Source: an uncultured Alphaproteobacteria bacterium
GTDB taxonomy: Bacteria; Pseudomonadota; Alphaproteobacteria; CAAHEQ01; UBA3637
Assembly (NCBI GenBank): GCA_944392795.1
Contig: CALXXX010000006.1
Location: 18,485 to 82,484 of the forward strand
Direction: 5' to 3'
Length of the DNA stretch: 64,000 nucleotides
Shown: in pieces, positions 1 through 64,000 of the stretch
Layout: the number at the start of each line of letters is the position of its first letter
Position numbering within the stretch: the first letter of the stretch is position 1
The notes under the pieces: generated by a model
Databases searched by the model: none
What the model was told of the DNA's origin: nothing
What the model saw: only the letters and a program-made list of their open reading frames with translations
Program-made: the position numbers and the translations under genes

Positions 1-1
1 A

Positions 2-799
2 CATATTGGTAAGAAGATTGCAGCAACACTTGCATCTGTAGGAACGCCGGCTTTTTTCGTTCACCCTGCAGAAGCGAGTCATGGTGATTTAGGCATGTTG
101 ACAACTGATGACACAATTTTAGCTTTGTCTAATTCAGGAGAATCAAAAGAGCTAGCAGACATTATCGCATTTGCTCATCGCTTTGGTATTAAAATGATTT
201 GCATGGTAGGAAATGCTAATAGCACTTTAGCAAAAGCTTCTGATATTATTTTGTGTTATCCTCCTTTTGAGGAAGCTTGTTCTTTTGGTATGGCTCCGAC
301 CACATCTACAACTTTGTCGTTAGCCTTGGGAGATGCTCTTGCCATGACACTTTTAGAGCTTAAAGGGTTTACAAAGGAGCTGTATCGAGATAGACATCCT
401 GGGGGAAAGCTTGGAGCTATGTTGTTAAAAGTAAAAGAGCTTATGGCAACCGGAACGGATATGCCGATTGTTCCGAAGGGGACAACAATGACACAAGCAC
501 TGATTGAAATGACAGGGAAAAGTCTTGGTTGTGTTGGTGTAATCGATACAGATGGTCGATTGATTGGGATGATTACAGATGGAGATTTGCGTCGTCATAT
601 GAGCCCGTCTCTTTTATCTTTAACAGTAGACGAAGTTATGACAAAGTCCCCAAAAACAATTAACGGAGAAATGTTGGCAGCGGAAGCTGTTCGTTTTATG
701 AATGAGAATAAGATTACGAATGTCTTTGCCGTTGATTCAGAAGGCAAGCCAGAAGGTCTCTTACATATTCATCAATGTATGCAGGCGGGAGTTGTATAG
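2..799 (+). CDS. kdsD: Arabinose-5-phosphate isomerase (KdsD/KpsF), 5'-truncated at the window edge
   Basis: Frame 2 translates from nt 2 as HIGKKIAATLASVGTPAFFVHPAEASHGDLGM (SIS domain). Tandem CBS-like motifs follow (GVIDTDGRLIGMITDGDLRR). It sits directly upstream of lptC/lptB. Confidence 0.85.
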   Translation, partial: HIGKKIAATLASVGTPAFFVHPAEASHGDLGMLTTDDTILALSNSGESKELADIIAFAHRFGIKMICMVGNANSTLAKASDIILCYPPFEEACSFGMAPTTSTTLSLALGDALAMTLLELKGFTKELYRDRHPGGKLGAMLLKVKELMATGTDMPIVPKGTTMTQALIEMTGKSLGCVGVIDTDGRLIGMITDGDLRRHMSPSLLSLTVDEVMTKSPKTINGEMLAAEAVRFMNENKITNVFAVDSEGKPEGLLHIHQCMQAGVV

Positions 800-1852
800 G
801 TGAGAACAGCAAGTCGTTCTATTCGTAATCATCGTCGTTTTATACGTTTTTTACGTTTTTTGTTTCCTTTTGTCGCATTCATTATTGCGGCGTGTTTATT
901 ATTGTGGCCGCAATTAGTAAAGCAAAAGAGTTTTATCGATTCATTATTAAAAATTTCTCCTCTTCATTTTTCGACAAAAGCGAATATTGATATGACAAAA
1001 GTACAATTTTTCTCCGAAGATGAGAAAGGTCAACCATTTACAATTGTATCAGAAAAAGTTTTAGAAACAGATCCAACACAGCAACTGGTTCGAATGGACA
1101 ATCCAAAAGGGGAGATGACTTTAAATTCTGGAGTAAAAATTTTTACCTCTTCGCCTTTTGGGCTTTTTTATCAAGGAACTGAGGTTCTTGTTTTTGAAGA
1201 TAAGGTTAAAATTACGACTGATAATGGATATGAGGGTGATTTATCTAATGTCACTTTATATCATAAAGAAAAGTCTGCCCAAAGTTCAGAAAAAATCACT
1301 GTAACTGGTCCTAAAGGCTCTCTGGATGCAGAGGGCTTTAAGATGTGGGATAACGGAGATAAAATTGATTTTTATGGAAATTCAAAATTAATTGTCAAAC
1401 AGACAGAAGAAAGTGACACAATTATTGTTACTAGTCAAAACGGGATGGAAGTTCGTCAAACAGATAAGACGTTGACGGCAAAAGGAAATGCAGTCTTGAC
1501 CCGTGCAGATAATCAGCTATATGCAGATCGAATAACAGGGTATTATACAGAAATACAGCCTAAGAAATATGAACTTGTTTCTATGAAAGCAGTCGGACAT
1601 GTAAAAATTGTGACTCCAACGGAAACGATTACAGGAAATGATGCTTTTTATGATATGAACACAGAAAAGGCTTTTATTACCGGAGATGTTCATGTCCAGC
1701 GTTCCGAAGGTAAAATGAACGGAGATAGAGCTATTATAGATATGAAAAAAGGCGTTAGTCAGTTGGAACAGGATAAAGCTCTTCCAAATGCGACAGGTCG
1801 CGTACAAGGAGTTTTGTTGCCAGCACGGTTAAAAAAAGATAAGATGAATTAA
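800..1852 (+). CDS. LptC-LptA-like LPS transport protein: N-terminal TM anchor plus two OstA-type beta-jellyroll segments in one 350-aa ORF (GTG start)
   Basis: The N-terminal hydrophobic segment FLFPFVAFIIAACLLLW is followed by an LptC-like region. A second LptA/OstA_N-like region carries GNAVLTRADNQLYADRI ... ITGNDAFYD ... ITGDVHV. There is no separate lptA between this ORF and lptB. Confidence 0.6.
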   Translation: MRTASRSIRNHRRFIRFLRFLFPFVAFIIAACLLLWPQLVKQKSFIDSLLKISPLHFSTKANIDMTKVQFFSEDEKGQPFTIVSEKVLETDPTQQLVRMDNPKGEMTLNSGVKIFTSSPFGLFYQGTEVLVFEDKVKITTDNGYEGDLSNVTLYHKEKSAQSSEKITVTGPKGSLDAEGFKMWDNGDKIDFYGNSKLIVKQTEESDTIIVTSQNGMEVRQTDKTLTAKGNAVLTRADNQLYADRITGYYTEIQPKKYELVSMKAVGHVKIVTPTETITGNDAFYDMNTEKAFITGDVHVQRSEGKMNGDRAIIDMKKGVSQLEQDKALPNATGRVQGVLLPARLKKDKMN

Positions 1853-1875
1853 AAGGAAAAGTTTGGATATCAGTC

Positions 1876-2613
1876 ATGGAAATAAAAAAAGAACGCGGTT
1901 TAATTGCAAAAAACATTGGGAAATCTTATAAGAACAGAACAGTTTTGCGAGATATTTCACTTTCTGTTCATCAAGGAGAGGCTGTTGGTCTTTTAGGCCC
2001 TAACGGAGCAGGGAAAACAACGTGCTTTTACTGTATTACAGGTTTGATTAGACCCAATTTTGGTCAGATTTTATTAAATGGTATTGATATTACGTCTTTG
2101 CCGATGTATCAGCGTTCTCGGCTTGGGATAGGTTATTTACCTCAGGAGTCTTCAATTTTTAGAGGATTAACAGTAGAACAAAATATTATGGCTGTTTTAG
2201 AGGTCGTTGAGGATGATGCAACGGCTCGTGAAGCTCGTTTAGATGCCTTATTGGGTGAATTTTCTATCTCTCATTTGCGTCAAGCACCATCTAAAGCTTT
2301 GTCTGGAGGGGAACGTCGCCGATTAGAAATTGCACGGGCTTTAGCTTCTAATCCATCTTTTATTCTTTTAGATGAACCTCTTGCCGGTATTGATCCTATT
2401 GCAGTGGCAGAAATTCGTGATTTAGTGGCTCATTTAAAAAACAGGGGATTGGGTGTTTTAATTACAGATCATAATGTTCGAGAAACTTTAGGCATTATAG
2501 ATCGTGCATATATTTTGAGTGACGGTATTATGTTAAAAGAAGGTGTACCTGATGAAATTGTCGCAGATGAGCGAGTTCGGAAAATTTATTTAGGCGAAAG
2601 CTTTTCCATTTAG
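1876..2613 (+). CDS. lptB: LPS export ABC transporter ATP-binding protein LptB
   Basis: Walker A GPNGAGKTT, ABC signature LSGGERRR and Walker B ILLDEP are present. The gene follows lptC/A. Confidence 0.9.
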   Translation: MEIKKERGLIAKNIGKSYKNRTVLRDISLSVHQGEAVGLLGPNGAGKTTCFYCITGLIRPNFGQILLNGIDITSLPMYQRSRLGIGYLPQESSIFRGLTVEQNIMAVLEVVEDDATAREARLDALLGEFSISHLRQAPSKALSGGERRRLEIARALASNPSFILLDEPLAGIDPIAVAEIRDLVAHLKNRGLGVLITDHNVRETLGIIDRAYILSDGIMLKEGVPDEIVADERVRKIYLGESFSI

Positions 2614-2699
2614 GTTATTGTTTTATTTGTTTTCTTGATAAAATCTTCTTGTATTTATTTTAAAATTCGATTATTTTGAAGGAAAGGAAAGGACTTCAA

Positions 2700-4448
2700 A
2701 TGAATATATTTACCGCTTTAAAAAGTGACATTCAGCAAACTATTCAAAAGTTAGCAGAAGATAAAAAAATCAATCATATGCCGGATTTGTCTCGGATGAC
2801 GACAGAGCCTCCTCGTGATTCTGCTCATGGAGATGTTGCTTCAAACGTAGCAATGGTAGTGGCGGGACAGCTTCAGATGAAACCCAGAGATTTTGCTTCA
2901 TTATTGGCAGAAGAGTTGCAGAAATTGCCATCCGTTGAAACAGTTGAAGTCGCCGGTCCCGGATTTATCAATCTTAAATTATCTAACTCTTTTTGGTATC
3001 AACAATTACGGACAGTTCTTTTAGAAAAGGAACATTATGGTGATTCTGATATGGGAAGAGGCGAAAAAGTTAATGTAGAGTTTGTCTCTGTTAACCCAAC
3101 GGGTCCAATGCATGTTGGTCATTCGCGTGGTGCTATTTTTGGAGATGCTTTGGCTGGATTGTTACAAAAAGCAGGTTTTGATGTTACTCGAGAATATTAT
3201 ATGAATGATGCCGGCGCACAAGTTGATAAGTTGGCTCGTTCAGCTTATTTGCGTTATCGAGAAGCAATGGGTGAAGATATTGGTGAAATACCTGAGGGAT
3301 ATTATCCGGGAGATTATTTAAAGCCTGTCGGTGCTTATATTGCTGAAAAAGACGGCGATAAATGGATGAATGTGGAAGAAAAAGACTGCCATGATTATTT
3401 TCGAGATATCGCTGTTCAAAAAATGATGGAACTGATTAAAGCTGATTTGGATTTATTAGGGATTCATTTTGATGTTTTTTCTTCTGAACGAGCGATTAAA
3501 GAGTCCGGAGGTATTGAAAAGGCCTTGAATATTCTTAGAAGTCGTCATTTAATATATAAAGGAATATTAGAAAAACCTAAAAGTGCTAAAGCTCCGGAAG
3601 ATTGGGAGCCTCAGGAAATGACGATATTTAAATCAACGGAATTCGGAGATGAAGCTGATCGTCCGTTAATGCGTTCGGATGGAACTTATACCTATTTTAC
3701 ACCAGACATTGCGTATCAATATGATAAGTTTTCCAGAGGATTTAAAAAACTGATTATGGTTTTAGGTGCTGATCATGCCGGTTATGTGACACGTTTGAAG
3801 TCAGCAGTAAAAGCCGTGACAAATGGTGAGGCCGATTTAGATATTAAACTCGTTCAAATGGTTAATTTTACGCAAAATGGTCAACCGCTGAAGATGTCAA
3901 AAAGGGCTGGAACTTTTGTGAGCTTTGCCGATCTTTTAAATCAAATTGGTAAAGATGTTGCTCGTTTTTTCATGCTTACGCGCAAAAATGACAGCCAGTT
4001 GGATTTTGATTTCGTTAAAGTTAAAGAGCAATCAAAAGATAATCCTGTCTTTTATGTTCAATATGCTCATGCTCGTGCCCATTCTGTCTTTCGGCATGCT
4101 GCTGAAATGTTTGGAGCAGATATTTTGGAAGGACTGGAAAAAGCAGATATGACATTATTAACAGATGAAACTGAAATAGCTCTTATTCGGACATTGTCAG
4201 CTTTTCCAAGACAAGTGGAATTGGCTGCAGAAGCCAATGAGCCGCATCGGATAGCTTATTATTTATATGATTTGGCTTCTGCTTTTCATGCGTTGTGGAA
4301 TAAAGGACGAGATGATGTTCAAATGCGTTTTTTAGATGAGAAAAACAAAGAATTATCTCGTTCTCGTTTAGCTTTAATTATGGCTGTGACTTATGTTATT
4401 GCAGCCGGTTTATCTATTTTTGGTGTGATCCCGGCAAAGGAGATGTAA
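2700..4448 (+). CDS. argS: Arginine--tRNA ligase
   Basis: Class I HIGH motif (HVGHSRG) and KMSKRAG are present. The start MNIF is preceded by the RBS aaggaaagga. The listed ORF begins at an in-frame TTG at 2676. Confidence 0.92.
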   Translation: MNIFTALKSDIQQTIQKLAEDKKINHMPDLSRMTTEPPRDSAHGDVASNVAMVVAGQLQMKPRDFASLLAEELQKLPSVETVEVAGPGFINLKLSNSFWYQQLRTVLLEKEHYGDSDMGRGEKVNVEFVSVNPTGPMHVGHSRGAIFGDALAGLLQKAGFDVTREYYMNDAGAQVDKLARSAYLRYREAMGEDIGEIPEGYYPGDYLKPVGAYIAEKDGDKWMNVEEKDCHDYFRDIAVQKMMELIKADLDLLGIHFDVFSSERAIKESGGIEKALNILRSRHLIYKGILEKPKSAKAPEDWEPQEMTIFKSTEFGDEADRPLMRSDGTYTYFTPDIAYQYDKFSRGFKKLIMVLGADHAGYVTRLKSAVKAVTNGEADLDIKLVQMVNFTQNGQPLKMSKRAGTFVSFADLLNQIGKDVARFFMLTRKNDSQLDFDFVKVKEQSKDNPVFYVQYAHARAHSVFRHAAEMFGADILEGLEKADMTLLTDETEIALIRTLSAFPRQVELAAEANEPHRIAYYLYDLASAFHALWNKGRDDVQMRFLDEKNKELSRSRLALIMAVTYVIAAGLSIFGVIPAKEM

Positions 4449-4449
4449 A

Positions 4450-5400
4450 ATGAAGTTATTTGATGATGAAGAAAAAAAAGAACCTCTTTCATCTTTAGAA
4501 GAAGAAAATGATGATGAGTTTTCTCAGACCCCGTATGATTTTAGGGCAGAGTATAAAGAAAGAATAACAGGATCACTTCCTGAGACAGAAGAAGCAGATA
4601 AAGCTTTCATGTCTCTTCGTTTTCATGCAATCGGTATCGGAATTTTAATTGGTGTTCTGATTGCTATTTTAGCAAGTGCTTTCTTCTTTGGCGGCAAAGA
4701 TGATGAAGAAACGGCTCCTGTGACAATTACGGGAAATGCTGAACCGATTAAAGAACGCCCGGCAGAACCTGGCGGAATGGAAATACCGGATCAAGATAAG
4801 CTTGTTTATAAAAGGATGCGAACAGATGATATGGATACAAAAGTTGAAAGATTGTTTCCTGAAACTGAACAACCTTTGGCTCCAGTTGTAGAGGAAAAAC
4901 CAAAACCAGTTGAAATCCCAACCAAAGAAGGTCAAATCTTGGGAGCGCCAACTTTTGTTCCAGAAAGTTCAGATCAGATGGAGTTAGAAGTTTTGTCTTT
5001 AAAAGAAAAGTCAATGCAAGTCTCTGTTCCTGCAGTTAAGCCTCAGCCAGTTGAACAAAAAGCTCCAGTTGCTCCGATTCCCGTGGCTAAAAAAGTTTCA
5101 GTTGATACAACTTCTGTGAAAACAGCTCAAACCAATGTTTCTGGATTGTCTCAGAATGCTTGGCATGTTCAACTGATCTCTTTGCCTTCTAAAAATGGTG
5201 CAGAGAAAGCTTGGCCAAAAATTTTAAAAGCTCATTCAGCTTTGTTGTCTGGTTTACCTCATGATGTCGTGGAAGCTCAAATTCCAGGTAAGGGAACTTT
5301 CTATCGTCTGAGAGTCGGTAATTTCAAAGATAGAAATGATGCAAAGGCTTTATGTGATAAATTAAAAGCTCGTAAGCAAGATTGTAGCTTGACAAAATAA
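4450..5400 (+). CDS. SPOR-domain cell-division/peptidoglycan-binding protein
   Basis: Acidic N-terminus, one TM (GIGILIGVLIAILASAFFF), a Pro-rich linker and a C-terminal SPOR-like domain (WHVQLISLPS...FYRLRVGNFKDRNDAKALCDKLK). The argS-SPOR-nagZ order is conserved in alphaproteobacteria. Confidence 0.75.
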   Translation: MKLFDDEEKKEPLSSLEEENDDEFSQTPYDFRAEYKERITGSLPETEEADKAFMSLRFHAIGIGILIGVLIAILASAFFFGGKDDEETAPVTITGNAEPIKERPAEPGGMEIPDQDKLVYKRMRTDDMDTKVERLFPETEQPLAPVVEEKPKPVEIPTKEGQILGAPTFVPESSDQMELEVLSLKEKSMQVSVPAVKPQPVEQKAPVAPIPVAKKVSVDTTSVKTAQTNVSGLSQNAWHVQLISLPSKNGAEKAWPKILKAHSALLSGLPHDVVEAQIPGKGTFYRLRVGNFKDRNDAKALCDKLKARKQDCSLTK

Positions 5401-5409
5401 GGAAGTTTT

Positions 5410-6360
5410 ATGAAAGAAATTAAGTCTGTTATCTTTGGGGTTAGAGGATTAACGCTTTCTCCAGAGGAAGCAGACTTTTTTCATTCAGTTAATCCGTTGG
5501 GGTTTATTATTTTTGATCGAAATGTTAAGGATCCAGAGCAGTTAAAGAGCTTAACGACAGATTTAAGAGCTTGTGTAGAGCGAGAGAATGTTCCTATTTT
5601 GGTTGATCAAGAAGGAGGAAGAGTTCAGAGATTATGGCCGCCTTATTGGGAAGGGTTGCCATTCGCACAAACTTACGGGGATTGGTATCTTCAATCTCCA
5701 GAAAAAGGAATAGAAGGCGTTCGTATTCATGCTCAAAAGCTATCTAAAATGCTTTTGAATGTAGGTATAAATGTTGATTGTTGGCCTTGCTTAGATGTTT
5801 CTAGTCCTAATGTCCATGATGTTATGAGGAAACGCTTATTCGGGAATGAACCAAAAATAGTTTCTGTATTAGCAAAAGAGGCTGTTCAGGAAATGTTGTC
5901 TCAAGGTTTAATGCCGGTCATTAAACATTTGCCTGGATATGGTCGGGCAACAACGGACCCTCATCATTATTTGCCTATTGTTAAAGCTAATTTGAAAGAA
6001 TTGGAAAAAGACTTTTATCCTTTCCAACAAATTCAACAACCTGTTTGGGGGATGACGGCTCATGTATTATATGAAGCGTTAGATACAGAGTTGCCGGCAA
6101 CTCTTTCTCCAACAGTCCTTCGTTTTATTCGTGAGAAAATAGGTTTTCAGGGATTTTTAATTAGTGATGATATTACAATGGGAGCTCTTAAAGGGAATAT
6201 TGTTGATAATACAATTGCTTCTGTTCAAGCAGGATGTGATGCAGTATTGCATTGTAGCGGTATCTTGGACGAAATGAAAAAAATTGCAGAGAGTATACCA
6301 TATCTTTCAGAAGAAGCTTTGACGCGATTGCAGAAGGGGCAGGCTTTGTTACATGTTTGA
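5410..6360 (+). CDS. nagZ: Beta-N-acetylhexosaminidase NagZ (GH3)
   Basis: GH3 N-terminal motifs are present: ILVDQEGGRVQRL and KHLPGYGRATTDPH. Confidence 0.85.
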   Translation: MKEIKSVIFGVRGLTLSPEEADFFHSVNPLGFIIFDRNVKDPEQLKSLTTDLRACVERENVPILVDQEGGRVQRLWPPYWEGLPFAQTYGDWYLQSPEKGIEGVRIHAQKLSKMLLNVGINVDCWPCLDVSSPNVHDVMRKRLFGNEPKIVSVLAKEAVQEMLSQGLMPVIKHLPGYGRATTDPHHYLPIVKANLKELEKDFYPFQQIQQPVWGMTAHVLYEALDTELPATLSPTVLRFIREKIGFQGFLISDDITMGALKGNIVDNTIASVQAGCDAVLHCSGILDEMKKIAESIPYLSEEALTRLQKGQALLHV

Positions 6361-7027
6361 TTTGATGAACTTTTCTATGTTTATTATTCCGCTTTTCTTA
6401 GCAATCGTTTTGCATGAATTGGCACATGGTTGGGTTGCTTTGAAATTAGGAGATCATACGGCGCAAAAAGAAGGACGTTTAACACTTAATCCGCTGCATC
6501 ATATTGATCCCATAGGAAGTATTTTTATACCGGCGATTTTATTTTTATCTCATTCTCCTTTTATGTTCGGATGGGCTAAGCCTGTTCCTGTTCGTTTTGA
6601 AGCTTTGAGGGATCCTAAAAGAGATATGGGTTTGGTCGCTCTTGCTGGTCCGTTAATGAACTTTTTATTAGCCGTCGGAGCTATTTTCGTTTTAGCTTTT
6701 TTTGAAAAATATTTGCCGGCGAAAGGTTTGCTTGGATGGGTGAGAGGAAATTTTGAGGCTCTTTTTGTCATCTCCATTTCATTGTGTGCATTTAATCTAT
6801 TTCCAATGCTTCCTTTAGACGGCGGTCGTATTATTGCCTCTGTTTTGCCCGATAAGTGGGCTCGAGAATATGCAAAGACAGAACAATATGGATTTTTATT
6901 ATTTTTGTTTTTATTAATAGGTTTGCCTTATTTAGGGCGAATTTTACATCTAAATCTAGACATTATAGGGCATTATATGCTATGGATGAGAACAGGGTTA
7001 TTACGCATTATAAGTTGGTTGATCTAA
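6353..7027 (+). CDS. M50-family (site-2 protease-like) membrane zinc metalloprotease
   Basis: HELAHG zinc motif inside TM1 and a second motif LDGGR. The protein is polytopic. Confidence 0.6.
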   Translation: MFDLMNFSMFIIPLFLAIVLHELAHGWVALKLGDHTAQKEGRLTLNPLHHIDPIGSIFIPAILFLSHSPFMFGWAKPVPVRFEALRDPKRDMGLVALAGPLMNFLLAVGAIFVLAFFEKYLPAKGLLGWVRGNFEALFVISISLCAFNLFPMLPLDGGRIIASVLPDKWAREYAKTEQYGFLLFLFLLIGLPYLGRILHLNLDIIGHYMLWMRTGLLRIISWLI

Positions 7028-7040
7028 AAAGGAGGTTAAA

Positions 7041-7388
7041 ATGATTGGTCACACAGAGCTTTTATTGATCTTACTGGTTGTGTTAATTATTTTTGGAGGG
7101 GCTCAAGTTCCTAAATTAGCACGTTCTTTAGGTTCGAGTGTTAACTCTTTTAAGAAAGGACTGAAAGAGGGAGAAGAAGAACCTGTAAAACCTGTTTCTG
7201 TATATGAGAAGTTAGAGAAAGTTTCAGCTGAGCCAGTTGTTGCTAAGTCTACGGTGAAAAAATCAGTAGCTAAGAAGAAAGCAACAAAGAAAACAACAGC
7301 TCGTAAGACTTCGACAAAAACAGCGGTTAAGAAAGCGACAACAAAAAAAACAGCTTCAGCTAAAGGTTCAACTAAAAAGAAGGCCTAA
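7041..7388 (+). CDS. tatA: Sec-independent translocase TatA with a C-terminal Lys/Ala/Thr-rich histone-H1-like tail
   Basis: The N-terminus MIGHTELLLILLVVLIIFGGAQVPKLARSLG is TatA-like. The C-terminal ~50 aa are KKxxxKK repeats. Confidence 0.85.
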   Translation: MIGHTELLLILLVVLIIFGGAQVPKLARSLGSSVNSFKKGLKEGEEEPVKPVSVYEKLEKVSAEPVVAKSTVKKSVAKKKATKKTTARKTSTKTAVKKATTKKTASAKGSTKKKA

Positions 7389-7568
7389 GTGTTCGGAATT
7401 GGTTTTTGGGAGCTAATCGTTATTGCTGGTGTGGCTTTGCTGGTTATTGGTCCAAAGCAAGCAGCCGGTTTTATGCATACACTTGGTCAATTCGCAGGTA
7501 ATGCGTCATCTTACTGGCGCCGTCTGAAACAGGAGATAGAAGACATTGGGAAAGAAGAAGATAAATGA
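7389..7568 (+). CDS. tatB: Minimal TatB (59 aa, GTG start)
   Basis: Not in the ORF track because it is under 60 aa. It translates as VFGIGFWELIVIAGVALLVIGPKQAAGFMHTLGQFAGNASSYWRRLKQEIEDIGKEEDK. The GTG overlaps the tatA stop, and the 3' end overlaps the tatC TTG start. Confidence 0.6.
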   Translation: MFGIGFWELIVIAGVALLVIGPKQAAGFMHTLGQFAGNASSYWRRLKQEIEDIGKEEDK

Positions 7569-8289
7569 AGCCGATACTTTAGGGGCTCATTTTAATGAAC
7601 TTCGGTGGCGGTTATTAATTTGGGCGGTTTCGTTTGTCATTTTAAGTTTCCTAGCTTCTTATTTTAAAGAAGAGTTGTTGGATGTTTTAATGCGACCTCT
7701 TGCTGTTGCAATGAAGCAGACAGATAGCACCCATCGCTTGATTTATACAGGCGTAGCTGAAGGCTTCATGACGGTTTTTAAAGTTTCTTTGTTCGCTGGT
7801 TTTTTCTTATCTATACCTGTTCTCGCTTATGAGGTTTTTGCTTTTGTATGTCCGGGACTTTTTCCTCATGAAAAACGAGCCTTTATGATTTTTGTTTTTG
7901 TTGCTCCGATTTTGTTTTTAATTGGTGCTCTTTTTGCTTATTGGGTTGTATTACCTATGGCGTATTTGTTTTTTTTGGGTTTTCAAATGCCCAATACAAT
8001 GCTACCGATACAATTAGAAGCTAAAATGTCAGAATATTTGTCTTTGACCACAGGGCTTTTAACGGCTTTCGGTATGGCTTTCGAGCTGCCATTAATTTTA
8101 ATCCTTCTTGGAAAAGTCGGTATTCTGACGGCTCAATCTTTAATTAAATTTAGACGTTTCGCTATTGTTTTAATTTTTATTGTTGCCGCTATTTTAACGC
8201 CGCCTGATGTTGTTAGTCAGCTCTGTTTAGCCTTGCCGCTTTTAGCATTATATGAGGTAACCATCTTTTTTATGCCCTCTAAAAGCTAA
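7546..8289 (+). CDS. tatC: Sec-independent translocase TatC (TTG start)
   Basis: FNELRWRLL and six predicted TM segments. The RBS aggag lies 10 nt upstream of the TTG. Confidence 0.85.
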   Translation: MGKKKINEADTLGAHFNELRWRLLIWAVSFVILSFLASYFKEELLDVLMRPLAVAMKQTDSTHRLIYTGVAEGFMTVFKVSLFAGFFLSIPVLAYEVFAFVCPGLFPHEKRAFMIFVFVAPILFLIGALFAYWVVLPMAYLFFLGFQMPNTMLPIQLEAKMSEYLSLTTGLLTAFGMAFELPLILILLGKVGILTAQSLIKFRRFAIVLIFIVAAILTPPDVVSQLCLALPLLALYEVTIFFMPSKS

Positions 8290-9206
8290 TGATTTTGACT
8301 TTTCTTTTCTAGAATAAGATATATATTTGCTCCTAGAATGAGAAGACCTCCAAGGATGATATTTAATGTTAAGGGGCTTTTAAAAAATAAGACATCTAAA
8401 ATAACAGCCGTAACGGGTTCTAGCAATAAAACCATTCCAATTGTGACCGCGGAAATAGAAACGCTGGCTTTATATAAAAGCAAGTTAGGTAGTGTAAAAA
8501 TAATCATACTGTAAAAGATAAAAGCATCGCATAATAAGGGTGGCAAATCAAAACTGAGTATACGAAGCGTTAGATTTTGATATGTTAATTCTGCAAGGGA
8601 AAATAAAAAAAGGATAGGTAAAATAGAGAAAATGTTAGTAGCTAGAAAAGTTCCATAAATTGAAATACCTTGTAGTCTTAAATGGCGGGTTATGAAAACC
8701 CATAAAGAAAGGCCTAAGCCTCCTAAAAAAGAAGAGATAATACCTAGTGTGGAGAATTGCTTATCATTGAATGGATTAACTAAAATAATCATACCAATTA
8801 ACATAATAGCAACTAAAATCCAGTCTATTTTGGATTGCTTTTTATGAAAATAAAAATGTTCAATTAAAATTGTCCACAAAGGTTGTAAGTAAAGAATTAA
8901 AACGATAAGAGAAACCGGAATATTTAGAATAATTGGCATGAATTCACCTAAGTTAATCATAAGCATTGAAAGCATGAAAAGAAGAGTGATTTTTAGAGGA
9001 ATTTTAAAAAATCTTTTAAAATCACGTCGAGCAGGATATAATATTACCAACAAAGATAAAATTTCAGGATAGAGCATTACTTCAAATAAAGAAGCTCCCA
9101 TATTCATCAGAATTTTTCCACCGAATACGATACCTCCAAACAAAATGCCTGATAAGATAAGATACAAATATGCCATTTTCTCCCCCCTTCTATATGGGAG
9201 AGGCAA
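8286..9206 (-). CDS. Polytopic membrane transporter, DMT/EamA-like
   Basis: About 10 hydrophobic helices with a two-repeat architecture. There is no specific motif. Confidence 0.4.
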   Translation of the reverse strand: MPLPYRRGEKMAYLYLILSGILFGGIVFGGKILMNMGASLFEVMLYPEILSLLVILYPARRDFKRFFKIPLKITLLFMLSMLMINLGEFMPIILNIPVSLIVLILYLQPLWTILIEHFYFHKKQSKIDWILVAIMLIGMIILVNPFNDKQFSTLGIISSFLGGLGLSLWVFITRHLRLQGISIYGTFLATNIFSILPILFLFSLAELTYQNLTLRILSFDLPPLLCDAFIFYSMIIFTLPNLLLYKASVSISAVTIGMVLLLEPVTAVILDVLFFKSPLTLNIILGGLLILGANIYLILEKKSQNH

Positions 9207-9223
9207 TGAATGAATTCAAGTTC

Positions 9224-10060
9224 CTATGTATTTTGAAATTGTAATAAAAGATCGTCAGGAATTGAAAGATTTCCTTTCCCTATTCCTAATTGTACGTCTG
9301 GATGTGGAGCACCATGAAAATCAGAGCCTCCAGAAATTAAAAGATGAAGTGTATGAGCTATTTCTAAATATTGTTTTGTTTGTTCTATCGTATGATCAGA
9401 ATGATAGACCTCAATTCCCATTAATCCTTTTGATTGTAAATCTTTTATGAGCTCAAATAAATCATTTCCTTTGTAATTTATGTGACAAGGATGGGCTAAA
9501 ATTGGAAAAGCTCCATTTTCTCGAATAAAGGTAATAGTTTCTTCGACAGAAGGATCATTTTTTTTGACATAGATAGGACATCCATCTCCCATATATTTGT
9601 CAAAAGCTTCACGAAAAGAAGAGATAAATCCTTTTTTTAATAAAGCTTCAGCAAAATGAGGTTTGCCAATTAAACGGCGTTGTTGACCTTTCTCATCTAG
9701 AGCAACATCTTCCCAAGAAAGAGGAATTCCTATTTGATTAAATAATTCAAGCCTTTTATGGTTGGCTTCATTACGAATGGCTAATAATTCTTTTTCTCGT
9801 TGCTGAAAGGGGATTAAATTTGGAATAAATAAAGCTAGAATTTCAATATTAGCTGGATGGTTAACTCCGAGTTCAACTCCGGAGATAGCTTGTAAATTGG
9901 GATAAAATTGAGCTGCTCTTAAAAAATGTGGAATACCCGATACAACATCATGGTCTGTTAATGCAATTGCTTTTAAGTTTATTTCATGAGCTTTTTGAAT
10001 CAGCTGTTCCGGAGAAAAGGAACCATCAGACGCTGTTGAATGCGTATGTAAATCAATCAT
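9224..10060 (-). CDS. PHP-domain phosphoesterase (TrpH/YciV-like)
   Basis: N-terminal MIDLHTHSTASDGS ... ALTDHD. Confidence 0.8.
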   Translation of the reverse strand: MIDLHTHSTASDGSFSPEQLIQKAHEINLKAIALTDHDVVSGIPHFLRAAQFYPNLQAISGVELGVNHPANIEILALFIPNLIPFQQREKELLAIRNEANHKRLELFNQIGIPLSWEDVALDEKGQQRRLIGKPHFAEALLKKGFISSFREAFDKYMGDGCPIYVKKNDPSVEETITFIRENGAFPILAHPCHINYKGNDLFELIKDLQSKGLMGIEVYHSDHTIEQTKQYLEIAHTLHLLISGGSDFHGAPHPDVQLGIGKGNLSIPDDLLLQFQNT

Positions 10061-10887
10061 GAAGCTTCCTTTTGACTTAACTCTTCCAGCTTCAGATCAA
10101 GAAATGCTTGAGCGGTCCGCTGTAGATTCATTAAAAGAAGAGGATCATTTACATCTTTGCCTGCTTGGAAAAACACACGATCTAATAAGTTTCTTTTTTG
10201 CAAAAGTTGAAAAGAAACTAACCAATGTATCTCAAAAATCCAAGAAAGAGAACCGATCAAGAAATCTTCAAAACCTTTTGCAAAACGATAATCGGCTATT
10301 TCGTTATTTTTAAAATTTTGTAAAATCTCTTTAGAAATTTCTTTGGTCGGAGGATACTTGACTAAATTGATGTGGTTAACCATGCTCGGGTTATCAGCAT
10401 AAAGTTGCCAATTTGCAATTTTGTCAGCATCTTGTATTACTTCAAAAATTTGTCGACAATCTGTTTGTTGCTCAGCTGAGAGACGGCGAAATAATATATC
10501 TGTCTCCAGGTCTTGTGTCCTATGCCCATGGTGTTGGATAGCTAGTAGCATTGCCTCATCCGTTAATCCTTCTTCCCTTAATATATCCGCAGAATATTTA
10601 CCATGATCATGTTTCGAGGCAGGATTTTGAGCTAACAACGGAATTTCTCGAAAACGTCCAATATCATGCATTAAGGCGCCAAATAAAAGCCGTTCGGCCT
10701 GTTCATTTGAAAAAGGAACTTTACGCATAGATAAAAGCTCTTGTGCTACGGCTAGAACATCCATTGTATGTTTTACTTTTTCCTGAACAAAAGCTTCACA
10801 CCATGTATAATATTTAATTTGATTAGATGCTTCTTTTATCTTTTTATTTAAAAGGTCCAGAGCACTGGTTAAGTTTTCTTCAATCAT
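10057..10887 (-). CDS. HD-domain phosphohydrolase
   Basis: H..HDIGR motif (ALMHDIGRF). Its stop overlaps the PHP gene start (ATGA), so the two are likely an operon. Confidence 0.7.
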   Translation of the reverse strand: MIEENLTSALDLLNKKIKEASNQIKYYTWCEAFVQEKVKHTMDVLAVAQELLSMRKVPFSNEQAERLLFGALMHDIGRFREIPLLAQNPASKHDHGKYSADILREEGLTDEAMLLAIQHHGHRTQDLETDILFRRLSAEQQTDCRQIFEVIQDADKIANWQLYADNPSMVNHINLVKYPPTKEISKEILQNFKNNEIADYRFAKGFEDFLIGSLSWIFEIHWLVSFQLLQKRNLLDRVFFQAGKDVNDPLLLMNLQRTAQAFLDLKLEELSQKEAS

Positions 10888-11015
10888 GGTTTCTCCTTTT
10901 TGTGAGCTATCTTAATAAGTCGATAATTAAGCGTCAATTGTTTATTATAAACAAAAACATTGACATAAAATGTTGGAATCGTATATACTTAACTTTTCGG
11001 CAAAGGAGTTTAGAA

Positions 11016-11453
11016 ATGAAAATAGATGAAATCAACAGAAAAATTGCTTATGATGGAACCATTTTAGGTAAGGCTCGTAATCTGGCAGAAAAGTATTATG
11101 ATGAGAAAACTTTAAAACAGTTAGATGAGCTAGCCGATAGTGTCCAAGAAAATTTGGCTTTTAATCCACCAAAACTATTGTTGGATGAGTGGAAAGAAAA
11201 AGGTCTTAAAGCCGATGAAGAAAAAATGAAAATTCAAAATGAAATGGCTCAAACAGCTGCGGCCGTTTCTTATTTACATAATATTGATCTGTCCATTCAT
11301 GATTTAATGAAGATTTCTCCAAAGGTCGCACGGACGGTTAGACAATATCAGCAAAAACATTCTTCTCTTGAGGCGGATACTGTCCGCATTGAGGTCAATA
11401 AAAGACAACAATTACAGGCGGCATTGTTGCAACAAAAGGTTTTACAAAGATAA
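11016..11453 (+). CDS. Hypothetical coiled-coil protein (145 aa)
   Basis: The start ATG at 11016 has the RBS aaaggag. The longer listed ORF has no RBS. No recognizable motif. Confidence 0.5.
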   Translation: MKIDEINRKIAYDGTILGKARNLAEKYYDEKTLKQLDELADSVQENLAFNPPKLLLDEWKEKGLKADEEKMKIQNEMAQTAAAVSYLHNIDLSIHDLMKISPKVARTVRQYQQKHSSLEADTVRIEVNKRQQLQAALLQQKVLQR

Positions 11454-11454
11454 T

Positions 11455-11483
11455 AAAAAAGCTCTCGGAAGAGAGCTTTTTTT
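11455..11483. terminator. Bidirectional rho-independent terminator
   Basis: AAAAAA-GCTCTC-ggaa-GAGAGC-TTTTTTT. Confidence 0.7.
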
Positions 11484-11488
11484 ATAAT

Positions 11489-12853
11489 TTACATAAATAG
11501 TTGTTTTAAATAATCAGCTAATTTAGAAACTTCAATGCGCTCCTGTTTCATGGTGTCTCTATCACGTAAAGTCACAGTTGCTGGTTGTTGTTCAATTGAT
11601 TCAAAATCAACAGTAATGCAAACAGGCGTTCCGATTTCGTCATGACGGCGATATGCTTTACCGATATTTCCACTGTCTTCAAACATAATGCGTCCAATTC
11701 CTGTTTTTAATAAGTCTTGTTTGATCTGATGTGCGAGTTCAACAATTTGCGGATGATTCCGTTTTAATGGAATAACAGCCACTTTTACAGGGGCTAAGTG
11801 TTTTTTTAATTTTAAAACGGTTCGTGTTTCTCCATTCGGTAATGTTTCTTCAGTATAAGCCTCTGTTAAAACAGCTAACACACCGCGATCTACACCAGCA
11901 GATGGTTCAATAACAAAAGGAACAAACCATTTTTTTTCTTGGTCATCATAAACAGCTAATTTTGCTTCACTGTCTTTGTTTTCGTGAACATGAGAAGTTA
12001 AGTTAAGTTCATTCTGATAGCGTGTATGATTGCCTAAATCATAGTCTGTTCTATTGGCAATTCCCTCTAATTCTTCAATTCCATGAGGAAATTTAAACTC
12101 AATATCATATGTCGCTTTTGAATAGTGGGCTAAATCTTCTTTGGCAATTTTATGAATATGAATATTTTCAGGCTTTAAACCTTGTTCTTCCCACCACTTA
12201 ACGCGTGCTTCTTTCCATTTTTCATGCCACTCTTCATCTGTTCCTGGTTTAACAAAAAACTCTAACTCCATTTGTTCCATTTCCCGAACACGGAAAACGA
12301 AATTACGAGGGGTAATTTCATTACGGAAAGACTTTCCGATTTGAGCAATTCCAAAAGGAACTTTACGAGCGGTAGAATCAACGACATTTTTGAATTGTGT
12401 AAAAATAGCTTGAGCCGTTTCTGGACGTAAATAAGCGTAATTTGAACCATCATCAATTGGACCAACCGTTGTTTTAAACATCAAGTTAAATGGGCGAGGC
12501 TCTGTTAAATCTGTTGAGCCACAATTAGGGCATTTACCATCTTTAATATGATCAGCTCTCATTCTGGCTTTGCATTTTCTACAGTCACAAAGAGGATCTG
12601 TAAAAGTTGCTTCGTGACCACTGTATTGTAGGACTTTACGATGTGTTAAAATAGCAGCGTCTAAGCCTTCAACGTCATCTCGCTCATAAACCATAGAACG
12701 CCACCAGGCAGCCTTTAAATTGTTTTTTAATTCTACGCCTAATGGACCGTAATCATATATACCTTGTAAACCTCCATAAATATCTGCGTTTTGAAAAATA
12801 AATCCACGACGTTTACATAATGATACAAGTTGATCCATTGTTGTTGCAGGCAT
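11489..12853 (-). CDS. glyQS: Glycine--tRNA ligase, dimeric alpha2 (GlyQS/eukaryote-like) type
   Basis: N-terminus [41 protein letters not shown] and class II motifs are present. There is a Cys-rich insertion CDCRKCKAR...CPNCG. Confidence 0.9.
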
Positions 12854-13022
12854 TTTTAATCTCCATTTGTAAAAAAAACTAAATGCTGATTATACGCAAT
12901 CAAAAAAGAAAGTCAAGGTTTCTCATTGTTTTGTTTTATGACGTACTTATTAAGTTTTTTTAATTCAATTTATTGTTTTTTTTTAACAGTCGTTTGTTTC
13001 GAAAACTGGTTTAGTATAAAGT

Positions 13023-13052
13023 TTGACTTTTCCTAGAGTAATATGATATAAT
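13023..13052 (+). promoter_or_regulatory. Sigma70-like promoter (TTGACT, 18 nt spacer, TATAAT) for the 13101 gene
   Basis: -35 at 13023-13028 and -10 at 13047-13052. Two tandem 11-bp repeats (agtaatataat at 13065-13086) follow, before the RBS aagggag. Confidence 0.5.
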
Positions 13053-13100
13053 ACTAATGTAAATAGTAATATAATAGTAATATAAAAGACTAAGGGAGAA

Positions 13101-13826
13101 ATGACGATTATGGTAAAAGAAACAAATTTGGATGAAGAAAAGAAATATGTTGAAGGAGAAGATTTTTTTGCCACTCCAGCAGAACGGATGAAGGGTAATA
13201 TGGATATGCTTAAAAATGCCAGCAATTTTGCTGATTTATCACCTGAGCAAGCGGAACAGATGGCAGAAAAGATTAATGGATTAGTTCAATCGGTTCTTGA
13301 GGGAATGAGCATGCTTACTCCAGATCAATTAAAAGAAAACACAGAGATTTTAAAAGGATTAGTTGAAAAAGGCTATGTACAAGCAGGAGATGCGTTATCC
13401 AAGCTGAATGAAAAAACGAAAGGCAGTGTTGAAGCTTTTTTGGGTTCAAATCCAAAAGATGTAATGAATGTCGTGGAAGGAACAGTCAAAGCTGTTGACG
13501 GTTTGGATAAAAATAGTGATACTCAGGTATTGGATGGGATGATTCAAGCTGGCGTTGGTGCTTTGAATATTGCTGCTGAACAAACACCAGAAGGACGGGC
13601 TATCTCAATGGTCAATAATATGGTAAATATGAGTGGTGATTTAAAGGAAGACTTAAAAAAAGCATCTAACTTCGGGCAAGGCACTAATGAAGGTGTAGCA
13701 ACACCGTCTATCCCTTCTGAAAAAGAGGCACAAAAGACAGAACTTCAATCTTTCATGGATCAAAAATACTCTGTTCAAAATGTGCCTTCTCAACTAATAA
13801 AAGGACGTGGCGGGCGTAATGATTAA
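13101..13826 (+). CDS. Hypothetical protein (241 aa), no signal peptide
   Basis: Good RBS (aagggag). Acidic and helical, with no known motif. Confidence 0.55.
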   Translation: MTIMVKETNLDEEKKYVEGEDFFATPAERMKGNMDMLKNASNFADLSPEQAEQMAEKINGLVQSVLEGMSMLTPDQLKENTEILKGLVEKGYVQAGDALSKLNEKTKGSVEAFLGSNPKDVMNVVEGTVKAVDGLDKNSDTQVLDGMIQAGVGALNIAAEQTPEGRAISMVNNMVNMSGDLKEDLKKASNFGQGTNEGVATPSIPSEKEAQKTELQSFMDQKYSVQNVPSQLIKGRGGRND

Positions 13827-13835
13827 GAGGCAATC

Positions 13836-14633
13836 ATGAACTTGAAAAAAAGTTTAGAACACGGAGTTCTTTTAGGTGCGACATTGTTAGCAACCAATGT
13901 CGCAGAGATGCAAAAATCAGAAATGGATAGTCCTAAAAAAGTTCAGCAGGAACAGGTTCATCATTCTCAATTAAAACTAATACAGGAAAATATAGATTCG
14001 TCTTGTAAGGCATATTATCATAATGGTCAACTGAGAGCTGAATTTCCAGCTTGTCCAGATGGAGTTGTCCCTGATAACGTTTCCTATGATGTTTTTGATG
14101 AAAGTGGCAGAAAAATTCAAACTAGGACTCAGCTTAGGAAAGAAATATTCAAAAGTGAGACAATCCGAGTTGATGATTTGGCTTTCAAATTAGAGGAAGC
14201 GAAAAGGCTTCCAGAGGCAGAACGAGACGAATTTATTTTAAATTTGCTTCAGAATTACACTCCCAAAGAAACAACTCAATCTATCCATATACTGAACCAG
14301 TGGAGAGTGTCTTTATATGACAAAGATCAAAAGCCTGCTGGAAGCTATACTCTAGAAGATACCGATTTTATTTGCCGCGATAATGATGAAGGTTCTTCTG
14401 GCTGGAAAACAGGTTATTTACGTAGCTATTCTCTTCCTGATGCTAATGGTGAAATGAAAACTTATGAAGTTAAAGGAAATTTTGCGTTAAAACGGCATTT
14501 ATCTATTGCTCAATTAAAATTTATTGATACCAATTTAAAACAGAAAGGTAAACGGCTCGATGTCGATAAATTTGATAATGCTGATTCGTCCCAGCTTTCT
14601 ATATTAGCTCTTCGAAAAGGAAGAGATTTATAA
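13836..14633 (+). CDS. Hypothetical secreted protein (265 aa)
   Basis: N-terminal signal-like segment LEHGVLLGATLLATNVAEMQ. Four Cys. No known motif. Confidence 0.55.
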   Translation: MNLKKSLEHGVLLGATLLATNVAEMQKSEMDSPKKVQQEQVHHSQLKLIQENIDSSCKAYYHNGQLRAEFPACPDGVVPDNVSYDVFDESGRKIQTRTQLRKEIFKSETIRVDDLAFKLEEAKRLPEAERDEFILNLLQNYTPKETTQSIHILNQWRVSLYDKDQKPAGSYTLEDTDFICRDNDEGSSGWKTGYLRSYSLPDANGEMKTYEVKGNFALKRHLSIAQLKFIDTNLKQKGKRLDVDKFDNADSSQLSILALRKGRDL

Positions 14634-14662
14634 AAAAAAGCCGCTTTTGTAAGCGGCTTTTG
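14634..14662. terminator. Bidirectional rho-independent terminator
   Basis: AAAAAAAG-CCGCTT-ttgt-AAGCGG-CTTTTG, lying between the convergent 13836 gene and rpsD. Confidence 0.7.
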
Positions 14663-14679
14663 ATTCATTTGTAACTTTA

Positions 14680-15294
14680 TTATCTGGAGTAGAATTCGAC
14701 GACCAGATTTGGTTCCATTTGGCAAGCATATGGAATATCGGCCAAGTTTGGAACGCGAACAAAAGTACCGGACATATTTTTTTCATCAACTGTAATGTAA
14801 TCTGGAACAGAGCGTTCAGCAGAGGCCATGGCTTCGATTACCAGAGCCATTTCTTTTGCTTTTCCATTAACTTCAATGACATCTCCTTCTTTTACAAGAT
14901 AAGAAGGAATATTGACTTTTTTACCGTTGACTAAAATATGACCATGATTTACGAACTGACGTGCAGCGAAAACAGTCGGAACAAACTTCATCCGATATAC
15001 AACTGCATCCAAGCGGCTTTCCAAAATACCCACTAAGTTTTCGGAAGTATCACCTTTACGACGAATAGCTTCAGCATAATACTTACGTAATTGTTTTTCA
15101 GAAACATTGCCGTAATAACCTTTTAAGCGTTGTTTAGCACGCAACTGTGTGCCATAGTCGGTTGGTTTGCCATGATGTTGACCATGTTGACCGGGACCAT
15201 ATTCACGTTTGTTAAAAGGAGATTTTGCACGACCCCACAAGGATGTTCCTAAGCGGCGTTCAATTTTATACTTTGCATTAATGCGTTTTGACAT
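14680..15294 (-). CDS. rpsD: 30S ribosomal protein S4
   Basis: [38 protein letters not shown]. The gene is monocistronic. Confidence 0.95.
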
Positions 15295-15550
15295 GTTGTT
15301 TTTCCTTTATTGTCAATAATTTCCCCAATAGTTCCTGCCAGCGAAGCTGCGGACCGAATGAACAGGAAACCAACACCTGCATTCACTTTCTTGAGATTTG
15401 AGGAATGCATTTTATTAAAAAAAAAGCGACATGTCAAGATATATTTATTCTCGTTTGTCTGTTGTTGCTGTTGGGATGAGTGGCATTGATAAAAATTGAT
15501 TTGTTTTAAAAATATGCTATATTTTTTTTTATAAATTAAAAGGAAAGAAA

Positions 15551-16432
15551 ATGCAGCATTTTTCACTTCATACACATACGATTGGTTTTGATGGGCAAAA
15601 TACGGTCGAGGAAATGGTTAAGCAAGCCAAAAAATTACGTTGGTCAAGAATTGGGATTGCCAATCATTTTATTGTTCATCCTGACATAAAAAAGGCAACT
15701 TTTTATGCCTATGCCTGTAAAGGAAATTACCAAAATATTTATTCTGAAAACTTTGAAGAGGCTCTATTTAAATTTTTTCCTTTATTTCAAGAAATAAAGA
15801 GAATTGAACAAATCACTCAGTTTCCTATTTATAAAGGAATGGAGGTCGATTTTTTCGATACAACTCAGTGGAAGGGTGATTTTTATCGTATTATCAATCT
15901 TTTGAAACCAGACTATTTAATTGGTTCTGTGCATTTTGTCGATTATAAAGGTCATTTGTTAAATACACATGATATGAAGAAAGCATCTTTTATGGAACAA
16001 AAAGAGATTTTGAAAATATATTGGAAAAATGTGCGTTCGGCTATTAAATTTAAAGCCTTTGATTTTATGGCGCATTTAGATTTGCCGGCAAAAGTTGGAT
16101 TAGGGTATGGGAAAGAGTGGGAGAAAGAAGAAGAGGAAACAATAGCTCTGTTGGCTGCATGTGGAGGTAAAGCTGAAGTAAATACAAGTGCTTTGAGACA
16201 AAAAGATGAAGCTTATCCATCTAATCGAATTTTGAAATTACTTGCTAAGTATGAGATTCCTGTTGTGCTTTCAGATGATGCTCACAGCGTTTCGCAAATG
16301 GGGCAGTATTTTGAAAAAGGAACGGAATTGATGAAAAATGCAGGGATTAAACGTTCTATTTATCCAATTATGATTGCAGACCATATAAGGCAGCGAATTT
16401 ATATGGATTGGCATTTTATGCGAGTGAGATGA
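15551..16432 (+). CDS. PHP-domain phosphoesterase (histidinol-phosphatase-like family)
   Basis: N-terminal HTHT motif (MQHFSLHTHTIGFDG), later conserved His/Asp residues, and a C-terminal LSDDAHS. Confidence 0.6.
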   Translation: MQHFSLHTHTIGFDGQNTVEEMVKQAKKLRWSRIGIANHFIVHPDIKKATFYAYACKGNYQNIYSENFEEALFKFFPLFQEIKRIEQITQFPIYKGMEVDFFDTTQWKGDFYRIINLLKPDYLIGSVHFVDYKGHLLNTHDMKKASFMEQKEILKIYWKNVRSAIKFKAFDFMAHLDLPAKVGLGYGKEWEKEEEETIALLAACGGKAEVNTSALRQKDEAYPSNRILKLLAKYEIPVVLSDDAHSVSQMGQYFEKGTELMKNAGIKRSIYPIMIADHIRQRIYMDWHFMRVR

Positions 16433-16453
16433 ATTCAATTTTATAAAAAAGAT

Positions 16454-16482
16454 TTGCATTTAAGGAGAAAGAGTGATATAAG
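16454..16482 (+). promoter_or_regulatory. Sigma70-like promoter for tRNA-Pro
   Basis: TTGCAT (16454-59), a 17-nt spacer, then TATAAG (16477-82). The tRNA 5' end lies 12 nt downstream. Confidence 0.5.
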
Positions 16483-16494
16483 CTTTTTCATTGT

Positions 16495-16571
16495 CGGGGC
16501 GTAGCTCAGCCTGGTAGAGTACTTGTATGGGGTGCAAGGGGTCGTGGGTTCAAGTCCCGCCGCCCCGACCA
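16495..16571 (+). tRNA. tRNA-Pro (anticodon GGG)
   Basis: Manual cloverleaf: acceptor stem CGGGGCG/CGCCCCG with C1:G72 (typical of tRNA-Pro); D-arm GCTC..GAGT; anticodon stem CTTGT/GCAAG; loop ATGGGGT (U33, G34G35G36, G37); T-arm GTGGG-TTCAAGT-CCCGC; discriminator A; encoded CCA. Confidence 0.9.
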
Positions 16572-16574
16572 TTT

Positions 16575-16606
16575 AAGCCCTTGTTTTTCTAGGGCTTATT
16601 TTTTTT
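16575..16606 (+). terminator. Rho-independent terminator after tRNA-Pro
   Basis: AAGCCCT-tgtttttct-AGGGCTT followed by ATTTTTTTT. Confidence 0.8.
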
Positions 16607-16757
16607 GAAATCTAGCGTTATTTTTTGTCATTGATTTTAAAAGTTTTTTGAATTTCTAAAAATTTTTATCTGTTAAAAACAGAAAATGCAATATTCCTTC
16701 TTTATTAAAAATTCTTGAAAATTATTTTTTTGATGATATCCTTTGTAAGGAGGGAAA

Positions 16758-17840
16758 ATGCAACTCATAAAATCAAAAGTGCTTCGTAAAGGAGATACAA
16801 TAGCAGCAATTACATTGTCATTCGGAGCTGCTGGGTTGTTTCCTCATCGTTTTGAGCAGGGTGTTCGCCAGATTAAAGAGAGTTTTGGGATAAGTGTTGT
16901 TCCGACTTCACATGCATTGGATATGCCCGAAGAGGTTTATGCGCATCCAGAATATCGCTTAGCTGATTTAATGGAAGCTTTTGAGAATCCTGAGATTAAA
17001 GGCGTTTTGTGTAATATAGGAGGAGATGATACCATTCGTTTGCTGCAGTTGATGAACGAAAAACACTTTGATATTATTCGACAACATCCAAAAGTGTTTT
17101 TAGGATTTTCTGATACGACAGTTAATCATTTCATGTGTTTTGAAGCAGGCCTTTGTTCTTTTTATTCTCCCTCTCTTTTATTCGGATATGCTGAAAACGG
17201 AGGGATTCCGAATATAATGGTTGAAAATGCAAAAAAAACTTTATTTTCATCAGAACCTGTTGGCATTTTACCGGAAAGTGAAGCTTTTATTGTGGATACG
17301 ATTGATTGGTCAGATCAAACGGCGCCCATTCGTCCTCGTATTCCCTCAACACCTTGGCGGTATATTCAAGGAGAAAAAGTCGTTCAAGGTCATTTATTGG
17401 GAGGGTGTTTTGATGTATTAATGGGGTGTATTAATGGGACATCGTTATGGCCTTCTAAAGATGTTTGGGATGGAGCTATTTTGTTTCTGGAAATCAGCGA
17501 AGAAAGACCATCACCTTCATGGATAAAGTATTGGCTCAGATGTTTAGGTGCTCAGGGAATTTTAGAAAAGTTGAACGGGCTTTTGTTCGCAAGACCAGGG
17601 AATGGTTTTTTTAAGGATCAGGAAGATAGAGAGAATTGGTTAGCTCATTATACGGATTATGATACGGCTATTTTGACAGTTTTAAAAGAGTATGGTCGTT
17701 CAGATATGCCAGTTGTTACTCATATGGATTTTGGGCATACATTGCCACAACTTATTTTACCTTATGGGGTGCAGGCTCAAATCAATCCTGAGAAAAAACA
17801 AGTCGCATTATTAGAGAACGGTGTTGTAGATGATAATTAA
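16758..17840 (+). CDS. S66-family serine peptidase (LD-carboxypeptidase / microcin C7 immunity MccF-like)
   Basis: Nucleophile motif GFSDTTVNH within LD-carboxypeptidase-like N- and C-lobes. The protein is 360 aa. Confidence 0.7.
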   Translation: MQLIKSKVLRKGDTIAAITLSFGAAGLFPHRFEQGVRQIKESFGISVVPTSHALDMPEEVYAHPEYRLADLMEAFENPEIKGVLCNIGGDDTIRLLQLMNEKHFDIIRQHPKVFLGFSDTTVNHFMCFEAGLCSFYSPSLLFGYAENGGIPNIMVENAKKTLFSSEPVGILPESEAFIVDTIDWSDQTAPIRPRIPSTPWRYIQGEKVVQGHLLGGCFDVLMGCINGTSLWPSKDVWDGAILFLEISEERPSPSWIKYWLRCLGAQGILEKLNGLLFARPGNGFFKDQEDRENWLAHYTDYDTAILTVLKEYGRSDMPVVTHMDFGHTLPQLILPYGVQAQINPEKKQVALLENGVVDDN

Positions 17841-17865
17841 CAAGTTCTTTTGAAGAGGAAATAAA

Positions 17866-18399
17866 ATGTTGAAATTGTTTTTAGCTGAAGAGATTAATCT
17901 GCAAAAAATAAAAAAAGGATTACAAGAAATCAAGGATCATCCGTCTCCTTATGATATTTATCAAGTCAGGAAAGCAATTACTTTTATGGAAAAGGATTTT
18001 AAGGATTATTTAATTTATTTAAAAGAATGTTGTTCAGATAATCAACCAGAGGGTAGAGTTCCATCGACGGTTTTATTTTTATTCAATGATGATGTATTTG
18101 TCGGCGTTTATAATGTGCGGCATGAGTTGAATGAGGAGTTAAGGAAAAGCGGAGGGCATATTGCTTATGAAATTGTGCCATCTTATCGTCAAAAAGGTTA
18201 TGTGAAAGAAGGGCTTAAATTGATTTTGAAATGGTGTTCTGAGCAACTTAATTTACAAGAAGTTCTTCTTTCTTGCATTGCAGAGAATAAACCTTCGTAT
18301 CGGGCGATGATATCTGTTATGAAAGAAAAAGGGGGTTATGAAGATACACCGATAAAAATTGATAATCATTTAGAGTATAGGGTATGGATTAAAACTTAA
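17866..18399 (+). CDS. GNAT-family N-acetyltransferase
   Basis: GNAT core VGVYNVRHE...IAYEIVPSYRQKGYVKEGLKLIL. It lies immediately downstream of the S66 peptidase. Confidence 0.6.
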   Translation: MLKLFLAEEINLQKIKKGLQEIKDHPSPYDIYQVRKAITFMEKDFKDYLIYLKECCSDNQPEGRVPSTVLFLFNDDVFVGVYNVRHELNEELRKSGGHIAYEIVPSYRQKGYVKEGLKLILKWCSEQLNLQEVLLSCIAENKPSYRAMISVMKEKGGYEDTPIKIDNHLEYRVWIKT

Positions 18400-18502
18400 A
18401 ATGTGAAGTCAATTTCTTGGAATAAATGATGGAAAATAATTTAAAAATCTTGACAAAAATATCATTTTAGCATAATATCATTTTCGTTTAAAAGAGTGGA
18501 AA

Positions 18503-19966
18503 ATGATATTTGAAAACATACGAGATTATTTCCTTTTTTTTGAAGAAAAAATTTTACCTGAATTAAAGCAACATTCATATCAATCACCTAAAGGATACCA
18601 TGGTTTAGAAACACATACTTATCAGGTTGTCTTTCGCGCCATAGATTATGCTTTTCAACTTCATCAAGATCCTATGCCTGTTTTATTTGCCGCCGCTTTA
18701 CATGATTGTGCTCGTATAGATGACAGGTATGATGTGGAGCATGGTTTAAAGGCATTACCTTTAGCACGTCAAATTTTAAATCGTTTTCGAGAAGTTATAT
18801 CTCCTTCAAAGGATGAGGCTATTTTACGAGCTATTGCTCAGCATACCACGGGGCATCAACCAGTAGATTATATCAGCGCTTGTTTATGGGATGCAGACAG
18901 AACTCGTTTATCTTGGGAAAGGGGATTTGATGCTTCTTATTTTTCAACAGAGTATGCTAAAAAAAGAGCTTCTTCAGATCCAAGAATTTATTTAAATTAT
19001 CAAGCTCAAACTTTGAATAAAGCTTTCGAAGATCGTGAGGGCGTTCTTGTAGATTTTAAATCATTGATTAGAGACATTCATATTCAATCAGAAAAAACAT
19101 TTTGTTTACGTCATCAATATATGTTATGGGGGCGTCGGCAGCCTTTTAAAAATTTAGGTATCGTTGAAGATTTAAAACGTTTTTTGACAAAAGGGGTGCT
19201 TGTCGGTATAGACGGATTTTATTCATATCTTTGTTCCAGTCGGATAGAGGAAGATATGAATCCTGAAAAAATATATTTATTTTTTAATCTTCCTGAGGCA
19301 AAATTACAAGCACCTTTTTTTCGTTTAGATCATACAGCATGTGAAATAGATTTGGACAAAAAAGGGATAGAGAGTTTCTACTTAATGAATCAATATTTAC
19401 TCACAGATTTTTTACCTTGTTTGCAAACCGGTCTTGTTCGAGAAGGGTGGCAGGAAATAGAACCGATTTCTCTTAATTTTGATAAATGGGAAAATATGAT
19501 TTATCGTATTCCAGAGGAAGCTAAGATTACAGCTATTCGTCTCAGAAATAAGAAACCGTATTATTATCAATATTTACTTGAAAACAAAAAGAAAGAACAA
19601 TATATCTTTGAGCCGGAACAGCATTTGATGGATGGTTTTTCTCATAAGGTGGCAGTTGCTATAGAAGACGCTTTATTTGGACGGGCTGAGAACTTTTCAA
19701 AAGCTTATACGGATTTTATTCAAAATAAAATAATGCCTCTTGTAGAAAAAGAAAATTGGACTTGTGCTCTTGTTTTTCGAGGTCAGCAATTTCCTGCTCC
19801 GGAACGTATTATATATAAGGGATATGTTTTATTTGATAACAGCATTGATAGTTGTTTAGAAGTGGCAAATAAAATAACGCCGGCTTTTTTAAAACAAATA
19901 GAAGAAAAAAATATAATACATCATCACCAACTTCAGTTAGATTTAAAGGAGCATTCAAGAAGTTAA
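18503..19966 (+). CDS. HD-domain protein with a ~330-aa C-terminal region of unknown function
   Basis: N-terminal H...HD...H...D pattern (HGLETHTYQV, AALHDCARIDD, HTTGH, WDADR). Confidence 0.5.
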   Translation: MIFENIRDYFLFFEEKILPELKQHSYQSPKGYHGLETHTYQVVFRAIDYAFQLHQDPMPVLFAAALHDCARIDDRYDVEHGLKALPLARQILNRFREVISPSKDEAILRAIAQHTTGHQPVDYISACLWDADRTRLSWERGFDASYFSTEYAKKRASSDPRIYLNYQAQTLNKAFEDREGVLVDFKSLIRDIHIQSEKTFCLRHQYMLWGRRQPFKNLGIVEDLKRFLTKGVLVGIDGFYSYLCSSRIEEDMNPEKIYLFFNLPEAKLQAPFFRLDHTACEIDLDKKGIESFYLMNQYLLTDFLPCLQTGLVREGWQEIEPISLNFDKWENMIYRIPEEAKITAIRLRNKKPYYYQYLLENKKKEQYIFEPEQHLMDGFSHKVAVAIEDALFGRAENFSKAYTDFIQNKIMPLVEKENWTCALVFRGQQFPAPERIIYKGYVLFDNSIDSCLEVANKITPAFLKQIEEKNIIHHHQLQLDLKEHSRS

Positions 19967-19967
19967 A

Positions 19968-20333
19968 ATGTATGAAGATATTTTAAGAAAATTATCTCAA
20001 TCTTCATTTCGTAATCGTTTTCACTTGAGTGATCAGGATAAACAGTATGTGCGTCAAAAAGGAATAGAGACAATTCGAAAACATGCACAAGATTTTATTC
20101 AAAAACGAATTGCTCCTGAAGTTATTTTAAATGATGGGAAACAAACACCAATGCGTGGTCATCCTGTTTTCGTTGCGCAGCATGCAACGGCAACTTGTTG
20201 TCGAGGCTGTATTGAAAAATGGCATTATTTTTCAAAAGGATATCTTTTGACTGAAAAAGAGCAAGAATATCTCATCGGTTTAATTATGCTTTGGATAGAC
20301 CGACAAATGCTAGAAGAAAAAAAACAATCATAA
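19968..20333 (+). CDS. Small Cys-containing hypothetical protein (DUF4186-like)
   Basis: 121 aa with CCRGC...WHYFSKGY. The ATG overlaps the upstream stop. Confidence 0.5.
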   Translation: MYEDILRKLSQSSFRNRFHLSDQDKQYVRQKGIETIRKHAQDFIQKRIAPEVILNDGKQTPMRGHPVFVAQHATATCCRGCIEKWHYFSKGYLLTEKEQEYLIGLIMLWIDRQMLEEKKQS

Positions 20334-20341
20334 ATATCTTT

Positions 20342-22156
20342 TTAGTTTTTTTCCTTATGTAAAAAAGAATGCCATAAGTTTATTTCTTTTTTTATGTTTT
20401 CGTTTGCTGTTTCTTCAAACATATTTTTGAAAAAAGGTGTTTTATAAAGAGGAGACATGTTTTGAAGTTTTTTTAAGACTTCTAATCTTTTTTTTGAAAA
20501 AATTTTAATGGGCACATTTTTAAATTCTTCCCGAATTTTTTGGACATATAAAAAATAGCCGTTATGTGTTCCTAATATACTCAAATTTATATCGAAAATA
20601 ATTTTTTGTAATAACGTTGTTAGTTCATTTTTTTCTTGAACGTTTGTCGAATAAATTAAATCTGATAAAAGTTTTAGACTATCTTTTCCATATTCTCCTT
20701 TTTTTAAAAAATCCACAGCTTTTTTTGCTGAGATATCTTTATTGTTTAAGTCGTAATCATGGTAAAAAATGGCTGTTTTTAGCAAAGCGCGTTCTTTCGC
20801 TTTTAATGAACTAGATAAGCTTTCAAAGATTTGAAGGAAGTTAAACTGACGAGCCACATGCGATAAAGTATGATAAGACCTGTTTTCTTGATAGGCTAAA
20901 ACGAGTTCTTGAAAGCTGTCTGAAGCAGTCGAAGATGGAATTTTAAAAAAAGAACATAAATTAAAAAATTCTTTTTGAAGGTATTTTTCCATTAAAGCTT
21001 CATGAACTGTCGGGAAGATATATTCTTCTGCAACAATATATTCTCCACTTTCACAAAGCATTTTTGTATCGCTGGAAGAGATATGAGCTAAAATTTGTTG
21101 ATTGTCCGGCGTTAAAGTAAAAGCGCCGAGTTCTTTATTTCTTACGCTAAGGAGCTTTTGGTTAATGGTTGTTAATCTTGCTTCGTATTCGTGATCGTTA
21201 GTATTGCGTTCGCCTCGTAGAAGTGTGTTCGCGCCTACTTTTAAAGCGGCATCAATAGTCATTCCTTCATAAGCGACAACTTCTAATACTTCAGGTTTTT
21301 GTTTTAATTTGAGATAAGCCAATTTTTCTGTTTCAGAGAAGATAATATTATTAAGCTCTCTCATTTCATAGGCTTTTTTAAAATCGTCAATAGTTTGATG
21401 AATTAATTTAACTCTTTCCGGAGGAGAAAAAAGTGTTTTTTTATCAGGATTAACGCCGATACCGACATAAACTTTATCACAATGATGGATTGCTGCACAA
21501 ATTAGATTCCAATGCCCTTTTGTCATAGGATCAAAAGAACCTGCGTAAAATCCAATTAAAGGTTTATGATAATTGCTTTGAATAGAAGTCAGAATGGCAT
21601 CCAGTTGATTATGTAGTCCTTCAAGTGTGTCTGATAAAATGAGATAAGTTGATTTTTTCTTTTTTTCTTCCACTGACATTTGTTTCTGAAGAAGAGTTTC
21701 ATATTTTTCTTCTGTCATTCCAGGTCGAGCTAATGCGCGTCTTTTTTGTTCTTTTGAATCAATATACAGACAAACAGTGCTGTTGCATAAACGATCTAAT
21801 TCTGTTTCAAAAAGTAAAGGCGCATCAATAACAACAAGAGGTATATTTTTCTTGCGGAAAGAGTCTAAAGCTGCTTGTATTTCATGCATCACATAAGGCA
21901 TTGTCATGTCTTCTATTTTTTTTAAAGCTGTCGGATGGCTGAAAACGAGATGTGATAGCTTTTGTCTGTCTAATTGGTTATTTGTAAAAGCTTGTGGAAA
22001 AGCTTCAATCAGCTCTGTTTTTAACAAAGGATGATTTGCTTGCAATTCATGGACAAGAGCATCGCAATCAATAATTGGGCATCCTTTTTCTTTTAGATAA
22101 GTACTGGCAGTTGATTTTCCTGAAGCAATTGAACCTGTTAGACCAATGATGTGCAT
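20342..22156 (-). CDS. Tri-domain fusion: dephospho-CoA kinase (CoaE) + phosphopantetheine adenylyltransferase (CoaD-like) + C-terminal HD-like domain
   Basis: Residues 1-195 carry the CoaE P-loop GLTGSIASGKST. Residues ~198-370 carry CoaD motifs GSFDPMTKGHWNL, ERNTNDHEYE and ISSSDTK. Residues ~375-604 carry HTLSH...IFYHDYD. Confidence 0.7.
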   Translation of the reverse strand: MHIIGLTGSIASGKSTASTYLKEKGCPIIDCDALVHELQANHPLLKTELIEAFPQAFTNNQLDRQKLSHLVFSHPTALKKIEDMTMPYVMHEIQAALDSFRKKNIPLVVIDAPLLFETELDRLCNSTVCLYIDSKEQKRRALARPGMTEEKYETLLQKQMSVEEKKKKSTYLILSDTLEGLHNQLDAILTSIQSNYHKPLIGFYAGSFDPMTKGHWNLICAAIHHCDKVYVGIGVNPDKKTLFSPPERVKLIHQTIDDFKKAYEMRELNNIIFSETEKLAYLKLKQKPEVLEVVAYEGMTIDAALKVGANTLLRGERNTNDHEYEARLTTINQKLLSVRNKELGAFTLTPDNQQILAHISSSDTKMLCESGEYIVAEEYIFPTVHEALMEKYLQKEFFNLCSFFKIPSSTASDSFQELVLAYQENRSYHTLSHVARQFNFLQIFESLSSSLKAKERALLKTAIFYHDYDLNNKDISAKKAVDFLKKGEYGKDSLKLLSDLIYSTNVQEKNELTTLLQKIIFDINLSILGTHNGYFLYVQKIREEFKNVPIKIFSKKRLEVLKKLQNMSPLYKTPFFKNMFEETANENIKKEINLWHSFLHKEKN

Positions 22157-22168
22157 CTTTTTCTCCTT

Positions 22169-22681
22169 TTAAAAATTTTTATTTTGAATTTGGCACATAA
22201 TCTTTTCTGCCGCTTCTTTCGCTGAGATATTTGAAACATCAATGTGCTCTGTTTTCATATCTTGATATAATTTCTGATAGGCTAAGCTGCGTTCTATAAT
22301 ATCTTTGGTACGATGTCCAGCTTGAATTTCTTTTTCAAGTCTTGAACAAAGAGCTTTATCAGAGCAGGTGAGGGTAAAACGATATTCTTGAAAAGATAAA
22401 TCTTTTAGAGAACTGATGATTGTTTCAAAGATAATTTCATTCGGAATAACCCAAGAAAATATGACATATTCAAAAGAATCATTTTTTAAAAAAGAGCGCA
22501 ATAAAAAACAAATGTTTTCCATAACCATAGTTTTATTTTTTTCTGTCACTTGAAAAGGAGACATATCCCAACACCAGTCTCCGTCCAGATAAACAGAAGG
22601 GGTTATTTTTTGTTTGAGTAATTTGGATGTTGTTGTCTTTCCGACACCCATTGTGCCATTAATAAAAATCAGTTTTTTCAT
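22169..22681 (-). CDS. P-loop NTPase/kinase, TmrB/chloramphenicol-phosphotransferase-like (AAA_33-type)
   Basis: Walker A INGTMGVGKTTTSK. The protein is 170 aa. Confidence 0.55.
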   Translation of the reverse strand: MKKLIFINGTMGVGKTTTSKLLKQKITPSVYLDGDWCWDMSPFQVTEKNKTMVMENICFLLRSFLKNDSFEYVIFSWVIPNEIIFETIISSLKDLSFQEYRFTLTCSDKALCSRLEKEIQAGHRTKDIIERSLAYQKLYQDMKTEHIDVSNISAKEAAEKIMCQIQNKNF

Positions 22682-23211
22682 CTTAATATTTTACTAATAT
22701 GATATTCGTCGTGCCATTCGCCATTTATAAAAGCGACTTCGTGAAAAAGGCCATCAATTTCAAAACCTTGCTTTAAGTAAAGATTGATGCCACGTTTGTT
22801 TGTGGAGCGGACCAGTCCTTCAATACGATGCAAGTTTTGTTTACGAGCCCATTCTTCTATCTTTTGCATTAAATAAGTTCCAAGCCCTAGGCCATAATAG
22901 GCTTTAAGGATCGAAATTCCAAAAGAGGCGTTTCTGCCTGTCCATGGGTGTCCAGGTTTGTTGATTGCAATGGATATTTGACCAACAATTTCACCATTTT
23001 CTGCAAAAGCGCTTAAAAATAAATTTGTCGGTAATTCATAGATTCTAATAGAATTTTCTTTATCCCGATAAGGTTGTCCAGGATATTGATTAGTAAAAAC
23101 GGTTTCTTTTGATAAACGATCTAAAAAGAGCATAACAGCCTCATAGTCTTTTGCTTGAGTTTCTCTAATAATTAGTTTTTCACCGTTTTTAAGCGTAAAA
23201 AATTCATTCAT
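22678..23211 (-). CDS. GNAT-family N-acetyltransferase (RimJ/RimL-like)
   Basis: GNAT core EIVGQISI...RNASFGISILKAYYGLGLGTYLM. Its stop overlaps the kinase start (ATGA). Confidence 0.65.
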   Translation of the reverse strand: MNEFFTLKNGEKLIIRETQAKDYEAVMLFLDRLSKETVFTNQYPGQPYRDKENSIRIYELPTNLFLSAFAENGEIVGQISIAINKPGHPWTGRNASFGISILKAYYGLGLGTYLMQKIEEWARKQNLHRIEGLVRSTNKRGINLYLKQGFEIDGLFHEVAFINGEWHDEYHISKILR

Positions 23212-23222
23212 TTTATTCCTCC

Positions 23223-24122
23223 TTAAAAGATATGAAATAAATCAGCATATTGAAATGAAAGACCTATCATAAAATTGCTACCAGTTACAGATGCTCCGCG
23301 CGCTTTTCCGAGCCGATATGAAACATAGGGAGCTAGTGCTAATGTTTGAGTTATGCTGACATCCATTCTGGCTTTAACATTTAAATCATATTTTAAATCT
23401 GTCGCTTCATATTGGCTAAAGCTAAAATATGGCCTAAAATAACCTTCTGCAGCGAACTTAACGCCTTCTCGAATAGGATAATTTGCTCTAAAGCCGATTT
23501 CCGCAGCAGATTTGTAATTCGTCGGGCTATACGTAAAATCAGATTCACCGACCATGGCAATATATAGCTCTTCCAGATATTGACCATTAAAGAGTTTGAG
23601 ACCTCCCTTTAAACGAGCGACTTTATTACGAGGTGCATCTTGATTTGCAGTAAACTCAGTTTGAAAACCAATGCTGGCAAATGGACCTAAATCCGCTGTT
23701 TGGACTTTCCAAAGCTTTTGAGCTAAATCTGTCGTTACTAAAATTTCATCCGCATCTTCATTAGATGTTTTTTCTCCATTAGCTTTTTTAATTTTTGTTT
23801 TCCCATACTCCATATATAGGCCATTATTCCAAGTAAAATGATTTTGTTGATATTCTAGAACAAAATCAAAAACACCATTGATTTGCATTTCACTGTCAGC
23901 GTTGAATTCGCTAATGGGAGAATCTTGATATTCCTCTGCATGACTAACACTGGTATTAGAAAACTCCAAGGCAATTCGGCGAAAATTAGCTTTTAAAGTC
24001 GAAGGGGTATCTAATTTTTCGACAGGCTTTATATCAAGAAAAGAGTTTTCCTGAGCGGAAAGGGGAAGAGTAATTAAAAAAAAGCTCAGTATTATTCCTA
24101 TTTTTTTTCCAATTATCATCAC
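23223..24122 (-). CDS. Outer-membrane beta-barrel protein with signal peptide
   Basis: Signal peptide MMIIGKKIGIILSFFLITLPLSAQ, alternating amphipathic beta-strands, and a C-terminal ...FQYADLFHIF ending in Phe. Confidence 0.6.
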   Translation of the reverse strand: MMIIGKKIGIILSFFLITLPLSAQENSFLDIKPVEKLDTPSTLKANFRRIALEFSNTSVSHAEEYQDSPISEFNADSEMQINGVFDFVLEYQQNHFTWNNGLYMEYGKTKIKKANGEKTSNEDADEILVTTDLAQKLWKVQTADLGPFASIGFQTEFTANQDAPRNKVARLKGGLKLFNGQYLEELYIAMVGESDFTYSPTNYKSAAEIGFRANYPIREGVKFAAEGYFRPYFSFSQYEATDLKYDLNVKARMDVSITQTLALAPYVSYRLGKARGASVTGSNFMIGLSFQYADLFHIF

Positions 24123-24260
24123 TTAAAATCCTTTTTTATAAAAGTTCTTCTAGCGTATCTGATAATATTTTTTTTGACAAGAAATTTAATCAAAAATACT
24201 ACGATTTATTGATTTTTGTTTATTTTTTTGTTAAAATGCTTTTTACATATGGAGATTAAA

Positions 24261-24914
24261 ATGACACCAGAAAAAGCAATGCTAGAAGAAGTACAGGAAG
24301 CCGAGGTTATGCAGGAATTGTTAAATAAATTAGCTGAAATACCTCGTCGTGGTTGGGTTTTAAGAGGAGTTCAAAATCCGGAGAATGTGGCAGAACATTC
24401 ATTAGGTGTTGCAATGCAAGCCATGATGTATTGTTCGCGTGACCTTAATGCAAAGCGAGTACATGAGTTAGCTCTTATTCATGATTTGCCAGAAATTTAC
24501 GCAGGTGATGTAACGCCGCAAGATTGTGTCTCAAAAGCAGAAAAAGAAGCCGCAGAAAGACAAGCGATGGAGCGTATTATTCACGAAACAGGATGTACAT
24601 ATTTAATGCCTTTGTTTGAGGAGTTCCTAGAGCAAAAAACGCCAGAGGCTCATTTTGTAAATGATATGGATCGTTATCAGTGCGTTTTACAAGCAGAATA
24701 CTATGATAAAAATAACTTAGCTTCTCAGGAACTTGTTCCAGAATTTTATGCTTATGCAAACACTAAAATGAAAACGTCTATTGGAAAAAGTTTAATGGAA
24801 ATGTTCTATCGCCGGTGGGAACCTCAAGCTCAACAACGTCGTATTCTTCGTTCAAAGTGGCATGGAGGCGTTGTCTGTATCGCAGGTCAGCTAATAGAAT
24901 TAGCAAGAGATTAA
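24261..24914 (+). CDS. HD-domain hydrolase (YfbR-like 5'-deoxynucleotidase family)
   Basis: RRGW...ENVAEHS...HDLPE motif pattern. The start MTPEK is preceded by the RBS ggag. Confidence 0.6.
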   Translation: MTPEKAMLEEVQEAEVMQELLNKLAEIPRRGWVLRGVQNPENVAEHSLGVAMQAMMYCSRDLNAKRVHELALIHDLPEIYAGDVTPQDCVSKAEKEAAERQAMERIIHETGCTYLMPLFEEFLEQKTPEAHFVNDMDRYQCVLQAEYYDKNNLASQELVPEFYAYANTKMKTSIGKSLMEMFYRRWEPQAQQRRILRSKWHGGVVCIAGQLIELARD

Positions 24915-25276
24915 TCTTTCTTCTTAAATTCTAATGCACTTGAATTGATGCAATAGCGATTTCCTGTCGCAGTGGGACCATCAGGGAAAAGATGTCCGAG
25001 GTGTCCTTTACATTTTGCACAGGTTACCTCTATTCTTCGCATACCCAAAGTTGTGTCTTCATGAAATTCAACACTGCCAGGAAGGGCTTCATCAAAGCTT
25101 GGCCATCCACAGGATGATTTGAATTTAGCCGTTGAACTAAATAATAAATGACCACAGCCGGCACAATAATAAAATCCATTTTCATTAAAGTTGACATATT
25201 TTCCCGTAAATGGTCGATCAGTTCCTTTTTCTCTTAAAACATAATATTGTTCTACAGTTAGTTTCTTTTCTCTCAT
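24911..25276 (-). CDS. msrB: Peptide-methionine (R)-S-oxide reductase MsrB
   Basis: CAGCGHLLF, CxxC zinc motif pairs, and RYCINS. Confidence 0.9.
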   Translation of the reverse strand: MREKKLTVEQYYVLREKGTDRPFTGKYVNFNENGFYYCAGCGHLLFSSTAKFKSSCGWPSFDEALPGSVEFHEDTTLGMRRIEVTCAKCKGHLGHLFPDGPTATGNRYCINSSALEFKKKD

Positions 25277-25302
25277 AATTTACGCCTTTCTAATCCAAGT
25301 TC

Positions 25303-25782
25303 CTATTTAGCATGACAATGACAACCACTTGCTTTTTCCAAGTATTTTTGATGATATTCTTCTGCTGGGTAAAAAAGATCTAATTTTTCTACACTTGTTA
25401 CAATAGGACGCTTAAAAGAATCTTCTTTAGAGAGTTCTTGAATCTTTTTTAAAGCAATTTGTTTTTCTTCTTCCGTACGATAAAAGATTGTCGAACGATA
25501 TTGAGTGCCATAGTCGGCTCCTTGACGGTTAAGAGAAGTTGGATCGTGAATTTTAAAAAAAATGTCAAGCAACTCATTAAATGAAATTTGTCTTGTATCA
25601 TAGATAATTTCTACAGCTTCAGCATGACCTGTTAAGCCTGAACAAACTTGTTCATATGTTGGATGTGCTAAGTTTCCTCCAGTATAACCGACTTGTGTTG
25701 AGATCACTCCAGGGATTTTATCGAATTCAGCTTGAACTTTCCAAAAACAACCCGCAGCAATAATAAGTGTTGATAAAATCAT
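25303..25782 (-). CDS. msrA: Peptide-methionine (S)-S-oxide reductase MsrA
   Basis: GCFW active-site motif close to the N-terminus. The start MILS is preceded by the RBS gggaggg. The longer listed ORF is an unsupported extension. Confidence 0.85.
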   Translation of the reverse strand: MILSTLIIAAGCFWKVQAEFDKIPGVISTQVGYTGGNLAHPTYEQVCSGLTGHAEAVEIIYDTRQISFNELLDIFFKIHDPTSLNRQGADYGTQYRSTIFYRTEEEKQIALKKIQELSKEDSFKRPIVTSVEKLDLFYPAEEYHQKYLEKASGCHCHAK

Positions 25783-25952
25783 TTTTCCCTCCCTTATAAA
25801 AGAAATAGGATATTTGTTAGAAAATGCTACTATTAAAACAAAAATAGGAAAATAATCCTTGACTTTTTTTCTGAAGCATGCTATACCCATTTTGTTTCTA
25901 GGGTAGACCTGTGTCTTGTGACACGGGTCTTTTTTTATGAAAAGGAGGAAAA

Positions 25953-27152
25953 ATGACCCAAGAAGGAACTCAAGTAACGACACCTCAAATACAATATGTT
26001 GGAGATGGTGTTCAGACAAATTTTAGCTTTTCCTTTCAAATCTTTGAAGAAAGTAATTTGAAAGTTTATTTAGGGAGTGTTTTACAACAAAAAGGCTATA
26101 CAGTTCAGAAGGAAGAAGAAAGTTTAGGGGGAACAGTTATTTTTAATGAAGCTCCGGTATCTGGTGAGCTTATTACTTTAGTACGAGAGCTTGATTTAGA
26201 GCGGACAACAGATTTCGCTTCCGGAGGCGTTTTACGAGCTGCTGATTTAAACTATGAGTTTGATTATCAAATGGGATGTTTGCAACAATTATCTTCTGGA
26301 TTGAGCCGTTCTTTATTGTTGCCTGTTTTTGAAAATAAAGAGGGGATTGATTTTAGCTTACCAGCACCTGAGGCTAATAAAGCTCTTGTCTGGAATGCAC
26401 AAGGTAATTCGTTGATGAATAGTCAAGTTGAAATAGGGAATTTAGATGCTTCTCTTACTCAGGCAGTATCAACAGTTTCTGATTTGGCTGAAGAGGTCAG
26501 TCAAATGAAAGAAAATGCTCAAGAAGCTGCAACGACAGCTACGACGCAAGCAGCAATAGCGACACAGAAAGCACAAGAAGTTCAGCAGAACTTCTCTAAT
26601 TTATATCCTTTTCATGTCAATTCGAACAGTTGTGATTTAAATAGCTTAACAGCCTCAGGAATTTATGAAGTGATAGCTTCGGCGCATTATCCTTTAGATA
26701 CAGGATATTATCATGTTGAGGTATATGTTCCGTCACAAGGTAATATAGTTCAGACAGCTTATGCAGTTGGTGCAAGTATGGGAGGGTATCCAGCTACTTA
26801 TCGTCGTCGTTTTATAAACAGTGCTTGGGAAGATTGGCTTCAGATTTCTAATGAAGGAATGGGGAGTCCTTCAGGGCAAGTGATTAATATTTCTGTAGAA
26901 AGTGCCGGAGAACAACATGTTTTAAATTCTCCTGCAAATGGATTTTATTGCTTGATAGGTTTATCAACTGCAGCTTCTCAGGAAGTTTATTTGAGTAATT
27001 CAGTAAATGGTATGGCTGTTTTAAGCTCTGCAACAGCTCCATCTAAGAATCTCGCAATTTTCTTGCCGGTCTCAGCTAATCAAAATGTGCGCTATTTATA
27101 TACAACAGCAGGTACAGTGACATTGAAATTTATTTATGCGAAAGGAGTTTAA
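25953..27152 (+). CDS. Phage T7 gp17-like tail-fibre protein (N-terminal tail-attachment domain plus a divergent C-terminal domain)
   Basis: N-terminus QYVGDGVQTNFSFSFQIFEESNLKVYL...TDFASGGVLRAADLNYEFDYQ parallels T7 gp17 YQLDGSNRDFNIPFEY...VDFTDGSILRAYDLNVAQIQ. Confidence 0.65.
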   Translation: MTQEGTQVTTPQIQYVGDGVQTNFSFSFQIFEESNLKVYLGSVLQQKGYTVQKEEESLGGTVIFNEAPVSGELITLVRELDLERTTDFASGGVLRAADLNYEFDYQMGCLQQLSSGLSRSLLLPVFENKEGIDFSLPAPEANKALVWNAQGNSLMNSQVEIGNLDASLTQAVSTVSDLAEEVSQMKENAQEAATTATTQAAIATQKAQEVQQNFSNLYPFHVNSNSCDLNSLTASGIYEVIASAHYPLDTGYYHVEVYVPSQGNIVQTAYAVGASMGGYPATYRRRFINSAWEDWLQISNEGMGSPSGQVINISVESAGEQHVLNSPANGFYCLIGLSTAASQEVYLSNSVNGMAVLSSATAPSKNLAIFLPVSANQNVRYLYTTAGTVTLKFIYAKGV

Positions 27153-27153
27153 G

Positions 27154-27441
27154 ATGTATTATATTATTGATGAAAAAGGACAAATAAAAATGTCTGCAGA
27201 TTTTCGTTTTTCAGAAAACTGTATAGAAACAGAAAAAAATATTGTGACAGGTTTTGATGGAAAACTTTATTTTGAAGGAGAAGAACCTGTAAAACCAGAG
27301 CCAACTTATATTGAGCTTCGGCAGGCGGCGTATCCTCCTATTTCTGATCAGTTAGATATGTTATATTGGGATGCAGTAAACGGGACGACGATATGGAAAG
27401 ATACAATTTCAGAGATTAAAACACAATATCCTAAAAGTTGA
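27154..27441 (+). CDS. Small hypothetical protein (95 aa), possible tail-fibre partner or chaperone
   Basis: The start MYYIIDEKG is preceded by the RBS aaaggag. It is followed by a terminator at 27446-27476. Confidence 0.45.
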   Translation: MYYIIDEKGQIKMSADFRFSENCIETEKNIVTGFDGKLYFEGEEPVKPEPTYIELRQAAYPPISDQLDMLYWDAVNGTTIWKDTISEIKTQYPKS

Positions 27442-27445
27442 AGAA

Positions 27446-27476
27446 AAGGGCTTCTTAACTGAAGCCCTTCTTTTTT
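27446..27476 (+). terminator. Rho-independent terminator
   Basis: AAGGGCTTC-ttaact-GAAGCCCTT-CTTTTTT. Confidence 0.8.
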
Positions 27477-27550
27477 AGTAAAAATAAAAGTCGTTGACAT
27501 CCAAGAGCAATCTTTTTAAAATACCGCACATTAAAAGAAAAAGGTAAAAA

Positions 27551-28300
27551 ATGAAAAGAAATGTCGGTATTGTGGGATGTGGTGTTATTGGAGGTGCTTT
27601 AAAGGAATGGCTTGAAAACCATACAGAGCATACGGTACTTGTATCAGATCCACCTAAAGGTTATAATGATGATTTATCAACATGTGATGTTATTTTTATG
27701 AGCCTACATGTTCCAACAGAGAAAGATGGAACACAAGATTTATCTCTTTATAAAAGTCTTTTAAGAACATTACCTGATCATACACCTATTTTTATTCGGA
27801 CGAGTATTTTGCCAGGAACTTCTGCTCAGTTAGCACAAGAGACAGGAAAAGAAGTATACTTTATGCCAGAGTTTTTAACTGAGCGAACTTCTGTCTCAGA
27901 TTTTGAACATCAAGATATTATTTTTACGGCACATGTTGATTTACTAAAGGAAATTTTTCCTGGCAAAAAATATCAAGTTATGTCTTCGATTGAAGCTGAA
28001 ATTGCAAAATATGTTCACAATGTTTTTGGTGCATTAAAAGTCACTTATTTTAATGCTGTATATGACTATTGTCAAAAAATGGGGGCAGATTATAAGACTG
28101 TTCAAAAAGGCGTTTTAATGTCGGGTTATATCAATCCAACGCATACATTTGTTCCTGGACCTGATGGCAAATTTGGATACGGAGGAAAATGTTTTCCAAA
28201 AGATGTCAATGCTTTTGCAAAAGCGACAGAACATGAAAACTTAGGAAAAATATTGGCGGTTATTGCACCGTTAAATGATAAATTCAGAAATAATAAATAA
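27551..28300 (+). CDS. UDP-glucose/GDP-mannose 6-dehydrogenase-family protein, C-terminally truncated (249 aa; the UDP-binding domain is absent)
   Basis: Rossmann GIVGCGVIGG. PEFLTERTSVSDF matches Ugd PEFLREGKALYD. The catalytic-Cys region GYGGKCFPKDVNAF matches GYGGYCLPKDT. The ORF ends ~140 aa early compared with Ugd. Confidence 0.55.
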   Translation: MKRNVGIVGCGVIGGALKEWLENHTEHTVLVSDPPKGYNDDLSTCDVIFMSLHVPTEKDGTQDLSLYKSLLRTLPDHTPIFIRTSILPGTSAQLAQETGKEVYFMPEFLTERTSVSDFEHQDIIFTAHVDLLKEIFPGKKYQVMSSIEAEIAKYVHNVFGALKVTYFNAVYDYCQKMGADYKTVQKGVLMSGYINPTHTFVPGPDGKFGYGGKCFPKDVNAFAKATEHENLGKILAVIAPLNDKFRNNK

Positions 28301-28318
28301 AAAATTAAAGGAATATGT

Positions 28319-30481
28319 ATGACTGAAGGCTTGATTAAAGTAAGTGTTATTCTTCCTATTTATAATGTAGAAAAATATATTTCACAAAGCCTAGATAGTT
28401 TACTTAATCAGACTTTAAAAGAAATTGCAATTATTTGTGTCGATGATGGTTCTACTGATAATACTCCTAAAATTTTAGAGGACTATCGTCAAAAAGATAG
28501 TCGAATTCATGTTATCAGGCAAAAAAATCAATATGCTGGGGTGGCTCGTAATAATGGGTTTGAGTATCAATTGCGGTTGCCAGGCGGTGGTGCTCCGTAT
28601 GTTATTTTCTTAGATCCAGATGACATATATGCTAAAGATATGTTGGAAAAACTGTATAATCGAGCTATTGAAACAAAAGCTGATGTTGTTTTGTCTCATT
28701 TAAATTATATTATTGATAATCGTGTAAGCTTTCGACCTTCTAGTTTTTATGAAAGTTATTTGATACACAAATACATAAAAGATGTTTTTTCTTGGAAAGA
28801 AATAGGCGGTGATGTTTTCTTTTTCCATGTTTATCCTTTTAATAAATTATGTTCTGTAGATTTTCTTCAGAAAAACCACTTTCGCTTTCAAGGTGTTAGA
28901 AATACAAATGATGCTGTTTTCGGATTAGATATTATTAGCTTCGCAGAGAGAATTGCACATATTGCGGATGCGCCGTATTTTTATCGTTTTAATCGAGATA
29001 ATAATACCCGAACGACGAAAGGAAAAAATTTAGATAGTGTATTATTGGCTTATGATGAGGCTTTAAGACATATTCAAAAGCATCCTGACTATGAAAAGAT
29101 AAAACCACAATTTTTATTGGCTCTTGTTCAATTTTATGCTTTTCATATTTATACATATTGTGTTAAGGAAGATAAGAAAAAAGAGTGTTTTTCTCTTATC
29201 TCAAAACAAAAAGATTTTTTTCATAAAGCTCAGGCTTTTATTAGAAAAACTTATTTAGAGACGCCAGATGTGTTAATCATGCAAAGGTATGCATTCCCAA
29301 AACAATTACCTAGAACAGAAGATTTAGGTTTGCATATAGAGCGTTTTTTAAAACAAAAAAAATTTTCTATATACAAAAAAATTAAACATTTTATATGGCA
29401 TCAAAAAGCAAAAAATGACATAATAAAAATGTATTTATTGGGCTTTCTTATTTTTAAAAAAGAAAAAAAACAAAACAAAACCATATGTAAGGTTTTAGGA
29501 ATTTCATTATATAAAGAAAAGAAAAAAAATAATATTATAATCGGGAAATTATGTGGAATTAAGATTTTTAAATCCAAGGCACTTCCATATAAAAGAATCT
29601 TGTCTCAGATGATTCATAAGGCTGATATACATAGAGGAGAAGATGCATATATTCTTTTTGTGAATAGTGGAGAAACATATTTAGTTGCTCAAGTTTTAAA
29701 GGATTTCTACCAGAAGGAAAGGCCTAATAGACCTAAAATTATTGTTCCTCGATTATATCAAAAAATAATTATATCTATGTATGCTCCTTGGGCAGATGTT
29801 GTTGTTTTTCCTGAAAAAAATGAAAATTATCGTCATGTTTGTAGATATATAGAGAAAAAATCTTATATAAAAGGAGTTCATTTTAAAAATATTATACCAA
29901 TAGATATGTGGTATGGTGAGGAAGTTAAAAAAGTTCATTATTTTTCTTTAATTATGAAGATGATGGGACTTCCGATTGAAAAAACATGTTTATTTCAAAA
30001 GCCTCAATTTATTTCATTCGGTAAAAAATGGGGTGTACAACAACGTTTTTTACAGATGAATTTAAATAGAGATCGCTTTATATTTCTTTCTCCAGAGGCT
30101 ACAACAATTTCTCCAATACCTAATCATTTATGGCAAGATTTTATAGATAAAGTGAGAGAAAAAGGATATGATGTATTTTTAAACACAACTTGTTCACCTC
30201 AGTTAGAGGGATGTAAAAGTTGTTTTTTAGATTTTGAAGAAGCGTATGAGCTAGCTTCTTATGCTAAAGCTATTATTGGTTTGAGGAGTGGTTTTTTAGA
30301 AACATTAACAACAATAAATACACCATTCCATGTAATTTATAATAGGGATATACAAGGTAATAACAATCGTCTTCTTCGTAATACTTTATTAAAATTACCA
30401 GGTGTTCATCCGGAACAAATACATGAATATGATTATTTGAAAAATCCAAGATGTTTGGAAGATATCTTGAAATTGTTATAA
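28319..30481 (+). CDS. Multidomain glycosyltransferase: N-terminal GT2, central Lys-rich ~19-aa repeats, C-terminal GT9 (heptosyltransferase)-like domain
   Basis: GT2 motif ILPIYNVEKYISQSLDSLLNQT...CVDDGSTDNT. Repeats MYLLGFLIFKKEKKQNKTI / CKVLGISLYKEKKKNNIII / GKLCGIKIFKSK. C-terminus FIFLSPEATT...IIGLRSGFLE is GT9-like. Confidence 0.6.
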   Translation: MTEGLIKVSVILPIYNVEKYISQSLDSLLNQTLKEIAIICVDDGSTDNTPKILEDYRQKDSRIHVIRQKNQYAGVARNNGFEYQLRLPGGGAPYVIFLDPDDIYAKDMLEKLYNRAIETKADVVLSHLNYIIDNRVSFRPSSFYESYLIHKYIKDVFSWKEIGGDVFFFHVYPFNKLCSVDFLQKNHFRFQGVRNTNDAVFGLDIISFAERIAHIADAPYFYRFNRDNNTRTTKGKNLDSVLLAYDEALRHIQKHPDYEKIKPQFLLALVQFYAFHIYTYCVKEDKKKECFSLISKQKDFFHKAQAFIRKTYLETPDVLIMQRYAFPKQLPRTEDLGLHIERFLKQKKFSIYKKIKHFIWHQKAKNDIIKMYLLGFLIFKKEKKQNKTICKVLGISLYKEKKKNNIIIGKLCGIKIFKSKALPYKRILSQMIHKADIHRGEDAYILFVNSGETYLVAQVLKDFYQKERPNRPKIIVPRLYQKIIISMYAPWADVVVFPEKNENYRHVCRYIEKKSYIKGVHFKNIIPIDMWYGEEVKKVHYFSLIMKMMGLPIEKTCLFQKPQFISFGKKWGVQQRFLQMNLNRDRFIFLSPEATTISPIPNHLWQDFIDKVREKGYDVFLNTTCSPQLEGCKSCFLDFEEAYELASYAKAIIGLRSGFLETLTTINTPFHVIYNRDIQGNNNRLLRNTLLKLPGVHPEQIHEYDYLKNPRCLEDILKLL

Positions 30482-30485
30482 ATTT

Positions 30486-32639
30486 TTAATTTATTTTTTC
30501 AAGAATATCGTCTATGACAGAATCATAATCTTCCGGTCGAATTCGAAAGTATTCATAGCAATTGTTTGTTTGTGTAATGAGATTAATGCTATAAACTTCC
30601 TGAACCCATTTATTAACATCAACTAAGAAAGAAAAGTGAGCCGGATGGCGATCTAAATAAAAAATAAATTTTTTAGCTTTTGTTTCTTGCATACATTCTG
30701 AAAACCCACTTCGTCCTGCGATCATGTAGCCGCACAGCTCAATAAAATGAAATGTTGCTGAAAAGTTTAAGAAAATTTTGTGAACATGAGTATTCAGAAC
30801 AGTATCGTAGGCCGTTCCTTTCGTATTAATAACGATATCAAAATGACGTTTTCTGAAGGAGTTGATTAACTTCTCCATCAATTCTATTGGAAAGTTTCCA
30901 AAAAAGTCTGTTTCTGGGGATAAAAATATTACTTTATTTTGGGTTAGTTTTAAATTTTTGAATGCTGTTTCAGCTTCTTTAATAGCTTGTTGAGAAATAT
31001 GGGGAAGTTCATGAGGCGTGTTTTGGTCTAACAATAAGAAGTCTTTAATAACATGATTGATTGGATAAAAATGCCATTGTTTTTTATCATCTGTAAATGT
31101 TTGAATACCATGTACTTGATCTTTCCATCCATGCTTAGTTTCACGAATCGTGATGTAATTTAATAATTTACCTTTTGCATTATAGAAAAAACCGGAAGAA
31201 GGAGTAAAATGTTTGATATGAATAAAATGAGTATCGATATAGTCTTTTGAAAAACCAAACATTTCAAGTATTTGTTTAGTATAAGGGAAAAAACTACCAA
31301 TAAAAACTTCTTGTTTTAGTTTTTTTTGGAGCTCTCTTAATAGACTAAAAATATAATAGCTCTCACCAGAATGATAATTCAGGTAAAGGAATGGATGCCC
31401 ATTGGCTTGTTTACGTAAAAAGGACATCCAATTGTTAAAAGCTTCTGTTCTAAAATTCTTATTATGATAAACTTTGATGCCCAAAATAGAGATAATTAAT
31501 TTTTTGTTTTTGACTTTTCGGCTAAAGAAAGGAATACCCAAAACAGAAATATTCATTTTATAAGAATTTTTGTGATTTACATAGCGTATAATTCCACCCA
31601 ATAATTTATATTTTTCATTTTTTTTCCTAAAAATAGGAAATCCAAAAATTTCATACTTTAAATTATCCTTTTTTGTTTCCTTTTTGAAAAAAGGAATAAA
31701 GTTAAATAAGAAAATGCGCTTTTTATTATTTTTTTCTTTAAAACGCAATAGAGGAATGATGCCAAATAAATAAATTTTTTTCTTTTTGGGTAAAGCTTGA
31801 TGAAGTAAAATCTCTTCCTGAATATCTTGAATATTAAAAAGTGTTTTAAACGAAAATACAGAATACGTTTTTTTGTCGGTTGAATAATAAACATAAAGTT
31901 TTCTATTAGGTGCAAAGGCAATTAAATCGCATAAACCACTTCGTAAGGCATGTACTTCGTGGCAGTATGTTGCAAGCATGATTACTTCTTCTAAATTTAA
32001 AGGGATATTAGGTACTCCTTTAATGAGAGATTCTTCCTTCGTTATATTAGATACGACGATATATCCTTTATTAAGAAAATTATGAGCTAATTTTTCCCAA
32101 AAACGAGGGGATAAAGGCGGAACGGAATTTGCCTCTGGTAATAATAAAACTATTTTTTCTAACGGGCCATATTGAGCTAATTTTTCTTTTAATCTTTGAG
32201 AGAGAACGGGATATTTAAATGGTTTTGAAAATGAAGCAGTCGTAGGTAATTTTAGAAAATCCTTATACCAGCTTAAGAATGTCAAATGTTCGCGATGTTC
32301 TTTCATCTCTTGAACGAACTTTTTAGCCCAAGGGTGAAAATCTGGATGAGCAACAAATATTTTTCCTAATTCTGGTTTCGGCGTTTTTAAAGCAAAAGAA
32401 AAAAGAGAGGCTTTGTCAAAAGAGGCGATAACATAATCTTTAGTGTCATATAGCTGCGCAACAATCATATGAGAGGGTTTAATGATGAAATGAACTTTCC
32501 CCTTTAATTGCTTTTCTATTTCTTTTTTTAAGCCGATCAGGCAAAGAGAATCTCCCAATCCGCATGGAGATAGGAAATAATAAACATCTGATCTGCCTTT
32601 AAAAGAGCTTAAGTCATTGATGACAGATGAAGAATTCAT
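30486..32639 (-). CDS. Multidomain glycosyltransferase with two GT9-like modules flanking an array of ~6 Lys-rich 19-20-aa repeats
   Basis: N-module FLSPCGLGDSLCLIG (GT9 GxGD motif). C-module VIFLSPETDF...MIAGRSGFSE. The central repeats follow the pattern h-h-G-I-P-h-F-x-K-K-x-x-K. Confidence 0.55.
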   Translation of the reverse strand: MNSSSVINDLSSFKGRSDVYYFLSPCGLGDSLCLIGLKKEIEKQLKGKVHFIIKPSHMIVAQLYDTKDYVIASFDKASLFSFALKTPKPELGKIFVAHPDFHPWAKKFVQEMKEHREHLTFLSWYKDFLKLPTTASFSKPFKYPVLSQRLKEKLAQYGPLEKIVLLLPEANSVPPLSPRFWEKLAHNFLNKGYIVVSNITKEESLIKGVPNIPLNLEEVIMLATYCHEVHALRSGLCDLIAFAPNRKLYVYYSTDKKTYSVFSFKTLFNIQDIQEEILLHQALPKKKKIYLFGIIPLLRFKEKNNKKRIFLFNFIPFFKKETKKDNLKYEIFGFPIFRKKNEKYKLLGGIIRYVNHKNSYKMNISVLGIPFFSRKVKNKKLIISILGIKVYHNKNFRTEAFNNWMSFLRKQANGHPFLYLNYHSGESYYIFSLLRELQKKLKQEVFIGSFFPYTKQILEMFGFSKDYIDTHFIHIKHFTPSSGFFYNAKGKLLNYITIRETKHGWKDQVHGIQTFTDDKKQWHFYPINHVIKDFLLLDQNTPHELPHISQQAIKEAETAFKNLKLTQNKVIFLSPETDFFGNFPIELMEKLINSFRKRHFDIVINTKGTAYDTVLNTHVHKIFLNFSATFHFIELCGYMIAGRSGFSECMQETKAKKFIFYLDRHPAHFSFLVDVNKWVQEVYSINLITQTNNCYEYFRIRPEDYDSVIDDILEKIN

Positions 32640-32648
32640 AAAAAGCCT

Positions 32649-33878
32649 CTATAGATTGATATTTTGAACAAATTTAATCGCCTCATACATTGAAACATCA
32701 GCATTTTGGTATTGCCATTGTCCCCATCTTCCAACGCCAAACAAGTGTTGAGGATGATAATACTCCAGAACATTCTTAATTGCTTGAGCATGTCCGATAA
32801 CAGGAATTGGATAAGCAGCTTGTGTTTCAAAATGAGCTAATGCTTTTGTTCCCATAACAGGATCATCTCCTTGGAAACGTTTAATATTTGTTTCAATATA
32901 AATACCATTTTTCTTGCTGTCGAAAGCAAAGTTAGAAATATAAAATTCCCGATGATAACGACGATTGATATCCGGAACATAGCGCCAATGCCAATTGACA
33001 TCGTAGTCTTTTTCATATAAAGAAACGACGATACGGTTGTATTGCATTTTTGCAAAATCATCTTTTAGAACAGAAGGTTCACCTAAAGCTTTGAACAAAT
33101 CAGGCCAAGGAGCTGTGTTTATTACATTTTTTGCTTGATATTGTTCATTGATGAGCCATGTTCCATCTGCTTGATATTGCATTTTCGTGACAGGCGTATT
33201 GAGAACGACATTAGAAGCTTCATCTTTGTAGATTGCATCAAAAATAGCTTGGAAGCCGCCTTTTTTAGGGTAGTAGAAGCCTATATGAGCAGGGAATTTC
33301 GTGACGTCTTGCTTACGATCCAAACTGTATTTTAAAACTTCTTCCACATTAACACGTGGAATTTTGTATAACCAGTCGACATCCATTTCGGCAGGTGTGA
33401 CTCCCCAAAGCTTAGTATTGTAAGGGATCATATAAGTGTCACAGATTTTATCACCTAGTTTCCAGCGAATCCATTCTTCATAATTTTTTGGTTCAGGTTT
33501 TCCTAAAGATTCTCCATTACGAATGACAGAGATTAAATAGGAAATCTGTTCATCTTGAGGTAATTGCCACAAGTTAGATTCAATAGGATAGTCAATGGTT
33601 GTTTCGCCAATTAACTGCTTTGAAACTCGTGGAATAAAATTAAATTCGCTTTCGGGAATATGGCTGAAAATATAGTCATAAACTTCTTGATGCTTTGTTC
33701 CAAAAAAGTGTCCACCGCCGATATCTAAAATATGACCATCAATTATTTTGGTCGTACATAAACCACCAGCTTCTTTTCCAGCTTCCAGAACCACAACGTT
33801 TTTAATGCCTTTTTCTTTTAATTTTTTGCATAAAGTAACACCAGTGACTCCTGCACCAATAATCAGATAATCATACAT
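32649..33878 (-). CDS. glf: UDP-galactopyranose mutase
   Basis: FAD-binding MYDYLIIGAGVTG at the N-terminus and Glf-family motifs throughout. The true start at 33878 has the RBS aaggaaaa. Confidence 0.85.
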   Translation of the reverse strand: MYDYLIIGAGVTGVTLCKKLKEKGIKNVVVLEAGKEAGGLCTTKIIDGHILDIGGGHFFGTKHQEVYDYIFSHIPESEFNFIPRVSKQLIGETTIDYPIESNLWQLPQDEQISYLISVIRNGESLGKPEPKNYEEWIRWKLGDKICDTYMIPYNTKLWGVTPAEMDVDWLYKIPRVNVEEVLKYSLDRKQDVTKFPAHIGFYYPKKGGFQAIFDAIYKDEASNVVLNTPVTKMQYQADGTWLINEQYQAKNVINTAPWPDLFKALGEPSVLKDDFAKMQYNRIVVSLYEKDYDVNWHWRYVPDINRRYHREFYISNFAFDSKKNGIYIETNIKRFQGDDPVMGTKALAHFETQAAYPIPVIGHAQAIKNVLEYYHPQHLFGVGRWGQWQYQNADVSMYEAIKFVQNINL

Positions 33879-33889
33879 TCTCTTTTCCT

Positions 33890-34948
33890 TTATAAAGATT
33901 GATACCAAGTATAGAAAGCTTGAATGCCTTCTTCCAAAGAAATCTTTGGTTCCCACCCCAAAGCTTTAATTCGTGTGGCATCCATCATTTTTCGCGGTGT
34001 CCCATTCGGCTTTGAAGTATCATACTCAATTTTCCCTTGATAATTGGTAATACGTTTTGTTAATTCAAACAAATTCTTCAATTGAATATCATCACCTTTT
34101 GTAATATTAACAAATTCACCAATTTCGTTATAATCTTTGTTATTCATCAAGTAAATACAAGCATCGGCTAAGTCATCTGAACACATCATTTCGCGATAAA
34201 CTGAACCATCTCCCCACATAACCACTTTATCTGAATATACTCCTACTTTTTCTAAAGCTTTTAAAAGATTATTTTGGTCGTTAAAATCAAGATGTTCATC
34301 TAATCCCCAACCTAATTTATAGCGCTTTAAATCTGTTTTAATCGCATCCCAATCATTTTGCATCAATAACTTTGCTAAATGGAAACGACGCATGATAACC
34401 GGTAATAAGTGCCCGGTTTCCATATTAAAGTTATCTCCTTGACCATATTGATTGGTCGGCATGACTGAAATAAAGTTTGTTCCATATTGTTTATTATAAT
34501 ATTGGCAAAGTTTAATAGCCGATATTTTTGCAAGAGCATACGCTTCATTTGTTTTTTCTAGTTCTCCAGTTAACAGAGCTTCTTCCTTCATCGGTTGAGG
34601 CGCCATACGTGGATAGATACAAGAAGAGCCTAAATTTAAGAGTTTTTTGACACCTGTTTTATACGCACTATCAATTACATTACAAGCGATCATCAGATTT
34701 TGATAAATAAACTCAGCAGGGTAAGTTGAATTTGCCATAATTCCCCCCACTTTTGCAGCTGCCAAAAGAACATATTCTGGCTTTTCTTGCTCAAAGAAAG
34801 AAAGTGTCTGAGCCTGATTTGTTAAATCTAATTCAGAAAAAGTTCTTGTAATAATGTTAGTATAACCAGCTTTTTTTAAGCCTCGATGAATGGCAGAACC
34901 AACCAAGCCCATATGTCCTGCTAAATAAATCTTTGCATCTTTTTCCAT
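33890..34948 (-). CDS. fcl: GDP-L-fucose synthase (GDP-4-keto-6-deoxy-D-mannose 3,5-epimerase/4-reductase)
   Basis: KIYLAGHMGLVGSAI...LLAAAKVGGI...YGQGDNF. It contains a ~30-aa insertion relative to the typical ~320-aa Fcl. Confidence 0.85.
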   Translation of the reverse strand: MEKDAKIYLAGHMGLVGSAIHRGLKKAGYTNIITRTFSELDLTNQAQTLSFFEQEKPEYVLLAAAKVGGIMANSTYPAEFIYQNLMIACNVIDSAYKTGVKKLLNLGSSCIYPRMAPQPMKEEALLTGELEKTNEAYALAKISAIKLCQYYNKQYGTNFISVMPTNQYGQGDNFNMETGHLLPVIMRRFHLAKLLMQNDWDAIKTDLKRYKLGWGLDEHLDFNDQNNLLKALEKVGVYSDKVVMWGDGSVYREMMCSDDLADACIYLMNNKDYNEIGEFVNITKGDDIQLKNLFELTKRITNYQGKIEYDTSKPNGTPRKMMDATRIKALGWEPKISLEEGIQAFYTWYQSL

Positions 34949-34953
34949 ATTAT

Positions 34954-36048
34954 TTACACCTCCTGAGGGATTAAAACCTGATATCCATTTCCTGTTAAGA
35001 ATTTTTCACGCATTGCTTCTTTCATATCAGATTCAACCATATCTTTAACCAACTCTTCTAAAGAATGTTCTGCTTTCCAACCCAACTTCTTTTCAGCTTT
35101 ACTAGGGTCTCCTAATAATAAATCGACTTCTGCGGGACGAAAGTATTTTGGATCTACTTCGATAAGGACATTGCCGGTGGCGGCATCAATTCCTTTTTCG
35201 TTTATGCCTTCACCTTCCCATTTTAACTGATATCCTAATTCTTTAAAGACCAAGTTACAAAAATCTCGAATTGTTGTTGTTTTTCCGGTCGCTAAAACAA
35301 AGTCTTCAGCTTTTTCTTGTTGAAGCATTAACCACATGCCTTTTACATAATCTTTTGCATGTCCCCAGTCGCGTTTTGAAGATAAGTTACCTAAGTAGAG
35401 TTTATCTTGCATACCAAGGCGGATTCGAACAGCAGCTCTGGTAATTTTTCGTGTAACAAATGTTTCTCCTCGACGAGGGCTTTCATGGTTGAATAGAATG
35501 CCATTACAAGCAAACATGCCATAGCTTTCACGGTAGTTAACCGTAATCCAGTAAGCATATAATTTAGCACAACCATAGGGGGAACGAGGATAAAAAGGCG
35601 TCGTTTCCTTTTGAGGTGTTTCTTGTACGAGTCCGTAGAGTTCAGAAGTTGAGGCTTGATAAAATCTTGTTTTCTTTTCTAAACCAAGGATACGAATAGC
35701 CTCTAAGAAACGTAATGTTCCGATACCATCAGCATTTGCAGTATATTCTGGAACATCAAAAGAGACTTTAACATGTGATTGAGCGGCTAAATTATAAATC
35801 TCATCAGGCTGAATTTCTTGTAAGAGACGAATGATATTGCTTGTGTCTGTTAAATCTGCATAATGTAAATAAAAATTACGATTCGCACTATGAGTATCTT
35901 GATATAAATGATCGATGCGAGCTGAGTTAAAGGAGGAAGCACGTCGTTTCATTCCATGCACTTCATATCCTTTTTCCAATAATAACTCTGCTAAATATGA
36001 ACCATCTTGTCCGGTAACACCGGTAATTAAAGCCACTTTTTTTGTCAT
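34954..36048 (-). CDS. gmd: GDP-mannose 4,6-dehydratase
   Basis: [29 protein letters not shown] and the SDR catalytic region. Confidence 0.9.
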
Positions 36049-36056
36049 TATCTATC

Positions 36057-36488
36057 CTATTTTTTCCAATTATTTAAAATCCACGAAGAAGAATTCATTT
36101 TATTTTCTCCTCCAACTCCGAAACGTAACTCAACTTGATAGGCTTTACAAGTATCAATTTCTGGAATATTTGTTTGTGTTCTGTCTCCGCCGTTTGCAAA
36201 AACAAGTCGATCATGTGGGTATTTCTGACGAGCCTTACGAATACCATCACTTGCGGAGTTATCAGAATCATCAAAACTAATTACGTCTATAACGCCTTTG
36301 ATATTTTCACAGATTGTTTGGCGTGTCTTTTGAGACATAAAATTTTTCCCTTTCTTCCGACATAACCACTCATCTGAATTTAAAAGTAAAATAACGCCAT
36401 CCGATTCTTTTTGTGAGGCTTTAATCATTTCAATATGACCTTCATGAATAGGATCAAACCCTCCACTGACAATGTAGTAAGTTTTCAT
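36057..36488 (-). CDS. Cytidylyl/adenylyl-transferase-like protein (HldE domain II / heptose-1-phosphate adenylyltransferase-like)
   Basis: Nucleotidyltransferase HxGH motif VSGGFDPIHEGHI, then LLNSDEW...KG and ...FANGGD. Confidence 0.65.
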   Translation of the reverse strand: MKTYYIVSGGFDPIHEGHIEMIKASQKESDGVILLLNSDEWLCRKKGKNFMSQKTRQTICENIKGVIDVISFDDSDNSASDGIRKARQKYPHDRLVFANGGDRTQTNIPEIDTCKAYQVELRFGVGGENKMNSSSWILNNWKK

Positions 36489-36621
36489 TTTTTTTTGTCT
36501 TTCTTTTATGAATAGTTGAAGGAATTATAATAGATAAAAACTGAAAAGCAAGTAGAAAATCTTTTAAGTTCAATATTTTTTTTAATCGTATCCATTTTTG
36601 TTTAAAATGGTATTTTTATAG

Positions 36622-37482
36622 TTATTCTTGAGGTAGATGCCATCCTTCTTTTTTTGTATAAAAAAGAATTTTGTTAGTATGAAGATATTTATACTTATCC
36701 TTTTTGCGCCAAAGATGACGTTGTTTCCAAAGGTGATAAATTGTCTTTAAAGAAATTTTTTCTTTTCCTACAATTTCTTCCATTTCTTTTCGGTATTGAA
36801 AAATATTTTCTGATAATTGGCCAGGTCGGGTGCGGGCAGCGGCTAAAAAAGTGTTAGCTATATAAAGAGGCGTTTGTTGAGCAAAAGACCACCATAGATA
36901 AAAATCTCCGGCCAAATGAAAAGAAGAGAATTTTTTATAATTGAAATTATTCATTAACGAACGTCTCCAAAAAGTCGTTTCTTGTTGAATAAAAGGGAGT
37001 TGATTTCCATAATAACCTTTTAAAATATCTTGTTGAAAATATTCAAAAGGAAGACGATTAAAGATGATATTTCCTTTTTCGTCTGTCGTACATTGACGGC
37101 TGCATAACCAAGAAATCTGAGGATATTTGTCGAAAATGGAACAGGCAAACTCAAAGGCATTAGGTAGATAATAATCATCAGCGTTAATATAGGCCATAAT
37201 ATCCCCTGTTGCTAGTTTGAAGCCTTTTGCAATTCCGTCATACATACCTTGATCTTTTTCTGATATTACTTTCATTTCAATCCGAGGCTTTAGAAGAAGA
37301 TCTTGTTTTTGTTTTAAATTATCTTGAAAATTTGAAATGATCTGTAGGCTCTTATCAGAGGATAAGCCATCAATTATAATATACTCCAGATCAAAGTTTC
37401 CTTTTTGTGAAACGACACTGTTTAAGGTTTCATAAATATATTTATCGCAGTTGAGACAAGGTGTTATAATTGATATTTTCAT
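36622..37482 (-). CDS. Glycosyltransferase family 2
   Basis: ISIITPCLN...IIIDGLSSD...NADDY (DxD). Confidence 0.75.
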   Translation of the reverse strand: MKISIITPCLNCDKYIYETLNSVVSQKGNFDLEYIIIDGLSSDKSLQIISNFQDNLKQKQDLLLKPRIEMKVISEKDQGMYDGIAKGFKLATGDIMAYINADDYYLPNAFEFACSIFDKYPQISWLCSRQCTTDEKGNIIFNRLPFEYFQQDILKGYYGNQLPFIQQETTFWRRSLMNNFNYKKFSSFHLAGDFYLWWSFAQQTPLYIANTFLAAARTRPGQLSENIFQYRKEMEEIVGKEKISLKTIYHLWKQRHLWRKKDKYKYLHTNKILFYTKKEGWHLPQE

Positions 37483-37518
37483 CTTATAGTGGTTTCTTTT
37501 TAATTTATTTTTTTACTT

Positions 37519-38718
37519 TTAGTTTAATATTGTTTTTAGTAAAGTAAAGCAGTTTTTTGAAAAACTTTCTCGAGAGTAATGTTGTGTAAAATAATCTTGT
37601 AAAAAGCGGATGTCATTTTCAACTTCTGTCATATCTTTTTGATAAAAAGTATGTAGAGCTTCTTCAATTTCAGATATAGAACATGTTTCAAGATAAATAC
37701 CTTTTCCTTTAGGTAAATCAATTCCGGCATCTCGGCTAATAATAGGATATAAACCTGCGTTTAAAGCCGTAATTGCTGCGGTTGATGTTGCTTCTGAGCC
37801 AGAAGCATTTACGAAGGCAACGCATTTTGATAAAATTTGCTTGAACAAATCTGAATTAGGTTGAACTAAACCATAACAATGGATATTTTTTGTTTCAAAT
37901 AACTCTTTTTGATAGACTTCTACAAAATCTTTTTCTGACTGGATTTTTCCGGCAATGTGCAAATGCCATTCAGGGTGCTTTGAAAAAACTTCTAAAAGGC
38001 GATCTAAGCCTTTTAAAATAGCTCCTGCACCGCCGATCCATAAGATACCCCTGTCGCTAGGAGGAGGAATAAAATCTTTTTGTTTTGCTGTATTGCTTAA
38101 ATCGGAACCGGTTAAATTTAATAAGTGAATTTTTGAACGTAAATTTTTAGGGTATGTATTAAGGGTGTGCTTATTTCCAAGCAAAATAGCGATATCAGCT
38201 TTTTCTAAAGAAGAGCGCAATTCCTGAGCATCATCTAAAAAACGCTTAGGTTGACAACAAGCTTTTCTACGTTGATTAAGAGATTGGCATCTTTGTTGTT
38301 CTTTTTGATTCTGATAGAAAGGATCACTTCCTGTTAGATATTGTACTTTTAAGCAGTTCGGAGGTAGTTTCCAAAAATTAAAATGAGTTCCTAAATCAAT
38401 AATGACACGATAATCTTTATGTGGCTTAAAAAGAAGATTTTTGTAAAAAATAACATCAACATTGTAGCCTAGTTTAAGTAGAGATTGCACTAGTTCTTTA
38501 TTTTCCCATTGATTAGAGTGATATTGAAAAAGGCTTTTTTTCTTTGGTTCTATGGCCCAGTCTACTAGGTAAGAGACAAGAGCCCATGGAGCATCAGATT
38601 TTGTTATAAAAGAAGCTTCCTCTTTTATAAGAAGAGATGTTAAAAAAAGTTGTGCTTTATGGCGCATTTCTCTGTTTGGAATGAAGCAAGTTATGGCCTT
38701 TATTAATTTTTTTTTCAT
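37519..38718 (-). CDS. Glycosyltransferase family 4 (GT-B, GT1-clan)
   Basis: The C-terminal half (ILWIGGAG...FVNASGSEATSTAAITALNAGLYPI) is GT4-like. The start was reassigned to MKKKL, which overlaps the upstream stop (TAATG). Confidence 0.65.
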   Translation of the reverse strand: MKKKLIKAITCFIPNREMRHKAQLFLTSLLIKEEASFITKSDAPWALVSYLVDWAIEPKKKSLFQYHSNQWENKELVQSLLKLGYNVDVIFYKNLLFKPHKDYRVIIDLGTHFNFWKLPPNCLKVQYLTGSDPFYQNQKEQQRCQSLNQRRKACCQPKRFLDDAQELRSSLEKADIAILLGNKHTLNTYPKNLRSKIHLLNLTGSDLSNTAKQKDFIPPPSDRGILWIGGAGAILKGLDRLLEVFSKHPEWHLHIAGKIQSEKDFVEVYQKELFETKNIHCYGLVQPNSDLFKQILSKCVAFVNASGSEATSTAAITALNAGLYPIISRDAGIDLPKGKGIYLETCSISEIEEALHTFYQKDMTEVENDIRFLQDYFTQHYSRESFSKNCFTLLKTILN

Positions 38719-39551
38719 TATAATTTCTCCAATATTTTTCGCTTTAAGGAATTCGCTCCGATCCACAGACAAGATCGTCTGATTTCAGAAGAGGGACATT
38801 GATAAAGAGCTTTTAAAAGAGACAGAGGAAAAATATAGGTTTTTGCAATTTTTTCAAAATCAGCATGAGGACAAAATTGAGAATAGTTTTTACGATATAA
38901 GTAAACTTTTTCTTCGAGATGTAATTCTTCCTTTTGGTCTGTTAATCCGCCTCGGCGAAATGTTGCTAAAGTTTCTTTAATCGCAACGCCGTGATAGCCT
39001 TGAAGATAAAGGCGTAAAATTAAATCATAGTCTCCGATTAACTTGAATTTTTTATCAAAACCGCCTATTTTTTCGAAAATGTCTTTAAAAATAAACATTC
39101 CTGGATGTGGGAAAGGCATATTTCTCAATAATCGTTCCAGTTTTATTTTTCCGATTTCTTGTCCTTTTTTTTTCTCATTAAGAATGATAATAGGCGCATA
39201 AGAGAAATCATATCCTCTCGATAAAGCGTTGACAGCTAATTCAATTGCTTTCGAATTATGGAAATAATCATCGGAATTTAAGAAAGTTATAATCTCACCT
39301 TGAGAAAGTTGAGCTCCTGTATTCATAGCATCATAGATGCCTTGGTCCGGTTTTGAAATATATTTAATCCAGCCTTTTTGTTCATATTTCTTAAGAAGTT
39401 CAATTGTCCCGTCTGTAGAAGCGCCATCAATTATAATATGTTCTGTATCAGTATGGGTTTGTTGTTGGACACTTTTAAGCATTTGAACAAAAGTTTTAAC
39501 ACGTTTTGCTTGAATTAAATTGAAAACAATAGAGATAACTGATACTTTCAT
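38718..39551 (-). CDS. Glycosyltransferase family 2
   Basis: VSVISIVFN...IIIDGASTDGT...NSDDY (DxD). Confidence 0.75.
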   Translation of the reverse strand: MKVSVISIVFNLIQAKRVKTFVQMLKSVQQQTHTDTEHIIIDGASTDGTIELLKKYEQKGWIKYISKPDQGIYDAMNTGAQLSQGEIITFLNSDDYFHNSKAIELAVNALSRGYDFSYAPIIILNEKKKGQEIGKIKLERLLRNMPFPHPGMFIFKDIFEKIGGFDKKFKLIGDYDLILRLYLQGYHGVAIKETLATFRRGGLTDQKEELHLEEKVYLYRKNYSQFCPHADFEKIAKTYIFPLSLLKALYQCPSSEIRRSCLWIGANSLKRKILEKL

Positions 39552-39683
39552 TTATATCTTCCTTTAGTTTTGTTCAGCATAGGGAAAATCCGACGGAAAG
39601 TAAAGTTGTTTTTAAAAGAATGATATTTTTTGACTTTTAGAAGAAAAAAGATTAAAATCAGCTTATTTTAAAAGGAAAGAAAA

Positions 39684-41945
39684 ATGAAAATAGAACTTTT
39701 AGCACCGGCTGGAGATGTCGAGGCCGGATATGCAGCTCTTTATTATGGCGCAGATGCAGTTTATTTGGGGCTTCAACAATTTTCAGCACGAGCGACAGCA
39801 ACTAATTTTACACCGGAAGCATTAGCAGATTTTACAGGATATGCTCATTCTTTGAATAGAAGGGTTTATGTGACCGTTAATACTTTAGTCCAGGAAGCGG
39901 AGTTGAAAGATTTGCTTCAAACATTAGAGGCTTGTAGTGCTGCCAGCGTTGATGGCATCATTTTACAAGACTTGGGTGTGGCTCGCATTATTCGAGATAC
40001 TTTTCCTGAATTAGAACTCCACGCCAGTACACAAATGGCTGTTCATAATAAAGAGGGAGCTTTAGCTTTACAAAAATTGGGTTTTTCTCGAGTTGTTTTG
40101 GCAAGAGAGCTTAGTTTAAAAGAAATCAAAGAAATTGCCGCCTTGCCAAATCTTGAGACAGAGGCGTTTATTCACGGAGCTCTTTGTTATTCTTACAGCG
40201 GGTTATGTTTGTTTTCCTCAATGGAGACAGGAAAGAGCGCTAATCGCGGTAAATGTTTATATCCATGCCGTTCTTGCTTTGAAGGAAAAGAAGGTTCAGG
40301 GCATTTTTTTTCAATGAAAGATATGGCATTATGTGAGGATGTTTTAAAAATGCCTGTGACCAGTTTGAAAATAGAAGGTCGCAAGAAAAGTGCTCTTTAT
40401 GTAGCAGCAGTGACTGATTTTTATCGAAAAATTATGGACGGAAAAGGAGTAGATACACATTGTGAAGAAAATATTCGGCAAATTTTTTCACGTCCTTGGA
40501 CAAAATTCCATTTTAATGGAAAAGATAAAGAAGTGGTCGATCGAAATTTTGTTGGACATCGAGGACTTGAAATTGGCTCGGTTGAGGCCGCTTTTCAAGG
40601 AAAATTAATTTTCCATACAACTCATGCGATTGCCAGGTATGATGGTTTGCAAATTGATGTTGCCGGTTCTGAAAAACCTTTTGGTTTTTCTTTGGAAAAA
40701 ATGCGTCTTGCGGGGCGTTCTGTTTTTGAGGCTAAAGCAGGGGATAAGGTAGAGGTTTCTTTACCTTCGAATGCTCCCTTTGTTCGAAAAGGGGAAAAAA
40801 TTTATTTAGCTTCTTCTACGGCTGTTAAAGGCGCTTATCCTTATAAAAAGCCTAAATCGGGAGCTTTTATGCCTAAAAAACCTTTATGCGTTGAACTGAA
40901 AATTATGCCTTCTTTTTTAGAGGCTAAAGCTATGGATAAGGTTTGCAAAATGGAAGGAAATTTTGAAGTTGCCCAAAATCCCGAGAAAACGAACAACGCA
41001 GCTCAACAGGCCTTTAGTAAAACAGATCAATTTCCATTTTATTTATCAGATTTAAAAGTGGATAATTCACAATCCTTGTTTGTGCCTGTTTCTATATTAA
41101 ACGAATTACGCCGTCAATTATATCAAAAGTTGGAGATACAAAAAGATGTGCGAGTATTCCCTTCTTTACCAATGGCCTTGTCGGCGAGAAAAAAAGTTTT
41201 TGCAGTGAAAACAGATTCAGCAGAACTTTTAAAAAAGCTGGATTTATCACAAATGAATGAGATTATTTATTTACTGAATCCACAATCCGATATTCATATT
41301 TTGAAAGATCTGCCGAAGAATAAGGTTCGTTTAGCTTTGCCGACAGTTTGTCGTCATCCGATGGTTTTTGCTCCTCTCGTAGAGAAATTATTGGAACAGG
41401 GGTATAAAAAATGGGAAATCGGAAATCTGTGGGGATTGTCGATTTTACCCAAAAAGGGAATAGATATCAGTTTTGATACACCTCTTTATATGATGAATAC
41501 GCAAGCTTTTGCAATGGCTAAAGAAATAGGGGCGACACGAGCTTGTTTTGCTATAGAGGATACTTTGGAAAATATTCAAAAATTAGATCAACAAGCTTGT
41601 ATTGAAACAACTTTTGTTATTTATCAAGATGTCCCCTTGTTTACAAGTGCCGTATGTGTTCGTTCTAACGCTTGTCAAGATTGTTTAAAAGGTAAAAAGT
41701 GGTTTGAAATTAAACAGGGGAAAGAGCAATATGATATCTTATCTCAAAATTGTGAAACAAAAGTTTTTGGCAGAAAGCCTCTTTGTTTGGCAAAAGAAGC
41801 AGCCTCTGTTCCGGCCGATTTTTATCGCATTGATTTCGTGGATAAGGCTTATTCCGTTGAGAGGGCTGCCTATTTAATTAAAGAACTTTGTCAGTTTAAA
41901 GACGTTCCGAACATAAGTAAAGGAAATATGTTCCGGCGACTTTAA
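39684..41945 (+). CDS. Long U32-family peptidase-like protein (YdcP/RlhA-like, with C-terminal extension)
   Basis: N-terminal U32 fold motifs ELLAPAGD...AVYLG, Cys cluster CYSYSGLC...CLYPCRSC, 753 aa. Confidence 0.7.
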   Translation: MKIELLAPAGDVEAGYAALYYGADAVYLGLQQFSARATATNFTPEALADFTGYAHSLNRRVYVTVNTLVQEAELKDLLQTLEACSAASVDGIILQDLGVARIIRDTFPELELHASTQMAVHNKEGALALQKLGFSRVVLARELSLKEIKEIAALPNLETEAFIHGALCYSYSGLCLFSSMETGKSANRGKCLYPCRSCFEGKEGSGHFFSMKDMALCEDVLKMPVTSLKIEGRKKSALYVAAVTDFYRKIMDGKGVDTHCEENIRQIFSRPWTKFHFNGKDKEVVDRNFVGHRGLEIGSVEAAFQGKLIFHTTHAIARYDGLQIDVAGSEKPFGFSLEKMRLAGRSVFEAKAGDKVEVSLPSNAPFVRKGEKIYLASSTAVKGAYPYKKPKSGAFMPKKPLCVELKIMPSFLEAKAMDKVCKMEGNFEVAQNPEKTNNAAQQAFSKTDQFPFYLSDLKVDNSQSLFVPVSILNELRRQLYQKLEIQKDVRVFPSLPMALSARKKVFAVKTDSAELLKKLDLSQMNEIIYLLNPQSDIHILKDLPKNKVRLALPTVCRHPMVFAPLVEKLLEQGYKKWEIGNLWGLSILPKKGIDISFDTPLYMMNTQAFAMAKEIGATRACFAIEDTLENIQKLDQQACIETTFVIYQDVPLFTSAVCVRSNACQDCLKGKKWFEIKQGKEQYDILSQNCETKVFGRKPLCLAKEAASVPADFYRIDFVDKAYSVERAAYLIKELCQFKDVPNISKGNMFRRL

Positions 41946-43789
41946 TTGTTCTCTAATTTTTCTCCTAATTGCAACCAACATTCTTCTGCAGAAGAAATAA
42001 GATTATCAATGGTTGATAACTCTTTTTGTAGGTTTGTAATTTCCTCAGAACTTAAAGGTGAGGTAAATTTCTGTTCTATATTTTTCTTTTTTTGATAAAG
42101 TTTTTCCATTTCTGATTCAAGCTGCTGCATTTCTTTTCGTAAAGGAGCTAAAGAAGCTCTTTTTTCGGCTTTACGCTTACGTTCTTCTCTGGCGGAGATT
42201 GTTTCTTTTTTTGTTTTTTCTATTTCTTCGGTTGTTTTTTCTAAAAGAAGCTTTTTATAATCTTCCAAGTCTCCATTAAAAGGTTTACAAGTTTGATTTT
42301 GAATAAGCCATAGCTTATCGGCAATAAGTTCAATTAAATGTAAGTCGTGCGTAATCAGGATAACCGCTCCTTCATAAGCGTTTAAGGCCTCTATTAACGC
42401 CTCTCTTGCATCCATATCCAGATGATTTGTCGGTTCGTCTAGAATTAACAAGGCTGGTGCTTCATAACACATGGCTGCAAAAAGAAGACGAGCTTTTTCT
42501 CCGCCGGAGAGCTTCCAGATAACGGTTAAAGCTTTTTCTCCTTCTAATCCAAAGCGAGCTAAATGAGAGCGAACTTTTGTTTCGGTGGCTTCTTTCATTA
42601 AGTGAGAAATAAAGGTAAGAGGCGTTTGTCCTAAAGGAAGTTCTTCTGCCTGATGTTGAGCAAAATAACCGACGGCCAGTTTTTTCGAATGTGTTATTGA
42701 GCCTTCCAGAAGTTTTAAACGTCCTGCTAAAAGTTTGGCAAAAGTTGATTTACCATTGCCGTTTGCGCCTAATAGGGCGATACGATCATCGCTATTGATT
42801 TGAAGTGTTAAATTTTTTAAAACAGCTTTTTCATTATAACCAACCGCTCCTTTTTCAAGCGAAATCAAAGGTGGCGCTAAATGAAGCGGATTGGGAAAGT
42901 CAAAGCGAGCTCCTCCTTCATCAGTCAGAAGGGTAATCGTTTTCATTTTTTCTAACATTTTAAGGCGGCTTTGAGCTTGTTTAGCTTTTGTTGCTTTGTA
43001 GCGAAAACGGTCTACGAAAGATTGCAAGTGCTGTCGTCTTTGTTCTTGCTTTGCCGCAAGTTTTTGTAACAGTTCTTGTTTTTGAGCCCGTGTTTGAGTA
43101 AAGGTATCATAGTTTCCGCTATAAAGTGTTAGTCCTTGATGTTCCAAATGCAAAATTTGGGTGCACAATGTATTAAGAATGGTTCTATCATGACTGATGA
43201 GCAGAAGCGTTCCTCTGTATTTTTGTAAATGAGAGACAAGCCATAAGACGGCTTCCAAGTCCAGATGATTTGTTGGTTCATCCAATAAAAGAGTATCCGA
43301 AGGGGCAAATAATGTTCCGGCTAACGCAACACGCATACGCCATCCTCCTGAAAATTCGGAAAGAGGACGGTAAATATCTTCTTCTTTAAAACCTAAACCG
43401 GTTAAAATATGGGCTGCGCGAGCAGGTGCACTATCAGCTTCAATCATTGTAAGACGTTCATGAATGTCGGCTAATTCATCCGGTCTTGCTACTTTTAGCT
43501 TTTCTAACAGATGTGTTCGTTCTATATCTTTTTGTAAAACGTAGTCTAAAAGAGATAATGAGAGATTTTTTAACTCTTGCTCCATATATGAAATTCGAGT
43601 TTTTGAGGGAAAGGAAACAGAGCCTGTTTCTGTTCCTATTTCTCCCAACAAAACACGAAATAGTGTTGATTTTCCACAACCGTTCAATCCAACCAGCCCG
43701 ACTTTTTGTCGGTCAGAAATATGGGCGCTGGCGTGTGAGAGTAAAATTTTAGAGCCCATACGCACAGTAATGTCATTTATGTCAATCAT
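41942..43789 (-). CDS. ABC-F family ATPase (Uup/YheS-like; two ABC domains plus C-terminal coiled coil)
   Basis: Two Walker A motifs (GLNGCGKST, GANGNGKST), two LSGG signatures, and a C-terminal KKETISAREERKRKAEKR coiled coil. Confidence 0.85.
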   Translation of the reverse strand: MIDINDITVRMGSKILLSHASAHISDRQKVGLVGLNGCGKSTLFRVLLGEIGTETGSVSFPSKTRISYMEQELKNLSLSLLDYVLQKDIERTHLLEKLKVARPDELADIHERLTMIEADSAPARAAHILTGLGFKEEDIYRPLSEFSGGWRMRVALAGTLFAPSDTLLLDEPTNHLDLEAVLWLVSHLQKYRGTLLLISHDRTILNTLCTQILHLEHQGLTLYSGNYDTFTQTRAQKQELLQKLAAKQEQRRQHLQSFVDRFRYKATKAKQAQSRLKMLEKMKTITLLTDEGGARFDFPNPLHLAPPLISLEKGAVGYNEKAVLKNLTLQINSDDRIALLGANGNGKSTFAKLLAGRLKLLEGSITHSKKLAVGYFAQHQAEELPLGQTPLTFISHLMKEATETKVRSHLARFGLEGEKALTVIWKLSGGEKARLLFAAMCYEAPALLILDEPTNHLDMDAREALIEALNAYEGAVILITHDLHLIELIADKLWLIQNQTCKPFNGDLEDYKKLLLEKTTEEIEKTKKETISAREERKRKAEKRASLAPLRKEMQQLESEMEKLYQKKKNIEQKFTSPLSSEEITNLQKELSTIDNLISSAEECWLQLGEKLENN

Positions 43790-43890
43790 GAAGGATAGAG
43801 TATCAAAAACTAGGATTATTGTAAAGTTTTTGATAAAGGGCTTGAAAAAATAAATATGATTGTTCTATATTTAATCCAAAGGGGAATAGG

Positions 43891-45009
43891 ATGTTCTTTT
43901 TTATAACAACAATTTTAACGATTTTAGTCGCAGCTTACATTATTAAATCTTTGGTGTTGCCTCTTTCTGCGGCTTTATGGATTAAAATGATTTTAGCCGG
44001 ATTGATTTTAATTGGTTCTCAAAAAATGGGAATTTATTGGCTTTTGGGAAACATTTTCCCTGTGTTGCAAATGAGAGGTGTTATGATTTTCTTTGGAATT
44101 GCTCAAGCCTGGATTTTTATTATGTTCTTGGGTGTTATAGTGTTAAATCTGTTGAGCTTATTTAAGGTTTTTATTCCAGGGGCTTTGCCGATTATGTTAA
44201 TTGGCACTTTTTTTATTGCTGTTTTTTCCGTGTGGCAAGCTTTGCGTGTCCCTAGTGTTAAGGAGGTAAAAGTTGCTTTGAAAGAACTTCCTTCATCCTG
44301 GCAACCACTTCGGATAGTTCAATTGTCTGATTTGCATATCGGTTCTGGATTTAACGGAAAATGGTTAAAACAGGTCGTTACAAAAGTAAATGATTTATCT
44401 CCTGATTTAATTGTGATTACGGGAGATTTGATAGATGGTTCACCAGCTCAGCTGATGCCTGATTTAGAGCCGTTAAAAGACTTAAAAGCTGCTCAAGGTG
44501 TGTTTATGGTTTATGGTAATCATGAGTATTATTACGGGCCGGAACGATGGATGCCTGCGTTTAAGGAGTTAGGTTTAGATTTAGTTATGAATGAAGCGCG
44601 GCTTTTAACTCATCATGAAACAGCTTTTGCTGTGGGAGGCTTACCGATGCCTGGTGCTAATCGATTTAGTTTGCCCGGACCGCAATTATCTAAAACTTTT
44701 GAAAATATAGGTGGTAATGTTCCCCGTTTTTTGATGGCTCATTATCCAAGCCAAGTTTCGGACGCTGCAAAGCATCAGGTTCTTTTACAGTTTTCTGGCC
44801 ATACACATGGCGGACAGTTGTTTTGGCCTTTTAACCTTTTAGCATCTTCTGCAAATAATGGGTTCTTAAAAGGTTTTTATCAAGTCGGGCCAACACGACT
44901 ATATGTTAGTTCCGGGACCGGTTTGTGGGGAGGTTTCCCCGTCAGGTTGGGAACGAGTCCGGAAATTACACTTTTTATTGTCGAAAAAGCGGAAAAGCTC
45001 GACGCATAA
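43891..45009 (+). CDS. Membrane-anchored calcineurin-like metallophosphoesterase
   Basis: About four N-terminal TM helices, then DLHIG...GDLID...GNHE...GHTHGG. Confidence 0.75.
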   Translation: MFFFITTILTILVAAYIIKSLVLPLSAALWIKMILAGLILIGSQKMGIYWLLGNIFPVLQMRGVMIFFGIAQAWIFIMFLGVIVLNLLSLFKVFIPGALPIMLIGTFFIAVFSVWQALRVPSVKEVKVALKELPSSWQPLRIVQLSDLHIGSGFNGKWLKQVVTKVNDLSPDLIVITGDLIDGSPAQLMPDLEPLKDLKAAQGVFMVYGNHEYYYGPERWMPAFKELGLDLVMNEARLLTHHETAFAVGGLPMPGANRFSLPGPQLSKTFENIGGNVPRFLMAHYPSQVSDAAKHQVLLQFSGHTHGGQLFWPFNLLASSANNGFLKGFYQVGPTRLYVSSGTGLWGGFPVRLGTSPEITLFIVEKAEKLDA

Positions 45010-45706
45010 TATTTTCAATTTCTTCACATCTTGTAGTGTCTTCTTGGTGTAAGACAAAACCTGGATGTAAAGAAAATGGTTTTTGCGAACCAAGTGTTCC
45101 TTGTATTAAAACACGTTTTGGCATTTTTCCGGCTCTCGGCCAAAAAGGAACTAAAATAATTCCGCCTAATTTTTCGGAAAGGATAGAAAGAATTTCAGGG
45201 ACTCTTTCAGTTCGGTGTATCAATGTGAGCGTTCCTTTTGGTTTTACCTTTTTGATACAGAAATGAAGCCATGTCGATAATGGAACACTTTCTTGATGTG
45301 CGATAGCAATTGTTTTGTTTTGTCGTTGAGGCGTTTCTGTAAAATAAGGAGGATTTGTGACGACATGATCAAATGTTTTACCAATAAGCTCTTTTGGCGG
45401 ATGAGCAACATCTCCTTTTAAAATTTGCATTTCAACTTGGTTTAAAACAGCATTTTCTTTGGCTAGTTCTATCATTTCATCTTGGATTTCTAAGCCTGTT
45501 AAGGAGAGCCCTTTAATGCGTGCTTCTAAACAAAGAGAAACAGCTCCTGTTCCCAACCCCACATCTAAAATACTTTGTCCGGATTTTGCCTGTATAGATG
45601 CAGCTAATAAAACGGCATCGCTTGTTGCCCGATATCCGTCTTTTAATTGTTTTAAGCGCACAAGACCGCCCAAAAAATCATCTGTTGTATAATCATTCAT
45701 AAGCAT
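44975..45706 (-). CDS. SAM-dependent N6-adenine methyltransferase (tRNA m6A37 TrmN6/YfiC-like)
   Basis: SAM motif LDVGLGTGAV and N6-MTase motif VTNPPYF. Confidence 0.7.
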   Translation of the reverse strand: MLMNDYTTDDFLGGLVRLKQLKDGYRATSDAVLLAASIQAKSGQSILDVGLGTGAVSLCLEARIKGLSLTGLEIQDEMIELAKENAVLNQVEMQILKGDVAHPPKELIGKTFDHVVTNPPYFTETPQRQNKTIAIAHQESVPLSTWLHFCIKKVKPKGTLTLIHRTERVPEILSILSEKLGGIILVPFWPRAGKMPKRVLIQGTLGSQKPFSLHPGFVLHQEDTTRCEEIENIMRRAFPLFRQ

Positions 45707-45718
45707 TCGTTTTAAAAA

Positions 45719-46165
45719 TTAGCGACTTTGTCCACGATTAGCAGGGAAACGTCCAAAATTGCCAATCATTTCTTCCCACATACTTAAGTCTTTTCCATAA
45801 GTTTCTGTTTCGTCTTTGTCATAGGGTATTTCTATCCCATCGGCTAAGGTTAATTCTTGGATTTTTTCAACGACACCATCTTTGTTGAAAGTAATGACAT
45901 CAACATTTCTTTCAATTTCTTCTGGCGGCAGGAATGCACGTTGTTGTTCTTTCGATGCAATATAAAGCCATGTTTCTTTTTCAAAAAGAGTAATAGATGT
46001 CGGAGACCCTATCAAACGAGTAACATCTTCTTTTGTGTGCTTACCTGTCTTTATGGCATGCAAACGAGTATCAGAAGGTGTATCACCGACTTGATTGGTC
46101 GGAAGATTACACGCTGTTAAACAAAGCCAACAAAAAGCACAAAAAAATAAACTTATCTTGCTCAT
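45719..46165 (-). CDS. bamE: Outer-membrane lipoprotein BamE (SmpA/OmlA)-like
   Basis: Lipobox LTAC, then GKHTKEDVTRLIGSP. Confidence 0.6.
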   Translation of the reverse strand: MSKISLFFCAFCWLCLTACNLPTNQVGDTPSDTRLHAIKTGKHTKEDVTRLIGSPTSITLFEKETWLYIASKEQQRAFLPPEEIERNVDVITFNKDGVVEKIQELTLADGIEIPYDKDETETYGKDLSMWEEMIGNFGRFPANRGQSR

Positions 46166-46229
46166 TTTTATCTTCTTTCTTATAATCTATTTAAGATATA
46201 GTCGAAAAATACAAAAAAGGAAAGAAAAA

Positions 46230-46766
46230 ATGCAACAATCTTCAGAGATGCCTTATTTAATAGATATTTATAAAATTCCAGAAAAAGGCAAAGAATTAAT
46301 AATTAAAGCTAATGCTGAACAATGTGTGGCTATTGCTAAAAGATTGAAAATCCCAGCTGTTTTATCTTTGACAGCTTCTGCTAATATAACAAAAGGTTCC
46401 TCTATTCGAGTTCAATGTCGTTTTGAGGCCGATTTAAAACAAAATTGTGTGATTACATTGGAAACAATTCAAACACATGTTCAAGGGAAATTTGAAGAAT
46501 TTTTTACGCCTTCTTCTGGAAGTTGTAAAAAAAATGATATCATTGAACTGGATATGGAGAACGAGGACCCCTTACCTTTGGAAGGGCATGAATTAGATGT
46601 CGGAGAGTTAATTTTAGAGCATTTGTCTCTGTCAATGAACCCGTATCCAAAGAAAGAAGGCTTGCCAGAAGATTTCTTTTTTAAAGATGAAAACTTCGAT
46701 TCTCCTAAACAAGAAAGTCCTTTTGCAAAACTAGCTGATTTAAAGTTGAAAAAAGGCTCAACTTGA
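46230..46766 (+). CDS. yceD: YceD/DUF177-family protein
   Basis: ATG at 46230 with the RBS aaaaaagga. Acidic C-terminus. The family size and position fit, but no rpmF follows. Confidence 0.5.
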   Translation: MQQSSEMPYLIDIYKIPEKGKELIIKANAEQCVAIAKRLKIPAVLSLTASANITKGSSIRVQCRFEADLKQNCVITLETIQTHVQGKFEEFFTPSSGSCKKNDIIELDMENEDPLPLEGHELDVGELILEHLSLSMNPYPKKEGLPEDFFFKDENFDSPKQESPFAKLADLKLKKGST

Positions 46767-46818
46767 TTTTATCTGTAAATTATGTTAGATTCAACCTGTT
46801 TAAAAAGAGGAGGGTGTG

Positions 46819-47475
46819 ATGGAACAAAAAGAAAAGATACAGCCTATTCATCAAACAAAAGAAAATTTTAATCCTAAAACAGTGAATTTTGAAAAAATCG
46901 ATATTCGGAATGTTCCGAGTTTTGATGAAAATAGTAGAACAGCAGAAGTTTTCGATGAAATTACATCAGATGGGAAAGTAACTCGCGAGGAATTTGGGCA
47001 GATGTTAAAAGCCCATTCTCAAATTATTCGAGATTTCCTTGTTGCTCAAGAAACTGTTGCTCGCATGGAAAAAGATCCAAACACCTCTCCGGCCGAACTA
47101 GATGCCGCTCGTTTTATGCTTCAATGGCTTATGATCGAGCGTGATAAATCTTATCAATATACATATCAAGCTTTCTTTTATAATCAGCTTTCTAAAGAAG
47201 AGATAAAAAAACGTGAAATGCGTCGTCAAATAGGGGAGCATATTAAATTAGATGTTAATCCGTATTTGATTTTTGGAATGGATGGTTCGGCTCATAAGAT
47301 TTTTGATTATGCTCGAGAAAAAGAACAAAAAATAATGATGACGCCAGAAGAACTAAAAAAAACGCAACAGAAAATTCAAAAGAAATTAGAAGAATTAGTT
47401 GAAGTAAAAAGTCCAACAGAGCGAGATTTAATGTTGCAACGTTTCCTTCAAGAAGAAAGGCAACGTGTTGGCTAA
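46819..47475 (+). CDS. Hypothetical coiled-coil protein
   Basis: The RBS agaggaggg precedes GTG/ATG at 46816/46819. No known motif. Confidence 0.5.
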   Translation: MEQKEKIQPIHQTKENFNPKTVNFEKIDIRNVPSFDENSRTAEVFDEITSDGKVTREEFGQMLKAHSQIIRDFLVAQETVARMEKDPNTSPAELDAARFMLQWLMIERDKSYQYTYQAFFYNQLSKEEIKKREMRRQIGEHIKLDVNPYLIFGMDGSAHKIFDYAREKEQKIMMTPEELKKTQQKIQKKLEELVEVKSPTERDLMLQRFLQEERQRVG

Positions 47476-47483
47476 AAAAGCTC

Positions 47484-47512
47484 TTGACAACTTGTAAAAA
47501 AAAGGATATATA
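47484..47512 (+). promoter_or_regulatory. Sigma70-like promoter of the rpmH operon
   Basis: TTGACA (47484-89), a 17-nt spacer, then TATATA (47507-12). Confidence 0.55.
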
Positions 47513-47569
47513 AGAAGCCTTCTTGAAAAGAAGAGTAAATTTGTTAATAGAAGAAACGGAGAAAAAGCC

Positions 47570-47704
47570 ATGAAACGTACATATCAACCTTCACAATTGG
47601 TTCGCTCTCGCCGTCATGGTTTCAGAAGCCGTATGGCAACAGTCGGTGGTCGCAAAGTATTAAGTGCGCGTCGTCGTAAAGGCCGTAAGGTTTTAAGTGC
47701 CTAA
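47570..47704 (+). CDS. rpmH: 50S ribosomal protein L34
   Basis: [44 protein letters not shown]. It is below the ORF-track length cutoff and was found by direct translation. Confidence 0.95.
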
Positions 47705-47720
47705 GACCTAGGGGTTTCCC

Positions 47721-48074
47721 ATGGGATCTTTGGTGCGCTTGAAAAAACGCAGAGAGTTTATCAAAGTTGCTGAACAAGGGCAGAAATATGTGACTTCCGG
47801 TCTGATTTTACAAGCCCTTTTTCGTTCAGAAGATGCACAATTTCAGAATGTAATACGTGTTGGTTTCACGACAAGCCGAAAAATAGGAAATGCCGTGAAA
47901 CGCAACCGTGTTCGTCGCCGCTTGCGCGAGGCTGCACGTTTGTTGCTGCCGCAGTATGGGATTTTTGGTATGGATTATGTGCTTATCGGTAGAGCGCGAA
48001 CGGTTGATTTGCCATTTACTCAACTGATAGAAAATTTAAAAGAAGCTTTAAATAAAATAAAGGAGGCTTCTTAA
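47721..48074 (+). CDS. rnpA: RNase P protein component
   Basis: It sits directly after rpmH and carries the basic RNR motif KRNRVRRRLRE. Confidence 0.9.
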   Translation: MGSLVRLKKRREFIKVAEQGQKYVTSGLILQALFRSEDAQFQNVIRVGFTTSRKIGNAVKRNRVRRRLREAARLLLPQYGIFGMDYVLIGRARTVDLPFTQLIENLKEALNKIKEAS

Positions 48075-48325
48075 TGAATTTTCTACAAAAAATAGGTTTG
48101 TTTTTAATTGATTGTTATCGTGTCTTAGTTTCACCTTTTAAGGCACCATGTTGTCGATTCCAACCTACTTGTTCTCAATACGCAAAAATAGCGATACAAA
48201 AACATGGATTTTTTAAAGGAAGTCTGCTAGCATTCAAACGACTCTTAAGATGTCATCCCTGGGGAGGTTGTGGTTATGATCCAGTCCCTGATAATTTAAA
48301 GGAAAAATATACGAATGAAAAATGA
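48074..48325 (+). CDS. yidD: Membrane protein insertion efficiency factor YidD
   Basis: YQVLVSP...CRFQPTCSQYA. Confidence 0.9.
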   Translation: MNFLQKIGLFLIDCYRVLVSPFKAPCCRFQPTCSQYAKIAIQKHGFFKGSLLAFKRLLRCHPWGGCGYDPVPDNLKEKYTNEK

Positions 48326-49997
48326 AAATAAAGGTATTTTAACAGCAGTTTTATTGTCTTTGGTTGTTATTTTTGGAATGGAGTTATTGTTTCCAACGCA
48401 AAAAACAGTTCAAACCCCAGCTTCTACAAAGGTCGTAGCTCAAAATCAGCCTGTTGCAATAGATGAGACTATATCTGTCCCGGAAGTTATTCTCCCTTTA
48501 AAAAATGATACAAGTCCAACCGTCTTGATTCAAAGTGAAACTTTGTCTGGCTCTCTTCGTTTAAAAGGAGCTCGTTTTGATAATCTTGTTTTCTTGAAAT
48601 ATAAAGAAACAACAGCAACAGATAGTCCTGATGTTTCTTTTTTAACGCCAGAATTTTTTGCAGATTTTGCAGTATCATCTCTTGATAAAAATATTGAGGT
48701 GCCGACGGTTGAGACCGTTTGGAGTTCTTCTCATGCTGTTTTGACCCCAGAGCAGCCAGTTATTTTAACTTGGACAAATAAACAAGGCTTTATTTTTGAA
48801 AGAACAATCTCGTTAGATGAGAATTATATGTTCACAATCGTGGATAAAGTGAATAATCCGACAAAAGAAACGATTTCTTTAAGTTTTAATGGAAGTATAA
48901 TACGTGTTAATCCTCCTGAGAAAGGAACAGCAACAGTTCATGAGGGCTTTGTTGGTGTTATGAATGGTACTTTGGAAGAAGAAAAATATCCTATTGTAAA
49001 GGATGAGCAAAAAATGTCATTTACGACAGAGGGAGGATGGATTGGACAAACTGATAAATATTGGTTGGCTGCCTTGGCTTTTAATCAAAAAATAGCAAAT
49101 GTTAAAGCAGATTACTACTATCAAGAGCTTTATGGAAAAAATGTTTTTCTGACACGTTTTGTTATGCCGACAGTTTCTTTGAAATCGGGGGAAACAGTTG
49201 AAAATAAATCGTTTTTCTTCGCAGGGCCTAAAGAATTAAAAGTTATTACGAATTATATGGATAATTTGGGAATCGAAAAATTTGATTTAGCTATTGATTT
49301 TGGTTGGTATTATTTTTTAACAAAACCTTTTCTTTATATTTTAGGTTGGTTAAATCAATTAGTCGGGAATATGGGAATTGCGATCTTAATTTTTGCAACT
49401 TTACTGAGAATCTTACTTTTGCCGATTGCCGGAAAATCTTTTGAAAGTATGGCTAAGATGCGTAAATTACAACCTAAAATTCAAGAAATACAAGAACGCT
49501 TTAAACATGATAAATTGCGTCAAAATCAGGAAACAATGGCTCTTTATAAAAAAGCTCAAGTTAATCCTGCTTCCGGTTGCTTACCTTTATTTATTCAAAT
49601 CCCTGTATTCTTCTCATTATATAAAGTTTTATCTGTTTCAATAGAAATGCGTCAAGCTCCTTTCTTTGGATGGATACACGATTTATCAGCTCCAGATCCA
49701 ACCTCTGTTTTTACATTATTCGGATATCTTCCCTGGCCTATTCCTGGAATTTTAAATATCGGTGTTTGGCCCGTTTTAATGGGGATAACTATGTATTTAC
49801 AGCAAAAAATGTCATCGCCGACAACAGGTAATACTCAAGAAAATCCGACAATGTCTGCGATGAAATGGATACCGCTGATTTTTATGTTTATGATGGGACA
49901 CTTTGCTTCCGGTTTGGTTATCTACTGGACATGGAGTAATATCCTATCTATTGCTCAACAGCGTTATGTTATGCATAAATACGGTGTGGATAAATGA
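48315..49997 (+). CDS. yidC: Membrane protein insertase YidC
   Basis: N-terminal TM, a large periplasmic domain, and the conserved C-terminal 5-TM core (MAKMRKLQPKIQEIQERFK...). Confidence 0.92.
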   Translation: MKNENKGILTAVLLSLVVIFGMELLFPTQKTVQTPASTKVVAQNQPVAIDETISVPEVILPLKNDTSPTVLIQSETLSGSLRLKGARFDNLVFLKYKETTATDSPDVSFLTPEFFADFAVSSLDKNIEVPTVETVWSSSHAVLTPEQPVILTWTNKQGFIFERTISLDENYMFTIVDKVNNPTKETISLSFNGSIIRVNPPEKGTATVHEGFVGVMNGTLEEEKYPIVKDEQKMSFTTEGGWIGQTDKYWLAALAFNQKIANVKADYYYQELYGKNVFLTRFVMPTVSLKSGETVENKSFFFAGPKELKVITNYMDNLGIEKFDLAIDFGWYYFLTKPFLYILGWLNQLVGNMGIAILIFATLLRILLLPIAGKSFESMAKMRKLQPKIQEIQERFKHDKLRQNQETMALYKKAQVNPASGCLPLFIQIPVFFSLYKVLSVSIEMRQAPFFGWIHDLSAPDPTSVFTLFGYLPWPIPGILNIGVWPVLMGITMYLQQKMSSPTTGNTQENPTMSAMKWIPLIFMFMMGHFASGLVIYWTWSNILSIAQQRYVMHKYGVDK

Positions 49998-50626
49998 GTG
50001 AAAAAGAAGAACTCATAAAAGCCGGAGATCTTTTGTTTAATAAGCCTTGTGTGTTTATGTTAGGCGTGGCTCAGCCGGAACAAGTTCCGCCTGCAGACCG
50101 TCTTGAAATAGCATTTGCAGGTCGTTCTAATGTCGGTAAATCAAGTTTAATTAATGCTCTTGTTCGACGTAAGGATTTGGCTCGCGCTTCTGCGACGCCT
50201 GGTCGGACGCAACAGCTTAATTATTTTAATTTAGCTGATTTAATTTACTTAGTGGATTTGCCTGGCTATGGATTTGCTTATGCTCCGGAGAAAAATGTCA
50301 AGTTATGGAATAGTTTGGTTTTCTCTTATTTAAAAGGTCGTCCCTCTTTGCGACGTGTTTTCCTATTGATTGATTGTCGTCAGGGGATAACAAAAAAAGA
50401 TCTAGAAGTAATGAAAATGCTGGATAAAGCAGCCGTTTCTTATCAAGTAGTTTTAACAAAAGTAGATAAATTGAAGCCGACAGCTTTGGAAAAAGTAAAA
50501 ACAATAATGGAAGAGCAAATAAAAGAGCATACGGCTTGTTATCCGGAAATGCTTGTGACGAGTTCTGAGAAAAATCTAGGGATAGATACTGTTCGTGCAG
50601 CAGTCGCTGAGCTGTTGACGCACTAG
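49994..50626 (+). CDS. engB: Ribosome biogenesis GTPase YihA/EngB
   Basis: G1 GRSNVGKSSLINAL, G3 DLPGYG, G4 TKVDK. Confidence 0.9.
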   Translation: MSEKEELIKAGDLLFNKPCVFMLGVAQPEQVPPADRLEIAFAGRSNVGKSSLINALVRRKDLARASATPGRTQQLNYFNLADLIYLVDLPGYGFAYAPEKNVKLWNSLVFSYLKGRPSLRRVFLLIDCRQGITKKDLEVMKMLDKAAVSYQVVLTKVDKLKPTALEKVKTIMEEQIKEHTACYPEMLVTSSEKNLGIDTVRAAVAELLTH

Positions 50627-50653
50627 CTTTATTTTAAGAGAAAATAAATTTTT

Positions 50654-50682
50654 ATAGCCTGCTTGACGCAGGCTATTTCTTT
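50654..50682. terminator. Bidirectional terminator between engB and secB
   Basis: ATAGCCTGC-ttgac-GCAGGCTAT flanked by A- and T-runs. Confidence 0.7.
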
Positions 50683-50696
50683 GAGAGGAAAATAAG

Positions 50697-51170
50697 TTAA
50701 TTTTTAGCAGTTTCTTTTGCTTTTTTAGTTTCTGCTTCTAAACGACTGCGATATAAAGCAGCAAAATCAATCGGTTGTAAAGCTAATGGAGCCAGACCTG
50801 CTTCTCGTGTTGTATTCGCAATAATGGCTCTTACATAAGGGAAAAGAAGATGAGGAATTTCAATCAGAAGAACTGGTTGAATATGCTCTTCTGGAAGATT
50901 TAGCATTACTAATCCACCATAAGTTAGTTCGCAGATAAAGGCTGTTTTTTCTTTTGCTTTTGCGTTTATTTTAACAACCAAATCAACGGTAAAGATATTT
51001 TTTTCTTTATCTACTTTTTTAGCATTAACATCAATAGAAATATCAATTTTAGGTGCGTCTGTCATTTCAGCAACTAGGAAAGGCATTTGAGGGGCTTCAA
51101 AAGAAAAATCTTTGATGTATTGGCTCAAGATTTGAAGATTAGGTTGTTGTATCTGTTGATTATCAGTCAT
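50697..51170 (-). CDS. secB: Protein-export chaperone SecB
   Basis: The start MTDNQQIQQ is preceded by the RBS gaggaaaaaa. SecB fold motifs are present. Confidence 0.85.
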   Translation of the reverse strand: MTDNQQIQQPNLQILSQYIKDFSFEAPQMPFLVAEMTDAPKIDISIDVNAKKVDKEKNIFTVDLVVKINAKAKEKTAFICELTYGGLVMLNLPEEHIQPVLLIEIPHLLFPYVRAIIANTTREAGLAPLALQPIDFAALYRSRLEAETKKAKETAKN

Positions 51171-51315
51171 TTTTTTCCTCTTAATGTTTTTATTGATGTT
51201 TTTCAAATGAAAACTATATATGAATATAATCTAAAAAAAAGATTTGTCAGTAAAAAAATATATACTTTTTGAAAAAGAACTGATATTCTATGCACGAAAG
51301 AAGAAAGAGGAAAAA

Positions 51316-51918
51316 ATGCAAGCTGAATGGATTATTTTAACCGTCATAGTTGTTTTACTTGTTTCAAAGCTCATATCTGTATTGGGAAAAGAGCCTGTTC
51401 AAGGTGAAAAAGTGCGTTTAGTTTCTAAGAATTCTGGTCAGATATTAGAAATGCGCTTGATTAAAGGCAAGGAGTTAGAAAAAAAAGAAAAAACGCCGCT
51501 CTCTTTTAATGAGGAAGATTTTTTAATGGGAGCCAAAATGGCATTTCATGCAGTTGTTGATGCTTTTGCCTGTGGGAATAAAGAGGCTTTAAAACCTTTG
51601 TTATCAAAAAAAGTTTATGATGCTTTTGTGTCTGATATTGAAGAGCGTCAGAAGAAAGAGGAAAAAATGGAATTTTCTCTTATAGCTATAGATTCATCTA
51701 AAGTTCTTCAAAAATCTTCAGAGCAACAACCAACAACTGTGACCGTTGAGTTTATATCTGAGCAAATGAATGTTTTAAAAAATAAAGAAGGTGTCGTATT
51801 AGAAGGAGATCCGATTTTAATTACAAAAGTTTTAGATATTTGGACTTTTGAAAAAGAACCAAAGGGACGTTCTAATTGGGTCGTTACAGCCACTAAAAGC
51901 GAGGCATTTCATGCTTAG
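51316..51918 (+). CDS. Tim44-like domain protein
   Basis: N-terminal TM (WIILTVIVVLLV) plus a Tim44-like C-terminal domain. It is a conserved neighbour of secB in alphaproteobacteria. Confidence 0.7.
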   Translation: MQAEWIILTVIVVLLVSKLISVLGKEPVQGEKVRLVSKNSGQILEMRLIKGKELEKKEKTPLSFNEEDFLMGAKMAFHAVVDAFACGNKEALKPLLSKKVYDAFVSDIEERQKKEEKMEFSLIAIDSSKVLQKSSEQQPTTVTVEFISEQMNVLKNKEGVVLEGDPILITKVLDIWTFEKEPKGRSNWVVTATKSEAFHA

Positions 51919-53017
51919 AGTAAGATTTTGGTTAACGGCTATTTTACTTGTATTAACGGCTTGTGCCAGAGAGCCGGAAAAGTCTTTTGAATTAAAACGA
52001 GTTTCTTTTAAAGAGTTACCCGGATGGCGTGAAGATGCTCTGAATGAGGCAATGCCGGCTTTGTTAAAAACGTGTTCTTCTCCCATTGAAGGATGGGAAA
52101 ACTTTTGTACAGGTCTTATGCGTGTTCAAGATAGGTCAGAACGTCAGATCCGAAGTTATTTAGAAGCAATGCTTGTTCCTTATGAAGTTCGTTCTTATGG
52201 GCAAACAGAAGGGACGTTTACAGGATATTATGAAGCTTCTTTGCATGGTTCTTTTAATAAGTGTGAAAAGAATAAAGTACCATTATATGGTTTGCCGGAA
52301 GATTTAATTCGGTTGGATACACGAACAGTTTGTGAGCCCGGAGGCGATAAAGGAACTGTTATGGGAAGAATACAAAACGGCAAATTTCAACCTTACTTTA
52401 CACGAGCGGAAATAGAACAACAGTCAGTTAATGCTCCTGTTCTTTTATGGGTTGACGATGAGGTGGATGCCTTTATTTTGCATATTCAAGGTTCCGGTCG
52501 TGTTGAAACAGAAAAAGGGGTCGTTCATGTTGGCTATGCAGGCAACAATGGGCATCCATTTCAAGGAATTGGCGGAATTATGGCAAAAGAAGGTCTTTTA
52601 GAGCCCGGAAAAGCCTCTATGCCTCATATTCGAGCGTGGTTACAGAAAAATCCCGAGAAAGCTCGTGAGTTGATGGCTAAGAATCCGCGTTTTATTTTCT
52701 TTCGTATTTTACCTGAAGCCGATGGACCAATGGGAGCCGCCGGTGTTACTTTAACGCCGGAAAGAAGTTTAGCCGTTGATCCGCGTTTTATTCCTTTAGG
52801 TAGTCCACTTTATTTAGTGACAACCGATCCCGATGGCGAACCTGTGGAGAAATTGGTTGTTGCACAAGATATCGGTTCCGCAATTAAAGGAGCTGTTCGT
52901 GGAGACTACTTTTGGGGATATGGTGAAAAAGCTTTTCAAAAAGCTGGTCGGATGAAAAGTGCCGGACGATATTATTTGCTTTGGCCAAAGGGACAGGAAC
53001 CTCCGGTTTCTTTCTAA
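51911..53017 (+). CDS. mltA: Membrane-bound lytic murein transglycosylase A
   Basis: Lipoprotein signal MLRVRFWLTAILLVLTAC. MltA-specific and 3D-domain motifs are present (DTGSAIKG...). Confidence 0.85.
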   Translation: MLRVRFWLTAILLVLTACAREPEKSFELKRVSFKELPGWREDALNEAMPALLKTCSSPIEGWENFCTGLMRVQDRSERQIRSYLEAMLVPYEVRSYGQTEGTFTGYYEASLHGSFNKCEKNKVPLYGLPEDLIRLDTRTVCEPGGDKGTVMGRIQNGKFQPYFTRAEIEQQSVNAPVLLWVDDEVDAFILHIQGSGRVETEKGVVHVGYAGNNGHPFQGIGGIMAKEGLLEPGKASMPHIRAWLQKNPEKARELMAKNPRFIFFRILPEADGPMGAAGVTLTPERSLAVDPRFIPLGSPLYLVTTDPDGEPVEKLVVAQDIGSAIKGAVRGDYFWGYGEKAFQKAGRMKSAGRYYLLWPKGQEPPVSF

Positions 53018-53026
53018 GGAAAAGAT

Positions 53027-53413
53027 ATGAAAAGTGATGATGAAGCTATATGGAGAGCTTATATAAAAACAGTTTCTCCGTTGAAAAAAAAGAGTCTGCC
53101 TAAAGTACGTTCTGTTAGACGTTTTTTCTTATTTACTCCTTTTCTTCCGCCTCGTTTGGATTTACATGGCTTGACACTACAGCAAGCGTATGAAGCTTTT
53201 ATTGATTTTTTTGATTTGCATGTGAAAGAGAAAACGCGAAAAATTGTTGTTGTAACCGGAAAAGGGCCTAATGGAAAAGGCTCTTTAAAAAAAGAGTTTC
53301 CTTTATGGCTTGAAAAAAAAGAAATAAGAGATAAAATAAGCCACACAGAAATTCCTCCAGAACATAAAGGAGGAGCCGGTGCTGTTATTATTTATTTAAA
53401 ACGGAATACTTAA
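53027..53413 (+). CDS. Smr-domain protein
   Basis: LDLHGLTLQQA...VVTGKG. Confidence 0.8.
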   Translation: MKSDDEAIWRAYIKTVSPLKKKSLPKVRSVRRFFLFTPFLPPRLDLHGLTLQQAYEAFIDFFDLHVKEKTRKIVVVTGKGPNGKGSLKKEFPLWLEKKEIRDKISHTEIPPEHKGGAGAVIIYLKRNT

Positions 53414-54439
53414 ATGTTGGTAATGGGAATCGAATCCAGTTGTGATGAAACAGCTTGCGCTATTGTTTCGGAGAAAAAAGAAATTCTATCATCAGTTGTT
53501 TGGTCTCAGTATGAAGAGCATCGCCGCTTTGGTGGAGTCGTTCCGGAAATTGCGGCTCGAGCTCATTTGGAGCAGGTTGATGTGATTGTTAAAGAAGCGA
53601 TAGAAGAAGCTCATATTGATTTTTCTGATTTATCCGGTGTGGCAGTTGCCGGAGGACCTGGATTAATCGGAGGCGTTATTGTGGGGGTTATGACCGCAAA
53701 AGCCATCGCTATGTCCCATAATTTGCCGTTTATAGCAGTTAATCATTTAGAAGGACATGCCTTGATGGCTCGATTAACAAATGAGATAGAATTTCCATAT
53801 TTGCTTTTATTGACTTCTGGGGGACATTGCCAAATTTTAGTTGTTAATGGTCCAGGTAAGTATGAGCGGTTAGGAGGAACAATAGACGATTCTGCAGGAG
53901 AAGCTTTCGATAAAGTGGCTAAGATGTTAGATGTCGGCTATCCCGGTGGACCAAATGTTCAACGCGCAGCTTTATTGGGAAATGCAAAAAGATTTAATTT
54001 ACCTCATCCAATGAAGGGACGTCCAGGATGTGATTTTTCTTTTTCAGGCTTGAAAACAGCTGTTCGACATCAAATAGAATTGTTAGGAACATTAACAGAG
54101 CAAGATAAAGCCGATATGTGTGCTTCTTTTCAAGCAACCGTCGTTGATACAATTATAGATCGTTTAAAGCATGGTATTCAGATATTTCAGGAGAAGTATC
54201 CTCAAGGTAAACAGTTGGTCGTTTCAGGAGGAGTCGCTGCTAATACCATTTTACGAAACGCTTTGGAAAACTTAGCACAAAAAAAACACTTACAATTTGC
54301 AGCTCCTCCAATAAAATTGTGTACAGATAATGGTGTTATGATTGCATGGGCTGGAATTGAACGATTACGTTTGGGGTTAACAAACACTTTGGATTTTCGA
54401 GCACGTCCCAGATGGCCACTTGACAAGCCTTTAGAATAA
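53414..54439 (+). CDS. tsaD: tRNA N6-adenosine threonylcarbamoyltransferase TsaD
   Basis: GIESSCDETACAIV and HLEGH. Confidence 0.92.
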   Translation: MLVMGIESSCDETACAIVSEKKEILSSVVWSQYEEHRRFGGVVPEIAARAHLEQVDVIVKEAIEEAHIDFSDLSGVAVAGGPGLIGGVIVGVMTAKAIAMSHNLPFIAVNHLEGHALMARLTNEIEFPYLLLLTSGGHCQILVVNGPGKYERLGGTIDDSAGEAFDKVAKMLDVGYPGGPNVQRAALLGNAKRFNLPHPMKGRPGCDFSFSGLKTAVRHQIELLGTLTEQDKADMCASFQATVVDTIIDRLKHGIQIFQEKYPQGKQLVVSGGVAANTILRNALENLAQKKHLQFAAPPIKLCTDNGVMIAWAGIERLRLGLTNTLDFRARPRWPLDKPLE

Positions 54440-54480
54440 CTCTATCTTGATTAAGATGTCTTTAAGTAAGGAGAAAACCA

Positions 54481-54795
54481 ATGAATATAATTGATGATTC
54501 CAGTTTCGAAACGGAAGTTATGAAAGCCTCAAAGCCTGTTTTAGTCGACTTTTTCGCGGAATGGTGTGGCCCCTGTCGTCAAATGTTGCCAATTGTCACA
54601 GAAGTTGCTGAAGAAATGGCTGATAAAATTAAAATTGTTAAAATGAATATTGATGATGCTCCGAAAACACCTACTCAATTTGGAATACAAACAATTCCGA
54701 CTTTTATGCTGTTTAAAAATGGAAAGGCAGTTGATAAAAAAATTGGCAGCATGCCTAAATCACAGTTAGTCGAATGGATTAACTCTCATATTTAA
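54481..54795 (+). CDS. trxA: Thioredoxin
   Basis: WCGPC active site; 104 aa. Confidence 0.92.
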   Translation: MNIIDDSSFETEVMKASKPVLVDFFAEWCGPCRQMLPIVTEVAEEMADKIKIVKMNIDDAPKTPTQFGIQTIPTFMLFKNGKAVDKKIGSMPKSQLVEWINSHI

Positions 54796-54817
54796 TTTTT
54801 TCTCGTCGCATTATAAA

Positions 54818-54852
54818 AATGAAGAACTATTTTAAAAGTTCTTCATTTTTTG
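54818..54852 (+). terminator. Rho-independent terminator after trxA
   Basis: AATGAAGAAC-loop-GTTCTTCATT-TTTTG. Confidence 0.75.
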
Positions 54853-54906
54853 TTTACTATTTTATTTTAAACTACACACAGCTTTATGTATGTTTTAGAG
54901 GTAAAA

Positions 54907-57900
54907 ATGAAAAAAATACTCTTCTTCGTGTGTGGTTTAATTTTGTTTTATTCATCAGCATATGCTTTCAACTCGTCTAAGGAACCTATTTTGCAGGTTC
55001 TTTCTTATGTAAAACAAAGAAATTCTGTTGGACTTCATGCTGCCGTTCAAAAAGGTTTGTCCATCGATTCCGTAGATAGTTTAAATAGAACGGCGTTGTG
55101 CTTTTCAGTTATGGCGGGTGATCATGTTGGATATGACATGTTAATTAAAGAAGGTGCTTCAACGAACCATGCCTGTATGCGTCAGATGCCTCAATCACAA
55201 TTAAAAAAGTTTTATACTATTCATCAAAATTGTGGTCCTATGGGATGCTTGCAAAAACAAGTTTTACCTTTTTATAAACAGCCTTATTTTTGGTTAGGAA
55301 CCGGAGCTGCTTTGGCAGGGGGTACTGCTTTGGCTTTTGTTATCGCAGATAGTGGAGATGATGATAAGAATGAAAGTAGTAATGGAGGTTCTGATTTACC
55401 GCCTTCAGTAGAGCCAGGAGAAGAAGAAATAGCTGCGACATTTAGAACACCAGAATTTACTCAAGAAAATTTTCAGAATGGTTCTAACTTCTTAGGGCAA
55501 ATTAAAGCAGAATATGCTTATGCTCGAGGTTATACAGGAACGTATATTGACCCAGATACAGGTCTTTCTACTGGAGAGGCTGTCGTCGTTGGTATTATTG
55601 ATAATGGATTAGATTATACTCATTCAGATTTGACGAATAATGTTTTACGAGATGATCTTAATAATGTTATCGGAGCTAATTTTAACTATGGTCCTTGTCG
55701 CAATGGTGATCGGACTAATTGTTGGGTTTACGAAAATGGGACGGCAACTTTTTATGAAGCTGATGGAACAATAGGAAAAAACTCAACAATCGACCAAGCT
55801 GATTGGGATGAATGGGTTCTATTATTCCCGGATGATTATGATTGGGATGCCGTTCAAGGGGATCCTATGCCTCCGACAGAAGCGAATAGTCATGGAACAC
55901 ATGTCGCAGGAATTATAGCTGGTTCTAAAAATGGAAATGGAATGCATGGCGTTGCTTATGATGCAAAAGTTGTTTCTATTCAAATGCCTTTTGACATGGC
56001 TAGAGCTTATGATGATGATTTAGTGAATGCTTTTAAAACAGTGATAGATAATGGTGCTGTAGCGATTAATAACAGTTGGGGAACTACTCTTTATTTGAGC
56101 AATGAAGTTTTGCTTAATCAGTTGTTTTTTGATGCAGTCTATGAAAATAGTTTGAAAAAAGGTTTGGAGTATGCTATCGCGGATACGAATGATCAAGGAG
56201 AACAAAAAAGAAAAACAATTACTGTTTTTGCGGCCGGAAATGATGGTAATGATTATACACCTTCTATCGAGGCGGCTGCACCGCAAGTTATTCCGCAGTT
56301 ATTGTATTATCGAGACGCAGAGAATAATTTACAGCCTTTTACAGAGTTTCCTACAGATACAAGTACGATTGCTTCCAGTTTGTTCTTGAGTGTCGTATCT
56401 GTCAATTCAGAGAATAAATTAACTTATTACAGTCAAAAATGTGGTCCAGCAGCAATGTGGTGTTTAGCAGCGCCTGGTGGAGAATTGTTTTTAGATAATA
56501 ATGACAATATTGTGGGAGAGGGAATTGTCTCAACCGTTCCGGGAAATACATACGAAACTATGCAAGGAACCTCGATGGCTGCCCCCGTTGTAACGGGTAG
56601 TATCGCTGTCATGACAGGGGCTTTTCCGTATTTATCTCCTGAAGAAATTGTTGCGATTTTATTCGAAACGGCAACGGATTTAGGAGATGCTGGTGTTGAT
56701 GAAGTTTACGGACATGGTTTGTTGAACCTGGAAGCGGCAACACGTCCTGTGGGGAATTTGACTTTAGCGGCTGGTAATTCTGCTAAAACAGAGCAAGTTG
56801 CTTTAGCTGGAAGTCGAGTAACACTCCCTCATATTTTTAACTCAGCTTTAGCAGAGCATTTGCCTCAGCAAATTGTTATGTTAGATAAATATGCGCGTGC
56901 TTTCCCAATTCCAACATCTAATTTAATTGCTTCTACACATCGCTCTAAACAAGCTTTCGCAGACAATTTAAAAATGTTTACTTTGGGAAATCCTGTTCAA
57001 AAGATGAATGTGTCTGAGAATTTCTCTATGGCTTTTTCAGAAAGTCGTCATTTGGATTCTGATTTAAATGTTGGTTCTTTTGATATGACTTTCCATTTGG
57101 GAGAAAATGCCTCTTTTAACTTATTCTATACAGAAGATACGATGCAAACAAGAGGAGATTATTTTACAAAAAATTTAAAGAATCCTTTTATTGCGATGGA
57201 TAATGCTTATGGACTTGAAAATTCATTTAAATTGAATGATAAACTTAATTTTAAGATGTCTATGGCAATAGGAGACAATGGTTTCTTTGACGGTAATGAT
57301 TTCTTGGACTTCGAACAAGATGATGCAATGCAAACTTCTTCAGCCGAGGTAACATATCAACCGTTTAAATATCTTTCCGTTGGCTTTTTGGGAGGACTTT
57401 TGCGTGAAGAAGATTCTTTCTTAGGCTTATCTGGTCAAGGAGCCTTTAATACATCATCAACTTCTACTTACTTTATGGGAACTAAAATAGGTCTTTATCC
57501 AACAGAAAAGTTATCACTAGAGGCAAGTTATTACTATGGTTTAAGTAATACAGCTGGTCAAATGAATGCTTTTATGCATATGACAGATTTAACAAGCGAT
57601 AGTTTTGCGGTTAATGCGAAATATCAATTAGAAAAAGAGGCTTTTGTCGGATTACAAATGTCTTCGCCTTTAAGAGTGCGTTCAGGTCGAGCTAACTTTG
57701 ATCTGCCAATTGGACGAGATTCTGTGACGGATGAAATTTATAGAGAAAACTTTGATGTTTCAATGAAACCTAAAGCACGCGAATTGAATTTCGGACTTTA
57801 TTATGCTCAATCCGTTGATGATTTAACTTTCCAAGCAGAAATTGGGACTCGGCTTCATCCTGATCATATAGAAGATGCTCGTCCAGATCATCGTTTGATG

Positions 57901-57924
57901 ATGAGTATCGGGTGGCAATATTAA
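54907..57924 (+). CDS. Autotransporter with subtilisin-like (S8) serine-protease passenger and C-terminal beta-barrel
   Basis: Signal peptide MKKILFFVCGLILFYSSAYA. S8 triad motifs VGIIDNGLD (Asp), HGTHVAGIIAG (His), GTSMAAPVVTG (Ser). The C-terminal ~300 aa are an amphipathic beta-strand domain. Confidence 0.8.
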   Translation: MKKILFFVCGLILFYSSAYAFNSSKEPILQVLSYVKQRNSVGLHAAVQKGLSIDSVDSLNRTALCFSVMAGDHVGYDMLIKEGASTNHACMRQMPQSQLKKFYTIHQNCGPMGCLQKQVLPFYKQPYFWLGTGAALAGGTALAFVIADSGDDDKNESSNGGSDLPPSVEPGEEEIAATFRTPEFTQENFQNGSNFLGQIKAEYAYARGYTGTYIDPDTGLSTGEAVVVGIIDNGLDYTHSDLTNNVLRDDLNNVIGANFNYGPCRNGDRTNCWVYENGTATFYEADGTIGKNSTIDQADWDEWVLLFPDDYDWDAVQGDPMPPTEANSHGTHVAGIIAGSKNGNGMHGVAYDAKVVSIQMPFDMARAYDDDLVNAFKTVIDNGAVAINNSWGTTLYLSNEVLLNQLFFDAVYENSLKKGLEYAIADTNDQGEQKRKTITVFAAGNDGNDYTPSIEAAAPQVIPQLLYYRDAENNLQPFTEFPTDTSTIASSLFLSVVSVNSENKLTYYSQKCGPAAMWCLAAPGGELFLDNNDNIVGEGIVSTVPGNTYETMQGTSMAAPVVTGSIAVMTGAFPYLSPEEIVAILFETATDLGDAGVDEVYGHGLLNLEAATRPVGNLTLAAGNSAKTEQVALAGSRVTLPHIFNSALAEHLPQQIVMLDKYARAFPIPTSNLIASTHRSKQAFADNLKMFTLGNPVQKMNVSENFSMAFSESRHLDSDLNVGSFDMTFHLGENASFNLFYTEDTMQTRGDYFTKNLKNPFIAMDNAYGLENSFKLNDKLNFKMSMAIGDNGFFDGNDFLDFEQDDAMQTSSAEVTYQPFKYLSVGFLGGLLREEDSFLGLSGQGAFNTSSTSTYFMGTKIGLYPTEKLSLEASYYYGLSNTAGQMNAFMHMTDLTSDSFAVNAKYQLEKEAFVGLQMSSPLRVRSGRANFDLPIGRDSVTDEIYRENFDVSMKPKARELNFGLYYAQSVDDLTFQAEIGTRLHPDHIEDARPDHRLMMSIGWQY

Positions 57925-57932
57925 AGGAAAAA

Positions 57933-57960
57933 GAAAAGCTCCCAAAAGGGAGCTTTTTTA
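57933..57960. terminator. Bidirectional terminator
   Basis: AAAGCTCCC-aaaa-GGGAGCTTT-TTTT. Confidence 0.75.
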
Positions 57961-58710
57961 TACTCTACCTAATTGACGTAAAGCTGCTGTTGTAAGCATA
58001 GTATGACGTTGACGCCATTTCTTCATTTGTTGGCGAACGGTTTGTAAAGTTTTAGGCTGAAGTCTTATATGTTCTTTTAATGCTTCTCTGCGATTATCTT
58101 GTAGCATTTCTGTAAGCCGAATATATCCAAACTTTGGAATGTTAACACCTTTCGTTTCATTTTGAAGCGTTTTAGCCTTTTTTTCCATTAATTCATCGGG
58201 TTTCAAGCTTCCGGGAGCTTTCCCATCATCTTTTAAAACTTCTACTAATTTGTCCTCTTGTTTCTTTAACTCCTTCGTTAAACCATTCCCTTCTTCTGTT
58301 AGACTAAAAGGATTAGCGCCAGCTATACGAATGAAACGATTTTTTTGCTCATCAGTTAAATGAAAACCATGTTTTTTTTCAGCATCTTCAATTTCTTTTT
58401 TTGCAATAGACATACGATAAAGTTGCATGCGCTTTTCTAACTCTCGTATTTTCTTTTTGTTTTCTTCAGTATGCTTAAAAGAATTATTATGGAAGTTTTC
58501 AGCTTCTGTATTATCACCGTGCAAGTTGTTATGGTCGTTTTGTTTTAATTTATAAATCGCCATGTTTTGATTGATAATATCTCTAGGTATCTTAAGAGAT
58601 TGAGAAAATAATTTTTTTTCTGTTATATCGCGAATAGGCACAGCAAACTTAATCGTCCAGTTTGTCTTTGGTTTTTCAGTTTGTTGACGCATTCGTTCTG
58701 GTTCAAACAT
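57958..58710 (-). CDS. Hypothetical charged protein (250 aa)
   Basis: No signal peptide or TM. Lys/Glu-rich. No known motif. Confidence 0.45.
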   Translation of the reverse strand: MFEPERMRQQTEKPKTNWTIKFAVPIRDITEKKLFSQSLKIPRDIINQNMAIYKLKQNDHNNLHGDNTEAENFHNNSFKHTEENKKKIRELEKRMQLYRMSIAKKEIEDAEKKHGFHLTDEQKNRFIRIAGANPFSLTEEGNGLTKELKKQEDKLVEVLKDDGKAPGSLKPDELMEKKAKTLQNETKGVNIPKFGYIRLTEMLQDNRREALKEHIRLQPKTLQTVRQQMKKWRQRHTMLTTAALRQLGRV

Positions 58711-58786
58711 AATATTCCTCTCTTTATTTTATGATATCAAAAATAGGGGATTTTGTCAATGTTTTGAACAGAAATGTATATTTCAG

Positions 58787-59860
58787 TTAATACATATCTT
58801 TTTCAATAATTCCACCGCCTAGGACGATATCATTATCATAAAATACCATTGATTGTCCTGGTGTAATGGATTTTTGTGGTTTTTCAAAATGGACATGTAC
58901 TTTATCTCCCTCAGGGACAATCAGAGCTGGCTGAGGAATGGCTGTTGAACGTTGTTTCGCTTGAACTGAAAGAGGTCCAGTCAATTTGGAAACAGCAATC
59001 CAATTTAAGTCAGAGACAAGAGCATCTTGCTTTTGAGCATCTGTAGCTGAACCAACCCATACTATGTTATGATGAGCATCTAACTCTAAAACAAAAAGTG
59101 GTTCGGTGTAGCTTATTCCTAATCCTTTTCGTTGACCAATAGTGTAGTTCCAGTACCCTTGATGGTATCCCAGTATGGTTCCATTAACATGCATGATTTT
59201 CCCTTTTTTGGGGGGGATTTGAAGTAAATCATTATAGTCTCCAGCATAAAAATCTTGGCTGTCTGGTTTGTCGTAAGTGTCCAAATTTCTATTTTTGGCT
59301 AAAGTTCTGACCTCTTCTTTTGTTAAATCTCCTAAAGGAAAAAGAGTATGAGCTAATTGATTTTGAGTTAAGCGATAGAGGAAATACGTTTGATCTTTCT
59401 TTATATCAATGCCTCTTTTTAAAATATAACGTCCATTTTCTTCTTCAATTCTAGCATAATGACCGGTCGCAAAATAATCAAAATGAATACCTGCTTCAAG
59501 CGCTTTTTGTTGGAGTAATCCAAATTTCATAACAGCATTACATTTTACACAGGGATTAGGAGTAATTCCTTGCAGATAAGCTTCTTTAAAATAAGATAAA
59601 ACCAAACGTTTATAATCTTCTGAGCAATCAAAAACGTATGTTTCAATGCCAATTTTTTCTCCAAATAGATGGATGTCTTTGATATCTTTTTTTTCTTCTG
59701 AACCATAACAAGCGTTTCCAGCAGCTTTTAATGCGGGTATATCTTTATCATAAATAGACATGGAAACACCAATGACATGATATCCTTTTTCTTTTAAAAG
59801 GCAGGCGACTAAAGAAGAATCAACTCCACCGCTAAGACCAACTATAACTGTTTTTGGCAT
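58787..59860 (-). CDS. mnmA: tRNA-specific 2-thiouridylase MnmA
   Basis: PP-loop GLSGGVDSS. Confidence 0.92.
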   Translation of the reverse strand: MPKTVIVGLSGGVDSSLVACLLKEKGYHVIGVSMSIYDKDIPALKAAGNACYGSEEKKDIKDIHLFGEKIGIETYVFDCSEDYKRLVLSYFKEAYLQGITPNPCVKCNAVMKFGLLQQKALEAGIHFDYFATGHYARIEEENGRYILKRGIDIKKDQTYFLYRLTQNQLAHTLFPLGDLTKEEVRTLAKNRNLDTYDKPDSQDFYAGDYNDLLQIPPKKGKIMHVNGTILGYHQGYWNYTIGQRKGLGISYTEPLFVLELDAHHNIVWVGSATDAQKQDALVSDLNWIAVSKLTGPLSVQAKQRSTAIPQPALIVPEGDKVHVHFEKPQKSITPGQSMVFYDNDIVLGGGIIEKDMY

Positions 59861-59869
59861 TTTTGCTCC

Positions 59870-61567
59870 TTACAGTTCTTCATCATTTCTTTCAATAGGC
59901 ATATTCTCTTCAAAAGTTTCTCCCTTATGAAGGTGAAAAGTATCAACTTTTGCACCGGGAAAGGTCGAAAGTACTTCTTGAACCAAAGGATGAAGAGAAA
60001 GAGTTTCTTTTAACTTGCGTTTGTTTTCTTGAGCTTCTTCTTTAATCGAATGTCCTCCATTTCCTTCTACAAGAGCAATATCCCATTTAATGCCTGTTTG
60101 AGCGTCTAAAAATTGTCGAAGTGTTTGACATAAATTCCCAGGAGCTTCTATCGGTGCAGAAAAATGAAGTTTGCCCATACCGACTTCTATAGGATGAACA
60201 AAATTAGCAACATTGAAAGATAATAACATTTCTCCAGCTTTTTTGGCAAGAATAACAATATCCATTACGGATTGAATTTGTGGGCGATTAAAAGATAGGG
60301 GTGTTTCTGAAGAGGCTTCGGAAAGCGAAGCTGTTTTAGTGCTTGTTTGAATAGAAGGAGCTAAATTTTCAGTTTTTTTTTGAGCCTCTGCCGTTATGGC
60401 TGGATTTTTTTTAAACTCTTCAATGAGTTCAATAGGACTTGGCAGCTCGGAAGCATAAGCCAAACGGATTAAAAGCATTTCTAAAGATTTTAAAGGACTT
60501 TCAGAAAATTTAATTTCAGAAATTCCTTTGAGAAGCATTTGCCAAGTCCGAGTTAAAGTGCTGATAGCTAAAGAGGAGGCCATTTTTTGTCCCATTTCTT
60601 TTTCCGTTTCTGAAATGGTAATGTCATTTGTTAGCTCTGGCGAGATTTTAATACGAGTGAGCCAGTGCGTTAATTCTAATAAATCTTGAGCTAAAATTAA
60701 AGGATCTGTTCCTAAATTATATTGATTTTCTGCAGCTTGTAGGGTTTCTTCGATTTTTCCTTGCATCAACTTTTCATAAAGATTGAACAGAACTGTTTTG
60801 TCAGTTAACCCAATCATTTGTCGAACTTGCTCAGCTGTTACATTTCCGTTTCCATGAGCAATAGCTTGATCCAATAAAGATAGACCATCTCGAACAGAAC
60901 CATCCGCCGCCTTTGCAATAAGCGCAACAGCTTCTTCTTCGGCAGTTACATTTTCTTTTTGAATAATCGTTTTAAAATAATCTGTTAATGTTTTTTGATC
61001 GATTCGTCTTAAGTCAAAGCGTTGACAACGAGAAAGAATAGTGACGGGTACCTTACGAATCTCAGTTGTAGCAAAAATAAACTTTAAACGCTCCGGTGGT
61101 TCTTCTAGTGTTTTTAAAAGAGCATTAAAAGCAGATTTTGAAAGCATATGTACTTCATCGATAATGTATATTTTATATCGCGCTGATAAAGGATTATACT
61201 TAGCTCCTTCAATAATTTCGCGAATATTATCAACCCCGGTGTTACTGGCAGCATCAATTTCAATTACATCAACATGGCAATCATTGGCTATATCCTGACA
61301 ATGCTTGCAGACACCGCAAGGATTCGGCGTCATGCCGCCTTTCCCGTCAGGTCCAATACAGTTTAAGGCTCGAGCGATAATACGGGCTGAGGAGGTTTTC
61401 CCAATACCGCGAATTCCTGTTAGAATATAAGCTTGAGCTAGGCGATCTTTTTGAATAGCATTTGTAATCGTTCGTACAAGAGCCTCCTGTCCGATTAAGT
61501 CAGAAAAAACTTTCGGTCGATATTTACGGGCTAGAACTCTGTATTTTGTTTGCGGTTCGTTTTCCAT
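59870..61567 (-). CDS. dnaX: DNA polymerase III subunit gamma/tau
   Basis: YRPKVFSDLIGQ, Walker A GIRGIGKTS, and a zinc module CGVCKHC. The start was moved to MENEP (RBS AGGA), because the longer listed ORF would overlap the SRP RNA gene. Confidence 0.88.
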   Translation of the reverse strand: MENEPQTKYRVLARKYRPKVFSDLIGQEALVRTITNAIQKDRLAQAYILTGIRGIGKTSSARIIARALNCIGPDGKGGMTPNPCGVCKHCQDIANDCHVDVIEIDAASNTGVDNIREIIEGAKYNPLSARYKIYIIDEVHMLSKSAFNALLKTLEEPPERLKFIFATTEIRKVPVTILSRCQRFDLRRIDQKTLTDYFKTIIQKENVTAEEEAVALIAKAADGSVRDGLSLLDQAIAHGNGNVTAEQVRQMIGLTDKTVLFNLYEKLMQGKIEETLQAAENQYNLGTDPLILAQDLLELTHWLTRIKISPELTNDITISETEKEMGQKMASSLAISTLTRTWQMLLKGISEIKFSESPLKSLEMLLIRLAYASELPSPIELIEEFKKNPAITAEAQKKTENLAPSIQTSTKTASLSEASSETPLSFNRPQIQSVMDIVILAKKAGEMLLSFNVANFVHPIEVGMGKLHFSAPIEAPGNLCQTLRQFLDAQTGIKWDIALVEGNGGHSIKEEAQENKRKLKETLSLHPLVQEVLSTFPGAKVDTFHLHKGETFEENMPIERNDEEL

Positions 61568-61585
61568 GCTCATTCCTAAAGGTTG

Positions 61586-61682
61586 GTGGAAGGGCAGAAA
61601 ACGACCCACTTGCTAAGGTTGAGCTGCTTTCTTCCGAACCTGACTCGGTTTCCTGAACTTGTGTCCGCTTTTGTCCTTCCGT
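61586..61682 (-). ncRNA. ffs: Signal recognition particle RNA (4.5S/ffs)
   Basis: The minus strand reads GGAAGGAC...CCGAGUCAGGUUCGGAAGAAAGCAGCUC...GCCCUUCC. The domain IV motif matches E. coli CAGGUCAGGUCCGGAAGGAAGCAGCC. It forms a long hairpin, is GC-rich and lies directly upstream of dnaX. The ends are approximate (+/-5 nt). Confidence 0.85.
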
Positions 61683-61834
61683 TTATAAGTATTCTGATTT
61701 TTGAGAAAAATGCAAGGGAAAAATAAAAAAAGACTTTATTCAAAAAAGATTGACAAAAAACAAAAAGAAGTTTATTTTATTTTTTCCTTCTGATTATGAA
61801 GGAATGAAAATAAATATAAATAGGATATATAGTT

Positions 61835-62179
61835 ATGTTAACAAAAGAGAAAGTCACAGAAATTGCTTTAGAAACTTTTGATGAGTATGTGGGTAAAAAA
61901 ATAAAGCCAGAACAAAATTTATATCTTGACTTAGGTCTCGATAGTTTGGATTATGTTGAACTTGTTCTTAATCTTGAAGAAAGATTAGCTGCTTCCTTAA
62001 GAACAATGGATTTAAATGCTAATAAAGCCAAAACAGTCCAGGATGTTTTAAATTTTATATATATTGATATGGGATTTGAAAAACAGCAAGAAAAACCAAT
62101 AACAATATCTAAAAAGCAATTTTTACCATTTTTCAATATTCAAAAAGGAAAAGAAAATGACAGAACAAGAAATTCTTGA
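61835..62179 (+). CDS. Acyl-carrier-protein-like protein (114 aa) with phosphopantetheine-attachment motif
   Basis: LGLDSLDYVELV (DSL serine motif) and a ~35-aa C-terminal extension. Confidence 0.55.
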   Translation: MLTKEKVTEIALETFDEYVGKKIKPEQNLYLDLGLDSLDYVELVLNLEERLAASLRTMDLNANKAKTVQDVLNFIYIDMGFEKQQEKPITISKKQFLPFFNIQKGKENDRTRNS

Positions 62180-62510
62180 TAAAAGTCTTGTTAATGCAGT
62201 TTTACAGACTGATCTGACAAAAGTTCGTTTTTTGCTTGAACGAGGAGCTAATCCCAATGCAAAATATCTTGAAAATAGGGAATTTTGTTGGTATGAGCCA
62301 GTTGTTTATTTGGTTGCAAAACGGGGTGATGCAGCTATGTTGCAAGATTTTATTGATCATGATGTTAAAGTGGATGCTTTTTTATTAGATGCAGCGGAAC
62401 AATCTAAAGAACCTCAAAAGCCTGTTTCTATTATTCGTGCGGAGATGCGTCGCCGAGATATTTTGAAGCTAATTTTCTCTAAAGGGCGTAATAATTTCGA
62501 ACGGTTTTGA
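62157..62510 (+). CDS. Small ankyrin-repeat protein (2 repeats)
   Basis: LVNAVLQTDLTKVRFLLERGANPNA and VVYLVAKRGDAAMLQDFIDHDVKVD. It overlaps the ACP-like ORF by 23 nt. Confidence 0.5.
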   Translation: MTEQEILDKSLVNAVLQTDLTKVRFLLERGANPNAKYLENREFCWYEPVVYLVAKRGDAAMLQDFIDHDVKVDAFLLDAAEQSKEPQKPVSIIRAEMRRRDILKLIFSKGRNNFERF

Positions 62511-62515
62511 TAATT

Positions 62516-62548
62516 AAAAAACGGAGCGTTGATTGCTCCGTTTTTTTG
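62516..62548 (+). terminator. Rho-independent terminator
   Basis: AACGGAGC-gttgatt-GCTCCGT-TTTTTTG. Confidence 0.8.
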
Positions 62549-62667
62549 TATTTTAATTTTTGGCATGCTTTATAAGAGGGCATTTTTTGTCTGTCATAAA
62601 AATTTAATTTTCTTTTTTGAAAAAATGTGTATGATGAAAAACAAGTTTTAATAAAAAGGAGAGATTT

Positions 62668-63597
62668 ATGACAAAAGCACTCGTGTTTCCTGGCCAAGGT
62701 TCTCAATCTGTCGGTATGGGAAAAGATTTATTTGATGCTTTTTCAAGCGCTAAAGATGTCTTTTTAGAAGTCGATGATGCTTTAAGCATGAAATTATCCG
62801 AAGTGATTTTTAATGGTCCAATAGAAGACTTAACTTTAACTCAAAATGCGCAACCGGCGTTAATGGCTACCTCAATGGCTGTGGTTCGAGTATTAGAAAA
62901 AGATTATAATCTTTCTTTGCCAGAGCAGTTTTCTTATGTGGCAGGACATTCTTTAGGACAATATGCCGCTTTATGCGCTAGTGGCGCTCTTTCTTTGGGA
63001 GATACAGCTCGATTGTTGCAAAAGCGAGGCTTGGCCATGTCTCGGGCAGCAGAAGAAAATCCAGGGAAAATGGCAGCTATTATTGGTTTATCGATTGAGG
63101 ACGTGAAAGAAATTGCTGAAAAGACAGGTTCTTTTGTTGCTAATGATAATTCAATCGGACAAGTAGTTTTAAGCGGTTCTTCTGAGAATATTGAAAGAGC
63201 TTTGCCGTTGGCAATAGAAAAAGGTGCTAAACGTGCTTTGCCGTTAGTGGTTTCCGGTGCCTTTCACAGTCCTTTAATGAAAAAAGCTCAAGAAGAAATG
63301 ACAGAAGTTTTAGAAAATGCACCTATTCAGACACCAAAAATAGCTTTGGTTGATAATGTGACAGCAAAGGCAGTAACGAATCCAGTAGAAATAAAAAAAC
63401 TTTTAATAGAGCAAATAACTGGCTCAGTCCGATGGACGGAGAGTGTGCAGTATATGAATCAGCAAGGTGTTAATATGTTGGTAGAAGTAGGCGCTGGGAA
63501 AGTTTTATCTGGTTTAACAAAACGAATTGTGGCAGAGATGAAAGCAATTTCAATAAATAATATTTTATCTCTTGAAGAATTTGTAAAAACGTTATAA
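62668..63597 (+). CDS. fabD: Malonyl-CoA:ACP transacylase
   Basis: GHSLGQYAAL active-site motif. Confidence 0.92.
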   Translation: MTKALVFPGQGSQSVGMGKDLFDAFSSAKDVFLEVDDALSMKLSEVIFNGPIEDLTLTQNAQPALMATSMAVVRVLEKDYNLSLPEQFSYVAGHSLGQYAALCASGALSLGDTARLLQKRGLAMSRAAEENPGKMAAIIGLSIEDVKEIAEKTGSFVANDNSIGQVVLSGSSENIERALPLAIEKGAKRALPLVVSGAFHSPLMKKAQEEMTEVLENAPIQTPKIALVDNVTAKAVTNPVEIKKLLIEQITGSVRWTESVQYMNQQGVNMLVEVGAGKVLSGLTKRIVAEMKAISINNILSLEEFVKTL

Positions 63598-63632
63598 ATA
63601 TAACTTAATATTAGAAAAAAAAGGAAAAGGAT

Positions 63633-64000
63633 ATGTTTGATTTTAAAGGAAAAACAGCTCTTGTAACTGGTGCAACGGGTGGTATTGGTCGTCAAATTGT
63701 AAAAAAATTACATTCTTTGGGATGTACGGTTGCCATCACAGATATGAATAAAGAAGTTTTAGATGCTTTTGCTGCTGAGTTAGGAAGTAATGTTTTTACT
63801 TATGAAGCGAATCTTACGGATGCAGACAGCATTTTAAAGCTTGTTAAAGATGCTGAGACTGATATGGGAAAAATAGACATTCTCGTTAATAACGCAGGGA
63901 TTACAAAGGATGGATTGTCCATGCGTATGACGGACGAGCAATTTAAGCTCGTTTTAGAAATTAATTTGATTGCAGCATTCCGTTTAATGCGGGCAGTGAT
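63633..64000 (+). CDS. fabG: 3-oxoacyl-ACP reductase FabG, 3'-truncated at the window edge
   Basis: KTALVTGATGGIGR (Rossmann) and NNAG. Confidence 0.88.
   Translation, partial: MFDFKGKTALVTGATGGIGRQIVKKLHSLGCTVAITDMNKEVLDAFAAELGSNVFTYEANLTDADSILKLVKDAETDMGKIDILVNNAGITKDGLSMRMTDEQFKLVLEINLIAAFRLMRAV

What the first reader, a model, noticed from the sequence alone, without database searches (positions are those of the whole stretch)
25860..27476. Orphan phage T7 gp17-like tail-fibre module (fibre plus small partner) with no other phage genes, adjacent to the polysaccharide locus
The 399-aa protein starts with the podovirus tail-fibre N-terminal tail-attachment domain. The segments QYVGDGVQTNFSFSF...LKVYL and TDFASGGVLRAADLNYEFDYQ parallel T7 gp17 YQLDGSNRDFNIPFEY...FVVVTL and VDFTDGSILRAYDLNVAQIQ. 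A Thr/Ala/Gln-rich coiled-coil-like linker and a distinct ~200-aa C-terminal domain follow. A 95-aa ORF follows after 1 nt, then a strong terminator. Nothing else in 64 kb looks like phage (no capsid, terminase, integrase or att-like repeats found), and the neighbours are msrAB and glycosyltransferases. Candidates are a domesticated receptor-binding protein for a gene-transfer-agent or tailocin-like particle encoded elsewhere (alphaproteobacterial GTAs keep fibre and spike genes away from the main cluster), or a relic of a decayed prophage. Its position beside the genes that build the likely receptor, a surface polysaccharide, is striking.
Basis: partly seen in the sequence, partly recalled or inferred. 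Interest (0 to 1): 0.6.

Follow-up and report, generated by a model that had tools for sequence, protein, structure and literature searches.

The report
Remote tail fibre of domesticated phage particle
This gut alphaproteobacterium keeps a working phage tail-fibre gene and its chaperone beside its surface-sugar genes; in three related genomes or lineages the same module supplies the missing fibre of a tame, fibre-less T7-like phage particle encoded elsewhere, so it probably sets which cells that particle can bind.

Summary
Window 25953-27152 encodes a 399-aa protein with a T7 gp17-type N-terminal tail-attachment domain, a helical shaft and a phage receptor-binding tip. A 95-aa partner starts 1 nt later (27154-27441) and is followed by a terminator. 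No other phage gene was found among the ORFs examined in the 64 kb.

It is not a relic. The fibre's dN/dS is 0.13 (0.06 in the anchor domain). The module recurs in about 50 species of low-GC gut and rumen Alphaproteobacteria, and in at least 37 of 51 loci it lies within 6 kb of glycan-synthesis genes.

The partner is a short relative of DUF4376, a tail-fibre chaperone family shown by experiment. The fibre gene has a conserved specialised promoter (AGGAAAAnnnTCC fused to the -35 box) and a leader terminator. The same promoter and leader drive the portal operon of compact, fibre-less T7-like clusters in related genomes. These clusters hold an S24 repressor, portal, scaffold, capsid, adaptor, nozzle, terminase and endolysin, but no integrase or replication genes. 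One MAG (locus tags E7013_00830 and E7013_03290) and single contigs (L332, L333) carry both loci.

Fibre tip, chaperone and glycosyltransferases are exchanged as one cassette (window 26399-32661).

Best reading: this is the trans-encoded receptor-binding module of a GTA-like domesticated podovirus. The cluster was not shown in this window's own genome.

The parts
25846..25887 (+). Specialised promoter. It consists of the upstream element AGGAAAATAATCC (25846-25858) fused to the -35 box TTGACT (25859-25864), a 17-nt spacer, and the extended -10 TGcTATACC (25879-25887).
   Evidence: The motif occurs once in the 64 kb; 0.01 matches are expected by chance. The same element lies upstream of the fibre gene in about 40 group-A loci. 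It also lies upstream of portal or capsid operons of T7-like clusters. That it works as a promoter is inferred from sequence only.
25905..25937 (+). Terminator-like hairpin in the 5' leader (11 bp, 6 GC pairs) followed by a T7 run. The T-run ends 16 nt before the fibre start codon.
   Evidence: dG -16.8 kcal/mol. A comparable hairpin plus T-run lies upstream of the fibre gene in 46 of 48 group-A loci, whichever way the upstream gene points. No Rfam family matches it.
25953..27152 (+). Tail-fibre (receptor-binding protein) gene, 399 aa.
   Evidence: dN/dS is 0.126 against the 94%-identical orthologue in L001.
25953..26402 (+). N-terminal tail-attachment (anchor) domain, about aa 1-150, T7 gp17 / PF03906 type. 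This is the conserved part.
   Evidence: dN/dS is 0.061. The best cultured-phage hits (MEP301, YeP4-6) are the same phages that best match the related nozzle protein.
26430..26603 (+). Ala/Thr/Gln-rich helical shaft, about aa 160-217.
   Evidence: Predicted helix 161-217 in a low-confidence model. Weak Alanine_zipper and ZapB matches.
26616..27149 (+). Variable distal part: an insert domain (about aa 222-300) and a C-terminal tip of about 100 aa (about aa 301-399).
   Evidence: The tip family is C-terminal in 110 of 119 hits. It occurs on proteins that carry PF03906, BppL_N or pectate-lyase domains. The only PDB profile hit is weak, to a jelly-roll (E=0.01).
27154..27441 (+). Partner gene, 95 aa: a short DUF4376-related candidate tail-fibre chaperone.
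   Evidence: PHROG 9114, E=3.9e-12. A profile built from 49 partners retrieves Pfam-positive DUF4376 proteins at E=6e-26. DUF4376 proteins are experimentally shown fibre chaperones (PMC7289586, PMC10579305).
27446..27476 (+). Intrinsic-terminator-like hairpin plus T-run that closes the two-gene operon.
26399..32661 (.). Exchangeable cassette: the fibre from about aa 149, the partner, a UDPG-dehydrogenase-like gene, a 720-aa GT2-containing protein and a 717-aa protein.
   Evidence: blastn against the syntenic locus L010. Homology ends at 26398 and resumes at 32662. In L010 a different 5.2-kb set of fibre tip, partner, epimerase and GT2 genes fills the gap.
27551..39551 (.). Adjacent surface-polysaccharide biosynthesis locus. 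It holds a UDPG-dehydrogenase-like gene, GT2 genes, a Glf-like flavoprotein, two epimerase/dehydratases, a cytidylyltransferase, a GT1 and a GT2.
   Evidence: Pfam annotation of the collinear locus L001 and of window ORFs.

Best explanation
The two genes are the trans-encoded receptor-binding module (a trimeric fibre plus its DUF4376-type folding chaperone) of a domesticated, fibre-less, T7/HTVC010P-like head-and-short-tail particle whose other genes lie elsewhere in the chromosome.

Shown in relatives:
- The main cluster encodes an S24 (CI/LexA-like) repressor, two small early proteins, portal, scaffold, capsid, adaptor, nozzle, terminase and endolysin.
- It has no fibre, integrase or replication genes.
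- Its portal operon and the remote fibre operon carry the same promoter (AGGAAAAnnnTCC-TTGAC, extended -10) and the same kind of leader with terminator hairpins.

Inferred:
- When the repressor is relieved, a cluster-encoded factor lets RNA polymerase start at these promoters and read through the leader terminators. Both loci then fire together.
- The chaperone folds the fibre from its C-terminal tip.
- The conserved N-terminal domain docks on the adaptor-nozzle junction, as T7 gp17 does.
- The variable tip binds the surface polysaccharide made by the neighbouring genes. Tip, chaperone and glycosyltransferases are therefore inherited and exchanged as one lock-and-key cassette.
- The particle most likely acts like a gene transfer agent aimed at cells that carry the same glycan.
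For: 1. Real phage RBP anatomy and a chaperone relative.
2. Function is maintained: dN/dS is 0.13 overall and 0.06 in the anchor domain.
3. The module is a family trait. There are 184 relatives in species-representative genomes. About 50 low-GC gut or rumen alphaproteobacterial loci hold fibre plus partner, and at least 37 of 51 have annotated glycan genes within 6 kb. Three MAGs have two modules; in five of these six loci annotated glycan genes lie within 6 kb.
4. Origin: in L089 a short fibre plus partner sits between nozzle and terminase of a T7-like cluster.
5. The promoter motif, used as a probe, pulled out fibre-less clusters at GC 0.34-0.42.
6. Same MAG: nozzle E7013_00830 and terminase E7013_00845 on a 105-kb chromosomal contig, and the orphan fibre E7013_03290 on SUUS01000009.1.
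7. Same contig: L332 and L333 carry the fibre-less cluster, then the S24 repressor, lnt, rpmJ, lon and rpsU, then partner plus fibre beside DegT and GT2. Two near-identical promoter-leaders are present. L016 and L035 also have the repressor within 10 kb of the fibre.
8. Cassette exchange, with the junction inside the fibre gene.
9. Precedent: RcGTA head-spike genes lie adjacent to, and are co-regulated with, the capsule genes that make their receptor (PMC10218006). A GTA controlled by anti-termination is known in Caulobacter (PMC11150451, title).
Against: - The T7-like cluster was not found in the window, and the rest of this genome could not be searched. For this organism the link rests on the shared promoter, on purifying selection and on relatives.
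- MAG co-membership (E7013) could be a binning artefact, although the single-contig cases do not have that weakness.
- No large internal core or ejection proteins (T7 gp14-16 equivalents) were recognised in the clusters, so DNA delivery is unproven.
- Binding of the tip to the neighbouring glycan is inferred from linkage only. A statistical co-variation test was uninformative, because almost every species has a unique tip and a unique gene set.
- Promoter activity, antitermination and SOS control are read from sequence, not measured. The two early proteins have no recognisable fold.
Confidence: 0.7

Rival explanations
1. The resident T7-like element is not a GTA. It could be a defective or helper-dependent phage or satellite, or a killing particle. 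On this view the remote fibre serves infection, spread or antagonism towards other strains rather than gene delivery to kin.
For: The cluster has a CI/LexA-type S24 repressor and an endolysin, like an inducible prophage. The nozzle family is huge (3213 proteins at E<=1e-10), and IMG/VR files many copies as proviruses. In many high-GC relatives the fibre sits inside the cluster like a normal phage gene. Nothing here shows which DNA is packaged.
Against: No integrase, excisionase or replication genes lie within the roughly 11-kb element or its flanks. The element is bounded by housekeeping genes. Its GC equals that of the host (0.344 against 0.368). Splitting an essential virion gene to a distant locus prevents self-transmission, which is the hallmark of domestication. 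Co-inheritance of the tip with the strain's own glycan genes fits self-recognition better than attack on others.
Confidence: 0.2
2. This is a host-encoded decoy or hijacker fibre. The anchor domain lets the protein load onto incoming podoviruses of the same tail type. That would spoil or retarget their progeny, or the locus would serve as a reservoir from which phages pick up new tips. On this view it has nothing to do with a resident particle.
For: The anchor domain resembles that of free-living podoviruses (MEP301, YeP4-6, T7-like cyanophages; 31-39% identity). The locus is a recombination hot spot, with dS of 0.2-1.3 against 0.01-0.1 in the flanks. The cluster was not seen in this genome.
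Against: The promoter and leader are the same as those of the resident cluster's structural operon, on the same contigs. A pure poison would need no chaperone and no conserved, selected tip (dN/dS 0.19). The fibre-less state of the resident clusters creates the need that this gene fills.
Confidence: 0.07
3. This is a relic of a decayed prophage that happened to land beside the polysaccharide locus.
For: No other phage gene was found in the window. Phage seroconversion genes are often linked to fibres, and the group-B context with gtrA/gtrB-like genes recalls this.
Against: Both ORFs are intact. dN/dS is 0.13. The two genes plus promoter and both terminators are conserved in about 50 species in different chromosomal neighbourhoods.
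Confidence: 0.02
4. This is a cellular protein that no longer joins any virion, for example a glycan-binding or glycan-processing factor, or an adhesin built from a phage fold.
For: There is constant linkage to glycan genes. No catalytic domain could be excluded for the 85-aa insert.
Against: There is no signal peptide at the N-terminus (sequence). The part under the strongest constraint is the tail-attachment domain. The tip family is otherwise found on phage RBPs. Regulation is shared with virion genes.
Confidence: 0.03

Closest known systems
RcGTA head-spike genes ghsA/ghsB (rcc01079/01080) and tail fibre rcc00171 of Rhodobacter capsulatus
   Same: The receptor-binding genes of a domesticated particle lie away from the main structural cluster. 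The head-spike genes lie adjacent to, and are co-regulated with, the capsule genes that make the receptor (PMC10218006).
   Different: RcGTA is an HK97-capsid, siphovirus-like particle of a different alphaproteobacterial clade. Here the particle is of the T7/HTVC010P podovirus type (portal PF12236, T7 scaffold, adaptor, nozzle). The fibre has a gp17-type anchor. Control appears to be by a CI-like S24 repressor with leader terminators, not by CtrA/GafA. No sequence relationship was found.
Phage T7 gp17 tail fibre (Pfam PF03906) and the anchor domains of KP32-type tailspikes (Dpo31/Dpo36, PDB 28lx/8ck1)
   Same: The N-terminal domain is homologous. The layout is anchor, helical shaft, then distal tip.
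   Different: The tip is unrelated to the gp17 tip. It needs a separate DUF4376-type chaperone. It is not encoded next to adaptor and nozzle genes.
DUF4376 tail-fibre chaperones of Alteromonas phages V22 (gp27) and A5 (gp9)
   Same: A small gene lies immediately downstream of the fibre gene. There is a profile-level relationship to DUF4376 proteins.
   Different: The window's partner is a 95-aa short form. It lacks about 60 central residues of the domain and does not itself reach any Pfam threshold. Chaperone activity was not tested.
HTVC010P-type pelagiphages, Methylophilales phage MEP301, Yersinia phages YeP4-6
   Same: These are the best cultured-phage matches both for the fibre anchor (31-36% identity) and for the related nozzle protein (about 30% identity over 88-99% of its length). 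They mark the likely viral ancestry.
   Different: They are complete phage genomes of about 35 kb. The elements here are chromosomal clusters of about 11 kb with no replication or integration genes.
FpGTA of Faecalibacterium prausnitzii (two-operon, podovirus-like GTA-like element)
   Same: It is a gut bacterium with a head operon plus a second operon that holds the tail fibre/RBP and lysis genes (PMC12946183).
   Different: The phylum is different. No homology was tested. That paper calls FpGTA the first podovirus-like GTA-like element, so the alphaproteobacterial family seen here is apparently undescribed.

Membership tests
T7 gp17-type tail fibre (Pfam PF03906 N-terminal domain) | N-terminal domain homologous to the gp17 tail-attachment domain | tested here: met
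   Pfam gives E=5e-5 but 23.5 bits, below the 25.2-bit cut-off. PHROG 1640 gives E=8.7e-20 and PDB Dpo31 gives E=1.4e-7. Homologues P0003-P0005 carry PF03906. The gp17 motif aligns in register.
T7 gp17-type tail fibre (Pfam PF03906 N-terminal domain) | Encoded within, and assembling onto, a T7-type adaptor/nozzle tail | tested here: inconclusive
   Not in this window. Homologues lie directly after adaptor and nozzle in L089 and in many clusters. Fibre-less clusters coexist with remote fibres in relatives. Physical attachment cannot be tested here.
T7 gp17-type tail fibre (Pfam PF03906 N-terminal domain) | Trimeric shaft and C-terminal receptor-binding tip | tested here: inconclusive
   A helical segment at 161-217 is predicted at low confidence. 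The tip family is C-terminal on other phage RBPs. Oligomeric state and binding were not tested.
DUF4376 tail-fibre chaperones (Pfam PF14301) | Match to the DUF4376 domain | tested here: inconclusive
   The window protein has no Pfam hit at E<=1. A profile of 49 partners retrieves Pfam-positive DUF4376 proteins (L058, E=6e-26). The alignment shows that the short form lacks the central part of the domain.
DUF4376 tail-fibre chaperones (Pfam PF14301) | Gene immediately downstream of its fibre gene | tested here: met
   The gap is 1 nt in the window. A partner follows the fibre in 43 loci.
Gene transfer agents | Phage-like structural cluster without replication, integration or excision genes, fixed in the chromosome | tested here: inconclusive
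   Met in relatives L259 and L332/L333, where the cluster is flanked by housekeeping genes and has host-like GC. Not testable for this window's genome.
Gene transfer agents | Essential particle genes dispersed over several loci | tested here: met
   Fibre plus chaperone are separated from the cluster by lnt, rpmJ, lon and rpsU on one contig, or lie on another contig of the same MAG.
Gene transfer agents | Particles package essentially random host DNA and cannot transmit their own full gene set | not testable with these tools
   This needs sequencing of particle DNA and transfer assays.
Tailocins (phage-tail-like bacteriocins) | Tail-only particle with no capsid, portal or terminase | tested here: not met
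   The associated clusters encode portal, scaffold, capsid and terminase.
RcGTA-like GTAs (Rhodogtaviriformidae) | Homology to the RcGTA head-tail cluster (HK97 capsid, siphovirus tail) | tested here: not met
   Cluster proteins hit T7-type families instead: PF12236, PF05396, PF19821, nozzle and tail tubular protein A.

The most novel reading that the evidence does not exclude
The window holds the specificity locus of an unrecognised, very widespread family of podovirus-type gene transfer agents in Alphaproteobacteria. More than 3000 nozzle homologues were found, from Magnetospirillum and Acetobacteraceae to gut commensals. In the gut and rumen lineage, the fibre has been moved out of the cluster and wired to the surface-glycan locus. 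A single swappable cassette (fibre tip + chaperone + glycosyltransferases) would then change a cell's coat and the address label of its DNA-delivery particles together. Both loci would be switched on by a shared late promoter with leader terminators, that is, Q-like antitermination under an SOS-type repressor.
Probability: 0.35. Interest if true: 0.85.

Novelty: new variant of a known kind. Interest (0 to 1): 0.74.

Why it matters
If correct, this gives a sequence-level handle on who can exchange DNA with whom in a poorly known group of gut and rumen bacteria. The glycan cassette and the particle's fibre tip are swapped together, so surface serotype would define gene-exchange groups.

It would also add a second, evolutionarily independent case of the RcGTA arrangement, in which receptor-binding genes sit beside receptor-synthesis genes. 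That would suggest a general design rule for domesticated phage particles.

The associated fibre-less T7-like cluster family, with its conserved promoter and leader, appears undescribed in the literature searched. It is a ready target for induction, proteomics and particle-DNA sequencing in cultivable relatives such as Magnetospirillum. In many of those high-GC relatives the fibre still lies inside the cluster.

Tried and rejected
- **AlphaFold2 of the fibre.** With the 7-sequence alignment the mean pLDDT was 38, so the model was unusable and no fold search was run.
- **PDB profile searches.** The tip gave only a marginal jelly-roll hit (E=0.01). The partner gave nothing. The early 126-aa protein gave nothing.
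- **Group-B neighbourhood.** I first took it (fibre + 172 aa + 490/327/275/139/630 aa) for a prophage. Pfam showed it is an EptA/TerC/ROK flank followed by a DUF4376 protein, a PMT_2 glycosyltransferase, a GT2, YdjC, GtrA and an autotransporter. It is another glycan-modification context, not a phage.
- **Searching for the cluster in low-GC genomes with nozzle proteins.**
  - The best 80 metagenome loci all had GC of 0.42 or more.
  - Of the best 120 nozzle proteins, only L089's own had a low-GC composition.
  - Only the promoter motif used as a DNA probe found the fibre-less low-GC clusters.
- **Statistical co-variation of tip identity with shared downstream genes.** Across 666 locus pairs it was uninformative. 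Only one pair had tips at least 50% identical, and the mean shared gene fraction was 0.01.
- **Rfam.** The leader region matched no family near its gathering score.
- **BaGTA.** I considered it as a relative because of its 300-320-aa 'tail fibre' genes. This could not be tested.
- **Extending contig L035.** I got round this through cluster members.
- **Literature searches.** They found no prior description of a T7-like GTA-like element in Alphaproteobacteria, or of fibre genes in their glycan loci. The library is incomplete, so this is not proof of absence.
Full report
**What is in the window.** ORF calling gives a 399-aa ORF at 25953-27152 (+). A second ORF follows whose ATG at 27154 lies 1 nt after the fibre's stop; it is 95 aa and ends at 27441. 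A 9-bp GC-rich hairpin with a T-run follows at 27446-27476.

The N-terminal 110-125 residues are a phage tail-fibre attachment domain. The evidence is:
- Pfam PF03906 (Phage_T7_tail), E=5e-5, but just below the curated cut-off.
- PHROG 1640 'tail protein', E=8.7e-20, with some twenty further tail-fibre PHROGs.
- The solved N-terminus of Klebsiella-phage tailspikes Dpo31/Dpo36, E=1.4e-7.

The neighbours are msrB, msrA and, downstream, a 12-kb polysaccharide locus: a UDPG-dehydrogenase-like gene, GT2 genes, a Glf-like flavoprotein, two epimerases, a cytidylyltransferase, a GT1 and a GT2. Pfam scans of 30 more ORFs found only housekeeping genes such as LptC/A/B, ArgRS, ProRS, TatC, YidC, DnaX and MnmA. 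A few ORFs outside the stretch covered by L001 were not scanned.

**Organism and distribution.** A scan of one genome per species found 184 relatives. The closest is 94% identical and collinear over 21 kb; it is an uncultured alphaproteobacterial MAG, GCA_949282845.1. The best matches are almost all low-GC gut and rumen Alphaproteobacteria MAGs. More distant ones are Magnetospirillum, Rhodospirillales and Acetobacteraceae.

I clustered the ORFs of all loci and saw three contexts.
- **Group A (about 50 species, including the window).** A fibre of 311-400 aa (a few of 470-630 aa) is followed by a partner of about 100 aa in 43 loci. Glycosyltransferases, epimerases, DegT, Glf and nucleotidyl-transferases follow, usually on the opposite strand. 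The upstream genes are not conserved. At least 37 of 51 such loci have an annotated glycan gene within 6 kb. This is a lower bound, because many flanks are short or unannotated. Three MAGs carry two modules; in five of these six loci annotated glycan genes lie within 6 kb.
- **Group B (7 loci).** I first took this for a prophage. It is a fibre plus a full-length DUF4376 protein, followed by a PMT_2 glycosyltransferase, a GT2, YdjC, GtrA and an autotransporter. This is again surface-glycan modification.
- **Group C (high-GC relatives).** This is a genuine T7-like structural cluster: portal PF12236 (E=6.5e-123), T7-type scaffold, capsid, nozzle, a fibre with a pectate-lyase domain, and terminase.

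**Not a relic.** Against the 94% orthologue the fibre has dN/dS of 0.126. The value is 0.061 for the anchor domain and 0.188 for the distal domain, which is in the range of the neighbouring housekeeping genes. dS is much higher in the fibre and glycan genes (0.2-1.3) than in the flanks (0.01-0.1). The partner has no substitution in 288 nt. This is the mosaic pattern of a recombination hot spot.

**The partner.** The 95-aa protein has no Pfam hit, but it matches PHROGs 9114, 1787 and 2687 through its C-terminal YP..DQLDM.YWD..NGT..W...I..IK..YPK motif. A profile built from 49 partners retrieves the 172-aa group-B proteins at E=6e-26. Pfam calls those proteins DUF4376 at E=2.4e-28. The short form lacks about 60 central residues. 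DUF4376 proteins (Alteromonas phage V22 gp27 and A5 gp9) are experimentally characterised tail-fibre chaperones encoded just downstream of their fibre (PMC7289586, PMC10579305). I therefore read the partner as the fibre's chaperone. This is an inference from family membership, and the membership itself is only at profile level.

**The distal domain.** An exhaustive search with residues 205-399 found 136 representatives. The last 100 residues or so form a tip domain with consensus MPS.kYidLtLGaSG.tYTAPAnGyf...lPVkKG...YT..G...FrFIYAeGe. This domain lies at the extreme C-terminus in 110 of 119 hits. It occurs on proteins that carry PF03906, the lactococcal-phage RBP motif BppL_N, or pectate-lyase/endosialidase domains. 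It is thus a mobile phage receptor-binding tip. Its fold is unknown: there is only a weak jelly-roll hit, and the AlphaFold model was unusable.

**Cassette exchange.** L010 is a different species, about 75-79% identical in nucleotides, with the same upstream synteny (coaE to msrB and msrA). Its homology to the window runs to 26398, which is fibre residue 148. It resumes at 32662. In between, L010 has a different fibre tip, a different partner (92 aa) and different epimerase and GT2 genes.

L006 shares its first 367 nt with the window lineage at 97% identity. From about residue 100 of the fibre, through the partner and the glycosyltransferases, it is 99.4-99.9% identical to L021, whose anchor domain is unrelated at the nucleotide level. 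These are short metagenome contigs, so a chimeric assembly cannot be excluded for that pair. It can be excluded for the window and L010.

So the fibre's distal part, the chaperone and a set of glycosyltransferases move as one unit, and the anchor domain acts as the conserved left flank. A global statistical test of co-variation was uninformative, because nearly every species has a unique tip and a unique gene set.

**A dedicated promoter and leader.** Upstream of the fibre gene in about 40 group-A loci lies a conserved element: tAGGAAAAttTTCC fused to TTGACt/a, a spacer of about 17 nt, and TGcTATAaT. In the window this is 25846-25887, and it is unique in the 64 kb.

A leader follows, carrying one or two terminator-like hairpins with T-runs. 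In 46 of 48 loci such a hairpin lies upstream of the start codon, whichever way the upstream gene points. In the window it is at 25905-25937 (dG -16.8 kcal/mol, T7), and the T-run ends 16 nt before the ATG.

Many loci have an additional upstream hairpin, GGCACnGG-UGUAU-CCnGUGcc, with compensatory changes in 4 of 8 pairs. Rfam has nothing like it.

A terminator placed between a promoter and the ribosome-binding site implies control by read-through. That is an inference from the sequence.

**The missing particle.** The same promoter type occurs upstream of portal or capsid genes in T7-like clusters (L068, L209, L233, L241). I then used the motif as a DNA probe in IMG/VR. It returned low-GC clusters that lack a fibre gene: L254 and L255 (GC 0.34) and L250 (GC 0.42). 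Further fibre-less clusters are L266, L257 and L232/L233.

L254 is part of a 105-kb chromosomal contig (L259). Its gene order is:
- T2SS-E and T2SS-F, FtsJ and RsmB (host flank)
- S24 repressor, on the minus strand
- genes of 126 and 134 aa
- the promoter
- a 61-aa gene, portal, Bbp19, scaffold, capsid, adaptor and nozzle
- genes of 103 and 96 aa
- terminase, endolysin and small ORFs
- HTH and Lnt (host flank)

It has no integrase or replication genes, and its GC equals that of the flanks. PHROG and Pfam identify the CI/LexA-like repressor, tail tubular protein A and a SleB-type endolysin in the homologous cluster L233.

Exact-sequence look-ups tie the two loci to one MAG. The nozzle of this cluster is MBE6449231.1 with locus tag E7013_00830, and the terminase is E7013_00845. 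The orphan fibre of locus L051 (MAG SIG52, SUUS01000009.1) is MBE6449697.1 with locus tag E7013_03290. They share the locus-tag prefix.

More decisive still, single contigs from a human-gut lineage (L332, 64 kb; L333, 118 kb; the L035 lineage) carry both loci. The fibre-less cluster comes first, then the S24 repressor, lnt, rpmJ, lon and rpsU. Next come the partner (102 aa) and fibre (341 aa), which match my fibre and partner profiles at E=5e-75 and E=2e-45. They lie beside DegT and GT2.

On these contigs the promoter-leaders upstream of the fibre and upstream of the portal operon are nearly identical: A(A/T)AGGAAAATAATCCTTGACATT-N12-TGTGATATAGTG, then a hairpin and T-run. The same holds in the E7013 MAG. 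L016 also has the repressor about 9 kb from its fibre.

In L089, a low-GC Rhodospirillales MAG, a 387-aa fibre plus partner still sits between nozzle and terminase. This shows where the module came from.

The nearest cultured phages are the same for the fibre anchor and for the nozzle: Methylophilales phage MEP301 and Yersinia phages YeP4-6. HTVC010P-type pelagiphages are also among the best nozzle matches.

**Mechanism proposed.**

Shown:
- The module has the anatomy of a receptor-binding fibre plus chaperone.
- It is under purifying selection.
- It is linked to glycan genes and exchanged together with them.
- In relatives it coexists with a fibre-less T7-like head-tail-lysis cluster, and the two share a promoter and leader.

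Inferred:
- Relief of the S24 repressor lets early proteins (126 and 134 aa, fold unknown) activate the special promoters or antiterminate at them. Structural genes and the remote fibre operon are then expressed together.
- The chaperone folds the fibre.
- The anchor docks at the adaptor-nozzle junction, as established for T7 gp17.
- The tip binds the polysaccharide specified next door.
- The endolysin releases the particles.

Because an essential virion gene is encoded far from a cluster that has no replication or integration functions, the element cannot propagate as a phage. That is the defining logic of a gene transfer agent. Whether it packages host DNA is untested.

The closest functional precedent is RcGTA. 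Its head-spike genes lie adjacent to, and are co-regulated with, the capsule genes that make their receptor (PMC10218006). Control of a GTA by anti-termination is known in Caulobacter (PMC11150451).

**Limits.** For this organism the link rests on three things: the retained promoter and leader, the constraint on the anchor domain, and the three related genomes or lineages where both loci are seen. I put 0.7 on the trans-encoded-fibre explanation and about 0.35 on the full GTA reading.

**Novelty.** A remote RBP locus beside receptor-synthesis genes is known for RcGTA, so the kind is known. What appears new is the podovirus-type particle, the gp17-type fibre with a DUF4376-type chaperone, the shared promoter and terminator leader, and the cassette that couples tip and glycosyltransferases. 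A 2026 paper describes Faecalibacterium FpGTA as the first podovirus-like GTA-like element (PMC12946183). Four literature searches found no description of this alphaproteobacterial family. The library is incomplete, so this is not proof.

Noticed in passing
L259:4025-15235; also L332:1-10636, L254, L250, L266, L233 and loci L065-L331: A compact, T7/HTVC010P-like chromosomal cluster of about 11-16 kb. It holds an S24 CI/LexA-like repressor, two small early genes, portal, Bbp19, scaffold, capsid, adaptor, nozzle, sometimes a fibre, terminase and endolysin. It has no integrase or replication genes, and its GC is host-like. Nozzle homologues number 3213 at E<=1e-10, mostly about 50% identical, from Magnetospirillum, Acetobacteraceae, and marine and gut Alphaproteobacteria. 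It looks like an undescribed GTA-like or defective-prophage family.
   Followed up: partly
window:25846-25937; L039:9840-9960; L332:8430-8545 and 18340-18460 (minus strand): A conserved promoter (AGGAAAAnnnTCC + TTGAC + extended -10) is followed by a leader with a small hairpin that has a conserved UGUAU loop and covarying stem, and then a terminator hairpin. It is shared by the remote fibre operon and the portal operon. No Rfam match. A related GGAATATAATCC element lies between the -35 and -10 boxes of the early promoter next to the repressor in L259 (4760-4775). The motif may therefore be the repressor's operator rather than an activator site.
   Followed up: partly
window:25776-25890 (minus strand): The msrA ORF, as called in the related MAG (195 aa, start at 25890), overlaps the fibre promoter. 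The conserved MsrA motif GCFW follows a later Met (MILSTLIIAAGCFW, start near 25776). The real msrA start is probably downstream, which would make the intergenic region about 176 nt rather than 62 nt.
   Followed up: no
window:28319-30481 vs L001:12367-14531: The 720-aa GT2-containing ORF of the window is two genes (261 aa GT2 + 454 aa) in the 93%-identical MAG. This is either a fusion here, or a frameshift or stop there.
   Followed up: no
window:25953-36048 vs L001: Synonymous divergence is strongly mosaic. dS is 0.01-0.1 in the left-flank genes, 0.27 in the fibre, 0 in the partner (288 nt identical), and 0.76-1.34 in the Glf-like and epimerase genes. This indicates repeated recombination within the fibre-glycan region between close strains.
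   Followed up: partly
L044, L055, L056, L058, L060, L061, L063 (e.g. L058:9971-18137): A second conserved context. A longer fibre (513-585 aa in most of these loci) plus a full-length DUF4376 protein in several of them is followed by a PMT_2/ArnT-like glycosyltransferase, a GT2, YdjC, GtrA and, in most loci, an autotransporter. In four of the seven loci (L044, L055, L056, L060) it is preceded by the same promoter type. This is a gtrABC-like glycan-modification module linked to a fibre, without phage genes nearby.
   Followed up: partly
L021, L026, L076, L086: Contigs that carry alphaproteobacterial-type fibre or T7-like cluster genes are labelled Christensenella, Lactobacillales, Limiplasma and Bacteroidota in their MAG records. 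They are probably mis-binned contigs.
   Followed up: no
window:16495-16571: A single tRNA-Pro (GGG) lies 9 kb upstream of the fibre. No integrase or repeat suggesting an attachment site was seen nearby.
   Followed up: no

What the first reader, a model, noticed from the sequence alone, without database searches (positions are those of the whole stretch)
28319..32639. Two convergent ~720-aa glycosyltransferases built from GT9 (heptosyltransferase)-like modules separated by lysine-rich ~19-aa repeat arrays
ORF 28319-30481 is GT2 (DxD, N-terminal) + 3 Lys-rich repeats + a GT9-like C-terminal module (FIFLSPEATT...GLRSGFLE). ORF 30486-32639 on the opposite strand is a GT9-like N-module (FLSPCGLGDS) + ~6 repeats (IYLFGIIPLLRFKEKNNKKR / IFLFNFIPFFKKETKKDNL / IFGFPIFRKKNEKYKL / LGGIIRYVNHKNSYKMNIS / VLGIPFFSRKVKNKKLIIS / ILGIKVYHNKNF) + a second GT9-like module (VIFLSPETDF...IAGRSGFSE). 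The repeat unit, hydrophobic-Gly-Ile-Pro-h-F-x-KK-x-K, is shared by both proteins, so the two are paralogous mosaics. I do not recognise it from characterised glycosyltransferases. Such amphipathic, basic repeats could be membrane-association spacers or a ruler between two catalytic sites of a polymerase, as in bifunctional capsule polymerases. At DNA level the repeats are A-rich, with A8 tracts at 29463-29470 and 29522-29529 and T7-T8 tracts at 31618-31625 and 31729-31735.
Basis: seen in the sequence. Interest (0 to 1): 0.66.

Follow-up and report, generated by a model that had tools for sequence, protein, structure and literature searches.

The report
Two-module GT9-fold glycosyltransferases with basic β-hairpin repeats
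Two tail-to-tail genes in a sugar-polymer locus each encode a double enzyme built from an unannotated, divergent branch of the heptosyltransferase (GT9) fold, joined to a lysine-rich array of short β-hairpins that most likely holds the enzyme on the membrane; it is a modestly interesting new variant of a familiar enzyme type.

Summary
ORF A (28319-30481, +, 720 aa) and ORF B (30486-32639, -, 717 aa) exist, converge tail-to-tail, and carry 3 and 6 lysine-rich units of 17-20 aa. The periodicity beats 4,996 of 5,000 shuffles for B and 4,980 of 5,000 for A.

The heptose-contacting residues of WaaC (Lys192, Asp261, His266) are replaced, so the donor is probably not ADP-heptose handled the WaaC way.

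The repeats are not just a spacer. They are predicted as a β-hairpin meander. They also occur in single-module relatives, before C-type modules and after N-type modules, where other members instead carry basic tails that look like amphipathic helices. I infer a peripheral membrane or lipid-acceptor binding element.

The family has about 2,300 representative clusters and no annotation. In Melainabacteria and a Treponema MAG it sits next to a kinase/nucleotidyltransferase/phosphatase set that resembles the heptose-activation pathway.

Verdict: new variant of a known kind, moderate interest. Substrates and membrane binding are untested.

The parts
28319..30481 (+). ORF A, 720 aa: GT2 domain, helical linker, 3 basic hairpin units, GT9-fold C-type module
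   Evidence: ORF list; exact protein is in public collections
28343..28834 (+). A residues 9-172: GT2 (GT-A) catalytic domain with DDG and DPDD motifs
   Evidence: Pfam PF00535 E 2.5e-36; NCBIfam GT2-type hits
29420..29581 (+). A residues 368-421: three Lys-rich units (IIKMYLLGFLIFKKEKKQN / KTICKVLGISLYKEKKKNN / IIIGKLCGIKIFKSKA), predicted as a beta-hairpin meander
   Evidence: Periodicity 20 of 5,000 shuffles. AlphaFold strands at query residues 22-81 (A 361-420), pLDDT 69-82 over most of the array
29624..30478 (+). A residues ~436-720: GT9-fold C-type module with motifs S450-G-E452, P592-E-A594, D618..N622, R656-S-G-F..E661
30486..32639 (-). ORF B, 717 aa: GT9-fold N-type module, 6 basic hairpin units, GT9-fold C-type module
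   Evidence: ORF list; 99% and 83% identical orthologues P0001 and P0002
31800..32597 (-). B residues 15-280: GT9-fold N-type module with motifs G29-D30, P168-E-A170, N198, R233-S-G235..D238
31449..31778 (-). B residues 288-397: six Lys-rich units (KIYLFGIIPLLRFKEKNNKK ... ISILGIKVYHNKNFR), net charge +25
   Evidence: Periodicity 4 of 5,000 shuffles. Unit HMM 15-23 bits for 5 units, 0 in shuffled family. Predicted as 11 strands but with low confidence, pLDDT 35-52
30489..31412 (-). B residues ~410-717: GT9-fold C-type module (HSGES, SPETD, FDIVIN, GRSGFSE), paralogue of A's C-terminal module
   Evidence: BLASTP A 346-674 vs B 306-661, E 5e-15; aligned in A1 with all invariant motifs
27551..28300 (+). 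Upstream neighbour: short (249 aa) NDP-sugar dehydrogenase-like protein
   Evidence: Pfam PF00984 6.7e-18; TIGR03026 5.9e-27, covering only part of the profile
32649..39551 (-). Rest of the glycan locus on the minus strand: FAD enzyme distantly like UDP-galactopyranose mutase, GDP-fucose synthase-like epimerase/reductase, GDP-mannose 4,6-dehydratase, 143-aa nucleotidyltransferase (best weak hits: heptose-1-P adenylyltransferase and glycerol-3-P cytidylyltransferase), GT2, GT1-like, GT2
   Evidence: Pfam and NCBIfam. Same gene order in sister contig L001

Best explanation
A and B are peripheral-membrane, two-module glycosyltransferases of a cell-surface glycan pathway (LPS/LOS outer region or another lipid-linked polysaccharide).

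A joins a GT2 module to one module of a divergent, unannotated branch of the GT9 (heptosyltransferase) GT-B fold. B joins two such modules. Each GT9-fold module keeps an acidic residue at the catalytic-base position (LGD in the N-type, SGE in the C-type) and a Ser-Gly phosphate loop (RSG). These features suggest that each module transfers a sugar from a nucleotide-activated donor to a lipid-linked acceptor. Each protein would therefore add two residues, either in sequence or repeatedly.

The sugar pocket differs from WaaC. Arg replaces Asp261, Asp/Glu replaces His266, and no Lys sits at position 192. The donor is therefore probably not ADP-heptose bound in the canonical way.

The Lys-rich 17-20-aa units fold as beta-hairpins. 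Each hairpin has an apolar Gly(-Pro) turn at one end of the sheet (for example YLFG-IIPLL) and a Lys/Asn-rich connection at the other. I infer that this array docks the enzyme on the cytoplasmic face of the inner membrane, with apolar tips in the leaflet and lysines on anionic head groups or on the pyrophosphate/phosphate of the acceptor. It would belong to each module rather than acting as a ruler between them.

Shown: the ORFs, the GT2 domain, the GT9 fold, the conserved motifs, the repeat periodicity and charge, and the distribution of the repeats in single-module relatives.

Inferred: catalytic activity, donor type, acceptor, membrane docking.
For: GT2.

Sequence bridge to GT9: 7 of 36 relatives hit PF01075, best E 1.4e-6.

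Active-site mapping: hhalign places GLGD30 on WaaC MGD13, PEA on WaaC 185-188, and RSG..D/E on D261-T-G..H266. WaaC residue roles come from bioRxiv 10.1101/2021.06.16.448588.

Selection on those motifs: they are invariant across 21 and 5 sequences, and the family numbers 2,309 representative clusters at E<=1e-3.

Repeats as hairpins: DSSP strings. In one search the Gly of each unit lies between paired strands (query L35-G36-F37, L54-G55, C73-G74), and the KKQN and NN stretches join the hairpins.

Repeats belong to single modules: standalone C-type proteins begin with them. The median is 111 residues before xSGE, with net charge +0.11 per residue against +0.02 for the catalytic part. Standalone N-type proteins P0030, P0031 (4 units), P0033, P0034 and P0051/52 end with them. 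Others end in basic tails that look by eye like amphipathic helices.

No TM helix: the maximum 19-residue hydropathy is 1.26 and 1.32, and apolar stretches in the repeats are only 8-10 residues.

Glycan context: GDP-fucose genes, three more GTs and a nucleotidyltransferase lie nearby. The host makes LPS (LptC, LpxG-like).

Fusion partners elsewhere are GT2 and GT8.
Against: - No Pfam or NCBIfam model recognises the three modules in A and B.
- The hhalign probabilities against WaaC are low (3-27%). The residue mapping therefore rests on consistent register plus the fold match, not on a confident alignment.
- Model coordinates could not be inspected. I could not verify that the conserved residues line the interdomain cleft or how the hairpin sheet packs.
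- The hairpin array is predicted with only moderate confidence in A (pLDDT 69-82) and low confidence in B (35-52).
- No biochemical datum exists for any member.
- No flippase, polymerase or ABC exporter was seen within about 10 kb in the window, so the pathway type is unknown.
- A GT-B fold can also serve non-transferase roles. One of the top structural hits, PnsB1, is a structural subunit of a photosynthetic complex.
Confidence: 0.6

Rival explanations
1. The repeat array is a molecular spacer or ruler (or a flexible linker) that sets the distance between two catalytic sites of a processive polymerase.
For: In A, B and P0005 the array lies between two catalytic modules. B has twice as many units as A. 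Confidence of the predicted hairpins in the B construct is low (pLDDT 35-52), which is compatible with flexibility.
Against: The same region is present in single-module relatives. It lies at the N-terminus of most C-type proteins (median 111 residues) and at the C-terminus of several N-type proteins. In P0003 it follows the last domain. A ruler between sites has no role in those cases. In A it is predicted as ordered beta structure with pLDDT 69-82 over most of the array.
Confidence: 0.12
2. The GT9-fold modules are not glycosyltransferases in the strict sense. Instead they transfer a phospho-group-containing unit (sugar-phosphate, polyol-phosphate or similar) from an NDP/CDP-activated donor, as TagF-like and other GT-B-like phosphotransferases do.
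For: The heptose-contacting residues of WaaC are replaced, and a conserved Arg appears in the pocket. A small cytidylyl/adenylyl-transferase-like gene sits in the locus, with glycerol-3-P cytidylyltransferase among its best weak hits. TagF appears among Foldseek matches (E about 5e-4).
Confidence: 0.15
3. They are ordinary ADP-heptose-dependent heptosyltransferases of the LPS core that have simply drifted too far for Pfam.
For: GT9 fold. The host makes LPS. The 143-aa nucleotidyltransferase's best weak hit is heptose-1-P adenylyltransferase (E 1.4e-10, far below cutoff). In relatives the neighbouring isomerase, kinase, phosphatase and nucleotidyltransferase copy the logic of the heptose pathway.
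Against: Lys192, Asp261 and His266 of WaaC, which contact the heptose, are not conserved. Asp261 is replaced by an invariant Arg. No GmhA/HldA/GmhB homologues were found beside A and B. The kinase in the relatives' loci is APH-type and the isomerase is KdsD/KpsF-type (SIS+CBS), so the activated sugar there need not be a heptose.
Confidence: 0.12
4. One or more of the GT9-fold modules is catalytically dead and serves only as a scaffold or acceptor-binding domain.
For: GT-B folds are reused as non-enzymes (PnsB1 is among the top hits). A sister strain splits ORF A without obvious loss of either part.
Against: All three modules keep the full motif set, which is invariant across the family. Standalone single-module relatives are abundant.
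Confidence: 0.08

Closest known systems
CAZy family GT9 / Pfam PF01075: LPS heptosyltransferases WaaC and WaaF, Veillonella GT9 (PDB 3tov), autotransporter heptosyltransferase TibC
   Different: No significant PF01075 match for A or B. WaaC's heptose and pyrophosphate contacts Lys192, Asp261 and His266 are replaced (none, Arg, Asp/Glu). The family has its own invariant motifs (PEA, D..N, RSGF.E). It also has an added basic beta-hairpin array, and fusions to GT2, GT8 or a second module.
Bifunctional two-domain polysaccharide glycosyltransferases and polymerases (for example WbdA-type mannosyltransferases, KfoC/PmHAS-type synthases, TagF-like capsule polymerases with a TPR scaffold). This comparison rests on my own knowledge.
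   Same: Two catalytic modules in one polypeptide of about 700 aa, encoded in a surface-glycan locus, with a non-catalytic element between them.
   Different: The modules here are GT9-fold (plus GT2 in A). The intervening element is a beta-hairpin, Lys-rich repeat rather than a TPR or coiled coil, and it is also found on single-module relatives. No ABC exporter or chain-terminator gene was seen beside A and B. Polymerase activity is untested.
Peripheral membrane docking of GT-B enzymes through basic/hydrophobic surface patches or amphipathic helices (MurG, PimA, WaaG). This comparison rests on my own knowledge.
   Same: A combination of apolar residues and a strong positive charge, no TM helix, and interchangeability with basic tails that look like amphipathic helices in relatives.
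   Different: Here the proposed anchor is a tandem array of 17-20-aa beta-hairpins with Gly(-Pro) apolar turns. I found no named domain or paper for it.

Membership tests
GT9 (CAZy GT9 / Pfam PF01075 heptosyltransferases) | GT-B fold whose closest solved structures are GT9 enzymes | tested here: met
   A C-module: 3tov 18.3, WaaF 17.0, WaaC 16.2, TibC 14.0, next fold 11.0; Foldseek WaaF 6.9e-9. B N-module: WaaF 15.6, 3tov 15.5, WaaC 14.4, TibC 13.4, next 11.2.
GT9 (CAZy GT9 / Pfam PF01075 heptosyltransferases) | Match to the PF01075 profile at or above Pfam's gathering score | tested here: not met
   No PF01075 hit for A or B even at E<=1. Only 7 of 36 relatives hit it weakly, best E 1.4e-6.
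GT9 (CAZy GT9 / Pfam PF01075 heptosyltransferases) | Conserved acidic catalytic base after strand 1 (WaaC Asp13) | tested here: met
   N-type: invariant G29-D30, aligned to WaaC G12-D13. C-type: invariant G-E (A 451-452) at the equivalent place, an Asp-to-Glu change. Role of Asp13.
GT9 (CAZy GT9 / Pfam PF01075 heptosyltransferases) | ADP-heptose contacts Lys192, Asp261, His266 (WaaC numbering) | tested here: not met
   hhalign register gives no Lys at 192, Arg233/Arg656 at 261, and Asp238/Glu661 at 266. Alignment probability is low (3-27%), but the register is the same in three runs and consistent with the fold.
GT9 (CAZy GT9 / Pfam PF01075 heptosyltransferases) | Transfers heptose from ADP-heptose | not testable with these tools
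   Needs enzyme assays.
GT2 (Pfam PF00535), N-terminus of ORF A only | Profile match above threshold and a DxD motif | tested here: met
   E 2.5e-36, 125.6 bits against a 23.3 cutoff, residues 9-172. DDG at 42-44 and DPDD at 99-102 in the translation.
   No Pfam family for the repeat regions alone at E<=10, except a 0.16 noise hit. Predicted all-beta.
Bifunctional capsule/O-antigen polymerases | Two catalytic modules in one chain | tested here: met
   A has GT2 plus a GT9-fold module. B has two GT9-fold modules, each with the full motif set.
Bifunctional capsule/O-antigen polymerases | Co-located export machinery (ABC transporter or Wzx/Wzy) and processive polymerisation | tested here: not met
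   No such Pfam families among the genes within +/-10 kb in the near-identical contig L001. An MsbA-like ABC exporter does occur in 4 of 12 relatives' loci. Processivity is not testable here.

The most novel reading that the evidence does not exclude
The GT9-fold modules define a new glycosyltransferase family at CAZy level. Its donor would be a non-heptose nucleotide sugar, made in many members by a dedicated pathway of KdsD-type isomerase, APH-type anomeric kinase, HAD phosphatase and nucleotidyltransferase. The Lys-rich Gly(-Pro) beta-hairpin array would be a previously undescribed modular monotopic membrane anchor or lipid-acceptor clamp whose copy number (0 to 6) tunes membrane affinity.
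Probability: 0.3. Interest if true: 0.65.

Novelty: new variant of a known kind. Interest (0 to 1): 0.45.

Why it matters
If this reading is right, it gives a fold, a likely active site and a likely donor-supply pathway to a family of about 2,300 sequence clusters that current databases leave as "hypothetical". The family occurs in gut Melainabacteria, spirochaetes and other uncultured diderms.

It also points to a simple, portable beta-hairpin membrane-docking module. Such a module could be tested and reused in glyco-engineering.

The altered sugar pocket makes the family a candidate source of new transferase specificities on the GT9 scaffold. For the organism itself, it identifies the enzymes that probably build much of a strain-variable surface glycan.

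Tried and rejected
- Sequence searches of A's C-module and of B against PDB chains gave only noise (TetR, thrombospondin, E about 1).
- A combined MAFFT alignment on full-length B stacked the C-type homologues onto the N-module. It was not used. B 1-400 was modelled instead, so I have no full-length model and no view of how the two modules sit relative to each other.
- The afdb50 fold library was unavailable.
- A unit HMM built only from B's repeats was overfitted. The iterated HMM still finds only the most regular units, 31 in 16 proteins. Copy number across the family was therefore estimated from the length of the basic N-terminal extension rather than from unit counts.
- Phase variation at the A/T tracts was rejected, because no tract-length change was found between three strains. 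The one real frameshift found is a GA insertion elsewhere in ORF A.
- A transmembrane-helix reading of the repeats was rejected.
- Organism identification failed. Exact-sequence look-ups returned no names, and the single genome-contig scan went on relatives, none from the window's own species.
- Literature searches for GT9-like families, Lys-rich hairpin anchors, or Melainabacteria heptose/GT work found nothing relevant.

Full report
**1. Observation**

ORF A (28319-30481, +, 720 aa) and ORF B (30486-32639, -, 717 aa) are real open reading frames that end 4 nt apart, tail to tail. Both exact proteins are present in public collections, on contigs up to 85 kb. A 99.7% identical copy of the region lies on Logan contig L001 and a 93% identical one in MAG GCA_949282845.1 (L015).

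The repeat is statistically real:
- Hydropathy autocorrelation peaks at lags 17-20. Only 4 of 5,000 shuffles match it for B 286-397, and 20 of 5,000 for A 366-421.
- K+R is 27% in the arrays, with net charge +25 in B and +12 in A.
- A unit HMM scores five B units and two A units at 15-23 bits, and nothing in shuffled sequences.

At DNA level there is no recent tandem duplication. The A8/T8 tracts exist and are enriched (13 against 3.8 +/- 2.0). They are a by-product of AAA Lys codons, and no tract-length change was found between strains wherever the flanks could be matched.

**2. What the modules are**

A 9-172 is a canonical GT2 domain (Pfam E 2.5e-36). Nothing in Pfam or NCBIfam recognises A 340-720 or any part of B, and sequence searches against PDB chains give only noise.

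Internally, A's repeats plus C-terminal module align to B's repeats plus C-terminal module (E 5e-15). A's C-terminal half also aligns to B's N-terminal module (E 1.6e-9). So there are two subtypes of one module:
- The "C-type" (A 436-720, B 410-717) has invariant motifs xSGE, PEA, YDVxxN and RSGFxE.
- The "N-type" (B 15-280) has LGD, PEA, GYxxxxN and LRSGxCD.

An AlphaFold model of A 340-720, built on 21 sequences, has mean pLDDT 81 and pTM 0.77. A model of B 1-400, built on 40 sequences, has pLDDT above 90 across the N-module.

| Entry | A C-module | B N-module |
|---|---|---|
| Veillonella GT9 (3tov) | 18.3 | 15.5 |
| WaaF (1psw) | 17.0 | 15.6 |
| PnsB1 (7wff_a, a GT9-fold subunit) | 16.7 | 14.2 |
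| WaaC (2h1f) | 16.2 | 14.4 |
| TibC (4rap) | 14.0 | 13.4 |
| Best other GT-B fold | 11.0 | 11.2 |

Foldseek on the A model independently puts WaaF, 3tov and WaaC on top (E 7e-9 to 2e-6). Seven of 36 wider family members also reach Pfam GT9 weakly (best E 1.4e-6).

**3. How like a heptosyltransferase?**

The roles of WaaC residues come from bioRxiv 10.1101/2021.06.16.448588. Using these with hhalign against E. coli WaaC/WaaF/WaaU taken from NC_000913 gives this mapping:

| WaaC residue | Role in WaaC | Equivalent in the modules |
|---|---|---|
| Asp13 | Catalytic base | Asp30 in the N-type; invariant Glu (A 452) in the C-type |
| Thr262-Gly263 | Alpha-phosphate loop | Ser-Gly |
| Lys192 | Pyrophosphate and heptose contact | No counterpart |
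| Asp261 | Heptose contact | Invariant Arg |
| His266 | Heptose contact | Asp/Glu |

The hhalign probabilities are low (3-27%), but the register is the same in every run and agrees with the fold match. My reading is that the nucleotide-phosphate and general-base machinery is retained while the sugar pocket is remodelled. The donor is probably not ADP-heptose bound as in WaaC.

**4. What the repeats are**

In the A model the region A 361-420 forms seven beta-strands arranged as hairpins. The conserved Gly of each unit lies in the tight turn between paired strands (YLL-G-FLIF, KVL-G-ISLY, KLC-G-IKIF), and the Lys/Asn-rich stretches connect successive hairpins. pLDDT is 69-82 over most of the array.

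By the topology of a beta-meander, all apolar Gly(-Pro) turns lie on one edge of the sheet and all basic connections on the other.

In the B construct the six units are again predicted as hairpins (11 strands), but with low confidence (pLDDT 35-52).

The repeats are not a named domain and are not helical.

**5. The repeats belong to modules, not to the junction**

Homologues of A 340-720 are mostly standalone proteins of 350-420 aa. They begin with the same kind of basic hairpin region and continue into a C-type module. Among 61 such single-module members, the stretch before xSGE has a median of 111 residues (range 46-136). Its net charge is +0.11 per residue, against +0.02 for the catalytic part.

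Homologues of B's N-type module are mostly standalone proteins of 274-460 aa. Several end in clear copies of the unit:
- P0031 has four ("IRIAGIIPLLRIRTRK", "FYFFNFVPLFGFKRK", "FYLLGIPLLKTEKE", "LKMFGFPLVSIKKK").
- P0030, P0033, P0034 and P0051/52 have one to four.

Others end instead in basic tails that look by eye like amphipathic helices, such as "KQKIKKALKKLPPIKQL". P0003 places its units after a C-terminal GT2 domain.

Neither A nor B has a TM-helix candidate. The apolar stretches in the repeats are only 8-10 residues long.

Together these points argue against a dedicated inter-site ruler. This is an inference and has not been shown.

**6. Family size and context**

The word-indexed search found few relatives (5, 19 and 41). 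An exhaustive HMMER search with the C-type profile found 2,309 representative clusters at E<=1e-3 and 384 at E<=1e-30. These include 630-1,040-aa fusions with GT2, GT8 or an APH-type kinase domain. None carries a functional name.

In one-genome-per-species GTDB, a narrow pattern retrieved 12 loci. They come from Melainabacteria (Gastranaerophilales and Vampirovibrio; the record named "Brachyspira sp. CAG:484" probably belongs with them), a Treponema MAG and an unclassified MAG.

In all 12 loci the family member directly follows a ~122-aa HAD-like phosphatase. In 11 of them a ~500-aa nucleotidyltransferase + APH-type kinase fusion comes just before that (the twelfth locus starts at a contig end). 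In three, a SIS+CBS (KdsD/KpsF-type) sugar-phosphate isomerase sits between. Two or three family paralogues often follow, and sometimes an MsbA-like ABC exporter.

Isomerase, 1-kinase, phosphatase and nucleotidyltransferase is the logic of the ADP/GDP-heptose pathway (my own knowledge). That fits a GT9-type transferase using a donor made in an analogous way, though the enzymes belong to different families and the sugar is unknown.

The window lacks these partner genes. Here A and B sit among:
- a short NDP-sugar dehydrogenase-like gene;
- an FAD enzyme distantly like UDP-galactopyranose mutase;
- GDP-mannose dehydratase and a GDP-fucose synthase-like enzyme;
- a 143-aa nucleotidyltransferase;
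- two GT2 genes and a GT1-like gene.

No flippase, polymerase or exporter lies within +/-10 kb. The host is a diderm that makes LPS, with KdsD-like, LptC and LpxG-like genes. I could not name it.

**7. Mechanism proposed**

A and B are peripheral two-module transferases. They work on a lipid-linked glycan at the cytoplasmic face of the inner membrane, and each adds two residues. A uses a GT2 and a GT9-fold site; B uses two GT9-fold sites. The basic hairpin arrays dock the enzymes on the membrane.

Confidence is about 0.6 for this package. It is high for the fold and architecture, moderate for catalytic competence, and lower for the anchor role and for any statement about the donor.

The rivals (ruler, phosphotransferase chemistry, ordinary heptosyltransferase, dead scaffold) are listed with their evidence and refutation tests.

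**8. Novelty and score**

The fold and the idea of bifunctional surface-glycan transferases are well known. Three things are new:
- a sizeable, unannotated, sequence-divergent GT9-fold family with a remodelled sugar pocket;
- its recurrent Lys-rich beta-hairpin array, for which I found no named domain or paper;
- a conserved link in some lineages to a heptose-pathway-like donor-supply set.

I rate it a new variant of a known kind, with interest 0.45.

Noticed in passing
window 25953-27441 (+): A lone phage tail-fibre-like gene sits between msrA/msrB and the glycan locus with no other phage genes nearby. It is 399 aa, with PHROG 1640 'tail protein' at E 8.7e-20 on residues 9-126 and a weak Pfam T7 tail-fibre N-terminal hit. 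A 101-aa ORF follows it (PHROG 9114, E 4.5e-12). The pair is conserved in sister strains L001 and L015.
   Followed up: partly
window ~29093 in ORF A; L015 2970-2990; L016: In a 93%-identical sister strain, a 2-bp GA insertion (TATGAAAAG to TATGAGAAAAG) splits ORF A. One piece is a 261-aa GT2 protein. The other is a 454-aa repeats + GT9-fold protein that restarts at a TTG. The split is seen in two independent assemblies, MAG GCA_949282845.1 and Logan ERR10610627. It could be a natural domain split or a pseudogene.
   Followed up: yes
window 27551-28300 (+): The NDP-sugar dehydrogenase-like protein is only 249 aa. It matches only profile positions ~70-295 of 413 (TIGR03026), so it lacks the usual C-terminal domain. 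The same length is kept in L001 and L015.
   Followed up: no
L002, L003, L005, L006, L008 (about 1.8-2.5 kb upstream of the match): A small (176-196 aa) tyrosine recombinase/invertase-like gene lies directly upstream of the nucleotidyltransferase-kinase / HAD / GT9-fold operon in 5 of 12 Melainabacteria loci. This suggests invertible-promoter (phase-variable) control of this glycan. Inverted repeats were not searched.
   Followed up: no
L002-L013: There is a conserved operon of a ~500-aa NTP-transferase + APH-type kinase fusion, a ~122-aa minimal HAD phosphatase and, in 3 loci, a SIS+CBS isomerase. This may be an undescribed nucleotide-sugar activation pathway that parallels the heptose pathway.
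   Followed up: partly
window 43891-45009 (+), 800-1852 (+), 95-799 (+): LpxG-like UDP-2,3-diacylglucosamine diphosphatase (weak, below cutoff), LptC and a KdsD-like SIS+CBS protein mark the host as an LPS-producing diderm. The organism could not be named.
   Followed up: partly
window 54886-57924 (+): A 1,012-aa subtilisin-type serine protease has weak hits to the autotransporter peptidase EprS, to mycosin and to the dentilisin subunit PrtP.
   Followed up: no
window 32649-33956 (-) vs 33890-34948 (-): The longest ORF for the FAD enzyme (435 aa, GTG start) overlaps the upstream epimerase gene by 67 nt. Gene calls on the sister contigs give 409 aa, so the true start is probably downstream.
   Followed up: no
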